This document shows positions 1-64,000 of a DNA stretch of 64,000 nt, piece after piece. This DNA comes from Bryobacterales bacterium (GTDB lineage: Bacteria; Acidobacteriota; Terriglobia; Bryobacterales; Bryobacteraceae), in NCBI GenBank assembly GCA_963771405.1, contig CAVYUL010000106.1, positions 22,725 through 86,724 on the forward strand, in the 5' to 3' direction. The position numbers and the translations under genes were made by a program. The notes under the pieces were generated by a model, which was given only the letters and a program-made list of their open reading frames with translations, did not search any database and had not been told where the DNA came from. The first letter of the stretch is position 1, and every line of letters starts with the position of its first letter.

Positions 1-4
1 CGCC

Positions 5-1582
5 ATGAAAGGATTTTTCGAGCAAATGTCTAACGTCGTCCAGTTTCGTAGAACAACAGCGGTGCTCACGCTGGTGGCCGCCTCTATTGGCGGCGGACTC
101 ATTGCGGCTTTCGCGGTTTCGCATAACAGCGTGCCGACGCAAGTCGTCGCCCGCGCCGATTCGAAGGGTAGTGTCGATTCCGGGCGCGTAACACAGCTAT
201 CGAATTCATTCGCCGACATTGTAGAGAAAGCATCGCCGGCGGTTGTGAAGATCACTTCCTCGCGCCTGATTAAGGCGTCGGAAGAAGGCGGAAATATGAG
301 CCCGTTCTTTAACGACCCCTTCTTCCAACAGTTCTTCGGCGGCCGCGGTCGGGGCATGCAACCGAAAGAACAGCGCGAATCCGGCCTCGGCTCCGGAGTG
401 ATTGTTTCTTCATCTGGTTACATCCTCACCAACAATCACGTGATCGACAAAGCCACCACCCTTAAGGTTGAGCTTTCCGACGGTCGCGTTTTTACCGGCA
501 AAACAGTGGGTGCCGATCCGCAGACCGACGTAGCTGTGGTAAAAATCAGCGCCGACAATTTGCCGACCATGCCCTGGGGCAACTCCGACGGGGCGCGCGT
601 GGGCGACCTTTGTTTCGCCATTGGCAATCCCTTTGGACAGGATCACACCGTAACCATGGGTATCGTTAGCGCGAAGGGTCGCGCTTTCCGTGAGGGGCAG
701 TTGAACCTGCAAAACTTCATTCAAACGGATGCTTCCATCAACCCCGGCAACTCTGGCGGCGCCTTGATCAATACCCGTGGTGAACTCATCGGCATGAACA
801 CCATGATCCTCACCGGCGGCAGCAGCATGATGGGCGGCGAAGGCGGCAGCGTGGGAATCGGCTTTGCTGTGCCTTCCGATATGGCGCACCACGTCTATGA
901 CCAGCTTGTGAAAAACGGCAAAGTGTCACGCGGTTACATTGACGTCACGCTTGGCAATGTGAATCCGGACACGGCTTCCATGCTCGGCTTGAAAGATAAC
1001 CACGGCGCCGTGATCGGCCATGTGGGCAACGGCGGTCCTGGCGACAAAGCCGGCCTCAAACAGGGCGACATCATTGTGAGCATCGACGGCAAGACGATCA
1101 ACGATGCTAACGACGCCACCATGGACGTAGTCGCGCATCAGCCAGGCGATACGATTTCGATCAATGTTGTTCGCGACGGCAAGCCCGTAAGCGCTCGCGT
1201 TACCCTCGGTCAACGCCCAACCGGTCTGCAAGCCGAAAATGGCGACAACGGGAATGACAACAACTCGTCGAATGACAGCGACGACAACAACAGCGATTCC
1301 GCTACTATTCGTGGCGTCCATGTTGGAGCGCTCACGCCCGATGTTGCTCAGCAGTTGAACGTCTCACCCAACACGAAGGGTGTCGTGGTGACCAATGTCG
1401 ATCCGGATAGCCCGGCAGTCGATACGTTGGGCCAAGGCGTGATCATTGTGGCGGTTAACCACGAGCCGGTGAAGTCGATCAGCGACTTCAAACGCTTGAT
1501 GAAAGATAGCCAAGGCAAGGCTGCTCTGATCACTTACATGTTCAACGGCAGCATGGGCTACGCGGCCATTCCGGCCAAGTAA
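5..1582 (+). CDS. htrA: HtrA/DegP-family serine endoprotease with two C-terminal PDZ domains
   Basis: 525-aa ORF. N-terminal hydrophobic anchor (AVLTLVAASIGGGLIAAFAV). Trypsin-fold motifs TNNHVI (His) and GNSGGALIN (Ser). Two PDZ-like blocks separated by an Asn/Asp/Ser-rich linker. Followed by an intrinsic terminator. Confidence 0.9.
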   Translation: MKGFFEQMSNVVQFRRTTAVLTLVAASIGGGLIAAFAVSHNSVPTQVVARADSKGSVDSGRVTQLSNSFADIVEKASPAVVKITSSRLIKASEEGGNMSPFFNDPFFQQFFGGRGRGMQPKEQRESGLGSGVIVSSSGYILTNNHVIDKATTLKVELSDGRVFTGKTVGADPQTDVAVVKISADNLPTMPWGNSDGARVGDLCFAIGNPFGQDHTVTMGIVSAKGRAFREGQLNLQNFIQTDASINPGNSGGALINTRGELIGMNTMILTGGSSMMGGEGGSVGIGFAVPSDMAHHVYDQLVKNGKVSRGYIDVTLGNVNPDTASMLGLKDNHGAVIGHVGNGGPGDKAGLKQGDIIVSIDGKTINDANDATMDVVAHQPGDTISINVVRDGKPVSARVTLGQRPTGLQAENGDNGNDNNSSNDSDDNNSDSATIRGVHVGALTPDVAQQLNVSPNTKGVVVTNVDPDSPAVDTLGQGVIIVAVNHEPVKSISDFKRLMKDSQGKAALITYMFNGSMGYAAIPAK

Positions 1583-1602
1583 CAACTTTGCGCTAGACAA
1601 AC

Positions 1603-1641
1603 GGCCCGGAGTTGGAACACTTCCACTCCGGGCCTTTTTTT
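1603..1641 (+). terminator. Rho-independent terminator downstream of htrA
   Basis: GGCCCGGAG(T)TGGAA-CAC-TTCCACTCCGGGCC hairpin (about 14 bp stem) followed directly by T7. It starts 21 nt after the htrA stop. Confidence 0.8.
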
Positions 1642-1741
1642 AGCATCCGAAAAATGTGAGCGCGGGAGACGCAGAAAATCGTAGCAGCTTGCTGCCGTAT
1701 CTCTGCATCCAAATCGTAGTAGGAGAAAGTAGGAAACCAAG

Positions 1742-4099
1742 TTGTCTAATAACAACAACAATTTGCAATCGCTGCCGGCTTTACCGCTGAAAAACACTAT
1801 TCTGTTTCCTGGTTTGTTGCTGCCCCTGAGCGTGGGTCGCGAAAGCTCGTTAAAAGCGGTACAGACGGCGCTAAAAAGCGAAGAGAAAGAAGTCATTCTC
1901 ATCGCCCAGCGCGATCCCCAGGTGGATAGCCCTGAGCAGGATGACCTGTACACGATCGGCACCAAGGCTGTGATTCGAAAATCATCGCGGCCCAATGACG
2001 GCGTGATGGAGATTCTGGTGCTCGGTATGGAGCGGGTTGTGGTGGTGAAGCTTGAAGCAGAGGACGGGTTTCTTCAGGCCAAATACCGCGTGCTGTCTGT
2101 CCCGGAAGATGGCGGTTCGGAAGTAGAGGCTTTATCCGGCGCACTACTCGAATTGGCTGCTAAAGCAATCACGCTCGCCCAGCCACAAACCGCGCCCGAA
2201 ATTTCGCGCATGCTGGCGGCGAGTGACGATCCGTTGAAACTTGCTTACCTGTTGGCTAGCATTTTTAGCTTGGATGTGGCGCGTGAACAGGAACTGCTCG
2301 AAGCTGAGACTCGCGTTGACGCATTACGGCTCGTTCACCGCTACCTGTCTCACGAGTTGCAGGTTCTCGAACTGCGGCAAAAGATCGCTTCCAACGCGCG
2401 CGACGAAATGTCGAAAGAGCAGCGCGACTATTTGCTGAAGCAGCAAATGCGCGCCATCCAGCAGGAACTCGGCGAAAAAGACGGCGAAAAAGCCGAAATT
2501 GAATTGATCCGTGAGCGCTTCGAAAAGGCCAACTTGCCCGAAGAAGCGAAAAAAGATTTCGAACGCGAGCTCGCCAAACTGGAGCGGCTGCCGAGTTCGG
2601 CGCCCGATTTTCACGTCATTCGCGGCTATCTCGAATTCGTTCTCGATCTGCCGTGGAACGAACTCACCGCCGACAACCTCGATATTCCCCATGCCCGAAC
2701 CGTACTTGATGAAGACCACTTCGGTCTCAAAGAAGTGAAAGAGCGCATTCTCGAACATCTCAGCGTGTTGAAACGCAACCCCGGCGCGAAAGCTCCCATC
2801 CTTTGCCTGGTGGGCGCTCCGGGCGTCGGCAAAACTTCATTGGGCCAATCCGTCGCCCGCGCCCTGGGACGCAAGTTTGAACGCTTCAGTTTGGGCGGCA
2901 TGCATGACGAGGCCGAATTGCGCGGCCATCGCCGAACCTACATCGGCGCCATGGCGGGCCGTCTGCTGCAAGCCATGCGTCGTGCCGGCGCTCGCAATCC
3001 TGTCTTGTTGCTCGACGAAGTCGATAAGCTCGGACGCGATTTCCGCGGCGATCCGGCTGCGGCCCTGCTCGAAGTGCTCGACCCCGAACAGAACAAGACC
3101 TTCCGCGATAACTATCTCGACATGGCTTTCGATCTGTCGAAGGTGCTGTTCATTACCACCGCGAACTCGCTCGATACCATTCCGCAACCGTTGCTCGACC
3201 GTATGGAAATCCTGCGGCTTTCCGGCTACAGTGAGGAAGAGAAGCAGCAGATTGCGCGGCGCTATCTGATTCCGAAACAGCTGAAGGCTACCGGCCTGAG
3301 CGACGAACAGGTCGAATTCACCGACGAGGGCCTGCAGTCGATTATTCGCAACTACACTCGCGAAGCCGGCCTGCGGCGTCTCGAACGCGCCATCGCGCGC
3401 GTTACCCGCAAGATCACGCTGCGGTTTGCCGAAAACGAGGAGCAGAAGGTGTTCGTCACGCCCGATGTTTTGGGCGATATGCTCGGACCTGAACTGTTCC
3501 AAGCTGAGCAAATGCGTAAGAACGTTCCCCCGGGAGTAGTGACCGGCTTGGCCTGGACCGAAAGCGGCGGCGATGTGCTGTACATCGAAAGCGCTCTTCT
3601 ACCAAACGGTAAGGGCCTGACGCTGACCGGCCAACTCGGCGAAGTGATGCAGGAATCGGCGAAAATCGCCCAGAGCTACATCTGGTCGCATGCGGCCGAT
3701 CTCGGCATCGATCCAGAGAAGATCAAAGAAAACGGCGTTCACGTTGCATGTGCCCGCCGGCGGCATTCCGAAAGATGGACCTTCCGCTGGCGTCACGATG
3801 ACAAGCGCGATGGCGTCGCTCTATACGGGCTTCCGGCTCGCAACGATATCGCCATGACTGGCGAAGTCACACTCGCTGGCTTGGTCCTACCGATCGGCGG
3901 CGTCAAAGAGAAAGTGCTGGCTGCCCGCCGTACTGGCATCAACCGCGTGATCATGCCGCAAGGCAATAAGAAGGACTTGCGCGATCTGCCCGATCACGTC
4001 CGGCAGGAAATGCAGTTCCACTTTGTGGACCGCGTGGAAGAGGTGCTCTCCATTGTGATTCCGGGCATCAATGTGCGCAGCCTGGCAATCGCCAGCTAA
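1742..4099 (+). CDS. lon: ATP-dependent Lon protease (LonA type); active-site Ser block is out of frame
   Basis: 785-aa ORF with a TTG start. N-terminal LON domain ([20 protein letters not shown]), Walker [10 protein letters not shown], Walker B LLLDEVDK, catalytic-Lys block [15 protein letters not shown]. The expected PKDGPSAG block appears only when nt 3747-3830 are read in the +1 frame (see finding). Confidence 0.85.
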
Positions 4100-4142
4100 C
4101 CGCTGGCGAGGCTCCAGCCACCGGAATGCGGGGTCACGCGAA

Positions 4143-4235
4143 GCCAACGGGGACTGTCTCCTCTGTCCCTACAGATTACTGCTTCAAACGTCCTCGGTCT
4201 AACTTCGGTGGACAGAGTAGACTGTCCCCGTTGGC
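4143..4235. repeat. Long imperfect inverted repeat (26-nt arms, 41-nt spacer) between lon and the BNR gene
   Basis: Arm 1 (4143-4168) is GCCAACGGGGACTGTCTCCTCTGTCC. Arm 2 (4210-4235) is GGACAGAGTAGACTGTCCCCGTTGGC. The reverse complement of arm 2 differs from arm 1 at 2 positions. Confidence 0.7.
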
Positions 4236-4297
4236 ACGACGGTAACGCCGAGTGTTTTCCGGCAAGAAGGGCGGGCGAAGGATGATACTGTTGCCAA

Positions 4298-6640
4298 GTG
4301 GCTAACTGGTATCTTCTTTTTCCCGCCCTTTTTGCGTTTGCGCAGATGCCCCAGAGCTATAGCGCGCCCAGGCTCGATTCCTGGAAGGTGATCGGGCCCG
4401 GCGGCGGTGGCGCGCAATTCAATCCGACAGTCAGTCCAGTCAATCCCAACTTGGCTCTGGTGAACTGCGATATGACCGGAGCCTACATCAGTGAAGATGG
4501 CGGAGACACGTGGCGCATGTTCAACCTTCGCGGCGTTGTCCGGTTCTTTGTCCCTGATCCGCTGGATGCGAACATCATCTATGCCGCCACCGAAGGCCTT
4601 TACCGGAGCAAAGACAAGGGCCGCACTTGGGCTCTCCTCTATCCAAAGCCTGAAGACGTGACAGGTGTGGCCATCAATGGGGACCATGCTGAGGAATCGA
4701 TCCTCACCCGCGGGAATGAGAAACCGCGAGTAGACGCCCTCGCAGTGGATCCGGCCGATTCCTCAAAATTGTTCGCCGTGATCTCTAGCGGCAAAACCGC
4801 AAAGCTCTATGAGTCCTCTGATGGCGGCGGCGCTTGGCGCGCTCTGGCTGACGTCCCACTCACTCGCAAAATTTACCTCGATCCCGAGTCCGCGCGCGCT
4901 AGCCGCACCCTCTATGTGGTCGGCGAGAATCGAATCAGCATTTTCGAAAACGGAACTCTGCGTACTGAACCCGCAATTGCCGGCGTGGAGCGATTCTTGG
5001 ATATCTCCGCCGGTTTCGAAAAGGGTCAACCAGAACCGTTTTTCTACGCTGTTTCGGGCATCGACTGGCGCGGCGGCGAAAGTGGAGTCACCGGTTTATT
5101 CACCTCACGCGATGGCGGCGCAAATTGGCAGACCGTGTCGACTGATTTTCTTTCCGCCGCTCCTGCGAATTCGCGCCAGCTCGAACTTCGTGCCGTCGCT
5201 ACCAGCCTCAGCCATCCGGAAACCGCTTATCTTTCTTTTCATGATCACTCTCCCGCGATCTCCCAGGCGCAACAAACCATGGGCGTGGCTAAAACGAGTG
5301 ACGCCGGTCAGACGTGGCAGATCGTTTGGCAGGACCGTGAGCACAGCGCCGCGAAGAACGTGCAGGATCCCTGGATTGTTCAGCGTTTCGGCCCCGCCTG
5401 GGGGGACAATCCATTCGCCTTTGGTGTTTCTCCCAACAATCCGGATCTCTGTTTCGCCACCGACTTTGGAAGAACGACCCGCACTCGCGATGGCGGCAAA
5501 ACCTGGCGCGGCGTTTATTCGCAGCGTCTTTCAGAAGGCGTTGTCACTACCACCGGCCTGGACGTATTGACCACGCATGGCATCCATTTCGATCCGTTCG
5601 ATCCGGATCATTGGCTGGTCAGCTTTACCGATATTGGAATGTTTGAAAGCCGCGCTGGCGATGCTTGGCGTGAAGCGACCAGCCGTGGCATTCCCGATGA
5701 CTGGCAGAACACTTCATACTGGGTCGTTTTCGATCCTAAGATCAGAGGACGTGTTTGGGCCGTAGTGAGCGACACGCACGATCTGCCCAGGCCAAAAATG
5801 TTCCGCCGCGCCGGTACAAAAAGTTATCAAGGCGGCGTGGTGATCAGTGAAGACGGCGGACGCAGTTGGCGCCCCAGTTCTGACGGGATGACGGAAACCG
5901 CACCTACCCATATCTTGCTCGATGCCAACAGCGGCCCAAACTCGCGAACGCTCTACGTCACTGCGTTCGGACGCGGCGTTTACAAATCGGTAGACGGCGG
6001 CAAACACTGGCTTTTGAAAAACCAGGGAATCGAAGGAAGCGAGCCGTTCGTCTGGCGATTGGCGCAAGACTCGCGCGGCACGCTGTATCTGTTGCTCGCC
6101 CGTCGCAGTGAAGACGGAAGCATTGGGAATGCGCAAGACGGAGCGCTTTATCGGTCGCGCGATGGCGCCGAACATTGGGAGAAACTCGCTCTTCCTCAAG
6201 GCTGCAACGGGCCGAACGGGATCGCGATTGACCCCAAGGACGATCAACGCCTTTACTTAGCGGCTTGGGGACGTAAAACTCACGAGCTGCGCGATACCGG
6301 CGGCGGCATCTTCGTATCATCCGACGCAGGGAAAAGTTGGCGTCACGTCTTAGAAAAAGATCAGCACGTTTTCGATGTGACCATTGATCTGCGAAATCCT
6401 GAGACGCTCTACGCCACAGGCTTTGAGTCTTCCGTCTGGAAATCAGTGGACCGAGGCGAAAACTGGCTGCGTGTGAGAGGCTACAACTTCAAATGGGGCC
6501 AGCGCGTGATCGTTGATCCGAAGAACGCCGGCATGATCTATGTCTGCACGTACGGCGGAGCTATTTGGCACGGACCGGCGGAGACTGGCGGCGCCCCTTC
6601 CGGCGACATCGTCACCGAAGTCATGCGACCCGGGCATTGA
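4298..6640 (+). CDS. BNR/Asp-box repeat beta-propeller protein (sortilin/VPS10- or GH74-like glycosidase family)
   Basis: 780-aa ORF (GTG start) with a signal-like N-terminus. Eleven Asp-box motifs S/T-x-D-x-G-x-x-W: SEDGGDTW, SKDKGRTW, SSDGGGAW, SRDGGANW, TSDAGQTW, TRDGGKTW, SEDGGRSW, SVDGGKHW, SRDGAEHW, SSDAGKSW, SVDRGENW. Confidence 0.75.
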   Translation: MANWYLLFPALFAFAQMPQSYSAPRLDSWKVIGPGGGGAQFNPTVSPVNPNLALVNCDMTGAYISEDGGDTWRMFNLRGVVRFFVPDPLDANIIYAATEGLYRSKDKGRTWALLYPKPEDVTGVAINGDHAEESILTRGNEKPRVDALAVDPADSSKLFAVISSGKTAKLYESSDGGGAWRALADVPLTRKIYLDPESARASRTLYVVGENRISIFENGTLRTEPAIAGVERFLDISAGFEKGQPEPFFYAVSGIDWRGGESGVTGLFTSRDGGANWQTVSTDFLSAAPANSRQLELRAVATSLSHPETAYLSFHDHSPAISQAQQTMGVAKTSDAGQTWQIVWQDREHSAAKNVQDPWIVQRFGPAWGDNPFAFGVSPNNPDLCFATDFGRTTRTRDGGKTWRGVYSQRLSEGVVTTTGLDVLTTHGIHFDPFDPDHWLVSFTDIGMFESRAGDAWREATSRGIPDDWQNTSYWVVFDPKIRGRVWAVVSDTHDLPRPKMFRRAGTKSYQGGVVISEDGGRSWRPSSDGMTETAPTHILLDANSGPNSRTLYVTAFGRGVYKSVDGGKHWLLKNQGIEGSEPFVWRLAQDSRGTLYLLLARRSEDGSIGNAQDGALYRSRDGAEHWEKLALPQGCNGPNGIAIDPKDDQRLYLAAWGRKTHELRDTGGGIFVSSDAGKSWRHVLEKDQHVFDVTIDLRNPETLYATGFESSVWKSVDRGENWLRVRGYNFKWGQRVIVDPKNAGMIYVCTYGGAIWHGPAETGGAPSGDIVTEVMRPGH

Positions 6641-6641
6641 T

Positions 6642-8141
6642 TCACTTTTCCAACCGAGGCGGCGTCCCGAATTGTTTCTCAAAGAGCTGCATCATCCATT
6701 TTCGATGCGCCGTAATGTAGTTGTTGAAAAGCTCAGGATGCGCCGGATCGAAGCTGGGTTCGGCTGTGTCAAAGATGCTCGGGATCTCGCTGGCCGGACT
6801 CCGTGTGCCGGTTGCGTCTGACGGACGATCCACAATGTTGCCGTAGTAATGATTTCCCTCGAAGACAATTCCTTTTGCCGGAGCCCAGCCGGGCGCAATC
6901 ACATAAGTGCCGTCTTTGCTCGCAGCAGCGGCGTGGCCGAATCTCCCGGTCCCATCGACATAGAAATAGTTGTTTCGAAACACCGCGCCGTCGGCCCATC
7001 CTTGCCAATCGGTCGCAATCAGCAGTTGCACATCCATGTCATGCCCGACGTAGAAAGCGTTGTCGTGCACCTGTGTGTCGGTGGCAGCGCTGAGATTGAA
7101 GATTCGTGTATGATCATCACGGCTGATGTTATAGCGAACCTCCGTGCCAATGTTCCCCAGGTTATCGGTGTCATGCTTACCAGGCGTACAGATCAGCATG
7201 AAGCCGCCGTCGTTATCGTGCCCGTAGTTGTATTGAAACAACGTGCGCCGCGAATTGTAATCCGAATCGAAGCCCTCGCCATCTAATGTGCCATGTGTGT
7301 AAGCGGCCTCGTTCAGTTGAAAGATGGAGTTATCGGTGCTCCAAGGCCAAATGCCCGCGTTGTAGCTGTGGGCGCGCTGGTTTGCATGCAGCGCGATGTT
7401 GTGCTCCACAATTACCCGGTCGGTCACCCAGGGCACAATCCCATCGCCGCCGGTATCCTCCACAAAATTATCGCGAATCACCACGTGCAGGCTTGGGAAC
7501 CAGCGGCTTCGCGGCCAGTGAGAACTCTGGGCCGCGATCCCGGAGCGATCCACCTTCCAGACAATATTCCGCTCAATCGATAAGCCATCAAAACGAGTGG
7601 GTTTCCGGTCGCCCAGCGTTCGAAAAATGATGCCGCCGTTATCTTTGGCATTATCGCCGTTTCCATTGCTTCCATTGACATCGTGAACGTAAAGCCCTGC
7701 CAGCACAACGTGATGCGCGGTTCCAAAGTTCTCGAGAAACACATGAACTCCGCGGCGATGCGCGCCCGGCTCCGGGCCGAGATTTGTAACCTCTAAATCC
7801 CGCACTTCCACATACTCCGCGTTGTAAACCCGCACAGCATCTTCAAACTTGCCTTCGGCGTCAATACGGGGCAGGGAACCGGCGCCATAGCGTCCCACGG
7901 TGATAGGCTTCTTTTCACCACCGGAAGATTGCAGGATCAAATTTCCCTGCCATTTCTGACCGCTCCGAAACAGGATGCGATCCCCCGGATGAAACGCGGT
8001 CGCATTCACCGTCTCCAAACTTTTCCACGGCGTTGCTTCGGAAGTGCCGGCACTTTTGTCGTCGCCGATACTCGCATCCAAATAAAACGTCGTGGCCGAA
8101 ACCAGCGTCGCCTGCAGCAAAAGGATCACACTAAATCTCAT
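6642..8141 (-). CDS. Secreted right-handed parallel beta-helix repeat protein (pectate-lyase-fold like)
   Basis: 499-aa ORF with signal peptide MRFSVILLLQATLVSATT. Repetitive short strand and Asn/Gly/Asp turn pattern typical of beta-helix proteins. Family assigned by recall only. Confidence 0.5.
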   Translation of the reverse strand: MRFSVILLLQATLVSATTFYLDASIGDDKSAGTSEATPWKSLETVNATAFHPGDRILFRSGQKWQGNLILQSSGGEKKPITVGRYGAGSLPRIDAEGKFEDAVRVYNAEYVEVRDLEVTNLGPEPGAHRRGVHVFLENFGTAHHVVLAGLYVHDVNGSNGNGDNAKDNGGIIFRTLGDRKPTRFDGLSIERNIVWKVDRSGIAAQSSHWPRSRWFPSLHVVIRDNFVEDTGGDGIVPWVTDRVIVEHNIALHANQRAHSYNAGIWPWSTDNSIFQLNEAAYTHGTLDGEGFDSDYNSRRTLFQYNYGHDNDGGFMLICTPGKHDTDNLGNIGTEVRYNISRDDHTRIFNLSAATDTQVHDNAFYVGHDMDVQLLIATDWQGWADGAVFRNNYFYVDGTGRFGHAAAASKDGTYVIAPGWAPAKGIVFEGNHYYGNIVDRPSDATGTRSPASEIPSIFDTAEPSFDPAHPELFNNYITAHRKWMMQLFEKQFGTPPRLEK

Positions 8142-8169
8142 CGGAGGCTTATCGTATCAGAGCGTTGCT

Positions 8170-10200
8170 ATGCTGGCTCCTGTGAGTCCGTATACACGCC
8201 GGCTGGCGTTGCTCGCCGCGCTCGTGATCGTATCCTGTTCCCCGCGCGCAACCGAGTCGAATCAATCGGCGTCCTCTTTCCGGCCAATGAATGTTTTGCT
8301 GGTCACGGTGGACACTTTGCGTGCCGATCGTCTCCACTGTTACGGGAACAACAATATCGAAACGCCCACTTTCGACGCATTAGCCGCCCGCGGCGCGCAG
8401 TTCATGAATGCCGTAACCCAGGTTCCACTCACTACGCCCTCACACGCCAGCATCTTCACCGGCACAAACCCGAACGTTCACCAAGTCCGTAACACCGGCG
8501 GATTCGTTCTCAAATCTTCCGCACAAACCATTGCCACAATCTTGTCGGCCCGCGGCTGGAACACTGCCGCCTTCGTGAGCGCGTCCGTTTTGAAAAGAGC
8601 CTTCGGCTTTGCTAACGGTTTCGCCGTGTATGACGATCTCATGCCCAGTTCCTCTCAGGCCGGGGAAGAGAGCGAAGCGTCGGAGATTCGTGCCGGTGAG
8701 GTGGTGAATCGAATTGACGAGTGGATTGCCAAAGCCTCAGACCAGCCATTCTTCCTCTGGGCTCACTTTTACGATCCGCATGAGCCATACGATCCGCCGG
8801 AACCGTTTCACTCGAAATACCGGGCGAATCTATACGATGGCGAAATCGCTTACGTTGACCAGCAATTGGGCCGCTTGCTCGATATCGTTTCTAAGAATTC
8901 GCATGGCAAGCAGACGCTCATCGTGGTTCTTTCCGACCACGGCGAAAGCCTTGGCGATCATGGTGAATTCAATCACGGCGTCTTTCTGTATGACTCTACT
9001 TTGCGAGTGCCCTTATTGATGGCCGGCCCCGGCGTACCGGTTACCAAAGTGAGCCTCCAGGCACGTACGATTGACATCTTACCGACCATTGTTGATTTAC
9101 TGGCAGGCGATCGCCCGGCCGGTATTCAAGGGGTCAGTTTGGTCCCGGCTCTATCCGGCAAGGCCGTTGCTACTACGTACTCGTACGAAGAAACCCTCTA
9201 CCCGAAAATGAATATGGGCTGGGCAGAATTGCGTGGCGTACGGACCGAAAAATGGAAATACATCCACGCGCCGAAGCCCGAACTGTATGACTTGGCCTCC
9301 GATCCAAACGAAAAAAACAACGTCATTTCCGCTCACCCTAATGAAGCCCAAGAATTAGAAACGAAACTTCGCGCCATGAGCCGCGTAGCTGCCGGTTCTT
9401 CCGAAAGCGTTACTGAAACCCAAATGGATTCGCGCACTTTGGCGCAGTTGAAATCTCTAGGCTATCTCTCGGGCGCCGCCGGCGGCGATATCCATCTTGA
9501 CGGCACCGGTGCCGACCCCAAAGATCGAATCGGCACGCTTCTGGCTTTCCAAAAAGCCTTGGGTCCCGAATCGCGAAACTTACCCGAAGCCCGGAAAATT
9601 ACCTTCCTGAAACAAGCATTAGCAAATGATGAGTCGAACCCCTCGCTCTACTTCTATCTGACCGCCGAATACGAAAAAGCCGGTCGCTACGACCAAGCCA
9701 TGGCCACTTGTCAAGCCGCTGAAAAACGCGGCATCGCCAACGGCCGGTTGCTGTCTCGCATGGGAGATCTATATCTCAGGGTCGGCAACAAAGAGGCAGC
9801 CATCGCGGCCTTTGAGAAAGCCGCGCAACACAATCCGTTCGATTATGAGAGCGAAACCAACCTGGGTACAGCCTATCTCGAAAAACAAGATCTTCCCAAC
9901 GCCGAACGTTGTTTCCGCTGGGCGTTAACTGTGGAAGATTTCGCTCCGGCCGAGAACGGCCTGGGATTGGTCGCCATTCAAAGACAAGATTCCGCGAACG
10001 CCAAACAGTATTTCGAACGTGCCAGCGCCCTGGACCCGACTCTGGTCGAGGCACAACTGAATCTGGGTCTTCTCTACAAAATGGCCGGAGACATACCGCG
10101 TTCGCGCGAGCATTTTTCCGCATTCCTGGCCCATGCTTCAGCGGCAAAATACAGCAAGATCATTCCGCAGGTAAAACAGGAATTGGCGGCCTTGCATTAA
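8170..10200 (+). CDS. Sulfatase-like (alkaline phosphatase superfamily) hydrolase/transferase fused to C-terminal TPR repeats
   Basis: The ORF is open from 8092, but ATG 8170 gives a lipoprotein-like signal (LLAALVIVSCS). Core motifs LLVTVDTLRADRL, PLTTPSHASIFTG and VVLSDHGESLGDHGEFNHG. The last ~230 aa are TPR-like repeats. Confidence 0.8.
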   Translation: MLAPVSPYTRRLALLAALVIVSCSPRATESNQSASSFRPMNVLLVTVDTLRADRLHCYGNNNIETPTFDALAARGAQFMNAVTQVPLTTPSHASIFTGTNPNVHQVRNTGGFVLKSSAQTIATILSARGWNTAAFVSASVLKRAFGFANGFAVYDDLMPSSSQAGEESEASEIRAGEVVNRIDEWIAKASDQPFFLWAHFYDPHEPYDPPEPFHSKYRANLYDGEIAYVDQQLGRLLDIVSKNSHGKQTLIVVLSDHGESLGDHGEFNHGVFLYDSTLRVPLLMAGPGVPVTKVSLQARTIDILPTIVDLLAGDRPAGIQGVSLVPALSGKAVATTYSYEETLYPKMNMGWAELRGVRTEKWKYIHAPKPELYDLASDPNEKNNVISAHPNEAQELETKLRAMSRVAAGSSESVTETQMDSRTLAQLKSLGYLSGAAGGDIHLDGTGADPKDRIGTLLAFQKALGPESRNLPEARKITFLKQALANDESNPSLYFYLTAEYEKAGRYDQAMATCQAAEKRGIANGRLLSRMGDLYLRVGNKEAAIAAFEKAAQHNPFDYESETNLGTAYLEKQDLPNAERCFRWALTVEDFAPAENGLGLVAIQRQDSANAKQYFERASALDPTLVEAQLNLGLLYKMAGDIPRSREHFSAFLAHASAAKYSKIIPQVKQELAALH

Positions 10201-10209
10201 CCACCCTGT

Positions 10210-11238
10210 ATGCGGTTCAGGCTCATCATCCTCGCGTTTGCTTGCGGGTTATCGGCGCGTCCTCAAAACGCAGCTTGTAATGCCGCCCTTAGCGATGCGA
10301 GTCTCGCGAGCGGCGAACAGGCAATGCGCGAAAAGCATTTTGCCGCTGCCGCGCAAAGCTTCGACGCTGCGCTAGACGCCTGCCCGGAGCGCCACTCCCT
10401 CCTGCTGCGTCTCTCTGACGCCAACGCGCGCCGCCGCGAATTTACTTCCGCAATTGCCGAGGCCCACCATTTTCTCGAACTCGAAAACGGCTCAATCGAA
10501 GGCGAATTGGCATTAGCAAACGCATATTTCATGGCGCAACAGTTCAGTCAGTCCCTGGCACAAGTAAATACGGTACTGAAATCAAATCCTGCTCAACCTG
10601 CCGCTCTCAAGCTGAAAGGCAACATCGAATACTTCAAAGGCGAATATTCGCAAGCCTTCGACACATTCATTGAATTGCTGGATCATCATCCCGACGACGA
10701 AGACGCCGCTTATATGCTGGGCAGAATCTATTATCAGGAAGGTCGCAGCGAACAAGCTGCGGGACAGTTCCAGCGCGTGCTAAGAATCAACCCGCACTCA
10801 TACAAGGCGCTCGACAATCTGGGCCTCTGCTATCAAGCTCTCGGCGATACCGAAATGGCCAAACGCTATTTCCTCACTTCCATCAAATACGCCGAAGAGA
10901 ACGATGCCGATTACGATTGGGCCTATGCGAATCTGGCCAATCTACTTTTGGAGCAGGGCGATGCCGAACGAGCCTACGCCGCTGCATCGAAGGCGGCCGA
11001 CCGTAACCCATACTCCGCTCGGAATTTCTATCTTGGCGGCAAAGCCCTTGCCCGCTTGGGCAAAACCGATCTGAGTATCAACTGGCTCGAACGCTCGGTG
11101 GCTCTTGATCCAAAGTATCCCGAGCCGCTTTACACGCTTGCCAAGCTTTACGCCGATACCGGAAAGAAAGAAGAAGCGAAAGCAACATTAGAAAAGTTCC
11201 GCCAAGTAAAAGCTGCCAACCCGCAGGAGCGCGAATAG
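10210..11238 (+). CDS. TPR repeat protein (secreted/lipoprotein-like)
   Basis: 342-aa ORF with N-terminal signal MRFRLIILAFACG. Successive 34-aa TPR-like units (e.g. AYMLGRIYYQEGRSEQAAGQFQRVLRINP). Confidence 0.7.
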   Translation: MRFRLIILAFACGLSARPQNAACNAALSDASLASGEQAMREKHFAAAAQSFDAALDACPERHSLLLRLSDANARRREFTSAIAEAHHFLELENGSIEGELALANAYFMAQQFSQSLAQVNTVLKSNPAQPAALKLKGNIEYFKGEYSQAFDTFIELLDHHPDDEDAAYMLGRIYYQEGRSEQAAGQFQRVLRINPHSYKALDNLGLCYQALGDTEMAKRYFLTSIKYAEENDADYDWAYANLANLLLEQGDAERAYAAASKAADRNPYSARNFYLGGKALARLGKTDLSINWLERSVALDPKYPEPLYTLAKLYADTGKKEEAKATLEKFRQVKAANPQERE

Positions 11239-12875
11239 TGAAATCTCTCTGGCTCGCGCTTCTTCCCTTGAGCGTTTTCTTCGCCGTACAAACCCCTTCC
11301 GCAAGCCGCATTCAATTTCGCAATGTTTCTGCCGAAGCGGGCATCGATTTTGTCCTCGAAAACAGCCCTACCGAGCAGAAACAGCTTATTGAGACCATGC
11401 CCGGCGGTGTGGTTGCCTTTGATTACGATGGCGACGGCCTTATCGACATTTTCTTCACCAACGGAGCCGACATTCCTTCCCTTGAAAAGAACCAAGCCAA
11501 ATACCGCAACCGGCTGTTCCGCAACCTGGGTCACATGCGTTTTAAAGACGTCACCGAAGAAGCCGGACTCGCCGGTGTTGGCTTCTCCATGGGAGCGGCT
11601 GCCGCGGATTTTGATAATGACGGCTTTCCCGACCTGTTCGTTGCCGGTGTCAAATCGAATCACCTTTATCGGAATTTAGGCAACGGCAAGTTCGAAGATG
11701 TCACTGCGAAAGCCGGCATCCGCAGCGATCTCTGGTCAGTCGGCGCCGGCTGGTTTGATTTTGACCGTGACGGCCATCTCGATCTGTTCGTCGTCAATTA
11801 CGTGAAATGGTCGCCGGAGAATCCGCCGTTTTGCGGCATTCCCAACGGAACCCGGGCGTATTGCCATCCTCGCCTCTACGCCGGCCTCGCGAACACCTTG
11901 TATCGCAATCGCGGCGATGGCACATTTGAAGACGTATCCCGCAAATCCGGAATTGCCTCTCAAATCGGCAAAGGCATGAGCGTCGCCTTCGCCGATTACG
12001 ATCAGGACGGCTATCCCGATATTCTCGTCAGCAATGACAAATTACTGAATTTCCTCTTCCACAATCTGCGTAACGGAAGCTTCGAAGAGGTCGCGCTCGA
12101 AGCGGGTGTGGCCCTGCCTGATAGTGGCAAGGAGATCTCAGGCATGGGCGCCGATTTTCGCGATTACGATAACGACGGTCTGCCCGATATCACGCTAGCC
12201 GCGCTCGCCGGCGAAACGTTCCCGCTGTTCCGCAACACTGGCAAGGGTCTTTTCATGGACGTAACCGCGCGCAGCCATATCGGCGTCTTGAGCAACAAAC
12301 GCAGCGGCTGGAGCACTGCTTTTGTCGACTTGGATAACGATGGCTGGAAAGACATATTCGTCTCTTGCTCCCACGTGAACGATACCGTCGAGGCATTCGA
12401 ATCCACTCACTACAAACTGCCGAACGCCGTCTTCGCCAATAGAGGTGACGGCACGTTTGAAGACGCCTCGGCCGCCGTCGGCGAAGACTTCCAAAAGCCC
12501 GGCGTTCACCGCGGCGCCGCTTTCGCCGATTTCAATAACGACGGCAAAGTGGACGTAGTGGTCAGCCTCATTGGAGATCATGCCGAACTCTGGCAAAACA
12601 CCAGCGACAACGATAACACTTGGCTGGATGTGAAACTGGTCGGCACAAAAAGCAATCGCGATGGCATTGGCGCGCAAATACGCATCGGCAAGCAATACAA
12701 CCAAATGACATCGGCAGTCGGATACGCTTCTTCGAGTCTCACTCCCGTTCACTTTGGCACTGGTCAGGCCAAGCAAGTCGATATCGAAATCCTTTGGCCC
12801 AGCGGCATTCGCCAGAATGTGAACGGTGTGCGCACAAACCAAATCGTCACCATTCGGGAAGCTAAGGCGGAGTGA
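11238..12875 (+). CDS. CRTAC1-family protein: FG-GAP/VCBS repeats plus ASPIC/UnbV C-terminal domain
   Basis: Signal peptide. Seven Ca-binding-like repeats (DYDGDGLIDIF, DFDNDGFPDLF, DFDRDGHLDLF, DYDQDGYPDIL, DYDNDGLPDI, DLDNDGWKDIF, DFNNDGKVDVV). C-terminal NRDGIGAQIRI...VHFGTG...ILWPSG. Confidence 0.85.
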   Translation: MKSLWLALLPLSVFFAVQTPSASRIQFRNVSAEAGIDFVLENSPTEQKQLIETMPGGVVAFDYDGDGLIDIFFTNGADIPSLEKNQAKYRNRLFRNLGHMRFKDVTEEAGLAGVGFSMGAAAADFDNDGFPDLFVAGVKSNHLYRNLGNGKFEDVTAKAGIRSDLWSVGAGWFDFDRDGHLDLFVVNYVKWSPENPPFCGIPNGTRAYCHPRLYAGLANTLYRNRGDGTFEDVSRKSGIASQIGKGMSVAFADYDQDGYPDILVSNDKLLNFLFHNLRNGSFEEVALEAGVALPDSGKEISGMGADFRDYDNDGLPDITLAALAGETFPLFRNTGKGLFMDVTARSHIGVLSNKRSGWSTAFVDLDNDGWKDIFVSCSHVNDTVEAFESTHYKLPNAVFANRGDGTFEDASAAVGEDFQKPGVHRGAAFADFNNDGKVDVVVSLIGDHAELWQNTSDNDNTWLDVKLVGTKSNRDGIGAQIRIGKQYNQMTSAVGYASSSLTPVHFGTGQAKQVDIEILWPSGIRQNVNGVRTNQIVTIREAKAE

Positions 12876-14361
12876 TTGCCGCCGCTGCCGTAGTGTCACT
12901 TCGGCGTTGCTGAATCTCTCTATAGTCGCGACGCGCAGCCGCCGCTTCCTTCCGCATGCCGGCCGCCTCGAACGCCTTGGCCAGTTGATATCTCCGGCTG
13001 CCCGATTCATCGGCCGCCAGCGCCGCCTGCAAATGCGGAATCGCTTCGCTCGCTCTATTTAATTCCAGGTAAGCCTCGCCCAATGCGCCCTGTGCCGGCA
13101 GGAATGTCTCATCCAAATGAACCGCTTTCTCAAGGTAAGGTAAAGCTTCCGCCGGCTTCTGCATTACGTTCAGCGCCAAGCCATAAAGGTAATTCAATTC
13201 CGCCGAGCGCCCATCGCGCGCCAGTTGCTCTTTGAGTAGCGGCAGTGCGGAACCACAATCGTTACTGTGGCAAAGGGCTAAAGCCAGCCGCCGTTTAAGC
13301 ACGGCATCGCTGGGATCGAGCCGCACGGTTTCTTGCCACGCCGAAACCGCTTCTGGATAGCGTCCGCGCTTCTCCTGCCTCTCGGCTAACGCCTCACACT
13401 TTTCTCTCGAAGCAGGCAGTACCTCCAGCCGATCAAACGCTTTCCCAGCAAGAACCAGGGAAGCCCGAGCCTGCCAATAATCCTCGGCCACCGATTCCGC
13501 CCGCGCCGAAGCTGCCTCGCGATAGCGACCACTTACGAATTCGCATTCAATGCTTACTGCTCTACACGCCTCCTCGCCCTCAGCCTTGCCCTTTTCCATC
13601 GCTGCCCAGTCTGGATGATTCGTCTGGCTGTAGATTTCCGCCACCAATCCGTGCAGCCCGCGAAACGAAGGTCGCACCGCAAGCGCCTCTCTAAAACGCA
13701 CGAAAGCCGCACCCGGATCACCCCGTTCGAAATCGAATTGCCCGGCCAATGCCAGAGCCTCAGGGCTCCCAGGCGCGTCGCGCTTAATTTTCTCTAGCCG
13801 CTCTTCACTCAGCGCTTCAAAACTACGCATGATGCCAAGAAGCACCCGCGGATTGTCAGGCAGCATATCGGAGCAACGCTCATATTCATCGGCTGCCTCG
13901 CTCCATCGGTCCCTGGCAGCCAAAGCGTCCGCCAGCATGATGCGAGCGTTTGGATCGCTGGGCCTCAGTCGCAACGCCTCGCGTAAAGCGGACTCCCCGG
14001 CCGCCGTATCCCCTAGCTTCATCTGGCTTGCGCCCAGAAACAGCAAGCCTGGGAATGAGTTCGGCTGTGCTCTTAGTACTTCTTCACACTCGCCCACCGT
14101 CTCTCGATAGCGCCCGGATTTATAGAGTGCAACCGCCAAATTGATTTTGAAAGACACTTCTTTCGGAAACGCCGCCGCCAGCTCTCGATACAGCGGAATC
14201 GCCTCTTCTGGTTTGCCGTTTTGAATCAGCGCATTGGCGCGTTCATTCTTTTCGCGAGCGTCGGACACCACCTGCATAGCCGATTGAGCAGATAGGGCGA
14301 TAAGGGTCGCAAGAGTGACACGTACGCTTAGTGAACTGAGAGTTTTTGTTATCATGCCCAA
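12862..14361 (-). CDS. TPR repeat protein (secreted)
   Basis: 499-aa ORF with a signal-like N-terminus. TPR-like units throughout. Its 3' end overlaps the convergent CRTAC1 gene by 14 nt. Confidence 0.7.
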   Translation of the reverse strand: MGMITKTLSSLSVRVTLATLIALSAQSAMQVVSDAREKNERANALIQNGKPEEAIPLYRELAAAFPKEVSFKINLAVALYKSGRYRETVGECEEVLRAQPNSFPGLLFLGASQMKLGDTAAGESALREALRLRPSDPNARIMLADALAARDRWSEAADEYERCSDMLPDNPRVLLGIMRSFEALSEERLEKIKRDAPGSPEALALAGQFDFERGDPGAAFVRFREALAVRPSFRGLHGLVAEIYSQTNHPDWAAMEKGKAEGEEACRAVSIECEFVSGRYREAASARAESVAEDYWQARASLVLAGKAFDRLEVLPASREKCEALAERQEKRGRYPEAVSAWQETVRLDPSDAVLKRRLALALCHSNDCGSALPLLKEQLARDGRSAELNYLYGLALNVMQKPAEALPYLEKAVHLDETFLPAQGALGEAYLELNRASEAIPHLQAALAADESGSRRYQLAKAFEAAGMRKEAAAARRDYREIQQRRSDTTAAAAITPP

Positions 14362-14414
14362 AATCGCAGGACTCGTAGTTTATCGTGATTCGTAATTCAT
14401 TGATACTTGTCATA

Positions 14415-14443
14415 TTGACACCCGTGGATGGCCATGATATATC
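14415..14443 (+). promoter_or_regulatory. Candidate sigma70-like promoter for the TonB-dependent receptor gene
   Basis: TTGACA (14415-14420), a 17-nt spacer, then TATATC (14438-14443), in an AT-rich divergent intergenic region 55 nt upstream of the ATG at 14498. Confidence 0.3.
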
Positions 14444-14497
14444 TAAACGCACTTTAGAGATTATCTAACTTGGGTTGTCAAGAAATGGGGGAAGCAA

Positions 14498-17400
14498 ATG
14501 AGTCGAAAGAAGTTTTGTCTTTCCGTCGCGGCCTGTCTTGCCGTATTCAGCACCAGCGTGTGCGGCCAGGCGGTGGGCGATCTCAATGGAACCGTGCTGG
14601 ATCCCACCGGCGCCATTGTTCCGGGCGCAGCGGTCATCGCCACCAACGTCGACACGCACGAAGAAAGTAAAACCACCACCACTGCGGCCGGCGCCTATTC
14701 AATTCCTTATTTGCCCCAAGGCACTTACACCGTTCGCGTCACCATGACAGGTTTCCGCACCGCCACCGCGGAGAATGTCATTCTGCGTGCCGCTCAAACC
14801 TTAACCGTGAACATCACCATGGAAGTGGGCCAGATCAGCGAGAACATCACGGTCAGCGCTACGCCGCCCTTACTCGAAGCCGGCACCGCCGAAATGGGCC
14901 ACTATGTCAATCCAGAGGAATTTAAATCCTGGCCGATCTTCACTAGCGACGGCAACCGCCAGATTCAAGAGTTCATTTTCGACAGCATGCCGGGAACCAC
15001 CGGCAGCACGTTCCAAGGCTCCATCAACGGCGGTCAGCAATACTCCCATGAAATTCTCATCGACGGCATCCCGGTCGGGCGTTCCGATCTCTCGGGCGGA
15101 AACAACAATGAGATGAGCCCTTCGCTCGAACGCCGTGGGCGATTTCAAACTCCAAACCGGCGGCGTCGGCGCCCAGTACAACGGCGGACAAACGGCGGTG
15201 GCGAATTTCAGCATTAAGTCCGGAACCAACGAACTGCACGGCGCCATGTTCGATTACCTCCAAAATGAGGCCTTCAACGCCGTTGCCTTGGGTCAGAACG
15301 GCCAACCCGCCGCTCGCTATCGCGATAACAACTGGGGCTACGCCGTCGGCGGCCCGGTGATGATTCCGAAAATCTACAACGGCCGCAATCGCACCTTCTG
15401 GTTTACAAACTTCGAACACGACAAGCGAAACACGGAAGACGTCTCCGGCTTCACAACGCTAGCCCCCATGCCCTATCGAACCGGCGATTTCTCGCAAATG
15501 CTCAACCCCGCTTGGTCGGGTCAAGCCCAGGCAGGGCAAGTCGTCGGCACCGATGCGCTCGGACGCCCGGTGATCTTCGGCTCGATCTATGATCCCGCCA
15601 CCACGCGCAACGGTCCCAATGGAAGCGTCATCCGCGACCCGTTTGCCGGTAACATCATCGCTCCTTCACGTTTTAGTCCGGTGGCCGCCGCTATTTTGAA
15701 AGTCGGCCTGGTAGATCCCACCAATAGCGCCATGATTCGCAACATCGAGCAGCTAAGCTCAGGGCAGCCTTTCTTCGACGAACATATTTTCGGTATCAAA
15801 GTCGACCAGATTATTACCTCCAAACACCGCGTGTCGTTTTACTTCAATGACGAATATCGCGGACGGAATAACAACGGCTCTGGCAGGTATCTCCCGGTTC
15901 CCGGTCCACCCACCACTAGCTGGCAAGATCAGTCAACGCCCAACCAGATGGCCCGTTTTTCGCTTACATCTACAATTACGCCCGCCTTGGTAAATGATTT
16001 CGCCCTTGGCTACAACCGTTTCCTGAATCAAAACGGAGCCCCGCTGGCAACCGTCGGCAAAAACTGGGCCTCGCAAATCGGCATTCAAAACACATCCGCG
16101 ACCGTTTTTCCCGACTTCAATTTCAGTGGGTTGGATTGGCAGGGCGGCACCATCGACAAAATCGGCGTCGGCTCTTATAATGCCACCGCGAACGGAAGCG
16201 AAGTTCTGAAAGACGAAATGAATTGGATTCGCGGCAAGCACACTCTTCATTTCGGCTACCAATACACCGTCTACTTCTACAATGAGCAGAACTATTCCGA
16301 CTCCGGAAATTTCAACTTCAGTCCTGATCAAACCGCTTTGCCCGGATTCACAACCCAGACGGGAAACGCTTTCGCCAGCTTCATGCTCGGCGCCGTCAGC
16401 AGCGCCACGCACGGCGTCGATGCCTTGAACGACGGATTCAGGGGCCCGTATCATGCCACCTGGATTCAAGACGACATTAAATTGTCGCCGAAATTGACGG
16501 TCAACCTTGGCTTCCGCTGGGAGATTATTTCTCCCTTCTATGAGCGAACCGACCGCATGTCCTACATTGACCTTTCGCAACCAGACCCGGCGGCAGGCAA
16601 CTTGAACGGCGTAATCGAGTTCAAGAATCGGCCCACCAAGACCTACTGGGGCGAAATCGGGCCCCGCTTTGGAATCGCCTACCAGGTCAACAACAAAATG
16701 GTGGTCAGGCTCGGCTACGCCATGATGAATACGCCGCCCATCGCCAATAATTGGGGATACACCGGCTTTACCACCGGTTACAACGCATCTATCTCCGTTC
16801 CCAAAGGCAGCAGCCCCACCGGCTTTGCTCTCGATCCTTCCATGTATTTGAGCCAGCCTTTCCCAAGCCTTGGCTACACACTACCGGATAAGAACCCCGC
16901 CGATGCGGACTTCAATGCCACCCAAACCGTGGCGCCCGATTCGAATCGCCCCGGTTACACCCAGAACTACAATTTCACCATTCAATATCTGCTTCCTAGT
17001 TCAACCATCTTGGAGGCAGCCTTCGTAGGCAATCATGGAACTCGTCTGTGGGGTTTCAACGAACTGGACACTAACCCCGCCACCCGGCTCGCATTGGGCG
17101 ACACCTTAATAGATCCCGTCTCGTCACACCCGCAGTACATCCCCTATGCGGGATTCCCCACAACCAACACCGTGGCCCAAGCCCTTCTCCCCTATCCGCA
17201 GTACTACGCCGTGAACGATTTTTACGCCTACAACACCACCTCAAATTACAGTTCGCTACAGGTAACGGTCACGAAACATCTCACGCATGGCCTCGGCTTT
17301 TTGGCCGCCTACACATGGTCCAAAACCATGGGGTATCAAGATAGCAACGGCGCCACCGGCTATGGCGTGCCGCAGGATTTCTATAACCGCAAATTGGAGT

Positions 17401-17999
17401 ACACACTGGCCAGCTTCAACCAGCCGAACAACCTTAAACTCACTTCCACTTATGAGGTTCCTTTCGGAGTGGGCCGCAAATGGAATTTAGGTTGGGCTAA
17501 CTACATCCTCGGTGGTTGGCAGGTGGCCGGCTTACAAAACTATGCGTCCGGATTCCCGATAGCTGTCAACTATGGCGGATACAATATCCCTGCGGGCTTC
17601 GGCGCCATTCGCCCCGATATTCTGAGCGGAGTCAATCCTACAATGGGATCTCTATCTTCCGTCAAGCTCGATTACTCCGACCCGGCGCAGTGGCTCAATC
17701 CTGCCGCCTTTGCCGTCCAGCCTTTAAGCCCGAATGGTGTGCCTTTGCGCGTCGGTACCGCGCCCCGTAACCTCAATCTCAGAGGGCCGCTCAATATAAG
17801 CGAGACCTTCCGAATGTCGAAGGCCTTCCCGTTTTTCAAAGAGAAGGCCAAATTCCGAATCGGCATGACTATAGCGAACCCATTTAAGCGCACATACGCT
17901 TATCTTGCGGATACAACCGTGGGTGATTCCGCCTTCGGTCAAGTACTCGAAGGCGGCGCGGCGCGCACCGTGCAATTGGACGCCCGTATCGACTTCTGA
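14498..17999 (+). pseudogene. TonB-dependent receptor with N-terminal carboxypeptidase-regulatory-like domain, split by a 1-nt frameshift near 15131
   Basis: ORF 14498-15217 holds the signal peptide, the CarboxypepD_reg domain and the plug start. It ends ...GGNNNEMSPSLE and then goes out of frame. ORF 15135-17999 begins (A)VGDFKLQTGGVGAQYNGGQTAVANFSIKSGTNELHG and ends in a beta-barrel with C-terminal ...DARIDF. Dropping C15131 joins the two ORFs seamlessly. Confidence 0.8.
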
Positions 18000-18001
18000 A
18001 T

Positions 18002-18634
18002 CTAGGTCACCGTACTCATCACGTTCGGCGTGAAACTCTGCGTTTGAAACGCGATAAACAGAGCCGTCCATTGCGCGTCTCCTTGGCTCGGTATCTGTAC
18101 AAAAATCGCGCCATCCTGCCAGGAACCGTTGTCTTTCGCAAACGCTCCTGGTGGATTGCCTTGATTCATATGGATGTCGTGAATGCCCATCACTCCGTTC
18201 GAATCCGCAAAATACGATCCAAACGCATAAATCACACTATTCGAATCGCCTAGCGCTTGATTTAGTAAGTCCGCCACAAGATCTTGCATGCTGTTATCGT
18301 CCACCGCAAGGTTCTGTAGCTTCGCCGGATCCACCAACGGCGTCCCATCGGCATTCTTCTCTAGGATGTAATCAATCCGCAAATCCGAAGTGCCGGTATC
18401 CAGCGCCGTTCTGCCCAGCGGCAGATTCAACAGTCCCTGTGTATCTGGCGGCGTAAAACTGTTGACAATCAGATACCGGATCTCCGACCCATCTTCGGAG
18501 AGAACATTTACATCCACCTGCACCGTCGTGCCGCTGTCGACGTTCAAAGTAAAACGGTAATGAGGGTCCGATCCGCTAACGCTGCCGAGCCCTGCTGGAG
18601 TACCTTTAACAACACTGTAACTTGGTATGGCCAT
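18002..18634 (-). CDS. DUF2278 / YukJ-family protein
   Basis: 210-aa ORF. Recalled family signature: ...PHYRF...VDVNV...AFG...GIHDIHMNQGNPPGAFAKDNGSWQDGAIFV...FQTQS. Confidence 0.7.
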   Translation of the reverse strand: MAIPSYSVVKGTPAGLGSVSGSDPHYRFTLNVDSGTTVQVDVNVLSEDGSEIRYLIVNSFTPPDTQGLLNLPLGRTALDTGTSDLRIDYILEKNADGTPLVDPAKLQNLAVDDNSMQDLVADLLNQALGDSNSVIYAFGSYFADSNGVMGIHDIHMNQGNPPGAFAKDNGSWQDGAIFVQIPSQGDAQWTALFIAFQTQSFTPNVMSTVT

Positions 18635-18785
18635 ATGCTTTCTTGGCCACTCCAGTATAAACCGCCCTTATTCAGTTGAACGTAAGCCCGGACTTCCTAC
18701 TGCTATCTATCTCTGGACTCGCCATTGGCCTATTGGCGTTGCTACCGGCGTGCTTAGACGATTCGGAATTCATAGCATCCGACGC

Positions 18786-19173
18786 CTACTGGGCGGCGTA
18801 AGCACCTTGCGTCGGGATGCCGACCTCCCCTGAGATAGAGCCGCTCACCAGAATGAGGCCCTGCTTCTGGCGCATCATGACGGGGACAACATGCCGCGCG
18901 ACCAGGAACAACGCTTTCACGTTGGAATTCATGACGGAATCCCATTCCTCCACCGAGTGTTCGTGTAGCGCTTTGACTACGCTAATGGCACCGTTGTTCA
19001 CCAGGATGTCGAGATGGCCGAAACGACCAACGGTCAAACGGGTGAATTCTTCGGCCGTCGCTGCCGCCGCCACGTTCGCGCCCGCTTCGAGGTAGGCGCG
19101 AGTGACGGCCAAACCCAATGCCTGACAGTGCGCCGGTGACCACGGCCGTTTTCCCGGAAAGTGTGACGTTCAA
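18786..19173 (-). pseudogene. Short-chain dehydrogenase/reductase (SDR) relic
   Basis: The N-terminal LSGKTAVVTGALSGIG is in one frame (ORF 18982-19242). It continues as (L)AVTRAYLEAGANV...FGHLDILVNNGAI...SGSISGEVGIPTQGAYAAQ in another frame (ORF 18786-19118). About 130 codons remain, versus about 250 for SDRs. There is an internal gap between the NAD-binding and NNAG blocks, and the sequence is truncated after the catalytic Tyr region. Confidence 0.6.
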
Positions 19174-19386
19174 AATCGGATCCTTAGACTTCCGGTAGCC
19201 AGACCGCCGTCTCCACGGGACCGCGGTTGGCGTCCGAAGCAATCGCCAATGGATCTTTTCCTGGGAACGCGATTCACCTCACAATCTATTACACAGGACG
19301 CGAGTAAGCGCTTTTGCCGATCGATATCATTCTTGCGCCTAAAAGCCCAAGCACTGCGAAAAATAGCGCATGAGCCGCCCATCACA

Positions 19387-20784
19387 TCAACGAACTGCTT
19401 CGAGCACACCCTGCAACTGATCCTGTCGGGGCGCCTCGATCTTCGAACGCATATCCGCACAATGCCTCACAATCAAGCAGGTCATGTCATCGTGCTGCGG
19501 CGCCGAATCGACGAAATTGTCGATAGAAGACAAAATCCTCATAAGGATTTCAGACGCCGAACTCCCTGAGCTACCCATAAGGCTGCTCAGCATTCGCTGC
19601 TCCCCGAATTCTTCTTCGGCGTTGTTTTCGGCTTCTACAAGACCGTCGGTAAAAATGATCAATAGATCGCCCGGTGCCAGAACTATAGAAGCTGAAGCGT
19701 AGCTTGTGTCCGCCTTCACACCGAGCGGTAAGCCACCTACATCGAGCCGCTCGATCAATCCGCTCGCTCTGAGGAGGATGGGCCAGTTGTGGCCAGCATT
19801 TACGTACGTAAGTGACCTGTTGGCAGGTTGCCACTCCGCGAGAAATGCTGTGGTAAACCGCTGATGCCCAATGTTTTGTGCACACGCATACTTGTTTAAA
19901 CGAGTAACCAGATCGAGCGGCGTTACGCACAGTGCCGCCAGCGTGTGCAGACTAGCTTGCAGGGTCGCCATCAGAAGTGCTGCCGGAACACCTTTGCCCG
20001 CCACGTCCGCTACTACTAGCATGAGTGGTGGTGGATCGCATCCACTTTGGGTTTCTCCCGCCAGCGGCGGTCGGATGAAAGCGTCGTAGTAATCTCCAGC
20101 GACGGTATTCGCAGGGCGCGTTGTAAACGCAATGTCTGTGTTCGGCATTACAGGAGGCACTGCCGGCATGAGCCACCCTTGTATGTCTCGCGCAATTTCA
20201 AGGTCTCGCTTTAGACTGACCCGGTCTGCCAGTTCGAACGCCAAAACGCCGATTAACAACAAACTCCCGGCGAAACATAAGTCAGTTGTGGTGAGTTGGT
20301 TCAAATTTAGCCCGAAGCGCCATAGAGGCGAGCTGATGAGCAGCAAGGCAACCAGGGCGATTACGCGCCGTGCGGGTGAGAGCTTCATCATGACGGCCCA
20401 AAACGCCGCCTTTGTGATCCGTGAAGCTCGGCGCAACGGCGTTTCACCGCTGGCCCGCTCGGTGTCAATCTCTTGCATGTATAGCCGATAACTAACCCGG
20501 GTTTCGTTTCGAAATTGTTTCCATAGTTGTTTGAACGTCACTCCCCCTGTGATCTTTCTCCAGAAATCCGCTAGCGCAGTTCCTGGCTGAGCCGGCTTCT
20601 TCGCAGGCGCAGGCGAAGGCGCAGGCAAAGGCTGTAGCAGCGCCGTACCGCACTGGGCGCAGAACCTATGTTTCGGCTTGGCTTTCGTCCCACATTGGCA
20701 GCAAAACATAGCACCACCTGCCAACGTTAGTGCAGCAAGTGGAAGGCCACTGAGCTCTGTCTTTTTTTGGCGCATCAATTGCAC
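19387..20784 (-). CDS. Membrane-anchored PP2C/SpoIIE-family Ser/Thr phosphatase with N-terminal zinc-ribbon
   Basis: 465-aa ORF. CCQCGTKAKPKHRFCAQCGT zinc-ribbon, at least two TM helices, and a C-terminal SpoIIE-type domain (GDYYD..., VVADVAGKGVPAALLMATLQ, IFTDGLVEAEN, QHDDMTCLIV). Confidence 0.8.
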   Translation of the reverse strand: MQLMRQKKTELSGLPLAALTLAGGAMFCCQCGTKAKPKHRFCAQCGTALLQPLPAPSPAPAKKPAQPGTALADFWRKITGGVTFKQLWKQFRNETRVSYRLYMQEIDTERASGETPLRRASRITKAAFWAVMMKLSPARRVIALVALLLISSPLWRFGLNLNQLTTTDLCFAGSLLLIGVLAFELADRVSLKRDLEIARDIQGWLMPAVPPVMPNTDIAFTTRPANTVAGDYYDAFIRPPLAGETQSGCDPPPLMLVVADVAGKGVPAALLMATLQASLHTLAALCVTPLDLVTRLNKYACAQNIGHQRFTTAFLAEWQPANRSLTYVNAGHNWPILLRASGLIERLDVGGLPLGVKADTSYASASIVLAPGDLLIIFTDGLVEAENNAEEEFGEQRMLSSLMGSSGSSASEILMRILSSIDNFVDSAPQHDDMTCLIVRHCADMRSKIEAPRQDQLQGVLEAVR

Positions 20785-20789
20785 ATTTA

Positions 20790-21587
20790 ATGGCGAATAC
20801 GCCCGATATGCAGCAACTTGCGCGTTCAGGAGGAGGAATCTTCGTGAAGATTCCCTTTAAGAGCATCCTTAAGTGGTCAACAGTTTGCGGCGGAATGGCG
20901 GTGGGAGGCTACGCCACTTATGCCGCTTTCGCGTTTGCTCGCTACGGCGCTGCCACCGGAGACAGGCGCAATCAGATGAGTGCGCTCAATTCGTTCATGC
21001 CCGAATTTGAGGTATCAGACCATCACTCGCTCGCCGTCCACGCGCCGGCCGCCGTCGCCTTTCAGTGCGCGTGCGAATGTGACATGATGCAATCCCCAAT
21101 CGTAAAGGCGCTCTTCAAAGCACGGGAACTTCTGCTGTTTGGCCGTCCCAGCAGGAATGTCGGGCCGCGGGGATTGAGAGCTTTGGTCGAATCCATCGGC
21201 TGGAGCGTGCTCTTTGAAGTGCCGGACCGTGAAGTCGTGATGGGTTCGGTAACTCAGCCTTGGCAGGCAGAACCAGTTTTCCAGAAGCTCTCGGCCAAAG
21301 ACTTCGTCGCCTTCCGCCAACCGGACTACCTCAAAATAGTCTGGAGTCTCCAGGCGGAAGAGCTGTCGCCGGAACATTCAGTCCTGCGCGTTGAGACGCG
21401 AGCATTGGCAACCGATCCGTCCGCTCGTCTGAAGTTTCGCCCCTATTGGGCCTTGGGCTCGCCCGGTATCAAATTAATCCGGGTCATGCTTCTTCGAGAA
21501 GCGATGGCCGCGGCGGAACGCTCAGCCCGAGCGCAAACCAAACAACTTTCTCAGCTGGAAGGGAGGCCGAGATTATGTCAACCGTAG
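20790..21587 (+). CDS. Hypothetical protein with one N-terminal TM helix
   Basis: 265-aa ORF with TM segment WSTVCGGMAVGGYATYAAFAFA. No family recognised with confidence; SRPBCC/DUF2867-like is only a guess. Its 3' end overlaps the next gene by 13 nt. Confidence 0.35.
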   Translation: MANTPDMQQLARSGGGIFVKIPFKSILKWSTVCGGMAVGGYATYAAFAFARYGAATGDRRNQMSALNSFMPEFEVSDHHSLAVHAPAAVAFQCACECDMMQSPIVKALFKARELLLFGRPSRNVGPRGLRALVESIGWSVLFEVPDREVVMGSVTQPWQAEPVFQKLSAKDFVAFRQPDYLKIVWSLQAEELSPEHSVLRVETRALATDPSARLKFRPYWALGSPGIKLIRVMLLREAMAAAERSARAQTKQLSQLEGRPRLCQP

Positions 21588-22183
21588 TCATTGTTTATGC
21601 CACACGCGAGGGCATGACCCAGAGCATTGCCGAATATCTTGCGAAAGAGCTTCGTCAGCTCGGGCACACTGTGGATCTTTTCGACGCGCACAAGTTGCGT
21701 GCCGATTTCTCGCTCGCTTCTTACTCCGCTGCCGTCATTGCAGGCTCGGTTCACCTGGCGAAGCACGAACGCGAACTCGCTCGGTTTGTGAAATGGCATC
21801 ACGGCATTCTGAACCAAATGCCAACAACTTTTGTTTCGGTCAGCCTTTCCCAGGCCGGCGCCGAAGACGAGCGCGCCACTCCGGAACAACGCTCCCACGC
21901 TGCCTCTGACGTCAAGATGATGATCGAACAATTTCTCGCTAAGGCGGAGTGGCGTCCAACGCTCATTCGGCCGGTAGCCGGTGCATTGATGTACCGCAAG
22001 TACAATCCTCTGAAACGTATGCTTATGAGAGCGATCGCTCGCAAAGCGGGTGCCACCGTCGATACCTCGAAAAACCATGTCTTCACGAAGTGGAACGATT
22101 TGGATCGCCTGACCGCCGAACTCGCAAACCAAATCACGACGCTACCCGGCTCGCCCCGGAAAGCCGAGACCGCGGCAGTATGA
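21575..22183 (+). CDS. Flavodoxin-domain protein (HemG-like)
   Basis: GGAAGGGAGG lies just upstream of ATG 21575. Flavodoxin-like N-terminus MSTVVIVYATREGMTQSIAEYLA. About 200 aa, as in HemG-type proteins. Confidence 0.65.
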   Translation: MSTVVIVYATREGMTQSIAEYLAKELRQLGHTVDLFDAHKLRADFSLASYSAAVIAGSVHLAKHERELARFVKWHHGILNQMPTTFVSVSLSQAGAEDERATPEQRSHAASDVKMMIEQFLAKAEWRPTLIRPVAGALMYRKYNPLKRMLMRAIARKAGATVDTSKNHVFTKWNDLDRLTAELANQITTLPGSPRKAETAAV

Positions 22184-22219
22184 AGAGTCCACGAAATTGT
22201 CGTGCGGCCACGCATCCAT

Positions 22220-22681
22220 TTACACCCTCCACGGCTCGCTGAATATACTCGATTCGACGAACATCGTCGTCCACCGCCACTCCGTTTCTGTGACGATGAC
22301 GGACACGCCCGCTTCCTGACTCGCGTAACGAATGGCGTGCTCCAGTGCCTCCAGATAAAACTCGAATCCGCTCTGAGTAAGTTCCGCGTCTTTGGGTGGA
22401 GGAAGGTTCGCATGCACTCTACCGATGCGCTGCCGCGTATAGGTTTGTACTCCGATGAAATCGTCCTCTATCGCGAGAGTGACACCCACGGGCAGTTTTG
22501 GATAGGCGGCCTTGATCGCGGCCTTGCCCTTCGTATGCGCCAGCAGCATGTTCTCTTGCACAGTATCTGGATTACCGCCAAGGAAGGCGCTGAATTTCTC
22601 GGATTTGAGTTGGTAAGCAGCAGTGGCAGCGCCCCACAGGAAGCCGGCAGGGAACGAAGAGCCCGAGCTGGTGGCGCTCAC
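22220..22681 (-). pseudogene. GH1 beta-glucosidase relic
   Basis: The 153-codon ORF keeps the GH1 N-terminal signature FPAGFLWGAATAAYQ. It then jumps to a late-domain stretch (...DDFIGVQTY...GFEFYLEALEHAIRY...VIVTE) and is cut off. GH1 enzymes are about 450 aa. Confidence 0.6.
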
Positions 22682-22842
22682 GCTACCGAGAACAGCCGCC
22701 GGGCCGGTCTCTTAAGAGAGAACGCCGGCTCATGAAGCAGCCTGCAAAACAACCATGGTGTTAGTCATAAAAGTCCTCACATTCGTTAGTATTGAAGATA
22801 TCCAACTGAACTTGGCCCTCTTCTACACCCAGGAACCACTTC

Positions 22843-23550
22843 ATGCTTACCCTCGTTCTCGGAGCGGTCTTTTTTTCCTCAGCGCCAGACTCCGCCACAA
22901 TCACGCAAGCCGAACTCGTCCATCGCACGCAGGCTCTGTATGATGCGGTTGCGCCGGGCAACAAGGCCCCGTGGCAGCAGTATCTCGCCGCCGACGCCAT
23001 CATCCATGACGAAAAGGGCGGCTCCTACACCAAGCCTACCTTCCTGGCCACCATCAATCCCTTACCGCCCGGCTACTCCGGCGTCATCAAGGTGACCCAT
23101 CCCCAAACCATCTTCGCGCCCGGCGTGGCCATTCTCAGCTACGACGCAGATGAAGTGGAAACCGTCTTCGGCAATCGCATGACCGCCCGCTACCACCAGA
23201 CCGATACCTGGCTCTACCGCGGCCATCTCTGGCAAATTGCCGCCAGCCAAGCCATGCGTTACTACGAAGATCCGGCCCGCGGCGCAATCAACCCGGCCTT
23301 CCTTTCAGACTATGTCGGCCTCTATGAACTCGCTCCCGGCAACCAGATGATTGTCACCACCCACGATGGCAAGCTATTCGCGAAGCGCGGCACCGGCACT
23401 CCAGTCGAGCTCATCCCCGAATCGCCCGACCTGTTTTTCCGCGCCGGAATCGAGGGCCGCCGTCTCTTCCACCGGAATACCAGCGGCAAGGTCGACTCCC
23501 TCATCGACCGCCGCAACAACGAGGACATGCTCTGGAGAAAGATACGCTAG
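22843..23550 (+). CDS. SnoaL-like/DUF4440 protein with DUF3471-like C-terminal domain
   Basis: 235-aa ORF with a signal-like N-terminus. The C-terminal pattern YVGLYELAPGNQMIVTTHDGKLFAKRGTGTPVELIPESPDLFF recalls DUF3471. Assigned by recall only. Confidence 0.5.
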   Translation: MLTLVLGAVFFSSAPDSATITQAELVHRTQALYDAVAPGNKAPWQQYLAADAIIHDEKGGSYTKPTFLATINPLPPGYSGVIKVTHPQTIFAPGVAILSYDADEVETVFGNRMTARYHQTDTWLYRGHLWQIAASQAMRYYEDPARGAINPAFLSDYVGLYELAPGNQMIVTTHDGKLFAKRGTGTPVELIPESPDLFFRAGIEGRRLFHRNTSGKVDSLIDRRNNEDMLWRKIR

Positions 23551-23731
23551 CTAAGCCACTCGCCCGCGCGCCAGACTAAATACCAGCCGAACAAAACTCC
23601 TGTCGTACGACGAGCAGTGGCTGGATTCGATCCTCGATCAGCACTGGCAATCCGCTACTGACCTTCCATTCGTATCCCTGGAATGGCTACTCAAATTTTA
23701 CGCGCAGAAGCCGAAAGTCGCCAAGAAAATA

Positions 23732-24382
23732 GTGGAAGTCTTATGGGAGCAGAACACTCAATTTCCGATTCGCTCCGAAGGGAAGAATCGGATACCATTT
23801 CGGGACATCGGCTGGTGGCCAGGGGACGCGAAACTGCTAGAACTGACCGACCGCTCCGAATATTCGGAAAAGATTCCTGAGCTAGAGCCACGATGGTGGA
23901 TACCGCATCGCATTCGTTTCCTTGAAGCGCATGGCCTAGACATACACGCCGAGGTTTGGGACTATATCGAAAAGCCTTGGGGAAACAGATCGGTCGTGCC
24001 TGCCCCTGGCGACGGACTAGTCCTGAACAGCGATTTGTACGACGAAAATTCTGACCCCGCATCTGTCGACCTTTTCCAAATCGCTTGTCTTTCTGCCAAA
24101 ACGAAGATTCCTTTTGAAGATCTGCTCGCGCGGATCGACCGATATTCGGTACTTGGCGTGGAAATCCCCCGCCGGAGCGGCCCCAATATCGCACTGTCAT
24201 CTTCCGACCTGCAACTTCTGTCTTGCGACATCAGCGGAAGTTACGCCTTCCGCTGGCAAACGGACCACGCCGCCTCCGTTGGTAAACGCTACAATCCGGA
24301 GTTTTCAGGTACCAGGCTAGTTCTGGTAAGCGCAACCCTAAACAAAACATTAGGGGCCATCTGGACTTGTCCCCTAAATTGA
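23732..24382 (+). CDS. Hypothetical Trp-rich protein whose last codons lie inside the IS3 left end
   Basis: The frame is open from 23555 with no ATG before GTG 23732. The stop TGA (24380-24382) lies inside the IS3 left inverted repeat, so the native C-terminus is probably lost. Confidence 0.35.
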   Translation: MEVLWEQNTQFPIRSEGKNRIPFRDIGWWPGDAKLLELTDRSEYSEKIPELEPRWWIPHRIRFLEAHGLDIHAEVWDYIEKPWGNRSVVPAPGDGLVLNSDLYDENSDPASVDLFQIACLSAKTKIPFEDLLARIDRYSVLGVEIPRRSGPNIALSSSDLQLLSCDISGSYAFRWQTDHAASVGKRYNPEFSGTRLVLVSATLNKTLGAIWTCPLN

Positions 24383-24398
24383 GACAAGCAGTTAAGAG
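24368..24398. repeat. IS3 left inverted repeat (IRL)
   Basis: TGTCCCCTAAATTGAGACAAGCAGTTAAGAG. Confidence 0.8.
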
Positions 24399-24427
24399 TC
24401 AAAATTCAGCGAATGGAGAATTGACTC

Positions 24428-24790
24428 ATGGGATTAGCTCGACGGAAGTTCACAAAAGAGTTCAAGCTGGCTGCGATTCAGCAGATGGAGGCGGGCTCAT
24501 CAACGGCGGAAGTGGCGCGGGCGTTTGAAGTCACCCCGAAGGTTTTGTACCGCTGGCGAGACGAGTTCCGGCACGGGCCGGGCAATGCCTTTCCGGGACG
24601 CGGGAAGCCGCGCTGGGACGAGACGCGCGTGGCACAACTGGAACGCAAGGTGGGGCAGCAGACGCTGGAGATTGATTTTTTGAAGGGGTGCTTGCAGCGC
24701 ATCGAGGAACAGCGGAAGCTGCAGGCATTGACTGGAAAGCCGCGATTTACCAGTACATTCAAACGCAAGTGGAGCAAGGGGGCCAGATGA
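24428..24790 (+). CDS. IS3-family transposase OrfA (HTH)
   Basis: MGLARRKFTKEFKLAAIQQMEAGSSTAEVARAFEVTPKVLYRWRDEF is the typical IS3 OrfA HTH. Followed by a leucine-zipper-like tail. Confidence 0.9.
   Translation: MGLARRKFTKEFKLAAIQQMEAGSSTAEVARAFEVTPKVLYRWRDEFRHGPGNAFPGRGKPRWDETRVAQLERKVGQQTLEIDFLKGCLQRIEEQRKLQALTGKPRFTSTFKRKWSKGAR
24676..24682 (+). promoter_or_regulatory. Candidate -1 programmed ribosomal frameshift heptamer T TTT TTG for OrfAB fusion
   Basis: In the orfA frame the codons are gaT TTT TTG. The -1 frame is open from here into orfB. An 8-bp stem lies downstream: CTTGCAGC (24691-24698) pairing with GCTGCAGG (24718-24725). Confidence 0.5.
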
Positions 24791-25629
24791 CTGCCTTGCG
24801 CATGTGTGAGTTAGGAACAGTGAGCCGGGCCGGCCTGTACCGGTTCGAGCCGAAGGACAAAGCGTCTGACGAAGATCTGGATCTGCGGGATGAGATCCAA
24901 CGAATCGCTCTCACCTTTCCGTTTTATGGCCGGCCCCGGATTACGGCGGAGCTGAAACGGCGCGGCTGGCCGGTCAATCATAAAAAGGTGGGCCGCCTCA
25001 TGCGCGAGGATAACTTGCTTTGCCTGCGGCGGCGGAAGTTCGTGGTGACCACCGATTCGAATCACAATCTGCGGATCTATCCCAATCTGGCGGGTGAGAT
25101 GGCTGTCACCGGCATCGATCAGCTCTGGCGCGCGGATATCACCTATATCCGGCTGGAGACGGAGTTCGTTTATCTGGCAGTGGTGTTGGACGCCTACTCA
25201 CGCAAAGTAGTGGGTTGGGCGTTGGATCGCCATCTGGAAGATGATCTGGCCATCGCTGCTCTGCAAATGGCGCTCCGGCACCGCAAACCAACGGCAGGGT
25301 TGACACATCATTCCGACCGCGGCGTGCAGTACGCCTCCCACGACTACATCGCTCTGCTGAAAGACCATGGCGCCCGCATCAGCATGAGCCGGCGTGGCAA
25401 TCCTTATGACAATGCAGCGTGCGAGTCCTTTATGAAGACTCTGAAATACGAAGAGGTTTATCGGCAGGAGTACCGTGACTTGGCCGAAGCCCGCGCTTCC
25501 ATCCAAACGTTCATCGAGAGAATCTATAACGGCAAGCGTCTCCACTCGGCGCTGGGTTACCGCCCGCCGATCGAGTTTGAACGTTCGCTGCTTACTCCTT
25601 CCACTGCCAAACCATTGGTGACCGCATGA
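24688..25629 (+). CDS. IS3-family transposase OrfB (DDE/rve integrase core)
   Basis: DDE context: WRADITYI, HHSDRGVQYAS, YDNAACESFMKTLKYEE. It lies in the -1 frame relative to orfA and overlaps it by about 100 nt. Confidence 0.9.
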   Translation: MLAAHRGTAEAAGIDWKAAIYQYIQTQVEQGGQMTALRMCELGTVSRAGLYRFEPKDKASDEDLDLRDEIQRIALTFPFYGRPRITAELKRRGWPVNHKKVGRLMREDNLLCLRRRKFVVTTDSNHNLRIYPNLAGEMAVTGIDQLWRADITYIRLETEFVYLAVVLDAYSRKVVGWALDRHLEDDLAIAALQMALRHRKPTAGLTHHSDRGVQYASHDYIALLKDHGARISMSRRGNPYDNAACESFMKTLKYEEVYRQEYRDLAEARASIQTFIERIYNGKRLHSALGYRPPIEFERSLLTPSTAKPLVTA

Positions 25630-25919
25630 AAAACGAGGGCGCCCTCAGTAAGCGTTTTTTCAGGCATACCGGAATCTATCGGTCCGATGTGTCATCACTT
25701 CTTTTAAACCTGGGCCAGAGTACCGCATTCCGGTCGGGTCCGGGCCAGGCTCTAGGACGCGCCGGAAGAACACGCCCTGCCCATCGTCGCGATGAGTTCC
25801 GGCCGGTTATTCCTCAACGGGTTGCTCGCCAGCAGTGCCCGTCTCCGCTTCACCGGCACCCTCAGCTTAAAACGATTGCAGCAGCGAACGGAATCCTTTA
25901 CCATCGAACGGTAACGTTC

Positions 25920-25950
25920 CTCTTAACTGTTTGTCTCAGCCATGGGGACA
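25920..25950. repeat. IS3 right inverted repeat (IRR)
   Basis: CTCTTAACTGTTTGTCTCAGCCATGGGGACA. Its reverse complement is TGTCCCCATGGCTGAGACAAACAGTTAAGAG. Confidence 0.8.
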
Positions 25951-26018
25951 AGCTCAATCAATAGCCAGCTTTCCCAACTCGAGGCGGTAGGGGTGCGACA
26001 TCCAGACGTCAACCCGAG

Positions 26019-26399
26019 TTGGCATCGGTCATTCCGACCTCGATTGAAGAGCAAGTAATATCCGCGATATATTTCGACGGCCGTACGATCGCCGCAGCCG
26101 TCAGAGTGGCGATCGGCACCCAGGTGTCCCCTGTCGAAATATGCCAAACATATGCAAAGTTCGCACCGCTTGTTCCGCCGCTGCCAAACTGGAACCTAGA
26201 TGCGCTCAAGAAACTCGTACCAGAAAAACTAGATGAATACCTCCTCTCCTATAACCTCAATCCCCATTTTCGCTCTGTCGTCACCGAGGTAACCACCGCC
26301 CACCTGTCCCTGGCGAAAGAGCACCTTGGCATATCAATCGAGGCCGCGTCACTGGCACTGCGCAAATATGAACAATTTGGCTTAAGGTTTTGCGGCTGA
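26019..26399 (+). CDS. Hypothetical protein (TTG start, no family recognised)
   Basis: 126-aa ORF directly right of the IS. No in-frame ATG near the start. The frame is open back to 25965. Confidence 0.25.
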   Translation: MASVIPTSIEEQVISAIYFDGRTIAAAVRVAIGTQVSPVEICQTYAKFAPLVPPLPNWNLDALKKLVPEKLDEYLLSYNLNPHFRSVVTEVTTAHLSLAKEHLGISIEAASLALRKYEQFGLRFCG

Positions 26400-26593
26400 T
26401 CTAGAAACAGGAGAGAATGCCGGGGCCGGGCGCAAAGGGGGCGACGGCGGCAGGAAGGGTAAAGAGGGAAAGAGAACACGTTAGCACCCTCGGGAACCGA
26501 CGAAAAAACGGCGAGCCTTGACCTGCATGATGCAGATCAAGTCGACCGCCTCAACGAAGTCCCTGTAGTCCACGTCTTCAGCTGGCGCGAGCG

Positions 26594-27181
26594 TTACGTC
26601 ATTTGCGTCGCGGCGCAGCTCGCTGATGTGGGCCTCCAGCTCGGAGTTCCAAAAGCGCCGCAGCCACCCCCGGTGTGAGAGCCTCGGCTAGCGGTCCAAC
26701 AAGCACCCCGGATAGCTTGTGTAGGCACCCTAGCTGTCCCACATTCACGCCTAAGATCGGTCGACCGCTCTGCGTTTCGAGAGACGCGCTCCATGTTCAA
26801 GCGCAGCAACCGCTCGGTAACCCGTCCCTCTGGCGTCAAGGGCTCAATCATAAAATTCCGTATCGCGAAGCGGCGCTGCCAGATTTCCCTCAGCGGATTG
26901 AATGACGGAACAATTGCAGTTGAGAGAGCTGAGGCCTTGCACCTTACGCAAGCATAAGCCAAATCTCGAACTCGGAGGGAGGAACCCCATGCTTAAGGCT
27001 AATGATAGATCGATTTGGTGCGGCCAATAAGCATGCTCTTCATACAGAAGGCAGTATTCGCAACGTCGTTTGGCCCGAGCGGCGGAGCGCTCTACACCGC
27101 GACCGCCTTTCTTGAAGGTAGCGTCAAGAGGGTGAACACGAAGGCCCGCAAATTGATACGACAGAGTTTCCCAGGGGCCAT
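26594..27181 (-). pseudogene. HNH endonuclease relic with several frameshifts
   Basis: On the minus strand, ...RRCEYCLLYEEHAYWPHQID is in one frame, (I)ISLKHG in a second, and ...YACVRC...FNPLREIWQRRFAIRNFMIEPLTPEGRVTERLLRLN in a third (ORF 26594-26962). Together these rebuild the C-x-x-C...H-x-I-D-H-I-x-x-x-K-H-G-G...C-x-x-C-N...GR-T-x-x-L-L-x-L-N pattern of a standalone HNH family. The ends are approximate. Confidence 0.6.
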
Positions 27182-27463
27182 CGCTATTAATTAAGGGATT
27201 AGCCCAAAAAATCGCGGCGAATTAGAAAGCGGGCCGAAGAAAAGAAGAAGGGAGATTCGTCGACTTCTGCGAATTTCTCGCAAGAACGAGGAATGAGCTT
27301 CGGAATTTGCCAAGAGGCTGAGCATTTTTCACAGAATTTTGCGCATTCTGAGTTATAGGAGCTTACTTAGGCATGAGTTTCAGACAAATCGCCATACGAC
27401 TAGCCGTTAAGGAAGCGCTTTTCACCACCATGCGGGGAGAGACTGACCTCTGGAGAAATCACG

Positions 27464-28381
27464 ATGGACCCGGTATTACTTTTTGCAATTGGATCGTTTG
27501 TATTTCGCCGCGTGTCCATTGAGGCGCGGAAGAAGGCCGCGGAGGAATACCAATCCGCCGCGAGGGAATATGAACAGGCCCGCCAGAGGGCCGTGCAGGA
27601 GCGGCAAAAATGTCTGGAACTGCTGCGGGACTTGGCGCAATTCCGGCAGGCGGCCATGGGTTCTCGGTGGGGCCGCTTGCACACGTTGCTGATTGCCTGT
27701 GGGGTAAATGGCGGGATATTCGCACCGCCGAGAAAAATTTTTGGAGAAACCACCGAGCAAGAAGTGCGAGCGATTCTTGCGGATAATACAGGAGCGATGC
27801 TAGTCAAGAATAGAGCTTCGTCGAGCGACGCTGTGCTGATGGTCAGCGGGGGTGCGCTCTTAATCCGTGGGATCAGCTTCATGGATGCCCACGGCTGGGG
27901 ACACTTGCCATTTCTTCACCGGCATGTTCACGACGTTGCGTCGGCGATGGATTTGGGCGGCGTTGGGGACGTACTTGGGCCGATTGGCGACCTGGAGATT
28001 GCGACCGCTTTGAGCGGTGGACTATCCATACTCGGATTGGGGATCTCCATTGCCAACTTCATGAAGGCCGACAACTTGGAAAAGGAGGGCGGTCGTCTAC
28101 ACAGTGAAGCAGAGGGTTTAGACGAGAAGCAACGCGAGCTAGAGGCGCTCGGGCACCGCATTGTGGATTTGTGTGAGGAACTGAAGGCCGCCGCTTACGA
28201 ACTTTTTAAGTGGACGGTGGTGGGCGAGGAAACCGCGCGGCTTCGAAAGGACGGCCGGGCACGTCGAGTGGCTAGCTTGCCGAAGTGGCTCTTAAAGGGT
28301 CTGCTTCACAAGGCAAGGGAACTCTGGAGGACCATTGAAAAATCTCCTTTCCCCGAAGCTGCGGCCGAGGGCAAAGCTTGA
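27464..28381 (+). CDS. Operon gene 1: hypothetical 305-aa protein, charged helices flanking a Gly-rich hydrophobic core
   Basis: GGAG lies 9 nt upstream of the ATG. Residues 17-65 and 203-295 are highly charged and heptad-like. Residues 70-200 contain LIACGVNGGIFA, AVLMVSGGALLIRGISF and LSGGLSILGLGISIANF. No family recognised. Confidence 0.6.
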   Translation: MDPVLLFAIGSFVFRRVSIEARKKAAEEYQSAAREYEQARQRAVQERQKCLELLRDLAQFRQAAMGSRWGRLHTLLIACGVNGGIFAPPRKIFGETTEQEVRAILADNTGAMLVKNRASSSDAVLMVSGGALLIRGISFMDAHGWGHLPFLHRHVHDVASAMDLGGVGDVLGPIGDLEIATALSGGLSILGLGISIANFMKADNLEKEGGRLHSEAEGLDEKQRELEALGHRIVDLCEELKAAAYELFKWTVVGEETARLRKDGRARRVASLPKWLLKGLLHKARELWRTIEKSPFPEAAAEGKA

Positions 28382-28389
28382 GGGCGCGA

Positions 28390-28572
28390 ATGTTTGCGTT
28401 TATCAGGATAAAGGCGGTTATCGCCGAGATCAATGAGATCGAAGAGGCCTATGCGGATCTTGTCGAGGAACGCGAGCAGATTCTGAGGAGCATCAGCGCA
28501 AATGAGAAAACCGTACGGCTGATGATATCGGCTGCACTAGTGGCCGAGTTGGAGGCGGGAACGGAAATCTAA
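28390..28572 (+). CDS. Operon gene 2: hypothetical 60-aa acidic helical protein
   Basis: ATG 28390 lies 8 nt after the gene 1 stop and is preceded by GAGGG. Its stop overlaps the gene 3 start (TAATG). The ORF track alternative is TTG 28378. Confidence 0.4.
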   Translation: MFAFIRIKAVIAEINEIEEAYADLVEEREQILRSISANEKTVRLMISAALVAELEAGTEI

Positions 28573-28829
28573 TGGAACTGAGATGGATCTTGGGGTGTGT
28601 CGTGGCATCCATTCTGGCTTGCTTTCTTTCCGCGGAAATCTTTCGCCTGGTCCTCAAAGGCACTACCAAATGGAAGCTCAAGAAATTGAGAAAGCTGGAC
28701 ACTGAGGTCGATCGGCTCGCTCAAGACGACGACCACTGGAGCACTTTGTTGAGTGAACTGAGTGTGTTGGACAACGAAGGATTGCGCGACTGGCTTAACA
28801 AAATGCGCTCGGCGGGCTCGCCTGAGTGA
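28572..28829 (+). CDS. Operon gene 3: hypothetical 85-aa single-pass membrane protein
   Basis: N-terminal TM helix WILGCVVASILACFLSAEIF followed by a charged helical tail. The start is coupled to the gene 2 stop. Confidence 0.5.
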   Translation: MELRWILGCVVASILACFLSAEIFRLVLKGTTKWKLKKLRKLDTEVDRLAQDDDHWSTLLSELSVLDNEGLRDWLNKMRSAGSPE

Positions 28830-28863
28830 GCGGAGACTTAACCTTCAGGAGAAGGAGAAGAAC

Positions 28864-29355
28864 ATGTCATTTGGGCTAGATCAATTGGATAACCATCCAG
28901 TGACCGCCGTTGGCTTGGTGGTGGCTGTGTTCGGAGCGCTTGCTTTTTTGGTGAAGTTCTTGAACGATGTCTTCGGTTTTGTCAAGAATGTTCGCGAGAT
29001 AGGCGGCAAGAAAGGATCGGCGGACGCCGGCCCTCGGCAACGTAGAAGAAAAGGTTTTGTTTTACGACAGAAACCGGATCTGGCTAAGACGATCTTGACG
29101 GGGACGGCCGCCGGGGGGATCGGCTTGGGCATTGGCAGCGTGATCGCACGCGGGCAGCCGCAGCCGCTTGGGGAGGCACATCAGGATTCGTTGCATCATC
29201 ATCCTGGTGATCATCTTGGAGATGGCGTTGGCGCCCACGGCGGCGACTTGGGCCCTGCTGCCGACGTCCACGATCCCTTGAGCGCTGTTGCAGACCATGA
29301 TCACGGTTTTTGGCACTTCATCGCTCATATTTTTGATTCCTTCACCAACCAGTGA
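28864..29355 (+). CDS. Operon gene 4: hypothetical 163-aa membrane protein with glycine-zipper segment and His/Asp-rich tail
   Basis: Strong SD AGGAGAAGGAGAAG lies before ATG 28864; the ORF track start 28762 would overlap gene 3. TM helix VTAVGLVVAVFGALAFLV, a basic loop, then TGTAAGGIGLGIGSVIA. The last 60 aa contain 11 His and 9 Asp. Confidence 0.55.
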   Translation: MSFGLDQLDNHPVTAVGLVVAVFGALAFLVKFLNDVFGFVKNVREIGGKKGSADAGPRQRRRKGFVLRQKPDLAKTILTGTAAGGIGLGIGSVIARGQPQPLGEAHQDSLHHHPGDHLGDGVGAHGGDLGPAADVHDPLSAVADHDHGFWHFIAHIFDSFTNQ

Positions 29356-29402
29356 AGGACGGTTTTGGGGTCCGAAGGGAAGTCTTAATTTAAGGAGAGT
29401 GT

Positions 29403-30509
29403 ATGGCGGCTCCAAGTCCAGCGCGGCATCCGCAAAGCGCGCAAGTTGTTCGCATGTCTGTTCCTGGCCGATGCGAAAGGTTCTTCTGGTTTATAGGCGG
29501 ATTCGACTCAGAGACCCTGGGGAGAGCAGAGTGCCGCGCCGTGCGGTCGAAGTATTCATCTATGGGCGCGTTGATTCTGCTGACGGCGCTGTTGGCAAGT
29601 TGCTCGGGAGGCTACGCGATTTATACGATTTTTCGCAATGAATGGGCGACCGCCATGCTGGCGCTGCTTTGGGGGCTGATGATTCTTGTGTTAGACCGAT
29701 TTCTGGTTTCGTCTTCCAGGAAGTCGGCCGTGCTTAAGAACTTCTTTAAGGAGCAAGATGCGGCGCGTCCGTATACAGCGACGGCGCCGTGGGCTCTGCT
29801 CGGCGTGCGATTACCGATCGCGATCGCGATTGGTCTAGTGGTCTCGAAGCCGATAGAAGTGCGGCTGATGGATCCCTTGATTGTTCAGTATGAGGGTGAC
29901 CGGAAAAAGGCTGAGTTGTTGGAGGCGCCGGATGACCGCGATTTGGCGAAGCAACGGGATGAGGGGGCAGCTTTAAGTGCGAAAATTACCACGAAAGAGG
30001 GGGATGTAAAGGAAGCGCGTGCGGCCTTCAACGCCGAGATGGACGGGAGAGGTAGTCCGAAGTGGGGCTATGGAGATATCGCTAAGAAGAAAGAGGAAAC
30101 AATAGGCAAGCTAGAAGACGACCTTACTGCGCTAAGAAAGGAGAAAATAGGAAAAGACCAAAAGCTCAAGCAGGACGGTGATAACCGCCGGATGGAGGTC
30201 AATCAGAACGCGCAAGAGCGGTTGGCGAGGCGTTCGGTCATTAGCGACCTGGTCGTGATTCAGAAGCTTGATGCAGGAGATACACCGGAGGCGCGGGACA
30301 GAAGCCCAGTTATCGCAGCCATGTCGATCTTTTTGACGCTGTTGTTTGTGCTGATTGAGTGTATGCCCGTCATCGCGAAGGCATTGTCGCCGTATGACCC
30401 GTATGATGCAAAGTTGCAAGAAATTGAGGACGGAGCGGTGACGGATTGTCTTGTGGAAGCGAGACGCCAATATGCAGCCTCGGGGATGAGCGATGGAGCG
30501 GCTTCGTGA
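29403..30509 (+). CDS. Operon gene 5: DUF4407-family membrane protein
   Basis: AAGGAG lies 5 nt before the ATG. The N-terminal pattern FFWFIGGFDSETLGRAECRAVRSKYSSMGALILLTALLASCSGGYAIYTIF...LLWGLMILVLDRFLV matches my recollection of PF14362 (DUF4407). Three N-terminal TM helices, a ~150-aa Lys/Glu/Asp-rich coiled-coil-like middle, and one C-terminal TM helix. Confidence 0.7.
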   Translation: MAAPSPARHPQSAQVVRMSVPGRCERFFWFIGGFDSETLGRAECRAVRSKYSSMGALILLTALLASCSGGYAIYTIFRNEWATAMLALLWGLMILVLDRFLVSSSRKSAVLKNFFKEQDAARPYTATAPWALLGVRLPIAIAIGLVVSKPIEVRLMDPLIVQYEGDRKKAELLEAPDDRDLAKQRDEGAALSAKITTKEGDVKEARAAFNAEMDGRGSPKWGYGDIAKKKEETIGKLEDDLTALRKEKIGKDQKLKQDGDNRRMEVNQNAQERLARRSVISDLVVIQKLDAGDTPEARDRSPVIAAMSIFLTLLFVLIECMPVIAKALSPYDPYDAKLQEIEDGAVTDCLVEARRQYAASGMSDGAAS

Positions 30510-30528
30510 AAAAAGCGCCCGAGGGCGC
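30509..30528 (-). terminator. Terminator-like hairpin with U-tract on the minus strand
   Basis: The minus strand reads GCGCC-CTCG-GGCGC-TTTTTT (5-bp all-GC stem). On the plus strand the hairpin is preceded by A6 and has no T-tract after it. Confidence 0.3.
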
Positions 30529-30860
30529 GACATTCTTGAAGTTCGAAGGAGCGGGGGTGTGATAGCCGCTCGCCAGCTGCGCTTGCGCGGAGTTGGCTAT
30601 TTGACGATGGCGGAACTAATAAAAGATGCGCAGTTTTTACAAAAGCGGTGGCTACATGGAGGCGTGAGAAGTCAGATCTCACATAGTATCCAGCCGTCAA
30701 TACCCCGGTTCCCTACGGTCTCGCCGCCTTCGATCTGGCTTCGCCCTCACCGCATTCGCTTTGTTCTGCCCAGGCGGATTCCCGTTCGGTAAGTGCAAAA
30801 AATCCCGCGAAACCTTCTGGCTGGATTTTCTTTCCAAAAACGCTGTGCAACCCCAGTGTT

Positions 30861-31115
30861 ATGGGCATGACCATGCACTTCAACAATTCTGACATCCAGG
30901 CCAAGCTTGAGCAGTGGGCAACGCAAACCGGGCGTCCTGCGGAGGAACTGGTCGAAGACGTGATGGTCGGCTACTTCGACGGAATGGCCGAAGTGTGCCA
31001 GACGCTCGACAACCGCTATGACGACATCAAAAGCGGGAAAGCGAAGCTCATTCCCGGCGACGTAGCCTTTGCACGGCTCATGGAAGGTATCGAAGACCGC
31101 CGTCCCAAGGCATGA
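30861..31115 (+). CDS. Ribbon-helix-helix antitoxin (ParD-like), apparently orphan
   Basis: 84-aa ORF with an RHH-like N-terminus (MHFNNSDIQAKLEQWATQTGRPAEELVEDVMVGYF) and a ParD-like tail (DDIKSGKAKLIPGDVAFARLMEGI). The stop overlaps an ATG (ATGA) that opens only a 9-codon ORF. Confidence 0.55.
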   Translation: MGMTMHFNNSDIQAKLEQWATQTGRPAEELVEDVMVGYFDGMAEVCQTLDNRYDDIKSGKAKLIPGDVAFARLMEGIEDRRPKA

Positions 31116-31404
31116 GGGAGTGCCAGCACCCTTCAATATAGTCGTCCAGCGATACAACAGTTCCTTTGGTAAATAACTGATTTCGTGAGGTTTCCGCACC
31201 CGTCCGAAATCGAAATGGGGGACACTGCGGGCACCGAACTGCAGCCAAATCCCCTTCTTCGCTCTCCCGTTTTTGCCACTCGAAAATCCTGGTCACAGAA
31301 GTTGAAAATTTTTTATTTCTTTTCTTTCCCTCCACTTACAAGAACTTTTTCGTTGGTCGCGAACGCGCGCTTCGGACAATAACTCCAGAAAGTAAGTTCT
31401 CTGT

Positions 31405-32247
31405 ATGGTCTCTGAAAACGATCTCAACTCCGAATTCGAAAAATTCGAAAAATCTGAAAATTCCTCTTCCGTGCCGCCGTCGCCGGAAGAACAAAATCCG
31501 CCGCATAACTCGCGCTATCCCTATCACGCGCACCTCATCGCCGAAAAGGAAAAGCAAAACTGCGGCCGCACCGGACCCACCAGTCCCGAAGGCAAAGCCA
31601 TCTCTTCGCGCAACGCCCTCCGCCACGGCTGCTGCGCCAAAACTCTCATTCTCGAAGGCGAAAAACTCGAAGAGTGGATCAAACTCTGCGCCCGCTGGGA
31701 AGCCGCCTATCCATCCGAACATCCCCTGCTCCAGGATTTCATCCTGAAAACCGCCCAAGCCGAATGGCGTCGTATCCGTGTCCTCAATAACTTCGAAGAT
31801 TTCGTCGCCTCCCACGCCATGACCATGGATACTTACGATCCCGAAACCCGCAAACTCTACGACCTCAAACATCGCTACAACGTCGCCGCCGAACGCACCT
31901 TCCAGCGCGAATTCCGCATGCTCGATCACTTCTTCAAAACCAACTGCGAACCCAAGAAAGCGGAAAAACCCAAAGAAAAAGAGCCTGAGCCCGAACCCGA
32001 AGACGATCAACCCGTCCACGACCCCAACAAACACGTCTATCGCATCTACAACGCCGAAACCGGCGAATACATCATCTGCGGCGAAAACCCACCCGTCATC
32101 TATCCGCCCGAGCCCGGCTGGGTCCCGCGCCCAATCATCCCCGGCCAGTATTATCCAGATCACCCCTCCAACTGGAAATACCCCGGCAACCCCAAACACC
32201 GCTTCACCAAGGACAAACTCAAATGGAGTACGGAACCCCAATCGTAA
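31405..32247 (+). CDS. Hypothetical 280-aa protein with GPTSPEGKAISSRNALRHG motif
   Basis: The ORF has a Glu/Lys/Phe-rich start encoded by 9-bp tandem units, a conserved-looking basic motif, a KPKEKEPEPEPEDD linker and a Pro/Tyr/Trp-rich C-terminus. No named family. Confidence 0.5.
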   Translation: MVSENDLNSEFEKFEKSENSSSVPPSPEEQNPPHNSRYPYHAHLIAEKEKQNCGRTGPTSPEGKAISSRNALRHGCCAKTLILEGEKLEEWIKLCARWEAAYPSEHPLLQDFILKTAQAEWRRIRVLNNFEDFVASHAMTMDTYDPETRKLYDLKHRYNVAAERTFQREFRMLDHFFKTNCEPKKAEKPKEKEPEPEPEDDQPVHDPNKHVYRIYNAETGEYIICGENPPVIYPPEPGWVPRPIIPGQYYPDHPSNWKYPGNPKHRFTKDKLKWSTEPQS

Positions 32248-32337
32248 GATTGGGGACCGCGAGCGAAGCGAGCGTCTTACACCACTCCGTTCCAACCGGG
32301 CCTCGCAATCTCCCGCTACACTAAACGTTACCCACCC

Positions 32338-35166
32338 ATGGAGACCCATCCCTTGAAACAATCCACCGTTATCCTCACACTCCTTTTGCTCTTATCCGTC
32401 GCCTCCTTCGCCCATCAAGATGACGACGATAATCCCCCCCGTCAAATCATCCCGAATTCGGGCCAGCGTCTCACCCCAACCGCCCCGCTCGGAAGCCGTT
32501 TCGAACCATTAAATCCGGCCCTCCCCCAACATCCCGATTACCTCGCCGGTCAAGCCGTCACTACCATCACCAGCCCCGACCACAAAACCCTCCTCATCTT
32601 GACCTCCGGCTACAACGTGTTAAATTACTCCACCGGTCCCAACGCCGGCAACGCCGATCCCGCCGCATCCAACCAATACGTCTTCATCTACGACATCTCC
32701 AATAAAATCCCCATCAAGAAACAAGTCGTACAAGTCCCCAACACCTACAACGGCATTGCCTTCGATCCATCTCACCCAACCTTCTATGTTTCCGGCGGCG
32801 TCGACGACAGCGTTCATATCTTCGATCTCGCCCCGGCCGATCATCTCTGGCACGAACGCAGCGGCAGCCCCATTTCGCTAGGTCATCCCAACGGCGTCGG
32901 CCTCCAAGTAAAGCCGCAAGCCGCCGGCATCGCAGTCACCGCCGATGGCAGCCACTTAGTAATCGCCGATTACTACAACGACGCGCTCACGATCCTCGCA
33001 AATACCAACGGCACCTGGGCGAAATCCGCCGAGCTCGACCTGCGCCCAGGCAAAATCGATCCCGCCAAATTCTCCGGCGTGCCAGGCGGTGAGTATCCAT
33101 TCTGGGTTTCAATCAAAACCAACAACACCGCCTATGTATCAAGCCTGCGCGATCGCGAAATCGATGTCGTCAGCCTCGGCGGCACGCCCTCCCTAACAGC
33201 GCGAATCAAGGTCAAAGGCCAACCCAACAAAATGATCTTGAACACCGCTCAAACCAAGCTGTTTGTCGCCGAAGACGAAACCGATACCGTCGATATCATT
33301 GATACCGCCGCCAACCGCGTCACAGCCACCATCGACGCCGGCGCGCCTCCCGGCCTCTTGCCCGCCGGGTTCCAGGGCCACAACACCAACAGTGTCGCGC
33401 TCTCACCGGACGAGAAAACTCTCTACGTCACCAATGGCACCACCAACGACGTCGCAGTCATCAGTCTCGCCGCTCATTCCGTCATCGGACTCATTCCCAC
33501 CGGTTGGTACCCCACCTCCGTCAGCACTACCGCCGATGGAAAGTATCTCTACGTCACTAACTACAAATCGCTAACCGGCCCAAACCGCCAATTCTGCAAC
33601 TCCGGCTGCTATGGCAGCAATCAATATGGCGAACAGCTCATCAAAGCCGGATTCCAAAGTTTCCCCGCGCCGACCGAAACCCAGCTCCTCCGTCTCACTT
33701 CCATTGTCGCCGCCAACAACCATTTCGGCCGCGGCTTGTCCCAAACTGACAGAGCGAAGATCGCGTTCCTGCATAGCAAAATCAAACACGTTATCTTCAT
33801 CATCAAAGAAAACCGCACCTATGATCAGGTCTTAGGCGACTTACCGCTGGGCAATGGCGACCCCGAAATCACCGAGTTCGGCCAAGCCGTCACGCCGAAC
33901 CTGCATGCGCTCGCTACCTCTTTCGTCACACTCGATAATTTTTACGACCGCTCCGAGGTCAGCATGGATGGTTGGCCTTGGACAGTCTCCGCCCGTGCGC
34001 CTGACGTCGTCGAACGGCAAGTGCCTGTCAATTACGCCGAACGCGGCCTCACAAACGATTCCGAAGGGACCAATCGCAACATCAACGTTGCCTTGCCCAC
34101 TCTCGCCGAACGCTTAGCCGCCAATCCCTTATCGCCTGATGATCCCGATGTTCTGCCTGGCACCGCCAATACCGCCGCGCCTGATAATCGCCTTCATGAA
34201 CAGAATCGCGGCTACATCTGGAATGACGCTCTGCGAGCCGGTTTAAGCCTCCGCAACTATGGCTTCTTTATCGATTTGGCTCGCTACAATCTGCCTTCCG
34301 CCCAAGCCCAATTCAATATTCCTGAACTCGAAATGCCGTTCGAAACCAAAACGCAGGTTTCTTACGCAACCGACGAAGCGCTGCGCCCGCTTACGGATAT
34401 TTACTTCCGCGGCTTCGATAATTCCTTCCCCGATTACTGGCGTTATCGCGAATGGGAACGCGAGTTTGACGCGAACTACGCAAAGACCGGCCTGCCCAAC
34501 CTCGAACTGGTCCGTTTCATGCATGACCACACCGGTGATTTCCAAACCGCCATCGACGGCATCAACACCGTTGATTTACAGGAAGCCGATAACGATTACG
34601 CGGTCGGTTTGCTAGCCGAGAAAATCGCCAATAGCGTTTACAAAAACAACACTTTGATTTTCACAATCGAAGACGATTCGCAAGCCGGCGCCGATCACGT
34701 CGATAGCCATCGCAGCATCGCATTCGTCGCCGGCCCGTACGTCAAACAGCATGCGCTCGTTTCCCGCGCCTATAACACCGTCGATTTTCTCCGCACCATC
34801 GAAGAGATTCTTGGCCTGAAGCCAACCAACCTGAGCGACGCGCTCGCCGTCCCCATGTTGGATGTCTTCGAAGAAAGGCTGCACGATTGGACATTCAAAG
34901 CCGTTCCTTCCGCGCTGCTGGCAAACACCAAGCTTCCTATTCCATCCGCCGCCTTTGCCGGATTAAAGCCGATGCAGCCTACCCGCGACGCCGCCTATTG
35001 GGCCGCCGCGTCCAAAGGCATGGACTTCACCGCCGAAGATCGAATCGATTTCGCCAAATACAATCACATTCTCTGGCAAGGCATGATGGGCGACAAAGCC
35101 TATCCCGAAAAGCCCACCGGTCTGAATCTCCGAAAGAATCGAGGGCAGTTGCGCCCCGATAAATAG
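32338..35166 (+). CDS. Secreted bifunctional YncE-like beta-propeller / phosphoesterase (PLC-AcpA family) protein
   Basis: 942 aa with a signal peptide. Propeller-type repeats (LYVTNGTTNDVAVISL, KYLYVTNYKS). Phosphoesterase motifs IKHVIFIIKENRTYDQVLGD and IEDDSQAGADHVDSHRS. Confidence 0.8.
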   Translation: METHPLKQSTVILTLLLLLSVASFAHQDDDDNPPRQIIPNSGQRLTPTAPLGSRFEPLNPALPQHPDYLAGQAVTTITSPDHKTLLILTSGYNVLNYSTGPNAGNADPAASNQYVFIYDISNKIPIKKQVVQVPNTYNGIAFDPSHPTFYVSGGVDDSVHIFDLAPADHLWHERSGSPISLGHPNGVGLQVKPQAAGIAVTADGSHLVIADYYNDALTILANTNGTWAKSAELDLRPGKIDPAKFSGVPGGEYPFWVSIKTNNTAYVSSLRDREIDVVSLGGTPSLTARIKVKGQPNKMILNTAQTKLFVAEDETDTVDIIDTAANRVTATIDAGAPPGLLPAGFQGHNTNSVALSPDEKTLYVTNGTTNDVAVISLAAHSVIGLIPTGWYPTSVSTTADGKYLYVTNYKSLTGPNRQFCNSGCYGSNQYGEQLIKAGFQSFPAPTETQLLRLTSIVAANNHFGRGLSQTDRAKIAFLHSKIKHVIFIIKENRTYDQVLGDLPLGNGDPEITEFGQAVTPNLHALATSFVTLDNFYDRSEVSMDGWPWTVSARAPDVVERQVPVNYAERGLTNDSEGTNRNINVALPTLAERLAANPLSPDDPDVLPGTANTAAPDNRLHEQNRGYIWNDALRAGLSLRNYGFFIDLARYNLPSAQAQFNIPELEMPFETKTQVSYATDEALRPLTDIYFRGFDNSFPDYWRYREWEREFDANYAKTGLPNLELVRFMHDHTGDFQTAIDGINTVDLQEADNDYAVGLLAEKIANSVYKNNTLIFTIEDDSQAGADHVDSHRSIAFVAGPYVKQHALVSRAYNTVDFLRTIEEILGLKPTNLSDALAVPMLDVFEERLHDWTFKAVPSALLANTKLPIPSAAFAGLKPMQPTRDAAYWAAASKGMDFTAEDRIDFAKYNHILWQGMMGDKAYPEKPTGLNLRKNRGQLRPDK

Positions 35167-35186
35167 GGATATACTGGCAAACCAGC

Positions 35187-37370
35187 ATGCGCCGATTACT
35201 CTTCCTCCTCGCTCTCTCCAGCGCCGCTCTTTCAGCCCAAGTGAAAGTGAAAGGCGACGAAATTGGTGGCGTCGTCACCAGTCCCCAAGGCCCCGAAGCC
35301 GGAGTTTGGGTCATCGCGGAAACAACCGGTCTTCCCACTCGTTACATCAAAGAAGTTGTTACCGATGATCGCGGCCGCTATCTTATCCCCGCGCTCCCCA
35401 GCGCCACTTACTCTGTCTGGGCTCGCGGTTATGGCTTAGTGGATTCGCCAAAAATACAGAGCAAGCCCGGCAAGCAGATCAACTTACACCCAACGGTCGC
35501 GCCCGACAAGAAGACCGCCGCGCAGTTGTATCCCGGCAATTATTGGTACGCCATGCTCACCATTCCCGAAAAGAATGAGTTCCCCGGTACCGGCCCCAAT
35601 GGCAATGGCATCTCGCCCAACGTCAAGACGCAGGAACAGTGGCTGCATCTGATCAAGACCGATAGTTGCGAATCCTGCCATCAATTAGGCAACGCCTACA
35701 CCCGCACGATTCCTAAGCTCTTTGAGAACTTCGATTCGCCCGCGCAAGCCTGGATGCGCCGTGTGCAATCGGGCCAAGCCGGTAGCGCCATGGTCGGCGG
35801 TCTGAATCAACTCGGCCCCCAACGCGCCACCGCTCAATTCGCCGATTGGACCACTCGCATCGCTCACGGCGAACTCCCGTTCGACGCCCCACCGCGCCCG
35901 CAAGGCATCGAGCGCAACATCGTAATCACTCAAGTGGATTGGGCCGGCGAAAAGGTTTATCTGCACGATGAGATCTCAAGTGATAAACGCAATCCTCGCG
36001 TCAACGCCAACGGCCTGATCTACGGGTCGCCCGAAGAAAGCAGTGACTTCCTCCCTGTGCTCGATCCCGTTCACTACACACTCAGCCGCGTCAAAGTCCC
36101 CTACCGCGATCCTGATACGCCCGGCCAGCCCAAACCTCTCCAACCCTCCGCCATTTGGGGCGATGAAGCGATTTGGGATAGCCACACCACTGTCCACAAT
36201 CCCATGTTCGATGAGCGTGGCCGCGTCTGGCTCACCGCTCGCATCCGCGCCACTAAGAACCCCGCCTTTTGCCAGGATGAGTCCAGCAGTATCTCTGCAA
36301 AGCTCACGCCGCTCGCCACTTCCGGCCGTCAACTCGCTGTCTACGATCCCGCTACCGGCCAGACTTCGCTCATCGATACCTGCTTCAGCACGCACCATCT
36401 TGTCTTTGCCTCCGACGCCAACAACACTCTCTGGACCAGTTCCGGCGGTGGTGGCGGCGTCGTCGGTTGGTTGAACACCAGGCTGTGGGACGCAACCCAC
36501 GATGCCCAACAATCGCAAGGTTGGACCGAGCTTGTGCTCGACACCAACGGCAACGGCAAACGCGATCCCTATCTTGAATCCGAACAAAAAGTGCTCACCG
36601 CGCCCAGCGGCGAAAGCCTCGGCACTTCCTCCGCGCTAACCGGCCCCGTTGCCGATCCTACTCGCGACACCAGATTGAACGCCGCCTTCTACGGCCTCGC
36701 AGTCGCTACCGATGGTGCTGTTTGGGGTAGCGTCCTCGGCTTCCCCGGCGGCATCGTGCGCTTGAATCCCGGCCCCAATCCTCCCGAAACCGCGCTCGCC
36801 GAATACTACGAAGTGCCCTGGCACAACCCCAACGCGCCCGTCTGGGGCTTCTCACCGCGCGGCATGGATATCGATGGCAACAACGTCGTGTGGGTCGCTC
36901 TCGGCAGCGGCCATCTCGCCAGCTTCGATCGCGCCAAATGCAAGGGCCCGCTCAACGGACCCACTGCCACCGGTCAACATTGTCCCGAAGGCTGGACGCT
37001 CTATCCCACGCCCGGTCCCAATTTCCACAACATCAAGATCTCCGGCAGTGCCGATTCCCATTACTACGATTGGGTCGATCGCTTCGACACCCTCGGCCTC
37101 GGCAACAACACACCCATCATCACCGGCAATTCATCTGATTCGTTGATCGCTCTCGTCAACGGCAAGTGGGTTGTCATGCGCGTGCCATATCCCTTGGGCT
37201 TCTTCGCCAAAGGCATGGACGGCCGCATCGATGATCCCAACACAGGTTGGAAAGGCAAAGGTGTTTGGACAACCTGGGGCACTCGCACGCCTTTCCACAG
37301 CGAGACGGGGAAGGGAACTACCAGTAAAGTCGTTCACTTTCAGATCCGCCCCAACCCTCTCGCCGACTGA
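35187..37370 (+). CDS. Secreted CarboxypepD_reg-like domain protein with a single CxxCH haem-binding motif
   Basis: 727 aa with signal peptide MRRLLFLLALSSAALSAQ. N-terminal Ig-like regulatory domain (GVWVIAETTGLPTRYIKEVVTDDRGRYLIPALPSATYSVWA). CESCH at codons 161-165 (nt 35667-35681). Confidence 0.6.
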   Translation: MRRLLFLLALSSAALSAQVKVKGDEIGGVVTSPQGPEAGVWVIAETTGLPTRYIKEVVTDDRGRYLIPALPSATYSVWARGYGLVDSPKIQSKPGKQINLHPTVAPDKKTAAQLYPGNYWYAMLTIPEKNEFPGTGPNGNGISPNVKTQEQWLHLIKTDSCESCHQLGNAYTRTIPKLFENFDSPAQAWMRRVQSGQAGSAMVGGLNQLGPQRATAQFADWTTRIAHGELPFDAPPRPQGIERNIVITQVDWAGEKVYLHDEISSDKRNPRVNANGLIYGSPEESSDFLPVLDPVHYTLSRVKVPYRDPDTPGQPKPLQPSAIWGDEAIWDSHTTVHNPMFDERGRVWLTARIRATKNPAFCQDESSSISAKLTPLATSGRQLAVYDPATGQTSLIDTCFSTHHLVFASDANNTLWTSSGGGGGVVGWLNTRLWDATHDAQQSQGWTELVLDTNGNGKRDPYLESEQKVLTAPSGESLGTSSALTGPVADPTRDTRLNAAFYGLAVATDGAVWGSVLGFPGGIVRLNPGPNPPETALAEYYEVPWHNPNAPVWGFSPRGMDIDGNNVVWVALGSGHLASFDRAKCKGPLNGPTATGQHCPEGWTLYPTPGPNFHNIKISGSADSHYYDWVDRFDTLGLGNNTPIITGNSSDSLIALVNGKWVVMRVPYPLGFFAKGMDGRIDDPNTGWKGKGVWTTWGTRTPFHSETGKGTTSKVVHFQIRPNPLAD

Positions 37371-37390
37371 ATTCGTTACTGTAAGATCTG

Positions 37391-40024
<2,634 letters not shown>

Positions 40025-40029
40025 CGAAA

Positions 40030-40614
40030 TTAGAAAAGGAATTCCAAGATGGCGGAAAGCTGATTTCGCTGTTCACCCGGAACGTGCGAGCCGCTCACCG
40101 TAATCAGGCTGTCCTGCCCCCAGAAAGTGTAGCGAAGCTGCGGATCGATCAGGATAACCCTCCTGATCCCAAATTCGATTCCTCCGCCCGCTGTAAAACC
40201 GTAAGGCGCAATGTTGAACTTGTTGAGATGCCCTCGAAAGGAGATGCCCCCTTCCGCGAACGGGCGTAACGGGCCGTTTGTGAAACGGGCTTTGAGCATG
40301 ACGGGTATCTCGAAAACCGTGTAGTTGTAAAGCGTCTGCGGTGTGAAGTGCGGAGGCGGATTTTCGCCCACTTCGAGGTTGAACGGATGCACCAGGAAGT
40401 CGCCTTCGATGGATAGCCCCGCTGGCAATCTCACCTCGGCCGCCGCGCCCACTATCGCCTTGTGAGCGGATCGAAACGTGAAGCCATCGGTGTTCTTGAT
40501 AACCGAATTAGTGATGGGAATTCCGCCCAGAAAGCCATACAAAAACTGTTGGCCGAAAGCGCTGCTTGCAAACAGAAGCGCGCCAATCCCGAAACCCCAA
40601 TGCTTCAGATTCAT
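40030..40614 (-). CDS. Small outer-membrane beta-barrel protein
   Basis: 194 aa with signal peptide MNLKHWGFGIGALLFASSAFGQQ. Alternating hydrophobic pattern and C-terminal aromatic residue (...ILEFLF). Confidence 0.55.
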   Translation of the reverse strand: MNLKHWGFGIGALLFASSAFGQQFLYGFLGGIPITNSVIKNTDGFTFRSAHKAIVGAAAEVRLPAGLSIEGDFLVHPFNLEVGENPPPHFTPQTLYNYTVFEIPVMLKARFTNGPLRPFAEGGISFRGHLNKFNIAPYGFTAGGGIEFGIRRVILIDPQLRYTFWGQDSLITVSGSHVPGEQRNQLSAILEFLF

Positions 40615-40683
40615 GATTTATTCGACGGAGAACGTTTCAATTGTATTTCTTTTTAAAAACACAACCGATGGCGAAACCCTCTA

Positions 40684-41907
40684 CTAAAGGTGTCGGCTCA
40701 CCGGCGGAAGACTCAGCAATCCAATCGCTAATCCTGCCGCAGCCGCACCCGCAATCGGCACTAAGAATTTCGGATTGTCAAAAATGCCGGCGTGCGCATT
40801 CGGCGGGGCGCTCGCGCCACTGTTTCCCGCAGAGGGAGGGTTGCCATTCGTCGCCGGCGTCTGCTCGTCAGGCCCGGTTCCCACACCTACCGGACCAGCA
40901 GCGTCGAAGAAAATGCCGTTCACCACCGCACCCGCTCCACCGTTCCCAGTTACTTGAATCTGAACGTGGCCCATGATGTTCCAAGCTTCGTAAACGCCCC
41001 CGGAGAACGAAGTGAATGTCTGAGTCGACAAAATTTCCTTCGTTGTCGCATCGAAAATAGTGACCGTTTCAGAGCGGTTGGCATTATCGAAATCCGCCAA
41101 ATAGAGCGCCACGCGGTGCGTATACCCGTCGTTCAAGCTCATATCGATGGTGAAGTTGTTCGCATACTCCGAGGCAATGCGGCTGGCTGAGCCGCTGGCT
41201 GTTTGCAGTGCACGCGGATCGCTGGAATCCCGCTGTGTGACGGCGGTCGTCTCACCTACCAGACTAATGGTCGCGTAAGACGGAACATTGTTGGTTAAAC
41301 CGGGAATCATTAATCCATCCGAACCGTACTTGCCCGTCCAATTACCCAACGTCGAACCGTCTGTCCCCGCAAAGGAAGCCGAAGCATTCGCCGCTGAGTC
41401 TTCCGGAGCCAGTGCCGGCCGGTCTCTAGGGAAAAATACTCGATTGGGCGTCGTGTTGTTGGCGCCAGCGGCTCCTGCGCTGACAGACGCAACCAGCGTG
41501 GGAGCGGGCGGTGCGGGCGCTGAAGGCACAACCTTAGCCGCCGAACCGTTCTTATGCTCTGAATCCAGATTCGTGACCGCTAGATTTGAACCCGGCGTCA
41601 GTTTAAAATCAAGCGCGCCTCCCAGCAAAACAACCTTGGGCTTTACTTCAGCACCGGCTATTTGTACCGACGAATTTGCGCCTAGTTTTAACTCGCTGCC
41701 GTCTTTGAATAGCAGGACAGCCGGACCATGAAGCGTTCCAACGGTGTCACCCACAACAATCGGAAATGAAGTTACCCCCGGTGTATTTATGGAATGCCCG
41801 TCAAGCGCAAATGGTTCCGCGCTAGTAATAGTCGCAACGGGGCGCGATGCAAAAAGTGTTGAAAGGAACAGTACGGAAAGAAACATCAATCTGACGATTT
41901 GTTTCAT
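40684..41907 (-). CDS. Secreted hypothetical protein with FecR-like N-terminal region and C-terminal TM anchor
   Basis: 407 aa with a signal peptide, a central carbohydrate-binding-like region and C-terminal AGAAAAGLAIGLLSL. No confident family. Confidence 0.4.
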   Translation of the reverse strand: MKQIVRLMFLSVLFLSTLFASRPVATITSAEPFALDGHSINTPGVTSFPIVVGDTVGTLHGPAVLLFKDGSELKLGANSSVQIAGAEVKPKVVLLGGALDFKLTPGSNLAVTNLDSEHKNGSAAKVVPSAPAPPAPTLVASVSAGAAGANNTTPNRVFFPRDRPALAPEDSAANASASFAGTDGSTLGNWTGKYGSDGLMIPGLTNNVPSYATISLVGETTAVTQRDSSDPRALQTASGSASRIASEYANNFTIDMSLNDGYTHRVALYLADFDNANRSETVTIFDATTKEILSTQTFTSFSGGVYEAWNIMGHVQIQVTGNGGAGAVVNGIFFDAAGPVGVGTGPDEQTPATNGNPPSAGNSGASAPPNAHAGIFDNPKFLVPIAGAAAAGLAIGLLSLPPVSRHL

Positions 41908-42013
41908 AGTTTAGGGTTTTGCCAACCTGGATGTCTCTCCATTATAGACCCTTAGCCGCATTTTCTGTTTCGCCTCCAGATACCGTAAACTACTTGATTG
42001 AGGGGAGTGCAGC

Positions 42014-42475
42014 ATGATCCGGCTGAAGATTAATGGCGTTTCACGACAATTCCAGGGCGACCCTGAAATGCCGCTCCTGTGGTTCCTCCGGGACGGCTTA
42101 CAGCTAACGGGCTCCAAATTCGGTTGTGGCGCGGGCTTGTGCGGTGCGTGCACCGTTCACGTCAATGGTGAACCCGTGCGCAGTTGTTCGATGCAGATGA
42201 AGGACCTGCACGGCAAGAACGTCACAACCATTGAAGGTTTGAGCGCTACTGGCGATCACCCGGTGCAAAAAGCCTGGCAAGCGGCCCATGTTCCGCAGTG
42301 CGGCTATTGTCAAAGCGGCCAAATCATGCAAGCCGCCGCATTGTTGAAAAGTCACCCGCACCCCACCGATGACGAGATTGACTCTGCCATGCAAGGCAAC
42401 ATTTGCCGATGCGGCACCTATCAGCGCATTCGCGAGGCCATTAAGGCGGCTGCCGCCGAAGGGACACGGGCATGA
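42014..42475 (+). CDS. (2Fe-2S)-binding small subunit of a molybdopterin hydroxylase (IorA/aldehyde dehydrogenase type)
   Basis: 153 aa. Plant-type and second [2Fe-2S] Cys clusters: [13 protein letters not shown] and [10 protein letters not shown]...CRCGTY. Confidence 0.9.
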
Positions 42476-44718
42476 AAGAAATTCAACTTGCGTCACGCCG
42501 CGATTTCCTGGGCGGAATCTTTTCCGCCGGCGCTCTGGTGTTCGCCGTCGGCACGGCTTCAAAGCCAGTCGTTGCGCGCGATGTTACAACGACCGCCTTC
42601 CATCCCAACATCTGGGTTGGCATTGATACCGATGGCACCGTCACCATCGTGACGCACCGCTCGGAAATGGGCACCGGCATACGCACGTCGCTCCCCATGG
42701 TGGTTGCCGATGAACTCGGGGCCGATTGGTCGCACGTACGCATCGAACAGGCCATCGGCGACAAGAAATACGGGTCGCAGGATACCGACGGTTCGCAATC
42801 CATCCGCGATTTCTACGACATCATGCGCGAAGCCGGCGCCAGTGGCCGCTTAATGCTGGAGCGCGCCGCCGCTGCGCAATGGAACGTACCCGCCAGCGAA
42901 TGCCGCGGCGAAGATCACTTCGTTCATCACGCCGTCAGCGGCAAACAACTGGGCTATGGCGAACTCGCCGCTGCCGCCGCCAAACTCGATCTTCCCAAGA
43001 AAGAAGACCTGCGGCTCAAATCGCCTGGCGAATTCCGCTACATCGGCAAAGGCGTGCCGATTGTCGATTTGAAAGATATTTGCACGGGCCAGGGCAAGTA
43101 TGGCTTCGATGCTTACATGCCCGGCATGGTGTACGCCTCCATTGAGCGGCCGCCAGTCCTGGGCGGCAAACTGAAGAGCTTTGACGATTCGGCTGCTAAA
43201 AGCGTGGCCGGCGTTCAGCAAACCGTCGTGCTAGACGGCGCCAAACCGCCGTACGTGTTTCAAGCCCTCGGTGGCGTGGCTGTCATTGCCGATAACACCT
43301 GGGCCGCTTCACAAGGCCGGAAAAAGCTCAAGATCGAATGGGAGTTCGGCCCGCACGCCATATTCGAATCGGATTCGTACAAGAAATCGCTCATCGAAAC
43401 AGCCAACAAACCGCAACAAGTAGTGCGCAGCATCGGCGATGTCGATGCTGCGCTCGCCAACGCAACCAAGGTGGTTGAGGCAAACTATTACACGCCTCTG
43501 CTCGCCCACGCGCCGATGGAACCGCCCGCTGCGCTGGCGCATTTCAAAGACGGCAAAGTGGAAATATGGGCCGCGACCCAAGATCCGCAAGCGGTGCAGA
43601 CAACCGTTTCGCAAGCTCTCGGTATTAAACCCGAAGATGTGACCTGCCACGTCACGTTGCTCGGGGGCGCGTTCGGCCGCAAATCCAAGCCGGATTATGT
43701 CGCTGAAGCCTCACTGCTCTCAAAGAAGGTCGGCAAACCTGTCAAGATCAGTTGGACCCGCGAAGAAGACATCCATTTCGATTACTTCCACGCCACTTCG
43801 GCCATGTATTTCAAAGCCGGCCTCGATTCTGCCGGTAAACCGTCGGCGTGGCTGCAGCGCACTGTCTTCCCGCCCATTGCGTCCACCTTCAACGACAAGG
43901 AGCGCTACGGCGGCGATGAACTCGGTCTCGGCTTCCTCGATATGCCGTTCGATATTCCCAACATCCGGGGCGAAAACGGCCCCGCCGAACCGCATGTCCG
44001 TATCGGCTGGCTGCGCTCGGTATCGAACATTTTTCACGCGTACGGCATTCAGTCGTTCATTGACGAACTCGCGCACGCTGCCCGACGGGATCCTATCGAT
44101 TACTGGCTTGAGACGTTGGGCGAGCCCCGCAAACTAGATTTGTCTACCCAGAAAGCGAAGTACGACAACTACGGCAAATCGCTCGAACTGTACCCGCTCG
44201 ATACCGGCCGCTTGCGCCAAGTCGTTGAAGTGGTCGCGGAAAAATCCGGCTGGGCGAACAAACGTTCAAGTCCCGGCCACGCCTGGGGTTTTGCGGCACA
44301 TCGCAGCTTTCTCACGTACGTTGCCACTGTAGTTGAAGTCGAGGTCGATCAAAACGGCAAGCTGCGAATCCCGACCGTCCACATGGCGGTTGATTGCGGC
44401 CAGGTCATCCATCCCGATCGTGTCAAAGCTCAATTCGAAGGCGCATCGGTAATGGGCGCAGGCATCGCCATGATGGGCGAAATCACGGGCGCCGATGGCC
44501 GAGTGGTGCAAGGCAACTTCAACACTTATCTGGTGCCTCGCATCAACGAGGCACCGTTCCAAACGCAGGTACATATGGTGGAGACCAAAGGCGCCTTGCC
44601 CACGGGCAGCGGCGAACCCGGCATACCGCCGATGTCACCAGCCATCTGCAACGCGATCTTCGCCGCTACGGGCAAACGAATCCGCGAACTGCCGATCAAG
44701 AAGACGAAACTCGCTTAG
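42472..44718 (+). CDS. Molybdopterin-binding large subunit (IorB / xanthine-dehydrogenase family) with Tat signal
   Basis: 748 aa. ATGA overlap with the small-subunit gene. SRRDFLGG twin-arginine motif. Aldehyde-oxidase/XDH-type C-terminal domains (GGAFGRK, GEPGIPP). Confidence 0.85.
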
Positions 44719-46358
44719 TTGGCGAGCGCGTAGGCGTATAACGTGTCGCCAGCGCCGATGACCAGATACTGCTTGCCGTCCAGCGTATAAGTAGAAGGCC
44801 CGTTCGCCACACTCCCGCCAAGGGTGGTGTGCCAAACAATCCTTCCGCTTGTCGGATCAAACGCGATCAGGTGGCGCGAGTTATCGGCTCCAAACAACAA
44901 CTTGCCTGCTGTGGAAAGCAAACCGCCCGCACTCCCGCCCGGGTAATCGTGCCGCCAAACCGTCTTACCGGTCGTATAATCAATCGCGCGGAGTGTGCTG
45001 CCTAATCCGCCGGAATTCTTCTCCGCCGCACCGTAACCCTCCGGATGTGGGTCAGTATCCGTCAAATAAAACACGCTGTATGACGCGCTGGTATTCACAT
45101 AAAACAATCCGGTTTCCGGATCAAAACTCGGCGCCGGCCAGTTCGTGGCACCACCCGAAGGCGGAGATACCAACACGCCTGCCACTTGCGGCTCTTTGGC
45201 GGGATCGGGAATCGGCGAGCCATTGGCATCCACACCTTTCGACCAGTTCATAGTCTCCAGAAACGGATGCGAAACAAGATTTTTCCCTGTCTCGCGATCC
45301 AACACAAAGAAGTATCCATTGCGGTTCGCTTGCGCTAAAAGCTTGCGCGGCTTGCCGTTGATCTCGGCGTCGAACAAGACCGTCGTCTGGGTCGAATCCC
45401 AATCATGCGTGTCATGCGGCGACGCCTGGAAATACCACTTCATCTTGCCGGTATCGATATCGATCGCCACAATCGAGCAGGTGAACAGATCGGCACCTTT
45501 CCGGCTTTGTCCCGCCATCACAGGATTCGGATTGCCGGTGCCCAGGTAATAAAGTTTGAGTTCGGGATCATAAGTCCCCGGCACCCAGGTCATGCCGCCG
45601 CCATGGCGCATCGAGTATTCATCCGGCCAACTCTCCGCTCCGGGATCGCCTTTCTTCATCGGCTCGCTCCACCATTTCCATTGCACGTCGCCGGTTTCCG
45701 GATCGCGTGCTTCGAGGAAACCTGGCACGTCGAGCGAATCGCCGCCGGTTCCCACAATCACGTGATTGCCGACAATAATCGGCGCGGGAGTGGAGAAATA
45801 TTCCTGCTTCACGTCGGCAATTTCTTTGTGCCAGCGTTCTTTCCCGGTCTGCGCATCGAGCGAAACCAGATAGTTGTCCGGCGTCTCAAAGAACAGCCAG
45901 TTACCGTACATGCCTACGCCGCGGTTGCCGATGTGAATGCCGCCGCGCGTGCGCCAGAAATAGTGCCAAAGTTCTTTGCCCGTATGCGCATCTACCGCCC
46001 AAGTGTTATCGGGCGTGGTGAAGTATAAAGCACCATTCACCATCAGAGGCGTGGATTTGATACTGACACCGAACGGATGGGCACTCTTTTCATCCGCGTT
46101 GGGCGCCGGACCTTCGCCGCCGACAACCGATCCCGCCGTTTCACCCGCCACAGCCTTGTATGACCAAGCAAGCTTTAAGCCGCTGATGTTCGACTGATTG
46201 ATTTGTGTGAGCGGGCTGAACCGCTCTCCGGTGTAATCGCCGTTATACGTTGGCCACGCATTTGTCGGCCGCTTCAACAATAAAGCCGGATCGAGAATCT
46301 GCGCGGGCAGTAGGGCCGCCGTCAAAATCAAGAAAAGAGAAAAGCGAGTCAGCTTCAT
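44715..46358 (-). CDS. PQQ-dependent dehydrogenase (methanol/ethanol quinoprotein family)
   Basis: 547 aa with a signal peptide. N-terminal WPTYNGDYTGERFSPLTQINQSNISGLKLAW and repeated propeller W-motifs. Confidence 0.85.
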   Translation of the reverse strand: MKLTRFSLFLILTAALLPAQILDPALLLKRPTNAWPTYNGDYTGERFSPLTQINQSNISGLKLAWSYKAVAGETAGSVVGGEGPAPNADEKSAHPFGVSIKSTPLMVNGALYFTTPDNTWAVDAHTGKELWHYFWRTRGGIHIGNRGVGMYGNWLFFETPDNYLVSLDAQTGKERWHKEIADVKQEYFSTPAPIIVGNHVIVGTGGDSLDVPGFLEARDPETGDVQWKWWSEPMKKGDPGAESWPDEYSMRHGGGMTWVPGTYDPELKLYYLGTGNPNPVMAGQSRKGADLFTCSIVAIDIDTGKMKWYFQASPHDTHDWDSTQTTVLFDAEINGKPRKLLAQANRNGYFFVLDRETGKNLVSHPFLETMNWSKGVDANGSPIPDPAKEPQVAGVLVSPPSGGATNWPAPSFDPETGLFYVNTSASYSVFYLTDTDPHPEGYGAAEKNSGGLGSTLRAIDYTTGKTVWRHDYPGGSAGGLLSTAGKLLFGADNSRHLIAFDPTSGRIVWHTTLGGSVANGPSTYTLDGKQYLVIGAGDTLYAYALAN

Positions 46359-47212
46359 TTCAACGTCACCAGGTAAGCAGTCAGATTGTGAATATCGGCG
46401 TCGGTATATTGCCGCAACAGTTCGGTGTGGCGCTTTAGGGGGTCGTGCAGTTCCACTTTCGGCACATCGTTATCGCGTTCGAAGGTCCGCAATTTGCCGT
46501 CGTCACCCGTCAAGGAAATGCTGAAATCGTCCACCCGATCCAGCACTCCGTTCACCACCTCGCCTGAAGGCAAGGTGACCGTGGCTGTCACGGCCGTGCC
46601 CTTATCAACGGGGCCGCGCGCCCCATAACGAGAAGCCCGCGGCATCACAATCTTTTGCTGCAAACTTACCGGATCATATTTCGAGCCAACGTGCGCCAAA
46701 TCTCCGGTCACCGAATGGCAACTGGTACAACCGCCCGCACCGTTGAAATACGCTTGTCCGGCCTGCGCATCGCCCACCAAAATGTCGAGAATCTTGTAGG
46801 TGCCGCGCTGCGCCGCAGCCCGCACGCTGTCGTGCAGAAAGGCGGTGATATCGGCGATTTGATCGGGCGAAAGTGAAAACTTGGGCATGCCTTTATCGGG
46901 CCGCCCGTTGAGCACGACCTTGCTAATCAAGTCGCCATTTTCATCGTGCAAAACAGTGAGAGAGCGCAATAAATCCGGCCCGGTTTCGCCGCCTTTGGCG
47001 TTGCCGCCATGGCAAAAGGCGCAGTTGGCGGTGTAGGTTTTCTTGCCGCGATCGAGCGTTTCGGGGTCATATTCCTTGTAGTTCAAGCCGGCGCCCGCGC
47101 CGCCTCGACGCTGCGGCTGCGGCTGCGGCGGAGGTGTTTGCGCCCAAGCGGCAAACACAATTCCAGCCAGCAAAACCAGCGCCACGCGGGCAGGTTTTAC
47201 AATTTCAAGCAA
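46355..47212 (-). CDS. Dihaem c-type cytochrome
   Basis: 285 aa with a signal peptide. Two CxxCH motifs (CAFCH, CTSCH). Translationally coupled (4-nt overlap) upstream of the PQQ dehydrogenase gene. Confidence 0.8.
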   Translation of the reverse strand: MLEIVKPARVALVLLAGIVFAAWAQTPPPQPQPQRRGGAGAGLNYKEYDPETLDRGKKTYTANCAFCHGGNAKGGETGPDLLRSLTVLHDENGDLISKVVLNGRPDKGMPKFSLSPDQIADITAFLHDSVRAAAQRGTYKILDILVGDAQAGQAYFNGAGGCTSCHSVTGDLAHVGSKYDPVSLQQKIVMPRASRYGARGPVDKGTAVTATVTLPSGEVVNGVLDRVDDFSISLTGDDGKLRTFERDNDVPKVELHDPLKRHTELLRQYTDADIHNLTAYLVTLK

Positions 47213-47243
47213 GCTAAATTTTCTCCTCGGGTTTACAAATGAA

Positions 47244-48770
47244 GTGTATCGCGACTCTCAACGGCTAGAATGCCATTTGGCCTCCGAATATATTCGGGTT
47301 CATGCATCCGACAACGTCGCCATAGTGGTTTCGCCCGATGGCTTGATGGCTCGGGAACACATCCCGCAATCCCACAAGATCGCTCTTGGGCGCATTGAGC
47401 AGAACCAACCGATTCTTCGCTATGGCCAAACCATCGGCTATGCCACACGCGATATCGAAGCGGGCAGTTGGGTTCGCGAACAAGATCTCGCTTTGCCCAA
47501 CGCTCCGCCGCTTGCAGAAATGCCGCTTTCCACCGCGGTCCCGGCTCCGCTGGCGCCACTTGAAGGCTTCACTTTCAAAGGCTTCAAGAACTTGGATGGC
47601 AGCGTGGGCACACGTAATATTCTCGGTATCACCACGACTGTGCAGTGCGTCGCGCCTACTGTTGAATACGCCGCCCGCCGCATCAAGAACGAAATTCTGC
47701 CGCGCTTTGCGAATGTCGATGACGTTGTCGCCGTGACGCACGGATATGGCTGCGGTGTTGCCATCAACGCTCCCGGCGCGGCCATCCCGATCAGCACTCT
47801 GAAACACATCAGTGCGCACGCCAACTTCGCCGCGAATCCTCTTGTCGTCAGTTTGGGATGCGAAAAACTCCAACCTGCAAAACTCTTCTCAGACGACTTC
47901 CCCGTCTTAGCCGGCCCGTCCAATGTCATCCGCCTGCAAGACGAACTTGGATTCGCCGCCAGTGTCAGCGCCATCATGCAAGCCGCCGAAAAGCGACTCG
48001 CCGAACTGAATCAACGGCGTCGGGAGACTGTGCCGGCTTCTTATCTCTCAGTTGGCCTGCAATGTGGCGGAAGCGACGCGTTTTCCGGCGTTACCTGCAA
48101 CCCCGCCGCCGGTTTCGCCGCCGATCTGCTGGTCCGCGCCGGAGCGTCTGTCTTCTTCTCCGAAGTCACTGAAGTGCGCGACGCGATCCACCTACTCACG
48201 CCGCGCGCCATAAACGTTAATGTCGCCCGCAAACTGCTCGCCGAAATGAAGTGGTACGACGATTACCTTGCCTCGGGCTCTGCCGACCGCAGCGCGAATC
48301 CCACTCCGGGCAACAAGCGCGGCGGCCTCGCGAACATTGTCGAAAAGGCTCTCGGCTCTATCGCCAAGGCCGGCACGACTGCGATCATGGACGTCGCGAG
48401 TCACGGCCAGAAAGTGCAAACCAAAGGACTCGTGTTTGCGGCCACGCCGGCGAGCGATTTCATTTGCGGCACGCAGCAACTCGCCTCCATGAACCTGCAT
48501 GTGTTTACAACAGGGGAGGGAAGTCCTTACAGCCTCTCGTTAGTTCCAGTGATCAAAGTCTCATCGCGCACGGCGCTGGCCGAAAAATGGCACGATCTGA
48601 TCGATATCGATGCGGGCCGCATCGCCTGCGGCAGCGCCAGCATCGAAGACATCGGCTGGGAGCTATTTCACTTCATGCTGGATGTTGCCAGCGGCAAAAA
48701 GAAAACCTGGGCCGAGCATTGGGGACTGGGTAATGCGCTTGTCCCGTTCAATCCCGGCCCGGTGACGTAA
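47244..48770 (+). CDS. garD: Galactarate dehydratase (UxaA/GarD family)
   Basis: 508 aa, collinear with my recollection of E. coli GarD: SAF domain DNVAIV...IPQSHKIAL, then LEGFTFKGFKNLDGSVGTRNILGITTTVQCVA, YGCGVAINAPGA and SLGCEKLQP. The start codon is uncertain (GTG 47244). Confidence 0.85.
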   Translation: MYRDSQRLECHLASEYIRVHASDNVAIVVSPDGLMAREHIPQSHKIALGRIEQNQPILRYGQTIGYATRDIEAGSWVREQDLALPNAPPLAEMPLSTAVPAPLAPLEGFTFKGFKNLDGSVGTRNILGITTTVQCVAPTVEYAARRIKNEILPRFANVDDVVAVTHGYGCGVAINAPGAAIPISTLKHISAHANFAANPLVVSLGCEKLQPAKLFSDDFPVLAGPSNVIRLQDELGFAASVSAIMQAAEKRLAELNQRRRETVPASYLSVGLQCGGSDAFSGVTCNPAAGFAADLLVRAGASVFFSEVTEVRDAIHLLTPRAINVNVARKLLAEMKWYDDYLASGSADRSANPTPGNKRGGLANIVEKALGSIAKAGTTAIMDVASHGQKVQTKGLVFAATPASDFICGTQQLASMNLHVFTTGEGSPYSLSLVPVIKVSSRTALAEKWHDLIDIDAGRIACGSASIEDIGWELFHFMLDVASGKKKTWAEHWGLGNALVPFNPGPVT

Positions 48771-50081
48771 TTACCAACGCGGCAGAACCCGCTTCCAATT
48801 CGGATCAACATGCTTGCGCATCTCGGCTTCATCGTCGCGTTTGCGAATCGCGATCTTTGCATAGCGCTCGCGGCCGCGCGCCAGTTGATCATAATCGAGG
48901 GTCACTCCTAAACCCGGCTTATTGGGAATACGCACCGCACCGTTCTCAAAGCGAACCCGCCCGCCTTCAATCACTTCGTCTTTTTCCGTTTGCCAAGGGT
49001 AATGGGTATCGCAAGCGAACGTCAGGTTTGAGCTCGCGGCCGCGACATGCGTCATGGCCATCAAACTCACGCCCAGGTGGCTGTTCGAATGCATCGAAAG
49101 CCCCATGCCCAGCACTTCACAAACGTGGGAAAGCTGTTGCACTTGCCGCAGGCCACCCCAATAATGCGGATCGGAAAGCACAATTTGGACGGCATCCAAA
49201 TCGCGCGCTCGCGGCAGATCGGCAAACTGCGTCACCGCCACGTTGCTTCCGAACGGTGTATCAATGCCTTGCTTGAGCAAGCGCTTTCGCACCTCGCTCA
49301 TTCCTTCAAGTTCCGGGCAAGGATCTTCGAGATACCCACCGGCCGATAGCTCTTCACGCAACGCCTCGCCTACCTTCACCGACGTTTCCACCGACCAGGC
49401 GCAATTTGGATCAATGCGCAGTGGATAGTCACGCCCAAACTCGGCGCGCAGCGCTTGAATGGTTGCAATCTCCTCGGCCGGTTCAAGCACACCGCCTTTC
49501 AACTTGATCTCGCGAAAGCCATATTGCTTTACCATCTGGCGGCATTCGCGCACGGCAGCCTCGGCGGACAGCACTTCTCCATACTCATCGTCATACTGCC
49601 CTTCGCCGACACCGCCGCCGTGTTTGTAAAACAGATAAGCGGAAAAGGGAACAGAATCGCGCACTCGCCCGCCGATGACATCGCAAACCGGCCGCTGGAC
49701 GGCTTTGCCGATAATATCCAAACAAGCAATCTCAAGCGCGGCGAATGTTCGATTGTTCTGATCGAGCGGATTTTCTCCGGGCACCAGCCACCTCTGCGAC
49801 CGCCCACCGGGCACATCGCGCACAGCCGCCCCTGCGCCGCAAATCTTTCGAGACAAGCCCGCTAATTGAAACGGATCTTGCCCTAGAACGAACTCGCGAC
49901 TTGCCTCGAGCGCCGCGCGCGGGGCATCTCCGCCATACGTCTCACTTACGCCCTTAATGCCATCGTCGGTTTCCAATTCCACAATCGTCCGCAACGCCCA
50001 CGGCGCATGCAACCCATACGAACTTCGCAGCGGCGGATCGGCAATCGCAATAGAATGCAAAGTGAGTTTGGAGATCTTCAT
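48771..50081 (-). CDS. gudD: Glucarate dehydratase (enolase superfamily)
   Basis: 436 aa. Matches recalled GudD blocks: IKLKGGVL, DPNCAWS, EDPC, SDPHYWGG, SMHSNSHLGVSLMAMTHVAAA, DTHYPW. Confidence 0.85.
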   Translation of the reverse strand: MKISKLTLHSIAIADPPLRSSYGLHAPWALRTIVELETDDGIKGVSETYGGDAPRAALEASREFVLGQDPFQLAGLSRKICGAGAAVRDVPGGRSQRWLVPGENPLDQNNRTFAALEIACLDIIGKAVQRPVCDVIGGRVRDSVPFSAYLFYKHGGGVGEGQYDDEYGEVLSAEAAVRECRQMVKQYGFREIKLKGGVLEPAEEIATIQALRAEFGRDYPLRIDPNCAWSVETSVKVGEALREELSAGGYLEDPCPELEGMSEVRKRLLKQGIDTPFGSNVAVTQFADLPRARDLDAVQIVLSDPHYWGGLRQVQQLSHVCEVLGMGLSMHSNSHLGVSLMAMTHVAAASSNLTFACDTHYPWQTEKDEVIEGGRVRFENGAVRIPNKPGLGVTLDYDQLARGRERYAKIAIRKRDDEAEMRKHVDPNWKRVLPRW

Positions 50082-50089
50082 AACCGGTT

Positions 50090-51166
50090 ATGAACAGACG
50101 AACCTTCACTAAGCTAACAGCCTCCGCGCTGGCTCTCTCACCCAATGCGACGCCTGCGCCATACACTCCACCGGCGGGCCGCATGAAACTCGGCACCCAG
50201 CACCAATCCAGCGACGAAATCCTGCGTATCCTTTCCTCCCTGGGCGTTACTCATATTTGCAGCGATCTCCCCTCGGCCAAGTTCGACGAAGCCTGGTCGG
50301 TGGAAGGCTTGACGAAACTCCGCAAACGCGTGGAATCGTTCGGCGTTACGCTGGCCGCCGTCCCTTTGCCGATGAGTTCGAACTACATCACCAAAGCTGA
50401 AAACCCCGCCATCATGCTGGGCCAAAGCCCGGACCGCGACGAAGAAATAGACAACATTTGCCAGATGATCGAAAACGCAGCGCGGGCGGGTATTCCGTTG
50501 CTGAAATACAACATGACCCTTTTGGGCGTTGTGCGCGGCGAACGCACGCCGGGCCGGGGCAGTTCCACTTACAGCACATTCATCTATGACAAAACTCCGC
50601 AAGACCCGGCGCTCACCGAAGCGGGGCCGGTCAGCGCCGAGATGATGTGGGAGCGCATCACCTACTTTCTAAAGCGCGTCATTCCCGTGGCCGCAGCCAA
50701 CAAAGTGAGAATGGCCTGCCATCCCCACGACCCGGGCATGCCCGCCGACAAAGGTTTCCGCGGCGTCCATCGCGTTTTAGGCAGTGTGGACGGGCTGAAA
50801 AAATTCATCGAAATCAATCCCAGCCCTTACCACGGCTTGAACTTCTGCCAAGGCACCGTTTCCGAAATGCTGAAAGATCCAAACACGGAAATCGGCGATG
50901 TGATTCGCTATTTCGGCTCGCGCAAGAAAATCTTCAACGTCCACTTTCGCAACATCCACGGCCACTTTCTGAACTTTCAGGAGACGTTTCCCGATTGCGG
51001 CGATGTGGACTTGCTGGCGGCGATCAAAGTTTACAAAGAGGTCGGTTACGACGGCATGTTGATGCCCGACCATGTCCCAGTGATTCCGGGTGACCCCGGC
51101 GGGCGACAGGCTTTCGCGTTCGCGTACGGGTATATTCGAGGATTGATCCAAGCGGTAGACGCATAG
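50090..51166 (+). CDS. UxuA-family (mannonate dehydratase-like) TIM-barrel enzyme with Tat-type signal
   Basis: 358 aa. N-terminal [18 protein letters not shown]-terminal [45 protein letters not shown] resembles the UxuA signature. Confidence 0.6.
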
Positions 51167-51172
51167 CCCATC

Positions 51173-52081
51173 ATGACTCCTCAACGAGAATTTGTCTCAA
51201 AGCTCAGCGGCGTGTTCGGTTTTCCCGTGACGCCTTTCCATAACGATCTCTCTTTGAACCTGGACGGCTTGGCGCATAATGTTGACGCGATGGCCGCCTT
51301 TCCGTTTTGTGCCCTGGTCGCGGCCGGCGGCACGGGTGAAATGTACTCCATGTCGGCAGAAGAAATCGAGCAAGTGGTAGCGACGTCTGTAAAGGCGGTC
51401 AAAGGCCGGATGCCCATTGTCGCCGGTACCGGATTCAACGTTCCGATTGGCGTCGATATTGCGAAGCGCGCCGCTAAAGCCGGCGCGAGTTGCATTCTGG
51501 CGCTACCGCCCTATTATGTTTCGGCTCCCGAAGAAGGACTGTTCGCGTTTTATGAAGCAATCGGAAAAGCGACCGATCTGCCTTTACTGGTTTACAGCCG
51601 CGATTGGGCGGTGTTTAGTCCGGAAATGGTGGCGCGACTCGCCGACCGCGTGCCGACCCTCGTGGGTTGGAAGGACGGCCAAGGCGATATTCGCAAATAC
51701 CAGCGGATCATGGAGCGCAATGGCGACCGACTGGCTTGGTTTGGCGGGCTCGGGGACGATTGCGTTCCGGGTTATTTCGCGATCGGGGTGCAAGGGTACA
51801 CTTCGAGCATTTCGAACATCGCGCCTAAGCTGTCACTCGCTTTGGCTGATGCGGGGATGAAGGCGGACTTTAAGCAACTCAACGAGCTGATGAAGCGCTA
51901 TGTGAATCCGCTCTACGCGCTGCGCGAACGGTCAAAAGGGTATGAAGTCGCGATTATGAAAGAGGCGATGGAGATGCTTGGGATGCCGGCGGGGCCGGTG
52001 CGGCCGCCGCTGATGAACTGCCGCGAAGCGGATAAGCGGGAGTTAGCGGAGTTAGGCAAGATCTATAGGGCAATTACCTAG
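51173..52081 (+). CDS. kdgD: 5-dehydro-4-deoxyglucarate dehydratase (DapA/NAL family)
   Basis: 302 aa. FPVTPF..., AAGGTGEMYS, ILALPPYY, GWKDGQGDI, GYEVAIMKEAMEMLGMPAGPVRPPL match the KdgD pattern. Confidence 0.85.
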   Translation: MTPQREFVSKLSGVFGFPVTPFHNDLSLNLDGLAHNVDAMAAFPFCALVAAGGTGEMYSMSAEEIEQVVATSVKAVKGRMPIVAGTGFNVPIGVDIAKRAAKAGASCILALPPYYVSAPEEGLFAFYEAIGKATDLPLLVYSRDWAVFSPEMVARLADRVPTLVGWKDGQGDIRKYQRIMERNGDRLAWFGGLGDDCVPGYFAIGVQGYTSSISNIAPKLSLALADAGMKADFKQLNELMKRYVNPLYALRERSKGYEVAIMKEAMEMLGMPAGPVRPPLMNCREADKRELAELGKIYRAIT

Positions 52082-52560
52082 CCGGACTAGGTCGGCTGAC
52101 GCTTCCGGCTTCGAAAAAGAGGTGCCAACTTGTGGCAGTTGGGCGAAGGACATAATTACTGAGTCGCCGCCTGTATTCTTGCAAACTCTAAGGCAGCTGG
52201 TGTCGGAGACGGTAACAGGCGCGCAGGTGCGTGCGGTCGGATGACCAGTCGGACTGACCGCGAAATCAACCGCAACTCCAAAGCGATCGAACGCTATGCC
52301 ACCTTCGGTCGTGTTCGCGAGGCTGGAAATCGTGTACTGCGGCGAAACGACGCCCGCCGCGACAAAGGCAGGACCTTTGGATCAGAATTGAGTTATTCCG
52401 TTTTGGCCTTCGCCTGCTCTTCAATGAACTCAAAGCGAACCTCGCGGTTGCCAAGACGGCCCGCTTGTCGAGGAGACTCATCATCTTTCGCATACCGGTT
52501 TGACACTCACTATTTCACCGGCTGCGCGGGAAGTCTACAATAGAGGCGAGGACAGATCCA

Positions 52561-52776
52561 GTGCCACGTCAGTTCGATGTCGTAATTGAGCGGGATTCCG
52601 AGGGATACTACGTTGCCTCGGTCCCCCAGATGGTCGGATGCCACACGCAAGCGCGTTCTCTCGACGAAGTCACGGCACGAATTCGCGAAGCAATCGAGCT
52701 GTGTCTGGAAGTGGAAGGAGCGCCAGAGCAGGAATTGGAATTCGTTGGCATCCAGCGTGTGACCATCGCGGCATGA
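52561..52776 (+). CDS. hicB: HicB-family antitoxin (UPF0150)
   Basis: 71 aa with a GTG start. FDVVIERDSEGYYVASVPQMVGCHTQARSLDEVTARIREAIELCLE is typical of HicB. Confidence 0.8.
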   Translation: MPRQFDVVIERDSEGYYVASVPQMVGCHTQARSLDEVTARIREAIELCLEVEGAPEQELEFVGIQRVTIAA

Positions 52777-52997
52777 GCCGCAGTCCGCGTGTCACTGGGC
52801 CCGATCTAATTGGCGCGTTAGCGGAGGCTGGCTTTCGTGTTCTGCGCGTAAGAGGTAGCCATCATTTCTTGCGTCATCAGGACGGACGAAGCACAGTTGT
52901 ACCTGTGCACACGGGTGAGACGATCAGCCCGGGCCTGCTCAATAAGATCCTTCGGGATTGCAAATTGAAGACTGCGGAATTCCTGGAACTATTGTAA
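52773..52997 (+). CDS. hicA: HicA-family mRNA interferase toxin
   Basis: 74 aa. ATGA overlap with the hicB stop. LIGALAEAGFRVLRVRGSHHFLRH...VVPVHTGETISPGLLNKILRD is typical of HicA/YcfA. Confidence 0.8.
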   Translation: MSRSPRVTGPDLIGALAEAGFRVLRVRGSHHFLRHQDGRSTVVPVHTGETISPGLLNKILRDCKLKTAEFLELL

Positions 52998-53299
52998 GAG
53001 CGCTGACTCCCGGGAAGCGGCCCTCTCGGCCAGAATCTGTTCCGGTGCTGACACAGCAATTCGTATCGCAGCACCGCTGCCCTGCGAAAATCCTGGCTTC
53101 GAAGCGCAATTTAAACCGGAAGTCGGCAAATTCGGTCTAAAGGAGCACGCCGAACCAGTCAGCGTTGCCGCCGTAGCTTAATGAAATCGCCACGAAAGCG
53201 CTTTCATGAAGCCTGAGGCCCACCTGCGTGATATAAACATTAGGATGCTTCGCGGGTAAATTCGCTCTTTTTCCAGGGTCCCAGTCGAACTGAAAACAA

Positions 53300-55018
53300 A
53301 TGCACGCTCCTATCGCACTTCTTCTGCTTCAGTCCTCAAAAAAACTTGTCTCGCTCAGCGCCATTGACATCGTCATCGTGGCGCTTTATTTCGTAATGGT
53401 CCTGGGCATCGGCTATTACCTGAAAAACTACACCAAAACCGGCGAAGACTTCTTCATGGCCGGCCGCGACATGAGTTCCTGGATCGCGGGCCTTAGTTTC
53501 GTCGCCGCCAATCTGGGCGCGCTGGAACTCATGGGTTGGGCGGGTTCGGCGTATCAATACGGCATTTTGGCCGCTCACTGGTATTGGATCGGCGCCATTC
53601 CCGCGATGCTGTTTTTGGCGATCGTGATGATGCCGTTTTATTACATCTCGAAGACGCACTCCGTCCCGGGATATTTAAAGCTGCGTTTCGGCGAGCCCTC
53701 GCGCCTTCTGGCCGCTGTTTCTTTCGGTTTCATGACCGTTCTCATGAGCGGCATCAACATGTTCTCGATGGCGAAGGTCATGCAGATCGTTCTCGGGTGG
53801 GATCTGAACTTCAGCATTTGGGTTTCGTCGCTCACTGTCGCCGGGTATGTCTTTTTTGGCGGCTTACTTTCAGCCATCTTCAATGAAGTGTTGCAGTTCT
53901 TCCTGATCTGGCTGGGCGCTCTGGTTGTCACGATTCTTGGTCTCTACGAAACCGGCGGCTGGAGCGGCGTGGTTCACCGAATTCATGAGCGCTGGCCTGG
54001 GGGCGATTACACTCACATGTGGTCCGGTCTTGGTTCGTTCACTGGTAACCCTATGGGCATCCACTGGACCGGTATCGTTCTAGGTCTTGGCTTTGTGATC
54101 GCGTTCGGCTATTGGACTACTGATTTTCTTGTCGTCCAGCGAGTCCTCGCCGCCAAAGATTTGCGTAGCGCCCAGATGGCGCCCATCATCGGCGCCGCTT
54201 TCAAGATGGCGGTTCCGCTCATCGTTATCCTCCCGGGCTTGCTCGGGCTGGCCGTTCTTCCGGATCGACTGGTGGGCGAATCCGACATTGCTCTTCATCC
54301 CGGCGCTCACACTTATAATGATGTGCTTCCTCTCATGCTGGCCCGCTATTGCGGGCCGGGCCTGCTTGGCTTAGGCATCACCGCTCTCATCGCCGGATTC
54401 ATGTCCGGTATGGCCGGCAATGTCAGCGCCTTTGCCACTGTTTGGACCTATGACATTTACCGCGCGGTAGTGAAAAAAGATGCCAGCGACGGGCACTATG
54501 TCTTCGTTGGTAAGTGGTGCACAGTGGTGGGCGTTTTGGTCAGCATCGGTACTGCGTATCTAGTGATGCAATTTTCAAGCATCATGGATTACGTTCAAGC
54601 CCTATTCAGCTTTTTCATTGCGCCTCTGTTCGGCACAGTGATTCTCGGTATGCTTTGGAAACGCGCTACACCCGCGGGTGGTTTCTGGGGTTTGCTTGCC
54701 GGCACGGTCAGTTCAATCTCCATGTGGGCCTGGGTCACGCAAAGCCCATCGGCGCTGGCTTATATCGCGCTTTCCGTGCATGCAAAACCTATGGCCGAGA
54801 ACATGTATCGCGCTCTTTGGAGTTGGATCATTTGTGTGGTCGTCACCGTTGTGGTGAGCTATATGACCGCTCCTAAGCCGGATGAAGAGCTGGTTGGGCT
54901 GGTTTACGGCTTCACGGAGATCCCGAAAGATGAGAACTTGTTGTGGTTCCACAAGCCCATGTTTTGGGCTGTTTTGGTGGCCATCGTCCTGGTTATTCTG
55001 AATATCATTTTCTGGTAA
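53300..55018 (+). CDS. Sodium:solute symporter (SSS) family transporter
   Basis: 572 aa with about 13-14 TM helices. N-terminal GEDFFMAGRDMSSWIAGLSFVAANLGALE is typical of SSS transporters. Confidence 0.85.
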   Translation: MHAPIALLLLQSSKKLVSLSAIDIVIVALYFVMVLGIGYYLKNYTKTGEDFFMAGRDMSSWIAGLSFVAANLGALELMGWAGSAYQYGILAAHWYWIGAIPAMLFLAIVMMPFYYISKTHSVPGYLKLRFGEPSRLLAAVSFGFMTVLMSGINMFSMAKVMQIVLGWDLNFSIWVSSLTVAGYVFFGGLLSAIFNEVLQFFLIWLGALVVTILGLYETGGWSGVVHRIHERWPGGDYTHMWSGLGSFTGNPMGIHWTGIVLGLGFVIAFGYWTTDFLVVQRVLAAKDLRSAQMAPIIGAAFKMAVPLIVILPGLLGLAVLPDRLVGESDIALHPGAHTYNDVLPLMLARYCGPGLLGLGITALIAGFMSGMAGNVSAFATVWTYDIYRAVVKKDASDGHYVFVGKWCTVVGVLVSIGTAYLVMQFSSIMDYVQALFSFFIAPLFGTVILGMLWKRATPAGGFWGLLAGTVSSISMWAWVTQSPSALAYIALSVHAKPMAENMYRALWSWIICVVVTVVVSYMTAPKPDEELVGLVYGFTEIPKDENLLWFHKPMFWAVLVAIVLVILNIIFW

Positions 55019-55024
55019 AACCCT

Positions 55025-55231
55025 ATGCATGGTCACGGCCGCTATCCTATTTGGTTCTTCATCGGCGCGCTTCTCACCGCTTATGGCGCGCTCATTCTCG
55101 CCGCGGGTCTCTATGGCCTGTCGCATCCCGCCAATGTTGTGCTGGACGAGCTTCATATCGGCATCTGGTGGGGTATTTTGCTGCTGGTGATGGGCGTGTT
55201 TTACGTTCTGCGTTTTTATCCTAGGAAATAA
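55025..55231 (+). CDS. Small 2-TM membrane protein downstream of the symporter
   Basis: 68-aa ORF starting 7 nt after the SSS stop. Two hydrophobic helices. Confidence 0.45.
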   Translation: MHGHGRYPIWFFIGALLTAYGALILAAGLYGLSHPANVVLDELHIGIWWGILLLVMGVFYVLRFYPRK

Positions 55232-55234
55232 GTA

Positions 55235-56659
55235 ATGTCTGCTACTAACAAAACCACCGCGAAGCTCGGGCTGATTGTCGGCAATCGCGGTTTCTTCCCT
55301 GGCCACTTAGCGGCCACTGGGCGTGAAGATATGTTGCGCGTTTTGGGCGCTGCCGGGGTTGAAGTGGTTGCTCTCTCGCCCGAAGAGTCCCGATACGGCG
55401 CGGTGGAAAGCTTCGAAGAAGCCAAGCGTCTGGCCGGTCTTTTCCGCCAACATCAGGATACGCTTGATGGAATTGTTGTCACTCTGCCCAATTTCGGGGA
55501 CGAGCGCGCCATTGCCGATACGATGCGCCGCTCGGGCCTGCAAGTGCCGATTTTGGTGCAAGCCACGCCCGATTCCGCCGGCAAGATGACCATCGCCGAC
55601 CGGCGCGATTCGTTTTGCGGCAAGATGTCGGCCTGCAATAACCTGATGCAGTACGGTATTCCCTATTCGTTGACGACGCTGCACACCGAAGCGCCCGATT
55701 CGGCTGAGTTCAAGAAAGATCTCGCCTGGTTTCTGGGCGTGTGCCGAGTGGTGCGCGGGCTGCGCAACTTGCGTATCGGCTCCATTGGCGCGCGGCCGCA
55801 AGCCTTCAATACCGTTCGCTATAGCGAAAAGATTCTTGAAACCGCGGGCATTTCCATCATTACTATCGATCTGTCGGAAATTCTCGGCCGGATCGAGCGT
55901 ATGAAAGATGACGATCCGGCTGCGCAAGCCAAACTGAGCGCGATTCAAGCCTACGTCTCGACTAAGGACGTTCCCGCCGCTTCGCTTATGAGGATGGCCA
56001 AACTCGGAGCGGTTGTAGATGGCTGGATGAAGGAAACCGATACCGTCATCTCCGCCGTTCAGTGCTGGACGTCGCTCGAAGAATACTTCGGCGTGGTTCC
56101 TTGCACTGTCATGAGCATGATGAGCAATGAGCTGATGTCGAGCGCGTGCGAAGTGGATATCGCCGGCGTCGTGGGTATGCATGCTCTGCGGCTTGCGTCA
56201 GAGACGCCGAGTGCGCTGCTCGATTGGAACAATAACTACGGCGACGATCCGAATAAAGCCGTCTGCTTCCATTGCAGCAACCTGCCGAAACACTTCTTCG
56301 CCGATGTCCGCATGGATTATCAAGAGATCATTGCCGGCACGGTGGGCAAGCTCAACACGTTCGGCACTTGCGTCGGCCGTGTGAAAGCGAGCCCGATGAG
56401 TTTCTGCCGCATCTCCACCGACGACCGAATGGGCCGGGTGCGCGGTTATGTAGGCGATGGGCGCTTTACGGATGATTCTTTGAATACATTTGGCGGCGCC
56501 GGTGTGGTGGAAATCCCGCGCCTGCAGGATCTGCTGCGCTTCATCTGCGAGCGCGGCTTCGAGCATCATACTGCCGCCAACTTAGCCCCGGTTTCAAATA
56601 TTGTTTACGAAGCGACGACCAAGTATCTAAACTGGGATATGTATTGGCACAAAGCATGA
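55235..56659 (+). CDS. L-fucose/L-arabinose isomerase-family sugar isomerase
   Basis: 474 aa. The N-terminal KLGLIVGNRGFFPGHLA and overall length fit the FucI-like family. It sits directly upstream of araB and araD. Confidence 0.7.
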   Translation: MSATNKTTAKLGLIVGNRGFFPGHLAATGREDMLRVLGAAGVEVVALSPEESRYGAVESFEEAKRLAGLFRQHQDTLDGIVVTLPNFGDERAIADTMRRSGLQVPILVQATPDSAGKMTIADRRDSFCGKMSACNNLMQYGIPYSLTTLHTEAPDSAEFKKDLAWFLGVCRVVRGLRNLRIGSIGARPQAFNTVRYSEKILETAGISIITIDLSEILGRIERMKDDDPAAQAKLSAIQAYVSTKDVPAASLMRMAKLGAVVDGWMKETDTVISAVQCWTSLEEYFGVVPCTVMSMMSNELMSSACEVDIAGVVGMHALRLASETPSALLDWNNNYGDDPNKAVCFHCSNLPKHFFADVRMDYQEIIAGTVGKLNTFGTCVGRVKASPMSFCRISTDDRMGRVRGYVGDGRFTDDSLNTFGGAGVVEIPRLQDLLRFICERGFEHHTAANLAPVSNIVYEATTKYLNWDMYWHKA

Positions 56660-58248
56660 GTACTGTGGTCGCCGGGGTTGATTTTGGCACGTTGAGTGTC
56701 CGGGTATCGATATTTGACAGTGAAAAAGGGCGTCTAGGTTCGGGCACAGCGGATTATCCGCTTCACCGGAAGCGTGAAGATCCTGACTTTGCGACTCAAA
56801 GCCACGCCGATCATATGACCGCGCTGGCTAGCGCCACGCAAAGCGCGTTGAGCGAAGCGGGTGTTCCGGGCAGCGCTGTGAAGGCCATTGCGCTTGATAC
56901 CACTGGTTCGAGCGTGATCCCAGTGGGCGACGATCTGGAGCCGCTGGACGATTACTATTTATGGTGCGATCACCGGGCGTGGCGTGAAGCGCAGGAGATT
57001 ACCGAAAAGGCTCACGAATCCGGCCTTTTAGCTATTAAGTGGTGCGGCGGCGCGTATTCTTCGGAATGGGGCTTCTCCAAGCTGCTTCACTGGCTGCGCA
57101 ACAATCCCGACAAGCGCGACCGTTTCGCTACCGCTTTCGAACACTGCGATTACGTGGCCACTGTGCTGTGCGGCATCCGTACGCTGCAGAACGCTCCGCG
57201 CAGCATTTGTGCCATGGGCCACAAGTGGATGTGGAACGAGTCTCTCGGTGGGTTGCCGCCGGAAGGTTTTCTGATTAAGGTCGATCCGCTCCTTAAAGGG
57301 ATGCGCACAAAGTTAGGGGGCCGTTATCGAGCATCCAACTCCATTGCGGGAACACTGTGTGATGAGTGGGCAACCAAACTCGGCTTAAGCCCGGGCATTT
57401 TCATTCCGGTTGGCGCTTTTGATGCTCACTGGGATGCGATTGGCGCAGGCGTCAAACTGGGCGATGTGGTGAATGTGATCGGCACTTCGACCTGCATCAT
57501 CGGGCTGAGCGACAAAGTGAGTTTGGTGCCGGGTGTTTGTGGTGTGGTGCCTGGTTCGGTCGATCCGCAACTCACTGGGATTGAAGCGGGACTCTCTGCG
57601 GTGGGCGATGTTTTTGAAGCGATCGCGCGCCGCGCGGGCACCAGCGCCTCGTCTCTTTCGCGCGACATTGAAGGCTTCCGCGCGGGACAGACCGGCTTGT
57701 TGCGCATGACCTGGGACAACGGCGACCGCACGGTGCTGGTGAATCCCGAACTGGGCGGGGTCACTTTAGGTTGGAATCTAACTTCGACTGCGCAAGACGA
57801 ACTCTTCGCGGCCATTGAAGGCACCGCTCTTCACACCCGCATCATCTTGAACCGTATGGCGGAGCACGGCACAGCGATCGATCGGATTATCAACGGCGGC
57901 GGCATTCCGCAAAAGAACGATCAGTTGAACCAGATCTACGCGAACGTGCTGAACAAACAGATTCTGGTTCCGCAAGGCGATGTCACAAGCCTGGGGTCGG
58001 CGATTTTCGCGTTCCTCGGTGCGCGCGCTTTCCCGTCTATCGATCAAGCGCAAGCGGCGCTGTGCCCCAAACATCGAGTGTTCCGGCCTGAGCCCAATGC
58101 GGTCGCGGTCTATGAGGAATTGTTCCGCCTGTACAAGCGCCTCTATTTCGGTTTAGGCAACAAGCGTTCCGAGCCGGTCGCCGTGGGTGACGTTCTGCCC
58201 AACCTTCGCCGGATCGCCGCGCAAGTGAGATCAGCCCAATGGAGCTAA
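56656..58248 (+). CDS. araB: Ribulokinase (FGGY family)
   Basis: ATG 56656 overlaps the upstream stop (ATGA). Collinear with recalled E. coli AraB: GVDFGT, LDTTGSS, YSSEWGFSKLLH, AMGHKWMWNESLGGLPP, VGAFDAHWDAIGAG, VIGTSTC. Confidence 0.8.
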   Translation: MSTVVAGVDFGTLSVRVSIFDSEKGRLGSGTADYPLHRKREDPDFATQSHADHMTALASATQSALSEAGVPGSAVKAIALDTTGSSVIPVGDDLEPLDDYYLWCDHRAWREAQEITEKAHESGLLAIKWCGGAYSSEWGFSKLLHWLRNNPDKRDRFATAFEHCDYVATVLCGIRTLQNAPRSICAMGHKWMWNESLGGLPPEGFLIKVDPLLKGMRTKLGGRYRASNSIAGTLCDEWATKLGLSPGIFIPVGAFDAHWDAIGAGVKLGDVVNVIGTSTCIIGLSDKVSLVPGVCGVVPGSVDPQLTGIEAGLSAVGDVFEAIARRAGTSASSLSRDIEGFRAGQTGLLRMTWDNGDRTVLVNPELGGVTLGWNLTSTAQDELFAAIEGTALHTRIILNRMAEHGTAIDRIINGGGIPQKNDQLNQIYANVLNKQILVPQGDVTSLGSAIFAFLGARAFPSIDQAQAALCPKHRVFRPEPNAVAVYEELFRLYKRLYFGLGNKRSEPVAVGDVLPNLRRIAAQVRSAQWS

Positions 58249-58949
58249 AGGCACTGCGCGAGGAAGTGCTCGAAGCCAATCTCGAATTGGTGCGCCGCGG
58301 CTTGGTTATTTTCACGTTTGGCAATGCCAGCGGATATGATGCGGCGAGCGGCCGTGTGGTTATCAAGCCTAGCGGCGTTGCGTATGACAAGTTGACTCCG
58401 GCCGATCTGGTGATGACCGATCTGGAAGGCAAGCAACTCCCCGGCAGCACTCTGCGCCCTTCGTCGGACCTGCCCACGCATCTGGCTTTATACAAAGCGT
58501 TCGCAGGCGTCCACGGCGTTGTCCACACGCATTCCCGTTATGCGACTTCCTGGGCGCAAGCCGGCGTAGAAATCCCCTGTTTGGGAACCACGCACGCCGA
58601 TTACTTCCAAGGCCCCATTCCGATCACGCCACACATGCAAGCGCATGAGATTCAAAGTGAGTATGAGTGGAATACGGGGCAAGTGATCGTCCGCCGGATG
58701 TCGGGTATGGACCCGTTGAAGACGGCTGCCATTCTTGTCAACGGACATGCGCCGTTCTGCTGGGGCGCAACCGTTACCGATGCCGCGCATACGGCCGAGA
58801 TCGTTGAAGAATTGGCGCACATGGCGTTTCTGACAGTGACCATTAAAGCGGATGTTGCCGGGTTGCCTGAAGTCCTGCGCGACAAGCACTTCCTGCGGAA
58901 GCATGGGCCATCTGCTTACTACGGCCAACCCACCAACAAAGCTGGTTAG
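58239..58949 (+). CDS. araD: L-ribulose-5-phosphate 4-epimerase
   Basis: 236 aa. EANLELVRRGLVIFTFGNASG, VIKPSGVAYD, PSSDLPTHLALY, VVHTHSRYATSWAQAG and GTTHADYF match AraD. Confidence 0.9.
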   Translation: MELKALREEVLEANLELVRRGLVIFTFGNASGYDAASGRVVIKPSGVAYDKLTPADLVMTDLEGKQLPGSTLRPSSDLPTHLALYKAFAGVHGVVHTHSRYATSWAQAGVEIPCLGTTHADYFQGPIPITPHMQAHEIQSEYEWNTGQVIVRRMSGMDPLKTAAILVNGHAPFCWGATVTDAAHTAEIVEELAHMAFLTVTIKADVAGLPEVLRDKHFLRKHGPSAYYGQPTNKAG

Positions 58950-58966
58950 ACTAAGGTTAACGGCCT

Positions 58967-59998
58967 ATGAAAGAGATCGCTCAGATTCTCGACTTGTGGT
59001 CTTCCCTTTCGGCTGCGGGTGAAGAAGCGGTACTTGCGACCGTGGTGAAAACCCAAGGCTCTTCTTACCGGCTTCCGGGCGCCAGATTGCTGCTGACGAA
59101 ACATGGCCAGCGTGTGGGTGCGATCAGCGGCGGTTGCCTGGAAGACGATGTTGTTAAGAAAGCGTGGTGGTTGACGGAGAAAGGGCCGATTGTCCGGCGG
59201 TATGACACCACGCCGGATAACGAGATTTCGACTAGCGGCTATGGCCTTGGATGCAGTGGCATCGTCTACGTTCTGATGGAGCGTGTCAAACCAGGCCACG
59301 CTGAAATTCTGGATCTTATTCGCCAAGTGCGAACCAGCCGGAAAGCTGTCGCGGTCGGCCATGTCTTGCAGCCAGAAGCCGAAGTTGGGCGTCGTTTGTT
59401 CGACGTTGCCGAGTTCGAAGCGGAGGGTCGGGAAGTGTTCGTAGAAACGCTTCGCCCGGCGGTACGTCTACTGGTTTTCGGGGCGGGTGACGACGCGGTT
59501 CCTTTGACAGACACGGCAAAATATCTGGGCTGGCAGGTAGAAGTTTTCGATGGCCGTTCGCATTACGCGCGCCGCGAGAAGTTTCCGAATGCCGATGCAG
59601 TGACGGTCCGCGCGGTGGGCGGTCCATTGCCGCCGGTCGATCCCTGGACCGTTGCGGTGCTTATGTCCCACAGCTACAGTCAAGATCTGGATGCCTTGCG
59701 CGAACTCGCCGACCTGCCGCTGGCGTATCTCGGCATTCTTGGACCGAACAAGCGAACCAACCAATTGCTGGAAGATGCCGGTTTGCGGCGTGAGAACATG
59801 CATGCCAAACTGCACGGGCCCATGGGCCTGGATATCGGCGCGGACGGTCCGGAACAAGTCGCGTTGGCCGTGATCGCTGAAATTCAAGCGAGCCTGAATG
59901 GCCGGCCGGGTGGAACGTTGAGCGCGTACGATGGCTCCATTCACGCACGCGATCTTGATCCTGCCACAGCCTGGACGCGCTCTATTGTTTGTGCCTAG
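58967..59998 (+). CDS. XdhC/CoxI-family molybdenum-hydroxylase maturation factor
   Basis: 343 aa. N-terminal ATVVKTQGSSYRLPGARLL...ISGGCLE and a Rossmann-like LLVFGAGDDAVPL. Confidence 0.8.
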   Translation: MKEIAQILDLWSSLSAAGEEAVLATVVKTQGSSYRLPGARLLLTKHGQRVGAISGGCLEDDVVKKAWWLTEKGPIVRRYDTTPDNEISTSGYGLGCSGIVYVLMERVKPGHAEILDLIRQVRTSRKAVAVGHVLQPEAEVGRRLFDVAEFEAEGREVFVETLRPAVRLLVFGAGDDAVPLTDTAKYLGWQVEVFDGRSHYARREKFPNADAVTVRAVGGPLPPVDPWTVAVLMSHSYSQDLDALRELADLPLAYLGILGPNKRTNQLLEDAGLRRENMHAKLHGPMGLDIGADGPEQVALAVIAEIQASLNGRPGGTLSAYDGSIHARDLDPATAWTRSIVCA

Positions 59999-60005
59999 AA
60001 CATTC

Positions 60006-60782
60006 ATGAAATCAATACTGCTTGTTGCCCTGTTTACCTCTGTGCTGCCGGCGCAAACCAACAAGGCGAAAGATGTGATCGATCAATGCGTCAAAGCTCT
60101 TGGCGGCGATCATTTCCTGAACATGCGCACGCTTCACGAAGGCGGACGCATCTACGGCTTTTTCCACGACCGTCTTGTGGGCTATGACATTGCCAACATC
60201 TACACGCAGTATCTGGACGATAAAGATCTAAAGGTGCACCTTCGCGAGCGGCAGGTGCTTGGCAAGCATCAGGACTACTCTTATCTCTATCTTTCGGATC
60301 AAGCGTTTGACATTACCTTCCGCGGGGCTCGGCCGATTGAAGACGAAAAGTGGAACGCCTACGCGCGCACCACCACCAACGACATCCTTTATTGGCTGCG
60401 TTTCCGTTACAACGAGCCGGGCATGCAGTATGACTACATCGGCAATCAGGTGCTGATTACCAATCACGTGGATGTGGTGGATATTACGGATGCAAACGAC
60501 CACACCATCCGGGTCTATTTCGACTACAACACGAAGCTGCCGGTGCGGGAGAGCTTTGAGTGGCTTGACCCGGATACCAAAGAGCACAACGACGAGGTGA
60601 CCGATTTCGATAAATGGCGCGACGGCGGCGATGGCGTAATGTGGCCTTGGGTGATAGAACGGGCCCGCAATGGTTATAAGTTCTTTCAAATGTTTGCGAA
60701 CAAAGTGGAAATCGACGGCGAGTTACCGGCGGATATTTTTGAACTGCCGAAGGGCGCGCAGATCCTAAGGAAGGTAAATTGA
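60006..60782 (+). CDS. Secreted hypothetical protein
   Basis: ATG 60006 gives signal peptide MKSILLVALFTSVLPAQT; the ORF track start is 59931. No family recognised. Confidence 0.4.
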   Translation: MKSILLVALFTSVLPAQTNKAKDVIDQCVKALGGDHFLNMRTLHEGGRIYGFFHDRLVGYDIANIYTQYLDDKDLKVHLRERQVLGKHQDYSYLYLSDQAFDITFRGARPIEDEKWNAYARTTTNDILYWLRFRYNEPGMQYDYIGNQVLITNHVDVVDITDANDHTIRVYFDYNTKLPVRESFEWLDPDTKEHNDEVTDFDKWRDGGDGVMWPWVIERARNGYKFFQMFANKVEIDGELPADIFELPKGAQILRKVN

Positions 60783-60818
60783 TACAATTCAAAATAAGTA
60801 ATTCTGCGCGTTAGCGCC

Positions 60819-61748
60819 ATGGATCTAGATCAGCTTCACACTTTCCTTGAGATCGTGCGTCTCAAGAGTTTCTCGAAAGCGGCTCAGACCTGTTATCGTA
60901 CGCAGCCAGCGATCAGCGCCCAAGTGCGGCAGCTGGAACTGGAGCTCAACACCACGCTGTTTGAGCGCTACGGTACCCGGATCTCTTTGACGGTCGCCGG
61001 ACGGATACTCGCTGAGCATGCAGAGCAGATCCTCGCCTTGCGGCGCAAAGTTCAGGACGCGATTAACGAGTTGGAACGGGTGCCGCGCGGCGAATTGGTC
61101 ATCGCCGCCAACGAGGCGACCTGCATCTACGTCTTGCCTGGAGTTTTCGCCGAGTTCAAGAAGCAATTTCCCAACGTGCAACTGCTGGTGGATCGTTCGT
61201 ACGGAACCCGCGTGGTGCAAGCTGTGCTTGATAACCTGGCCGATTTCGGCATTACGCAGCTTCCGGTGCAGGAAAAGAAACTGCAAGTAGTGAAGATTCA
61301 TTCCGACGAAATCAAACTCTTGCTTCCGCCGGGCCATCGGCTGGCGCAACAAGGTCGCGTGATGCCCGCCGATCTGTTAGGCGAACAGCTTCTGCTGCCA
61401 AAAACCGGCACGACGCGCGCGCGGATTAACGCTTGGCTGGATGGGGTGCACGAGGAACTGAATGTTTCCATGGAACTGGATTCCACGGAAATGATCAAAC
61501 GTTTCGTGATGGCGAATTTGGGCATTTCGTTTCTGGCGGCATCGCACTGCCAGGAAGAGGAAGCGGACGGAAAGCTGAGTTGCGTTCCGCTTGGGCCGGA
61601 ACCGATGATTCGGCGGGTAGGCCTGATCTATCGTAAAGATAAGTCCTTATCTAAGGCAGCTCTGGGTTTCATCCAGGTCACCCTAGACCATGCTGGGAAC
61701 GAAGTTGGTATATTTCAATCGGTGAGGCTTCGCGCCTCTGGAACTTAA
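60819..61748 (+). CDS. LysR-family transcriptional regulator
   Basis: 309 aa. MDLDQLHTFLEIVRLKSFSKAAQTCYRTQPAISAQVRQLELEL winged-HTH followed by a LysR substrate-binding domain. Confidence 0.9.
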   Translation: MDLDQLHTFLEIVRLKSFSKAAQTCYRTQPAISAQVRQLELELNTTLFERYGTRISLTVAGRILAEHAEQILALRRKVQDAINELERVPRGELVIAANEATCIYVLPGVFAEFKKQFPNVQLLVDRSYGTRVVQAVLDNLADFGITQLPVQEKKLQVVKIHSDEIKLLLPPGHRLAQQGRVMPADLLGEQLLLPKTGTTRARINAWLDGVHEELNVSMELDSTEMIKRFVMANLGISFLAASHCQEEEADGKLSCVPLGPEPMIRRVGLIYRKDKSLSKAALGFIQVTLDHAGNEVGIFQSVRLRASGT

Positions 61749-61778
61749 GGTGGGAACGGACGATAAAACCGACGGGCT

Positions 61779-62159
61779 ATGGCACAGCTAACCGCGCGCA
61801 CTTCAACCATATTTATAGCGACAGGTGATGACACCAAGGTGTATCACTCGGTGGAGGATGTGCCGCAGCCGTTGCGCCAGAAGCTCCTCCAATGTACCCG
61901 GGGCATAAATTCCGCCACGATCCTGATTGCCGATAAGCAGGGCAGGGAAGAACTGGTCCGCGCTTTGCAAGGCAGGCCGAGTGAAGTCCAGTGCCGGTTA
62001 GTGGACAATCTTCGCACGCGTCCCGAGAAAACCCGCGAAGAGGAGCCGAAGAACGAGCAATCGATTTGGCGCTCGATGCGTTTTTGGCTGGAACTTTTGC
62101 TGCCGGTTGCGGCAGGGGCATCGCTGTTGGCGTTTTTCGAATCGCGGCTGCTGTCGTAG
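61779..62159 (+). CDS. Hypothetical protein with C-terminal TM helix
   Basis: 126-aa ORF. C-terminal WLELLLPVAAGASLLAFF. No family recognised. Confidence 0.3.
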   Translation: MAQLTARTSTIFIATGDDTKVYHSVEDVPQPLRQKLLQCTRGINSATILIADKQGREELVRALQGRPSEVQCRLVDNLRTRPEKTREEEPKNEQSIWRSMRFWLELLLPVAAGASLLAFFESRLLS

Positions 62160-62209
62160 CGTGAGCGCGGCGGTTTTTCAGAGAATTAGCCTAAAAGGTT
62201 CGCACTTTA

Positions 62210-62593
62210 TTGTCGATGAGAGTTGTGATGACCTCATTTGGCGAAAATCCCCAGCGTGCTTTATTAAAGATTCCCACCGGCGAACCGAATGGTTCCAAGC
62301 ATGAAATTCCTTGTACGTTCGATGGAATGGAAGGGAAGCAGCTTCGTTTAGAATCACCCGAACGGATCAGCATCTCGGCTGCCGTGAGCGTGGAATATAG
62401 TGATGCCATGTTCCTAGGCGAGGTCATTGGCTGTCAGAGAGGAACGGGCGGAAACTGGGAACTGAATATTAAAGTAGATCAAATTCTCACGGGCTTACAA
62501 AGCCTCTGTGCTCTGCGGGCGCAGTTGCTGGGCGAAGGAATGCCAGTGGCGAATCGCGGATTCTCACCGGTGACCGGCTCCCAATTGAACTAG
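62210..62593 (+). CDS. Hypothetical protein (PilZ-like is only a guess)
   Basis: 127-aa ORF whose 3' end overlaps the convergent permease gene by 4 nt. Confidence 0.3.
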   Translation: MSMRVVMTSFGENPQRALLKIPTGEPNGSKHEIPCTFDGMEGKQLRLESPERISISAAVSVEYSDAMFLGEVIGCQRGTGGNWELNIKVDQILTGLQSLCALRAQLLGEGMPVANRGFSPVTGSQLN

Positions 62594-64000
62594 TCTGCGC
62601 GTAAGGCTGTGGCGGCGTCGGTACGGACGGCGCGGCGGCACGGAATTACGGCGGCCAAACAGACGCACGCGAGAGCGAGGACGGCCGCACCGATGAACGA
62701 GGGTGCGTCTAGCGGTTCGACCGCGTACAAAAAGTGCTTCGTGAACCGAAGCGCCACGGCGGCGGCAAATAAGCCAGCCAATAATCCCACCCCAACGGCC
62801 AAACTCATGCGGCCACATACGGTCTTAACGATCTGCTGAAAGTCAGCCCCGATGGCAATTCGGATACCGAGTTCGCGCCGCCGGCGAACGACGGAGAAAG
62901 CGAGTGTGCCATACAAGCCGAGAGCGGCCAGGAGCAGTGCAATCAGACTGAAGAATGCGGCCAGACGGGCGACTAGTTTCTCCTGCCAGATGGTAGCCTG
63001 GACTTCTTGTTCGAGCAGCTGTTCTTCAATGATAGGCACGCCGCCGCCTGCTTTGCGCACAACTTGTTCGGCTGCTTTCATGACTCTGGCGGGTTCACCT
63101 TCGGTTCGTATGAACATCACCAATCGCCCCTGCTTAGCGTTCGGAAGCAACGAGTAGAAGATGGGCGGAGAGGGTTCCTGCAAGCGGCGGAACTTGGCAG
63201 TTTCGGCAAGTCCGACGACCGTCATAGTGGCCGACTTGCTGCCATCGTTTCCGGGAACGATACCCTGACCGATTGGATTTTGGTTCGGGAACAAGGAGTC
63301 GGCTAAAGCGCGGTTAATGACGACGGGCTGGAGCTTGGCGTTTACGTCCGTTGAATACAGTTTTCGACCGGCGAGTAACGGGATTCCCAAGGCGTCGAAG
63401 TAGCTGGGCGTAACGGCGGCCAAACTGGTGTTCATGAAAAGCCGTTCTGATTTGACGGCGCCGGGGATGGTGACCGTGGTTTTGAAACCGCTGCCGCGCA
63501 TCAGGCCCAGCGTTGAAAATGCTACCGAACGAACACCAGGAAGCTGGAGGGCCTTGCTTTCGAGCTCCCTTTGATAAGCATTGGCCTGCGCGTCGGTAAA
63601 ACCGGCACGATCAAGGCCGAGTGTGAAACTGAAGACGTGCGCGCGGTCAAAGCCCGGATTCAAGGCTTCGAGGCTCCAATAGTTGCGGAGCATGAGCGCG
63701 CCGCTCGCGAGCAGCAAAACGCTGATCATGACTTGCACCGCAACGGGCATCAATGCAGCAAGCGAATGCGATTTGGGTCTCGTGGTTCCTTTCAACTCGC
63801 CGTTGATATCGAGGCGCGTCGCTCGCCAAGCCGGGATCAGGCCGAAGAGACAGAGGCTTGCGACGAGCAGCAGCCAGGTGAAAAGCAGGACGCGCGAATC
63901 GATCGAAACGGTCAAGATTGGGGGGCTAGCGAATTGATCCAAGCTGCGGACCGGCGGCAAGATCCGCAGCAGCATCGGAGCAAGGATATAACCCAGAAAC
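62590..64000 (-). CDS. FtsX/MacB-like ABC transporter permease (ADOP-type duplicated permease), 5'-partial at the window edge
   Basis: C-terminal FtsX signature RRRELGIRIAIGADFQQIV...LYAVEPLDAPSF...IPCRRAVRTDAATALRAD. The frame stays open upstream of the listed Met to nt 64000 (FLGYILAP...), so the gene continues beyond the window. Confidence 0.8.
   Translation of the reverse strand, partial: FLGYILAPMLLRILPPVRSLDQFASPPILTVSIDSRVLLFTWLLLVASLCLFGLIPAWRATRLDINGELKGTTRPKSHSLAALMPVAVQVMISVLLLASGALMLRNYWSLEALNPGFDRAHVFSFTLGLDRAGFTDAQANAYQRELESKALQLPGVRSVAFSTLGLMRGSGFKTTVTIPGAVKSERLFMNTSLAAVTPSYFDALGIPLLAGRKLYSTDVNAKLQPVVINRALADSLFPNQNPIGQGIVPGNDGSKSATMTVVGLAETAKFRRLQEPSPPIFYSLLPNAKQGRLVMFIRTEGEPARVMKAAEQVVRKAGGGVPIIEEQLLEQEVQATIWQEKLVARLAAFFSLIALLLAALGLYGTLAFSVVRRRRELGIRIAIGADFQQIVKTVCGRMSLAVGVGLLAGLFAAAVALRFTKHFLYAVEPLDAPSFIGAAVLALACVCLAAVIPCRRAVRTDAATALRAD

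Follow-up and report, generated by a model that had tools for sequence, protein, structure and literature searches.

Introduction

In the psp operon a gene for a helical scaffold protein precedes those for small bitopic membrane proteins, and a second comparison is offered by membrane toxin-antitoxin pairs and the Sie/Eex systems, with their small membrane proteins and a small acidic cytosolic partner. The abortive-infection effectors of the CBASS 4TM and RexB types are small, polytopic and enzyme-free. DUF4407 (Pfam PF14362) spans several bacterial phyla and megaphages, and the searchable literature holds incidental mentions of it only, with nothing on function.

We here describe an operon of five genes, g1 to g5, in a 64,000-nt stretch of a Bryobacterales contig (CAVYUL010000106.1; the window). 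It is similar to Psp (PspA/B/C/D) in combining an amphipathic helical protein, small bitopic membrane proteins and a small soluble protein, but differs from it in having no sequence relationship and a rare, patchy distribution that is associated with genomic islands. The last gene, g5, shares with the CBASS 4TM and RexB-type effectors its polytopic, enzyme-free nature and a defence-island-like setting; however, the operon has no cyclase, sensor or RexA-like partner, and those systems have no counterpart of g1-g4. As with the PDC systems ('phage defence candidates') of PADLOC and similar uncharacterised operons in defence islands, g1-g4 were recognised only through gene order and defence neighbours; unlike the PDC systems they are all membrane or helical proteins, with no NTPase, nuclease or other enzyme. 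To our knowledge, the lack of a sensor or enzymatic component is unusual for a multi-gene defence system. Finally, g5 is a full-length DUF4407 member with the four transmembrane helices and long helical insert of that family, but most of the relatives examined stand alone, whereas g5 ends a conserved operon here and in three other loci.

Results

Structure of the operon

The five genes were located on the + strand exactly where the preliminary description had placed them:

27195..27463, + strand: leader and probable promoter region, non-coding, GC 0.476 (the promoter role is putative)
27464..28381, + strand: g1, 305 aa, founder of an as yet unnamed ~300-aa protein family
28390..28572, + strand: g2, 60 aa, small acidic helical protein, aligned over 9 loci
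28572..28829, + strand: g3, 85 aa, single-pass membrane protein whose start overlaps the g2 stop (TAATG)
28864..29355, + strand: g4, 163 aa, N-terminal transmembrane segment and acidic His/Asp-rich tail
29403..30509, + strand: g5, 368 aa, DUF4407 (Pfam PF14362, E=8e-51)
30515..30528, no strand assigned: GC-rich hairpin GCGCCCGAGGGCGC, 6 nt 3' of the g5 stop codon

Spacings at the g1/g2, g2/g3, g3/g4 and g4/g5 junctions are 8, -1 (TAATG), 34 and 47 nt, reproducing the reported gaps exactly, and the SD-like motifs reported before the starts (GGAG, GAGGG, AGGAGAAGGAG and AAGGAG) were found upstream of them. For g3 the only such motif is a GGAGG 16 nt upstream of the start, so that this start probably relies on the TAATG coupling. 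The leader contained no ORF with a family match and no Rfam match, and a scan of the leader upstream of g1 for the sigma-70 consensus found nothing. The hairpin GCGCCCGAGGGCGC is a possible operon terminator; our scan scored it on the - strand because its A-tract lies on the 5' side of the + strand.

Since homologues of all five proteins occur elsewhere, in the same order and under purifying selection, g1-g5 are real genes and not chance ORFs. The picture of a tightly packed operon whose membrane and helical products include no recognisable enzyme is supported, co-translation being probable; no enzymatic or nucleotide-binding family matched any of g1-g5, in line with the earlier failure to recognise such motifs.

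Conservation of gene order

Gene order is conserved beyond this strain: g1-g5 recur in three other divergent intact loci (L013/L014, L023 and L025/L026) at 36-46% identity (g1 36-44%), so that four independent intact loci share the complete order and three more have that of g1-g4. Across loci, neighbouring genes are between -20 and +55 nt apart, some overlapping through ATGA or TAATG, and the identities of the five proteins co-vary between loci. The dN/dS values across g1-g5 (0.24-0.46; g2 0.34, g3 0.30, g4 0.46) point to purifying selection.

Proteins g1-g4 (~300, 65, 90 and 150 aa) were also found without DUF4407 in L019, L020 and L021 (one MAG from the Alphaproteobacteria, two metagenome contigs without classification), and DUF4407 was found alone in L011, L015, L017 and L027. 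The evolutionary unit is the g1-g4 cassette, with DUF4407 as a separable add-on. Of the five-gene module originally proposed, the recurring order stands but the obligatory link between g1-g4 and g5 does not, which weakens models in which DUF4407 is the effector. A Tn3-family inverted repeat interrupts g1 in a further group of loci, L001-L008, one of which (L004) also has a g3/g4 deletion.

Four new protein families

Proteins g1-g4 represent four new families missed by current annotation resources. None of them had a significant or consistent match in Pfam, NCBIfam, PADLOC, PHROGs or PDB sequences, and comparison of g1-g4 with all 5,027 PADLOC-DB v2 models gave no match, with no hits at all for g2, g3 and g4 and only PbeC at E=0.34 for g1. 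The preliminary description had named housekeeping machinery as a competing outcome, and no profile or fold match to such machinery was found.

At its N-terminus g1 carries a hydrophobic helix, and a hydrophobic segment rich in Gly occupies its centre (177-197). Two helical regions, 18-66 and 200-262, are amphipathic and heptad-periodic (helical periodicity p<0.01), and the C-terminal part contains a conserved motif, SYELFKWTVVGEE. A HMMER profile search of 1.84 billion proteins retrieved 52 representative clusters at E<1e-3 (31 at E<1e-10), nearly all of 280-310 aa. Carriers of g1 include window-like metagenome contigs, alphaproteobacterial MAGs (Hyphomicrobiales, Asticcacaulis) and Roseateles. 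This rarity and the patchy range of hosts suggest horizontal transfer. The family was not found in 72,556 plasmid or 50,697 phage records, nor was a relative seen in IMG/VR scans, so g1 is not typical mobile-element cargo. A marginal profile match links g1 to apolipophorin-III, a lipid-binding helix bundle (E=0.0037). Hydrophobic peaks are only moderate across the family, and g1 may therefore be peripheral rather than integral to the membrane; its AF2 model is poor and unreliable (pLDDT 48.7).

The g2 protein, which our custom profile placed directly after g1 in all loci with the cassette, has 12 acidic and 6 basic residues and no transmembrane segment. In g3, described earlier as a single-pass membrane protein, we indeed find one strong N-terminal transmembrane segment (family-mean hydropathy 2.28), followed by a juxtamembrane stretch of basic character; DHW and ELSxLDxxGRRxW motifs are conserved in the helical tail. 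In the g4 protein an N-terminal transmembrane segment leads into a basic loop, then a segment rich in small residues (G/A) and an acidic His/Asp-rich tail, with an amphipathic helix at the C-terminus (periodicity p=0.009). The strong N-terminal segment bears out its earlier description as a membrane protein, but the second segment, taken for a glycine zipper, is only weakly hydrophobic across homologues. Most of its 12 His residues lie in the tail, where repeated DH and HxD motifs are conserved in composition over eight homologues.

Two further assignments were considered and rejected. A holin, spanin or phage lysis cassette was dismissed since there were no Pfam holin matches and no lysin-like neighbour, the sole PHROG match, to phrog_1193 'hemolysin', spanning 19 residues of g3 at E=0.011. 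An identity as components of a type IV secretion or conjugation apparatus (VirB/Trb) was dismissed since no VirB2/3/5/6-type Pfam model matched and conjugation genes lie nearby only in L019.

The DUF4407 protein

The assignment of g5 to DUF4407 is firm, with a full-length match to PF14362 (profile positions 6-295 of 297) at 173.5 bits, above the cut-off of 31.3, and twenty relatives carry the same domain as a precomputed annotation. The protein has four transmembrane helices (hydropathy peaks at 55-73, 81-102, 130-148 and 303-325), a helical hairpin of ~135 aa (157-291) between TM3 and TM4, and a conserved acidic tail, SPFDPYDAxLQExE. Alignment revealed invariant charged residues inside two membrane helices, R136 in TM3 and E319 in TM4. 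The AF2 model is all helical (pLDDT 80.5), with long helices at 130-213 and 225-328; these show no heptad periodicity, which makes them charged helices and not a classic coiled coil. The model had no structural neighbour in the PDB, its nearest fold neighbours being uncharacterised phage proteins, and DUF4407 homologues are present in Lak megaphages.

Over TM1-TM2, g5 also matched the PADLOC '4TM' model (PDLC00716; E=0.0026, 15.5 bits, 59 of 302 profile positions). We rejected its identification as a CBASS 4TM effector because this match is weak, partial and inconsistent among relatives (common to only 3 of 21 DUF4407 proteins) and no cyclase is adjacent: the window neighbours tested with PADLOC gave neither a CD-NTase nor any other match, and the gene tables compiled for related loci list no CD-NTase.

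Genomic neighbourhoods

The preliminary description had placed the operon in defence- and mobile-element-like surroundings, and the neighbourhoods of its relatives appear rich in such genes. Defence, toxin-antitoxin or mobile-element genes lie within ~5 kb in six of seven independent contexts, a small sample with no background control. Strong PADLOC matches (TIR/PDC-S66, bSEFIR, SoFic, type IIG MTase) occur within that distance in three of the seven, again with no background control, and toxin-antitoxin or mobile genes in three others:

L025: TIR protein matching PDC-S66/ThsB (E=6e-48); type IIG MTase/PglX-like gene
L021: bSEFIR/TIR protein (E=2e-21) beside HicB; Schlafen-AlbA_2 ATPase matching pAgo-associated models; ankyrin protein
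L019: SoFic (E=2.5e-46), MobA/MobL relaxase, TraG, integrase
L013: BrnT and PIN toxin pairs on the flanks
L001: PIN, ParA, Tn3-family transposon
This window: IS3, RelB-like ORF
L020: MacB, epoxide hydrolase, BlaR/BlaI; not obviously defence-related or mobile

In the window itself the IS3 element was confirmed. The orphan antitoxin is RelB-like, with a weak NCBIfam match (E=1.1e-5) that falls below the cut-off, and the supposed HNH relic amounts to a CxxC...H motif, at about 27010-27110 of the - strand, that has no Pfam match at E<=1.

Discussion

We take this locus to be an accessory module with a four-gene core, apparently spread horizontally. We read g1-g4, with or without g5, as a new accessory conflict module at the cytoplasmic membrane, a reading that we find plausible while stopping short of calling it probable. 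Operon conservation, co-divergence, rarity and patchiness, the neighbourhoods, the transmembrane features, the GC skew (see below) and the viral DUF4407 relatives all support it, and the decay variants L001-L008 fit the expectation for dispensable or costly genes. Against it stand the failure of any known defence model to match, the lack of a sensor or enzyme, the small sample of contexts, the surroundings of L020, the absence of g1 from plasmid and phage records, and the uncertain membrane integration of g1.

If g1-g4 do form a conflict module, g1 would be a membrane-associated amphipathic helical protein and g2 a small acidic cytosolic helix, and g3 and g4 would be bitopic membrane proteins with helical or acidic tails in the cytoplasm, a topology suggested by their basic juxtamembrane stretches. 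In one lineage (this window, L013, L023 and L025) the cassette is probably co-transcribed, and partly translationally coupled, with DUF4407, whose charged helical hairpin is predicted from the positive-inside rule to be periplasmic. The proteins may assemble as a complex in the cytoplasmic membrane with a presumed role in conflict between genomes, whether as an abortive-infection defence against phages or as an exclusion system. We imagine that g1 and g2 would hold the small membrane subunits inactive until a putative trigger, that the output would be membrane permeabilisation or depolarisation, and that DUF4407 could be an optional extra membrane effector or ion-conducting subunit. An effector function such as abortive infection or pore formation is pure conjecture.

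One alternative is that g1-g4 and DUF4407 are two independent units, brought together in one lineage by island packing. The two parts do occur separately (in the loci given above, and for DUF4407 also in Lak phages), DUF4407 proteins from linked loci are intermixed with solo ones in the g5 tree, and hhalign found no relationship between g1 and g5. However, g5 directly follows g4 in all four intact linked loci, at -4 to +55 nt and overlapping it by ATGA in L013 and L023, and over 36-77% divergence its identities move in step with those of g1-g4, which argues for long co-inheritance and co-expression rather than chance adjacency. We therefore consider independence unlikely, but a serious contender.

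A Psp-like module for envelope stress or membrane maintenance appears somewhat less likely again. Here g1 would be an amphipathic, PspA/Vipp1-like scaffold that binds the membrane, g3 and g4 PspB/PspC-like bitopic anchors or sensors, g2 a small regulator, and DUF4407 a client or partner. By analogy, gene sizes and types seem to parallel pspA-B-C-D, and the strongly amphipathic helices of g1, its apolipophorin-III match, the lack of a toxin-like or enzymatic component and the chromosomal context of L020, adjoining envelope-related genes (MacB, BlaR), would all be in line with such a role. But the PspA_IM30, PspB and PspC Pfam models matched neither the window proteins (g1-g4 at E<=1) nor 33 g1-family members (E<=0.1), and no PspF-type regulator is associated. 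Wide vertical conservation would moreover be expected of a Psp-like module, whereas this family is extremely rare, patchy and usually found among toxin-antitoxin, defence or mobile genes.

We regard as improbable that the operon serves mobile-element maintenance or exclusion, that is, as a toxin-antitoxin-like membrane addiction module or an entry-/superinfection-exclusion module on integrative or conjugative elements. The cassette of L019 does lie between a TraG-like coupling protein and the MobA/MobL relaxase, near an integrase, the window copy adjoins IS3, toxin-antitoxin pairs bracket L013, and small membrane proteins beside acidic cytosolic ones may resemble a membrane toxin with its antitoxin, or Sie/Eex. 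Yet conjugation genes are missing from most contexts, the plasmid, phage and IMG/VR searches were negative, four or five genes are many for such a module, and in L001 the cassette is broken by the transposon, not carried on it; the sub-threshold Pfam match of g2 to SieB (E=0.07) is insignificant. Very improbable is a metal- or pH-responsive membrane module in which the g4 tail, with its His residues and conserved DH and HxD composition, would bind metal or sense protons, as no transporter, metallochaperone or metal-regulator family matched, the neighbours are not metal-homeostasis genes, and acidic His-rich tails can be merely disordered.

Should the cassette prove to act in conflict, it would extend the known range of defence modules by an architecture made up of membrane proteins alone, free of enzymes, and offer a first way into the function of DUF4407. 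A bolder version, which we think quite unlikely, is that g1-g4 form an unrecognised enzyme-free multi-subunit membrane machine, spread horizontally across phyla, that would sense infection or envelope perturbation at the membrane and open an ion path, with DUF4407 and its intramembrane Arg/Glu pair as a new ion-conducting effector family also used by phages such as the Lak megaphages. The rarity of g1 and its uncultured or little-studied hosts limit the practical importance of the operon; the alignments of g1-g4 can nevertheless seed models for four new families.

Base composition of the operon

The operon had been thought to lie in a patch of lower GC (~50% against ~60%), which did not hold, as its GC content of 0.552 is at the 22nd percentile of the other 3-kb windows (0.563±0.012) and low GC within the operon region is limited to the 270-nt leader. 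Its GC skew of +0.199 (-0.061±0.082 elsewhere) is unmatched by any other 3-kb window. The compositional anomaly of the operon is its GC skew, not its GC content.

Operon structure and composition

All five plus-strand open reading frames (g1 to g5, encoding 305, 60, 85, 163 and 368 aa) that the preliminary description had grouped into one operon were found, and the spacing between them was measured as 8, -1 (a TAATG overlap), 34 and 47 nt, as had been claimed:

27464-28381, + strand, g1, ORF
28390-28572, + strand, g2, ORF
28572-28829, + strand, g3, ORF
28864-29355, + strand, g4, ORF
29403-30509, + strand, g5, ORF encoding a DUF4407 protein

An SD-like motif had been reported at each start. Such a motif is present at a normal distance for g1 (GGAG), g2 (GAGGG), g4 (AGGAGAAGGAG) and g5 (AAGGAG), but not for g3, where GGAGG occurs no closer than 16 nt upstream of the start and translation therefore probably relies on the stop/start overlap. 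The low-GC patch that a hand count had suggested disappeared on computation: the GC content of the operon is 0.552, at the 22nd percentile of equally long windows elsewhere (0.563±0.012), and the only AT-richer stretch is the 270-nt non-coding leader 5' of g1 (0.476). GC skew is +0.199 in the operon and -0.061±0.082 in other 3-kb windows, none of which reaches the operon value; this could point to a foreign origin, or could simply follow from the purine-rich codons of proteins rich in E, K, R, G and A.

No Rfam match was found in the window or the leader, a sigma-70 scan returned no promoter, no direct repeats that might serve as island borders flank the operon, and tRNA genes are absent from the window. 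In two homologous loci whose proteins are 77% identical, L013 (6040-6110) and L023 (390-460), about 70 nt 5' of g1 are conserved, including an extended -10-like motif (TGnTAAGAT / TGnTACAAT), with no counterpart seen in the leader of the window.

Conservation of the gene cassette

The order g1-g5 is not peculiar to this genome. It recurs in other loci, among them the contigs of both g1 relatives retrieved by word-indexed search and contigs of g5 relatives. We searched custom g1-g5 profiles against every ORF in the retrieved loci, with the following outcome:

Gene content of loci in the custom-profile census
Intact g1-g5: window; L013/L014/L024; L023; L025/L026
Intact g1-g4 without DUF4407: L019; L020; L021
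DUF4407 alone: L011; L015; L017 (Solibacteraceae MAG); L027 (Fulvitalea plasmid); P0017 contig; 15 Lak megaphage records

Intergenic distances range from -20 to +55 nt across loci; L013 and L023 show ATGA overlaps. The pairwise identities of all five proteins move in parallel between loci (g1 to g5, window versus L001: 60/50/42/48/64%; window versus L025: 38/35/32/34/43%). The dN/dS values between L013 and L023 are 0.24, 0.34, 0.30, 0.46 and 0.37 for g1 to g5, so that purifying selection extends even to the ORFs of 60 and 85 aa. Accordingly, g1-g5 are real genes with a conserved order, and the selection on them is fairly relaxed, as is typical for accessory genes.

The module proposed earlier is thus a genuine and conserved operon, but its core, and the unit conserved in evolution, is the quartet g1-g4, with DUF4407 separable from it. 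In a neighbor-joining tree of 21 DUF4407 proteins the operon-linked and solo members are interleaved, and profile-profile comparison with hhalign showed g1 and g5 to be unrelated. Where g5 is linked, it always lies directly 3' of g4, and its divergence parallels that of the cassette; this speaks for a long history of co-expression in that lineage and against chance adjacency. We consider it doubtful that g5 functions independently of g1-g4, a question separate from that of what the cassette does.

Proteins encoded by g1-g4

Searches of g1-g4 against Pfam, NCBIfam, PADLOC and PHROGs gave sub-threshold noise only. Word-indexed searching retrieved no g4 relatives and just 2 g1 relatives among 5.8 billion clusters; since it missed the 40%-identical L013 copy, a full-HMMER profile search was needed. 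Run over 1.84 billion representative proteins, this search gave 52 matches to g1 at E<1e-3 (31 at E<1e-10), nearly all 280-310 aa long, from named sources that include a Hyphomicrobiales MAG, an Asticcacaulis MAG and Roseateles puraquae. A family so rare yet so broad suggests horizontal spread. Scans of contig collections added one locus from genomes and three from metagenomes (two of them already known); IMG/VR scans yielded no g1 relative, and neither did tblastn with three family members against 72,556 plasmids and 50,697 phage genomes.

The g1 protein begins with a short hydrophobic helix. Two of its regions are strongly periodic, in a heptad or amphipathic pattern (p<0.01); its hydrophobic segments are Gly-rich, with hydropathy no more than moderate, and its SYELFKWTVVGEE motif is highly conserved. 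No consistent Pfam domain was found in 33 aligned family members (scattered coiled-coil matches each occur in at most 2), and the 8 longer members carry no domain fusions. PDB sequence profiles contained no solved structure of any g1 relative, the match to apolipophorin-III being rejected as coiled-coil noise, and the AF2 model, built from a 3-sequence alignment, was too unreliable to use (pLDDT 48.7).

The g2 product is a small acidic helix without a transmembrane segment. In both g3 and g4, a single strong transmembrane segment at the N terminus (with a family-mean hydropathy of 2.28 in g3 and 2.23 in g4) is followed by a basic stretch, which under the positive-inside rule would place their C-terminal parts in the cytoplasm. 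The g3 tail bears conserved DHW and ELSxLDxxGRRxW motifs. In g4, a small-residue-rich segment, only weakly hydrophobic across homologues, leads into an acidic tail rich in His and Asp, and an amphipathic helix lies at the C terminus.

The DUF4407 protein

The assignment of g5 to DUF4407 was confirmed over its full length (PF14362, E=8e-51). Its AF2 model is confident (pLDDT 80.5) and all-helical. Of its four transmembrane helices, TM3 and TM4 are separated by a helical hairpin about 135 residues long. This hairpin shows no heptad hydrophobic periodicity, which makes it a hairpin of charged helices and not a classic coiled coil; its charge distribution suggests a periplasmic location. Residues that are invariant across 21 DUF4407 sequences include R136 inside TM3 (window about 29808-29810), E319 inside TM4 (about 30357-30359), and the DRFLVSSxRK and SPFDPYDA motifs. 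R136 and E319 may form an intramembrane charge pair, and a pair buried in this way could fit an ion path or a gating element.

A Foldseek search of the PDB gave g5 no structural neighbor of any significance (best E=0.07, TM about 0.3 or lower); ABC-transporter transmembrane domains and alpha-pore-forming toxins were rejected as helical noise, as was FadA, from PDB sequence profiles, as coiled-coil noise. Against BFVD, Foldseek returned uncharacterised phage proteins only. All 15 Prevotella Lak megaphage genomes (MK250015-MK250029) encode a DUF4407 homologue (e.g. MK250024.1, 25701-26606) with 24-25% identity, E down to 4e-18 and 86% coverage, in records that carry no annotation. The searchable literature mentions DUF4407 just three times, incidentally, and assigns it no function.

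Neighborhoods of the cassette

Six of the seven independent contexts are rich in defence, toxin-antitoxin or mobile genes, in a small sample with no control:

L025, 878-6149: TIR protein matching PDC-S66 and ThsB models (E=6e-48); 1,228-aa type IIG MTase/PglX-like gene
L021, 5229-6218 and 9773-10963: bSEFIR/TIR protein (E about 4e-19 to 2e-21), with HicB, a DUF433 protein, a Schlafen-AlbA_2 ATPase matching pAgo-associated models and an ankyrin protein next to it
L019: SoFic (E=2.5e-46; 10937-12052), MobA/MobL relaxase, TraG-like protein, integrase
L013: BrnT pair on one side of the cassette, PIN/PSK_trans_fac pair on the other
L001: PIN, ParA, tyrosine recombinases, Tn3-family transposase
Window: IS3, RelB-like ORF
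L020: MacB, epoxide hydrolase, BlaR/BlaI; the sole unremarkable context

In L001, positions 3353-7572 form a complete Tn3-family transposon (DDE_Tnp_Tn3 transposase and tyrosine recombinase) with 56-nt terminal inverted repeats, 96% complementary, at 3353-3408 and 7517-7572. We rejected the cassette as cargo of this transposon: in L001-L008 its right end lies inside g1, with the first ~90 codons gone, which makes the cassette a target. The truncated form occurs on eight metagenome contigs from different samples. L004 (931-1320) is a deletion variant of this locus type; it joins g3 out of frame to what remains of g4 and leaves g5 intact.

Possible function

The preliminary proposal of a membrane effector survives the refuting tests on conserved gene order and on matches to housekeeping machinery. 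What the data show is the anatomy of the cassette, its conservation, the selection on it and its neighborhood. We tentatively read the cassette as an accessory, horizontally spread conflict module acting at the cytoplasmic membrane, although we hold this at somewhat under even odds. A complex would assemble from three membrane-anchored proteins plus a small cytosolic helix, stay inactive until triggered and then perturb the membrane; DUF4407 would be an optional extra membrane subunit in one lineage. The module resembles the enzyme-free transmembrane effectors of abortive infection in kind only, and matches no PADLOC-modelled system; nor do its proteins belong to the Psp system, to holin or lysis cassettes, or to type IV secretion families.

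A Psp-like envelope-stress module would share the operon logic and the amphipathic g1, but with sequence relationship absent and the distribution wrong we consider it unlikely. Less probable still is a role in maintenance or exclusion of a mobile element, which the L019 context would fit but which sits poorly with the absence of the family from the plasmid and phage collections searched. We consider it very improbable that the module responds to metal or pH through the His/Asp tail of g4.

The four unannotated protein families form a conserved cassette, and DUF4407 gains a first contextual clue. The module is a solid candidate for experiment, though a rare one in hard-to-culture hosts.

Flanking genes in the window

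The neighbors that had given the operon its defence-like setting fared unevenly. The IS3-family element is present at 24428-25629; its orfA (HTH_Tnp_1) overlaps orfB (rve integrase core). The putative orphan antitoxin corresponds to an 84-aa RelB-like ORF (30861-31115), but its matches are marginal (NCBIfam E=1.1e-5, below the cut-off; Pfam Unstab_antitox E=0.009); no toxin partner was recognisable among the flanking small ORFs. The supposed HNH relic amounts to a CxxC...H motif with no Pfam match. A 153-aa ORF (22220-22681, - strand) retains no more than the first ~17 residues of a signature for glycoside hydrolase family 1 (Pfam E=1.7e-4); it is probably a pseudogene relic and suggests that the DNA upstream of the operon is degraded and variable. 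Three further ORFs have no Pfam, NCBIfam, PADLOC or PHROGs match:

23732-24382, + strand, 216-aa ORF
26019-26399, + strand, 126-aa ORF
31405-32247, + strand, 280-aa ORF

A 341-aa ORF on the opposite strand (31336-32361) is probably spurious. Downstream, the large + strand genes at 32338-35166, 35187-37370 and 37391-40024 have a coding-strand GC skew of -0.13 to -0.26, opposite to that of the operon.
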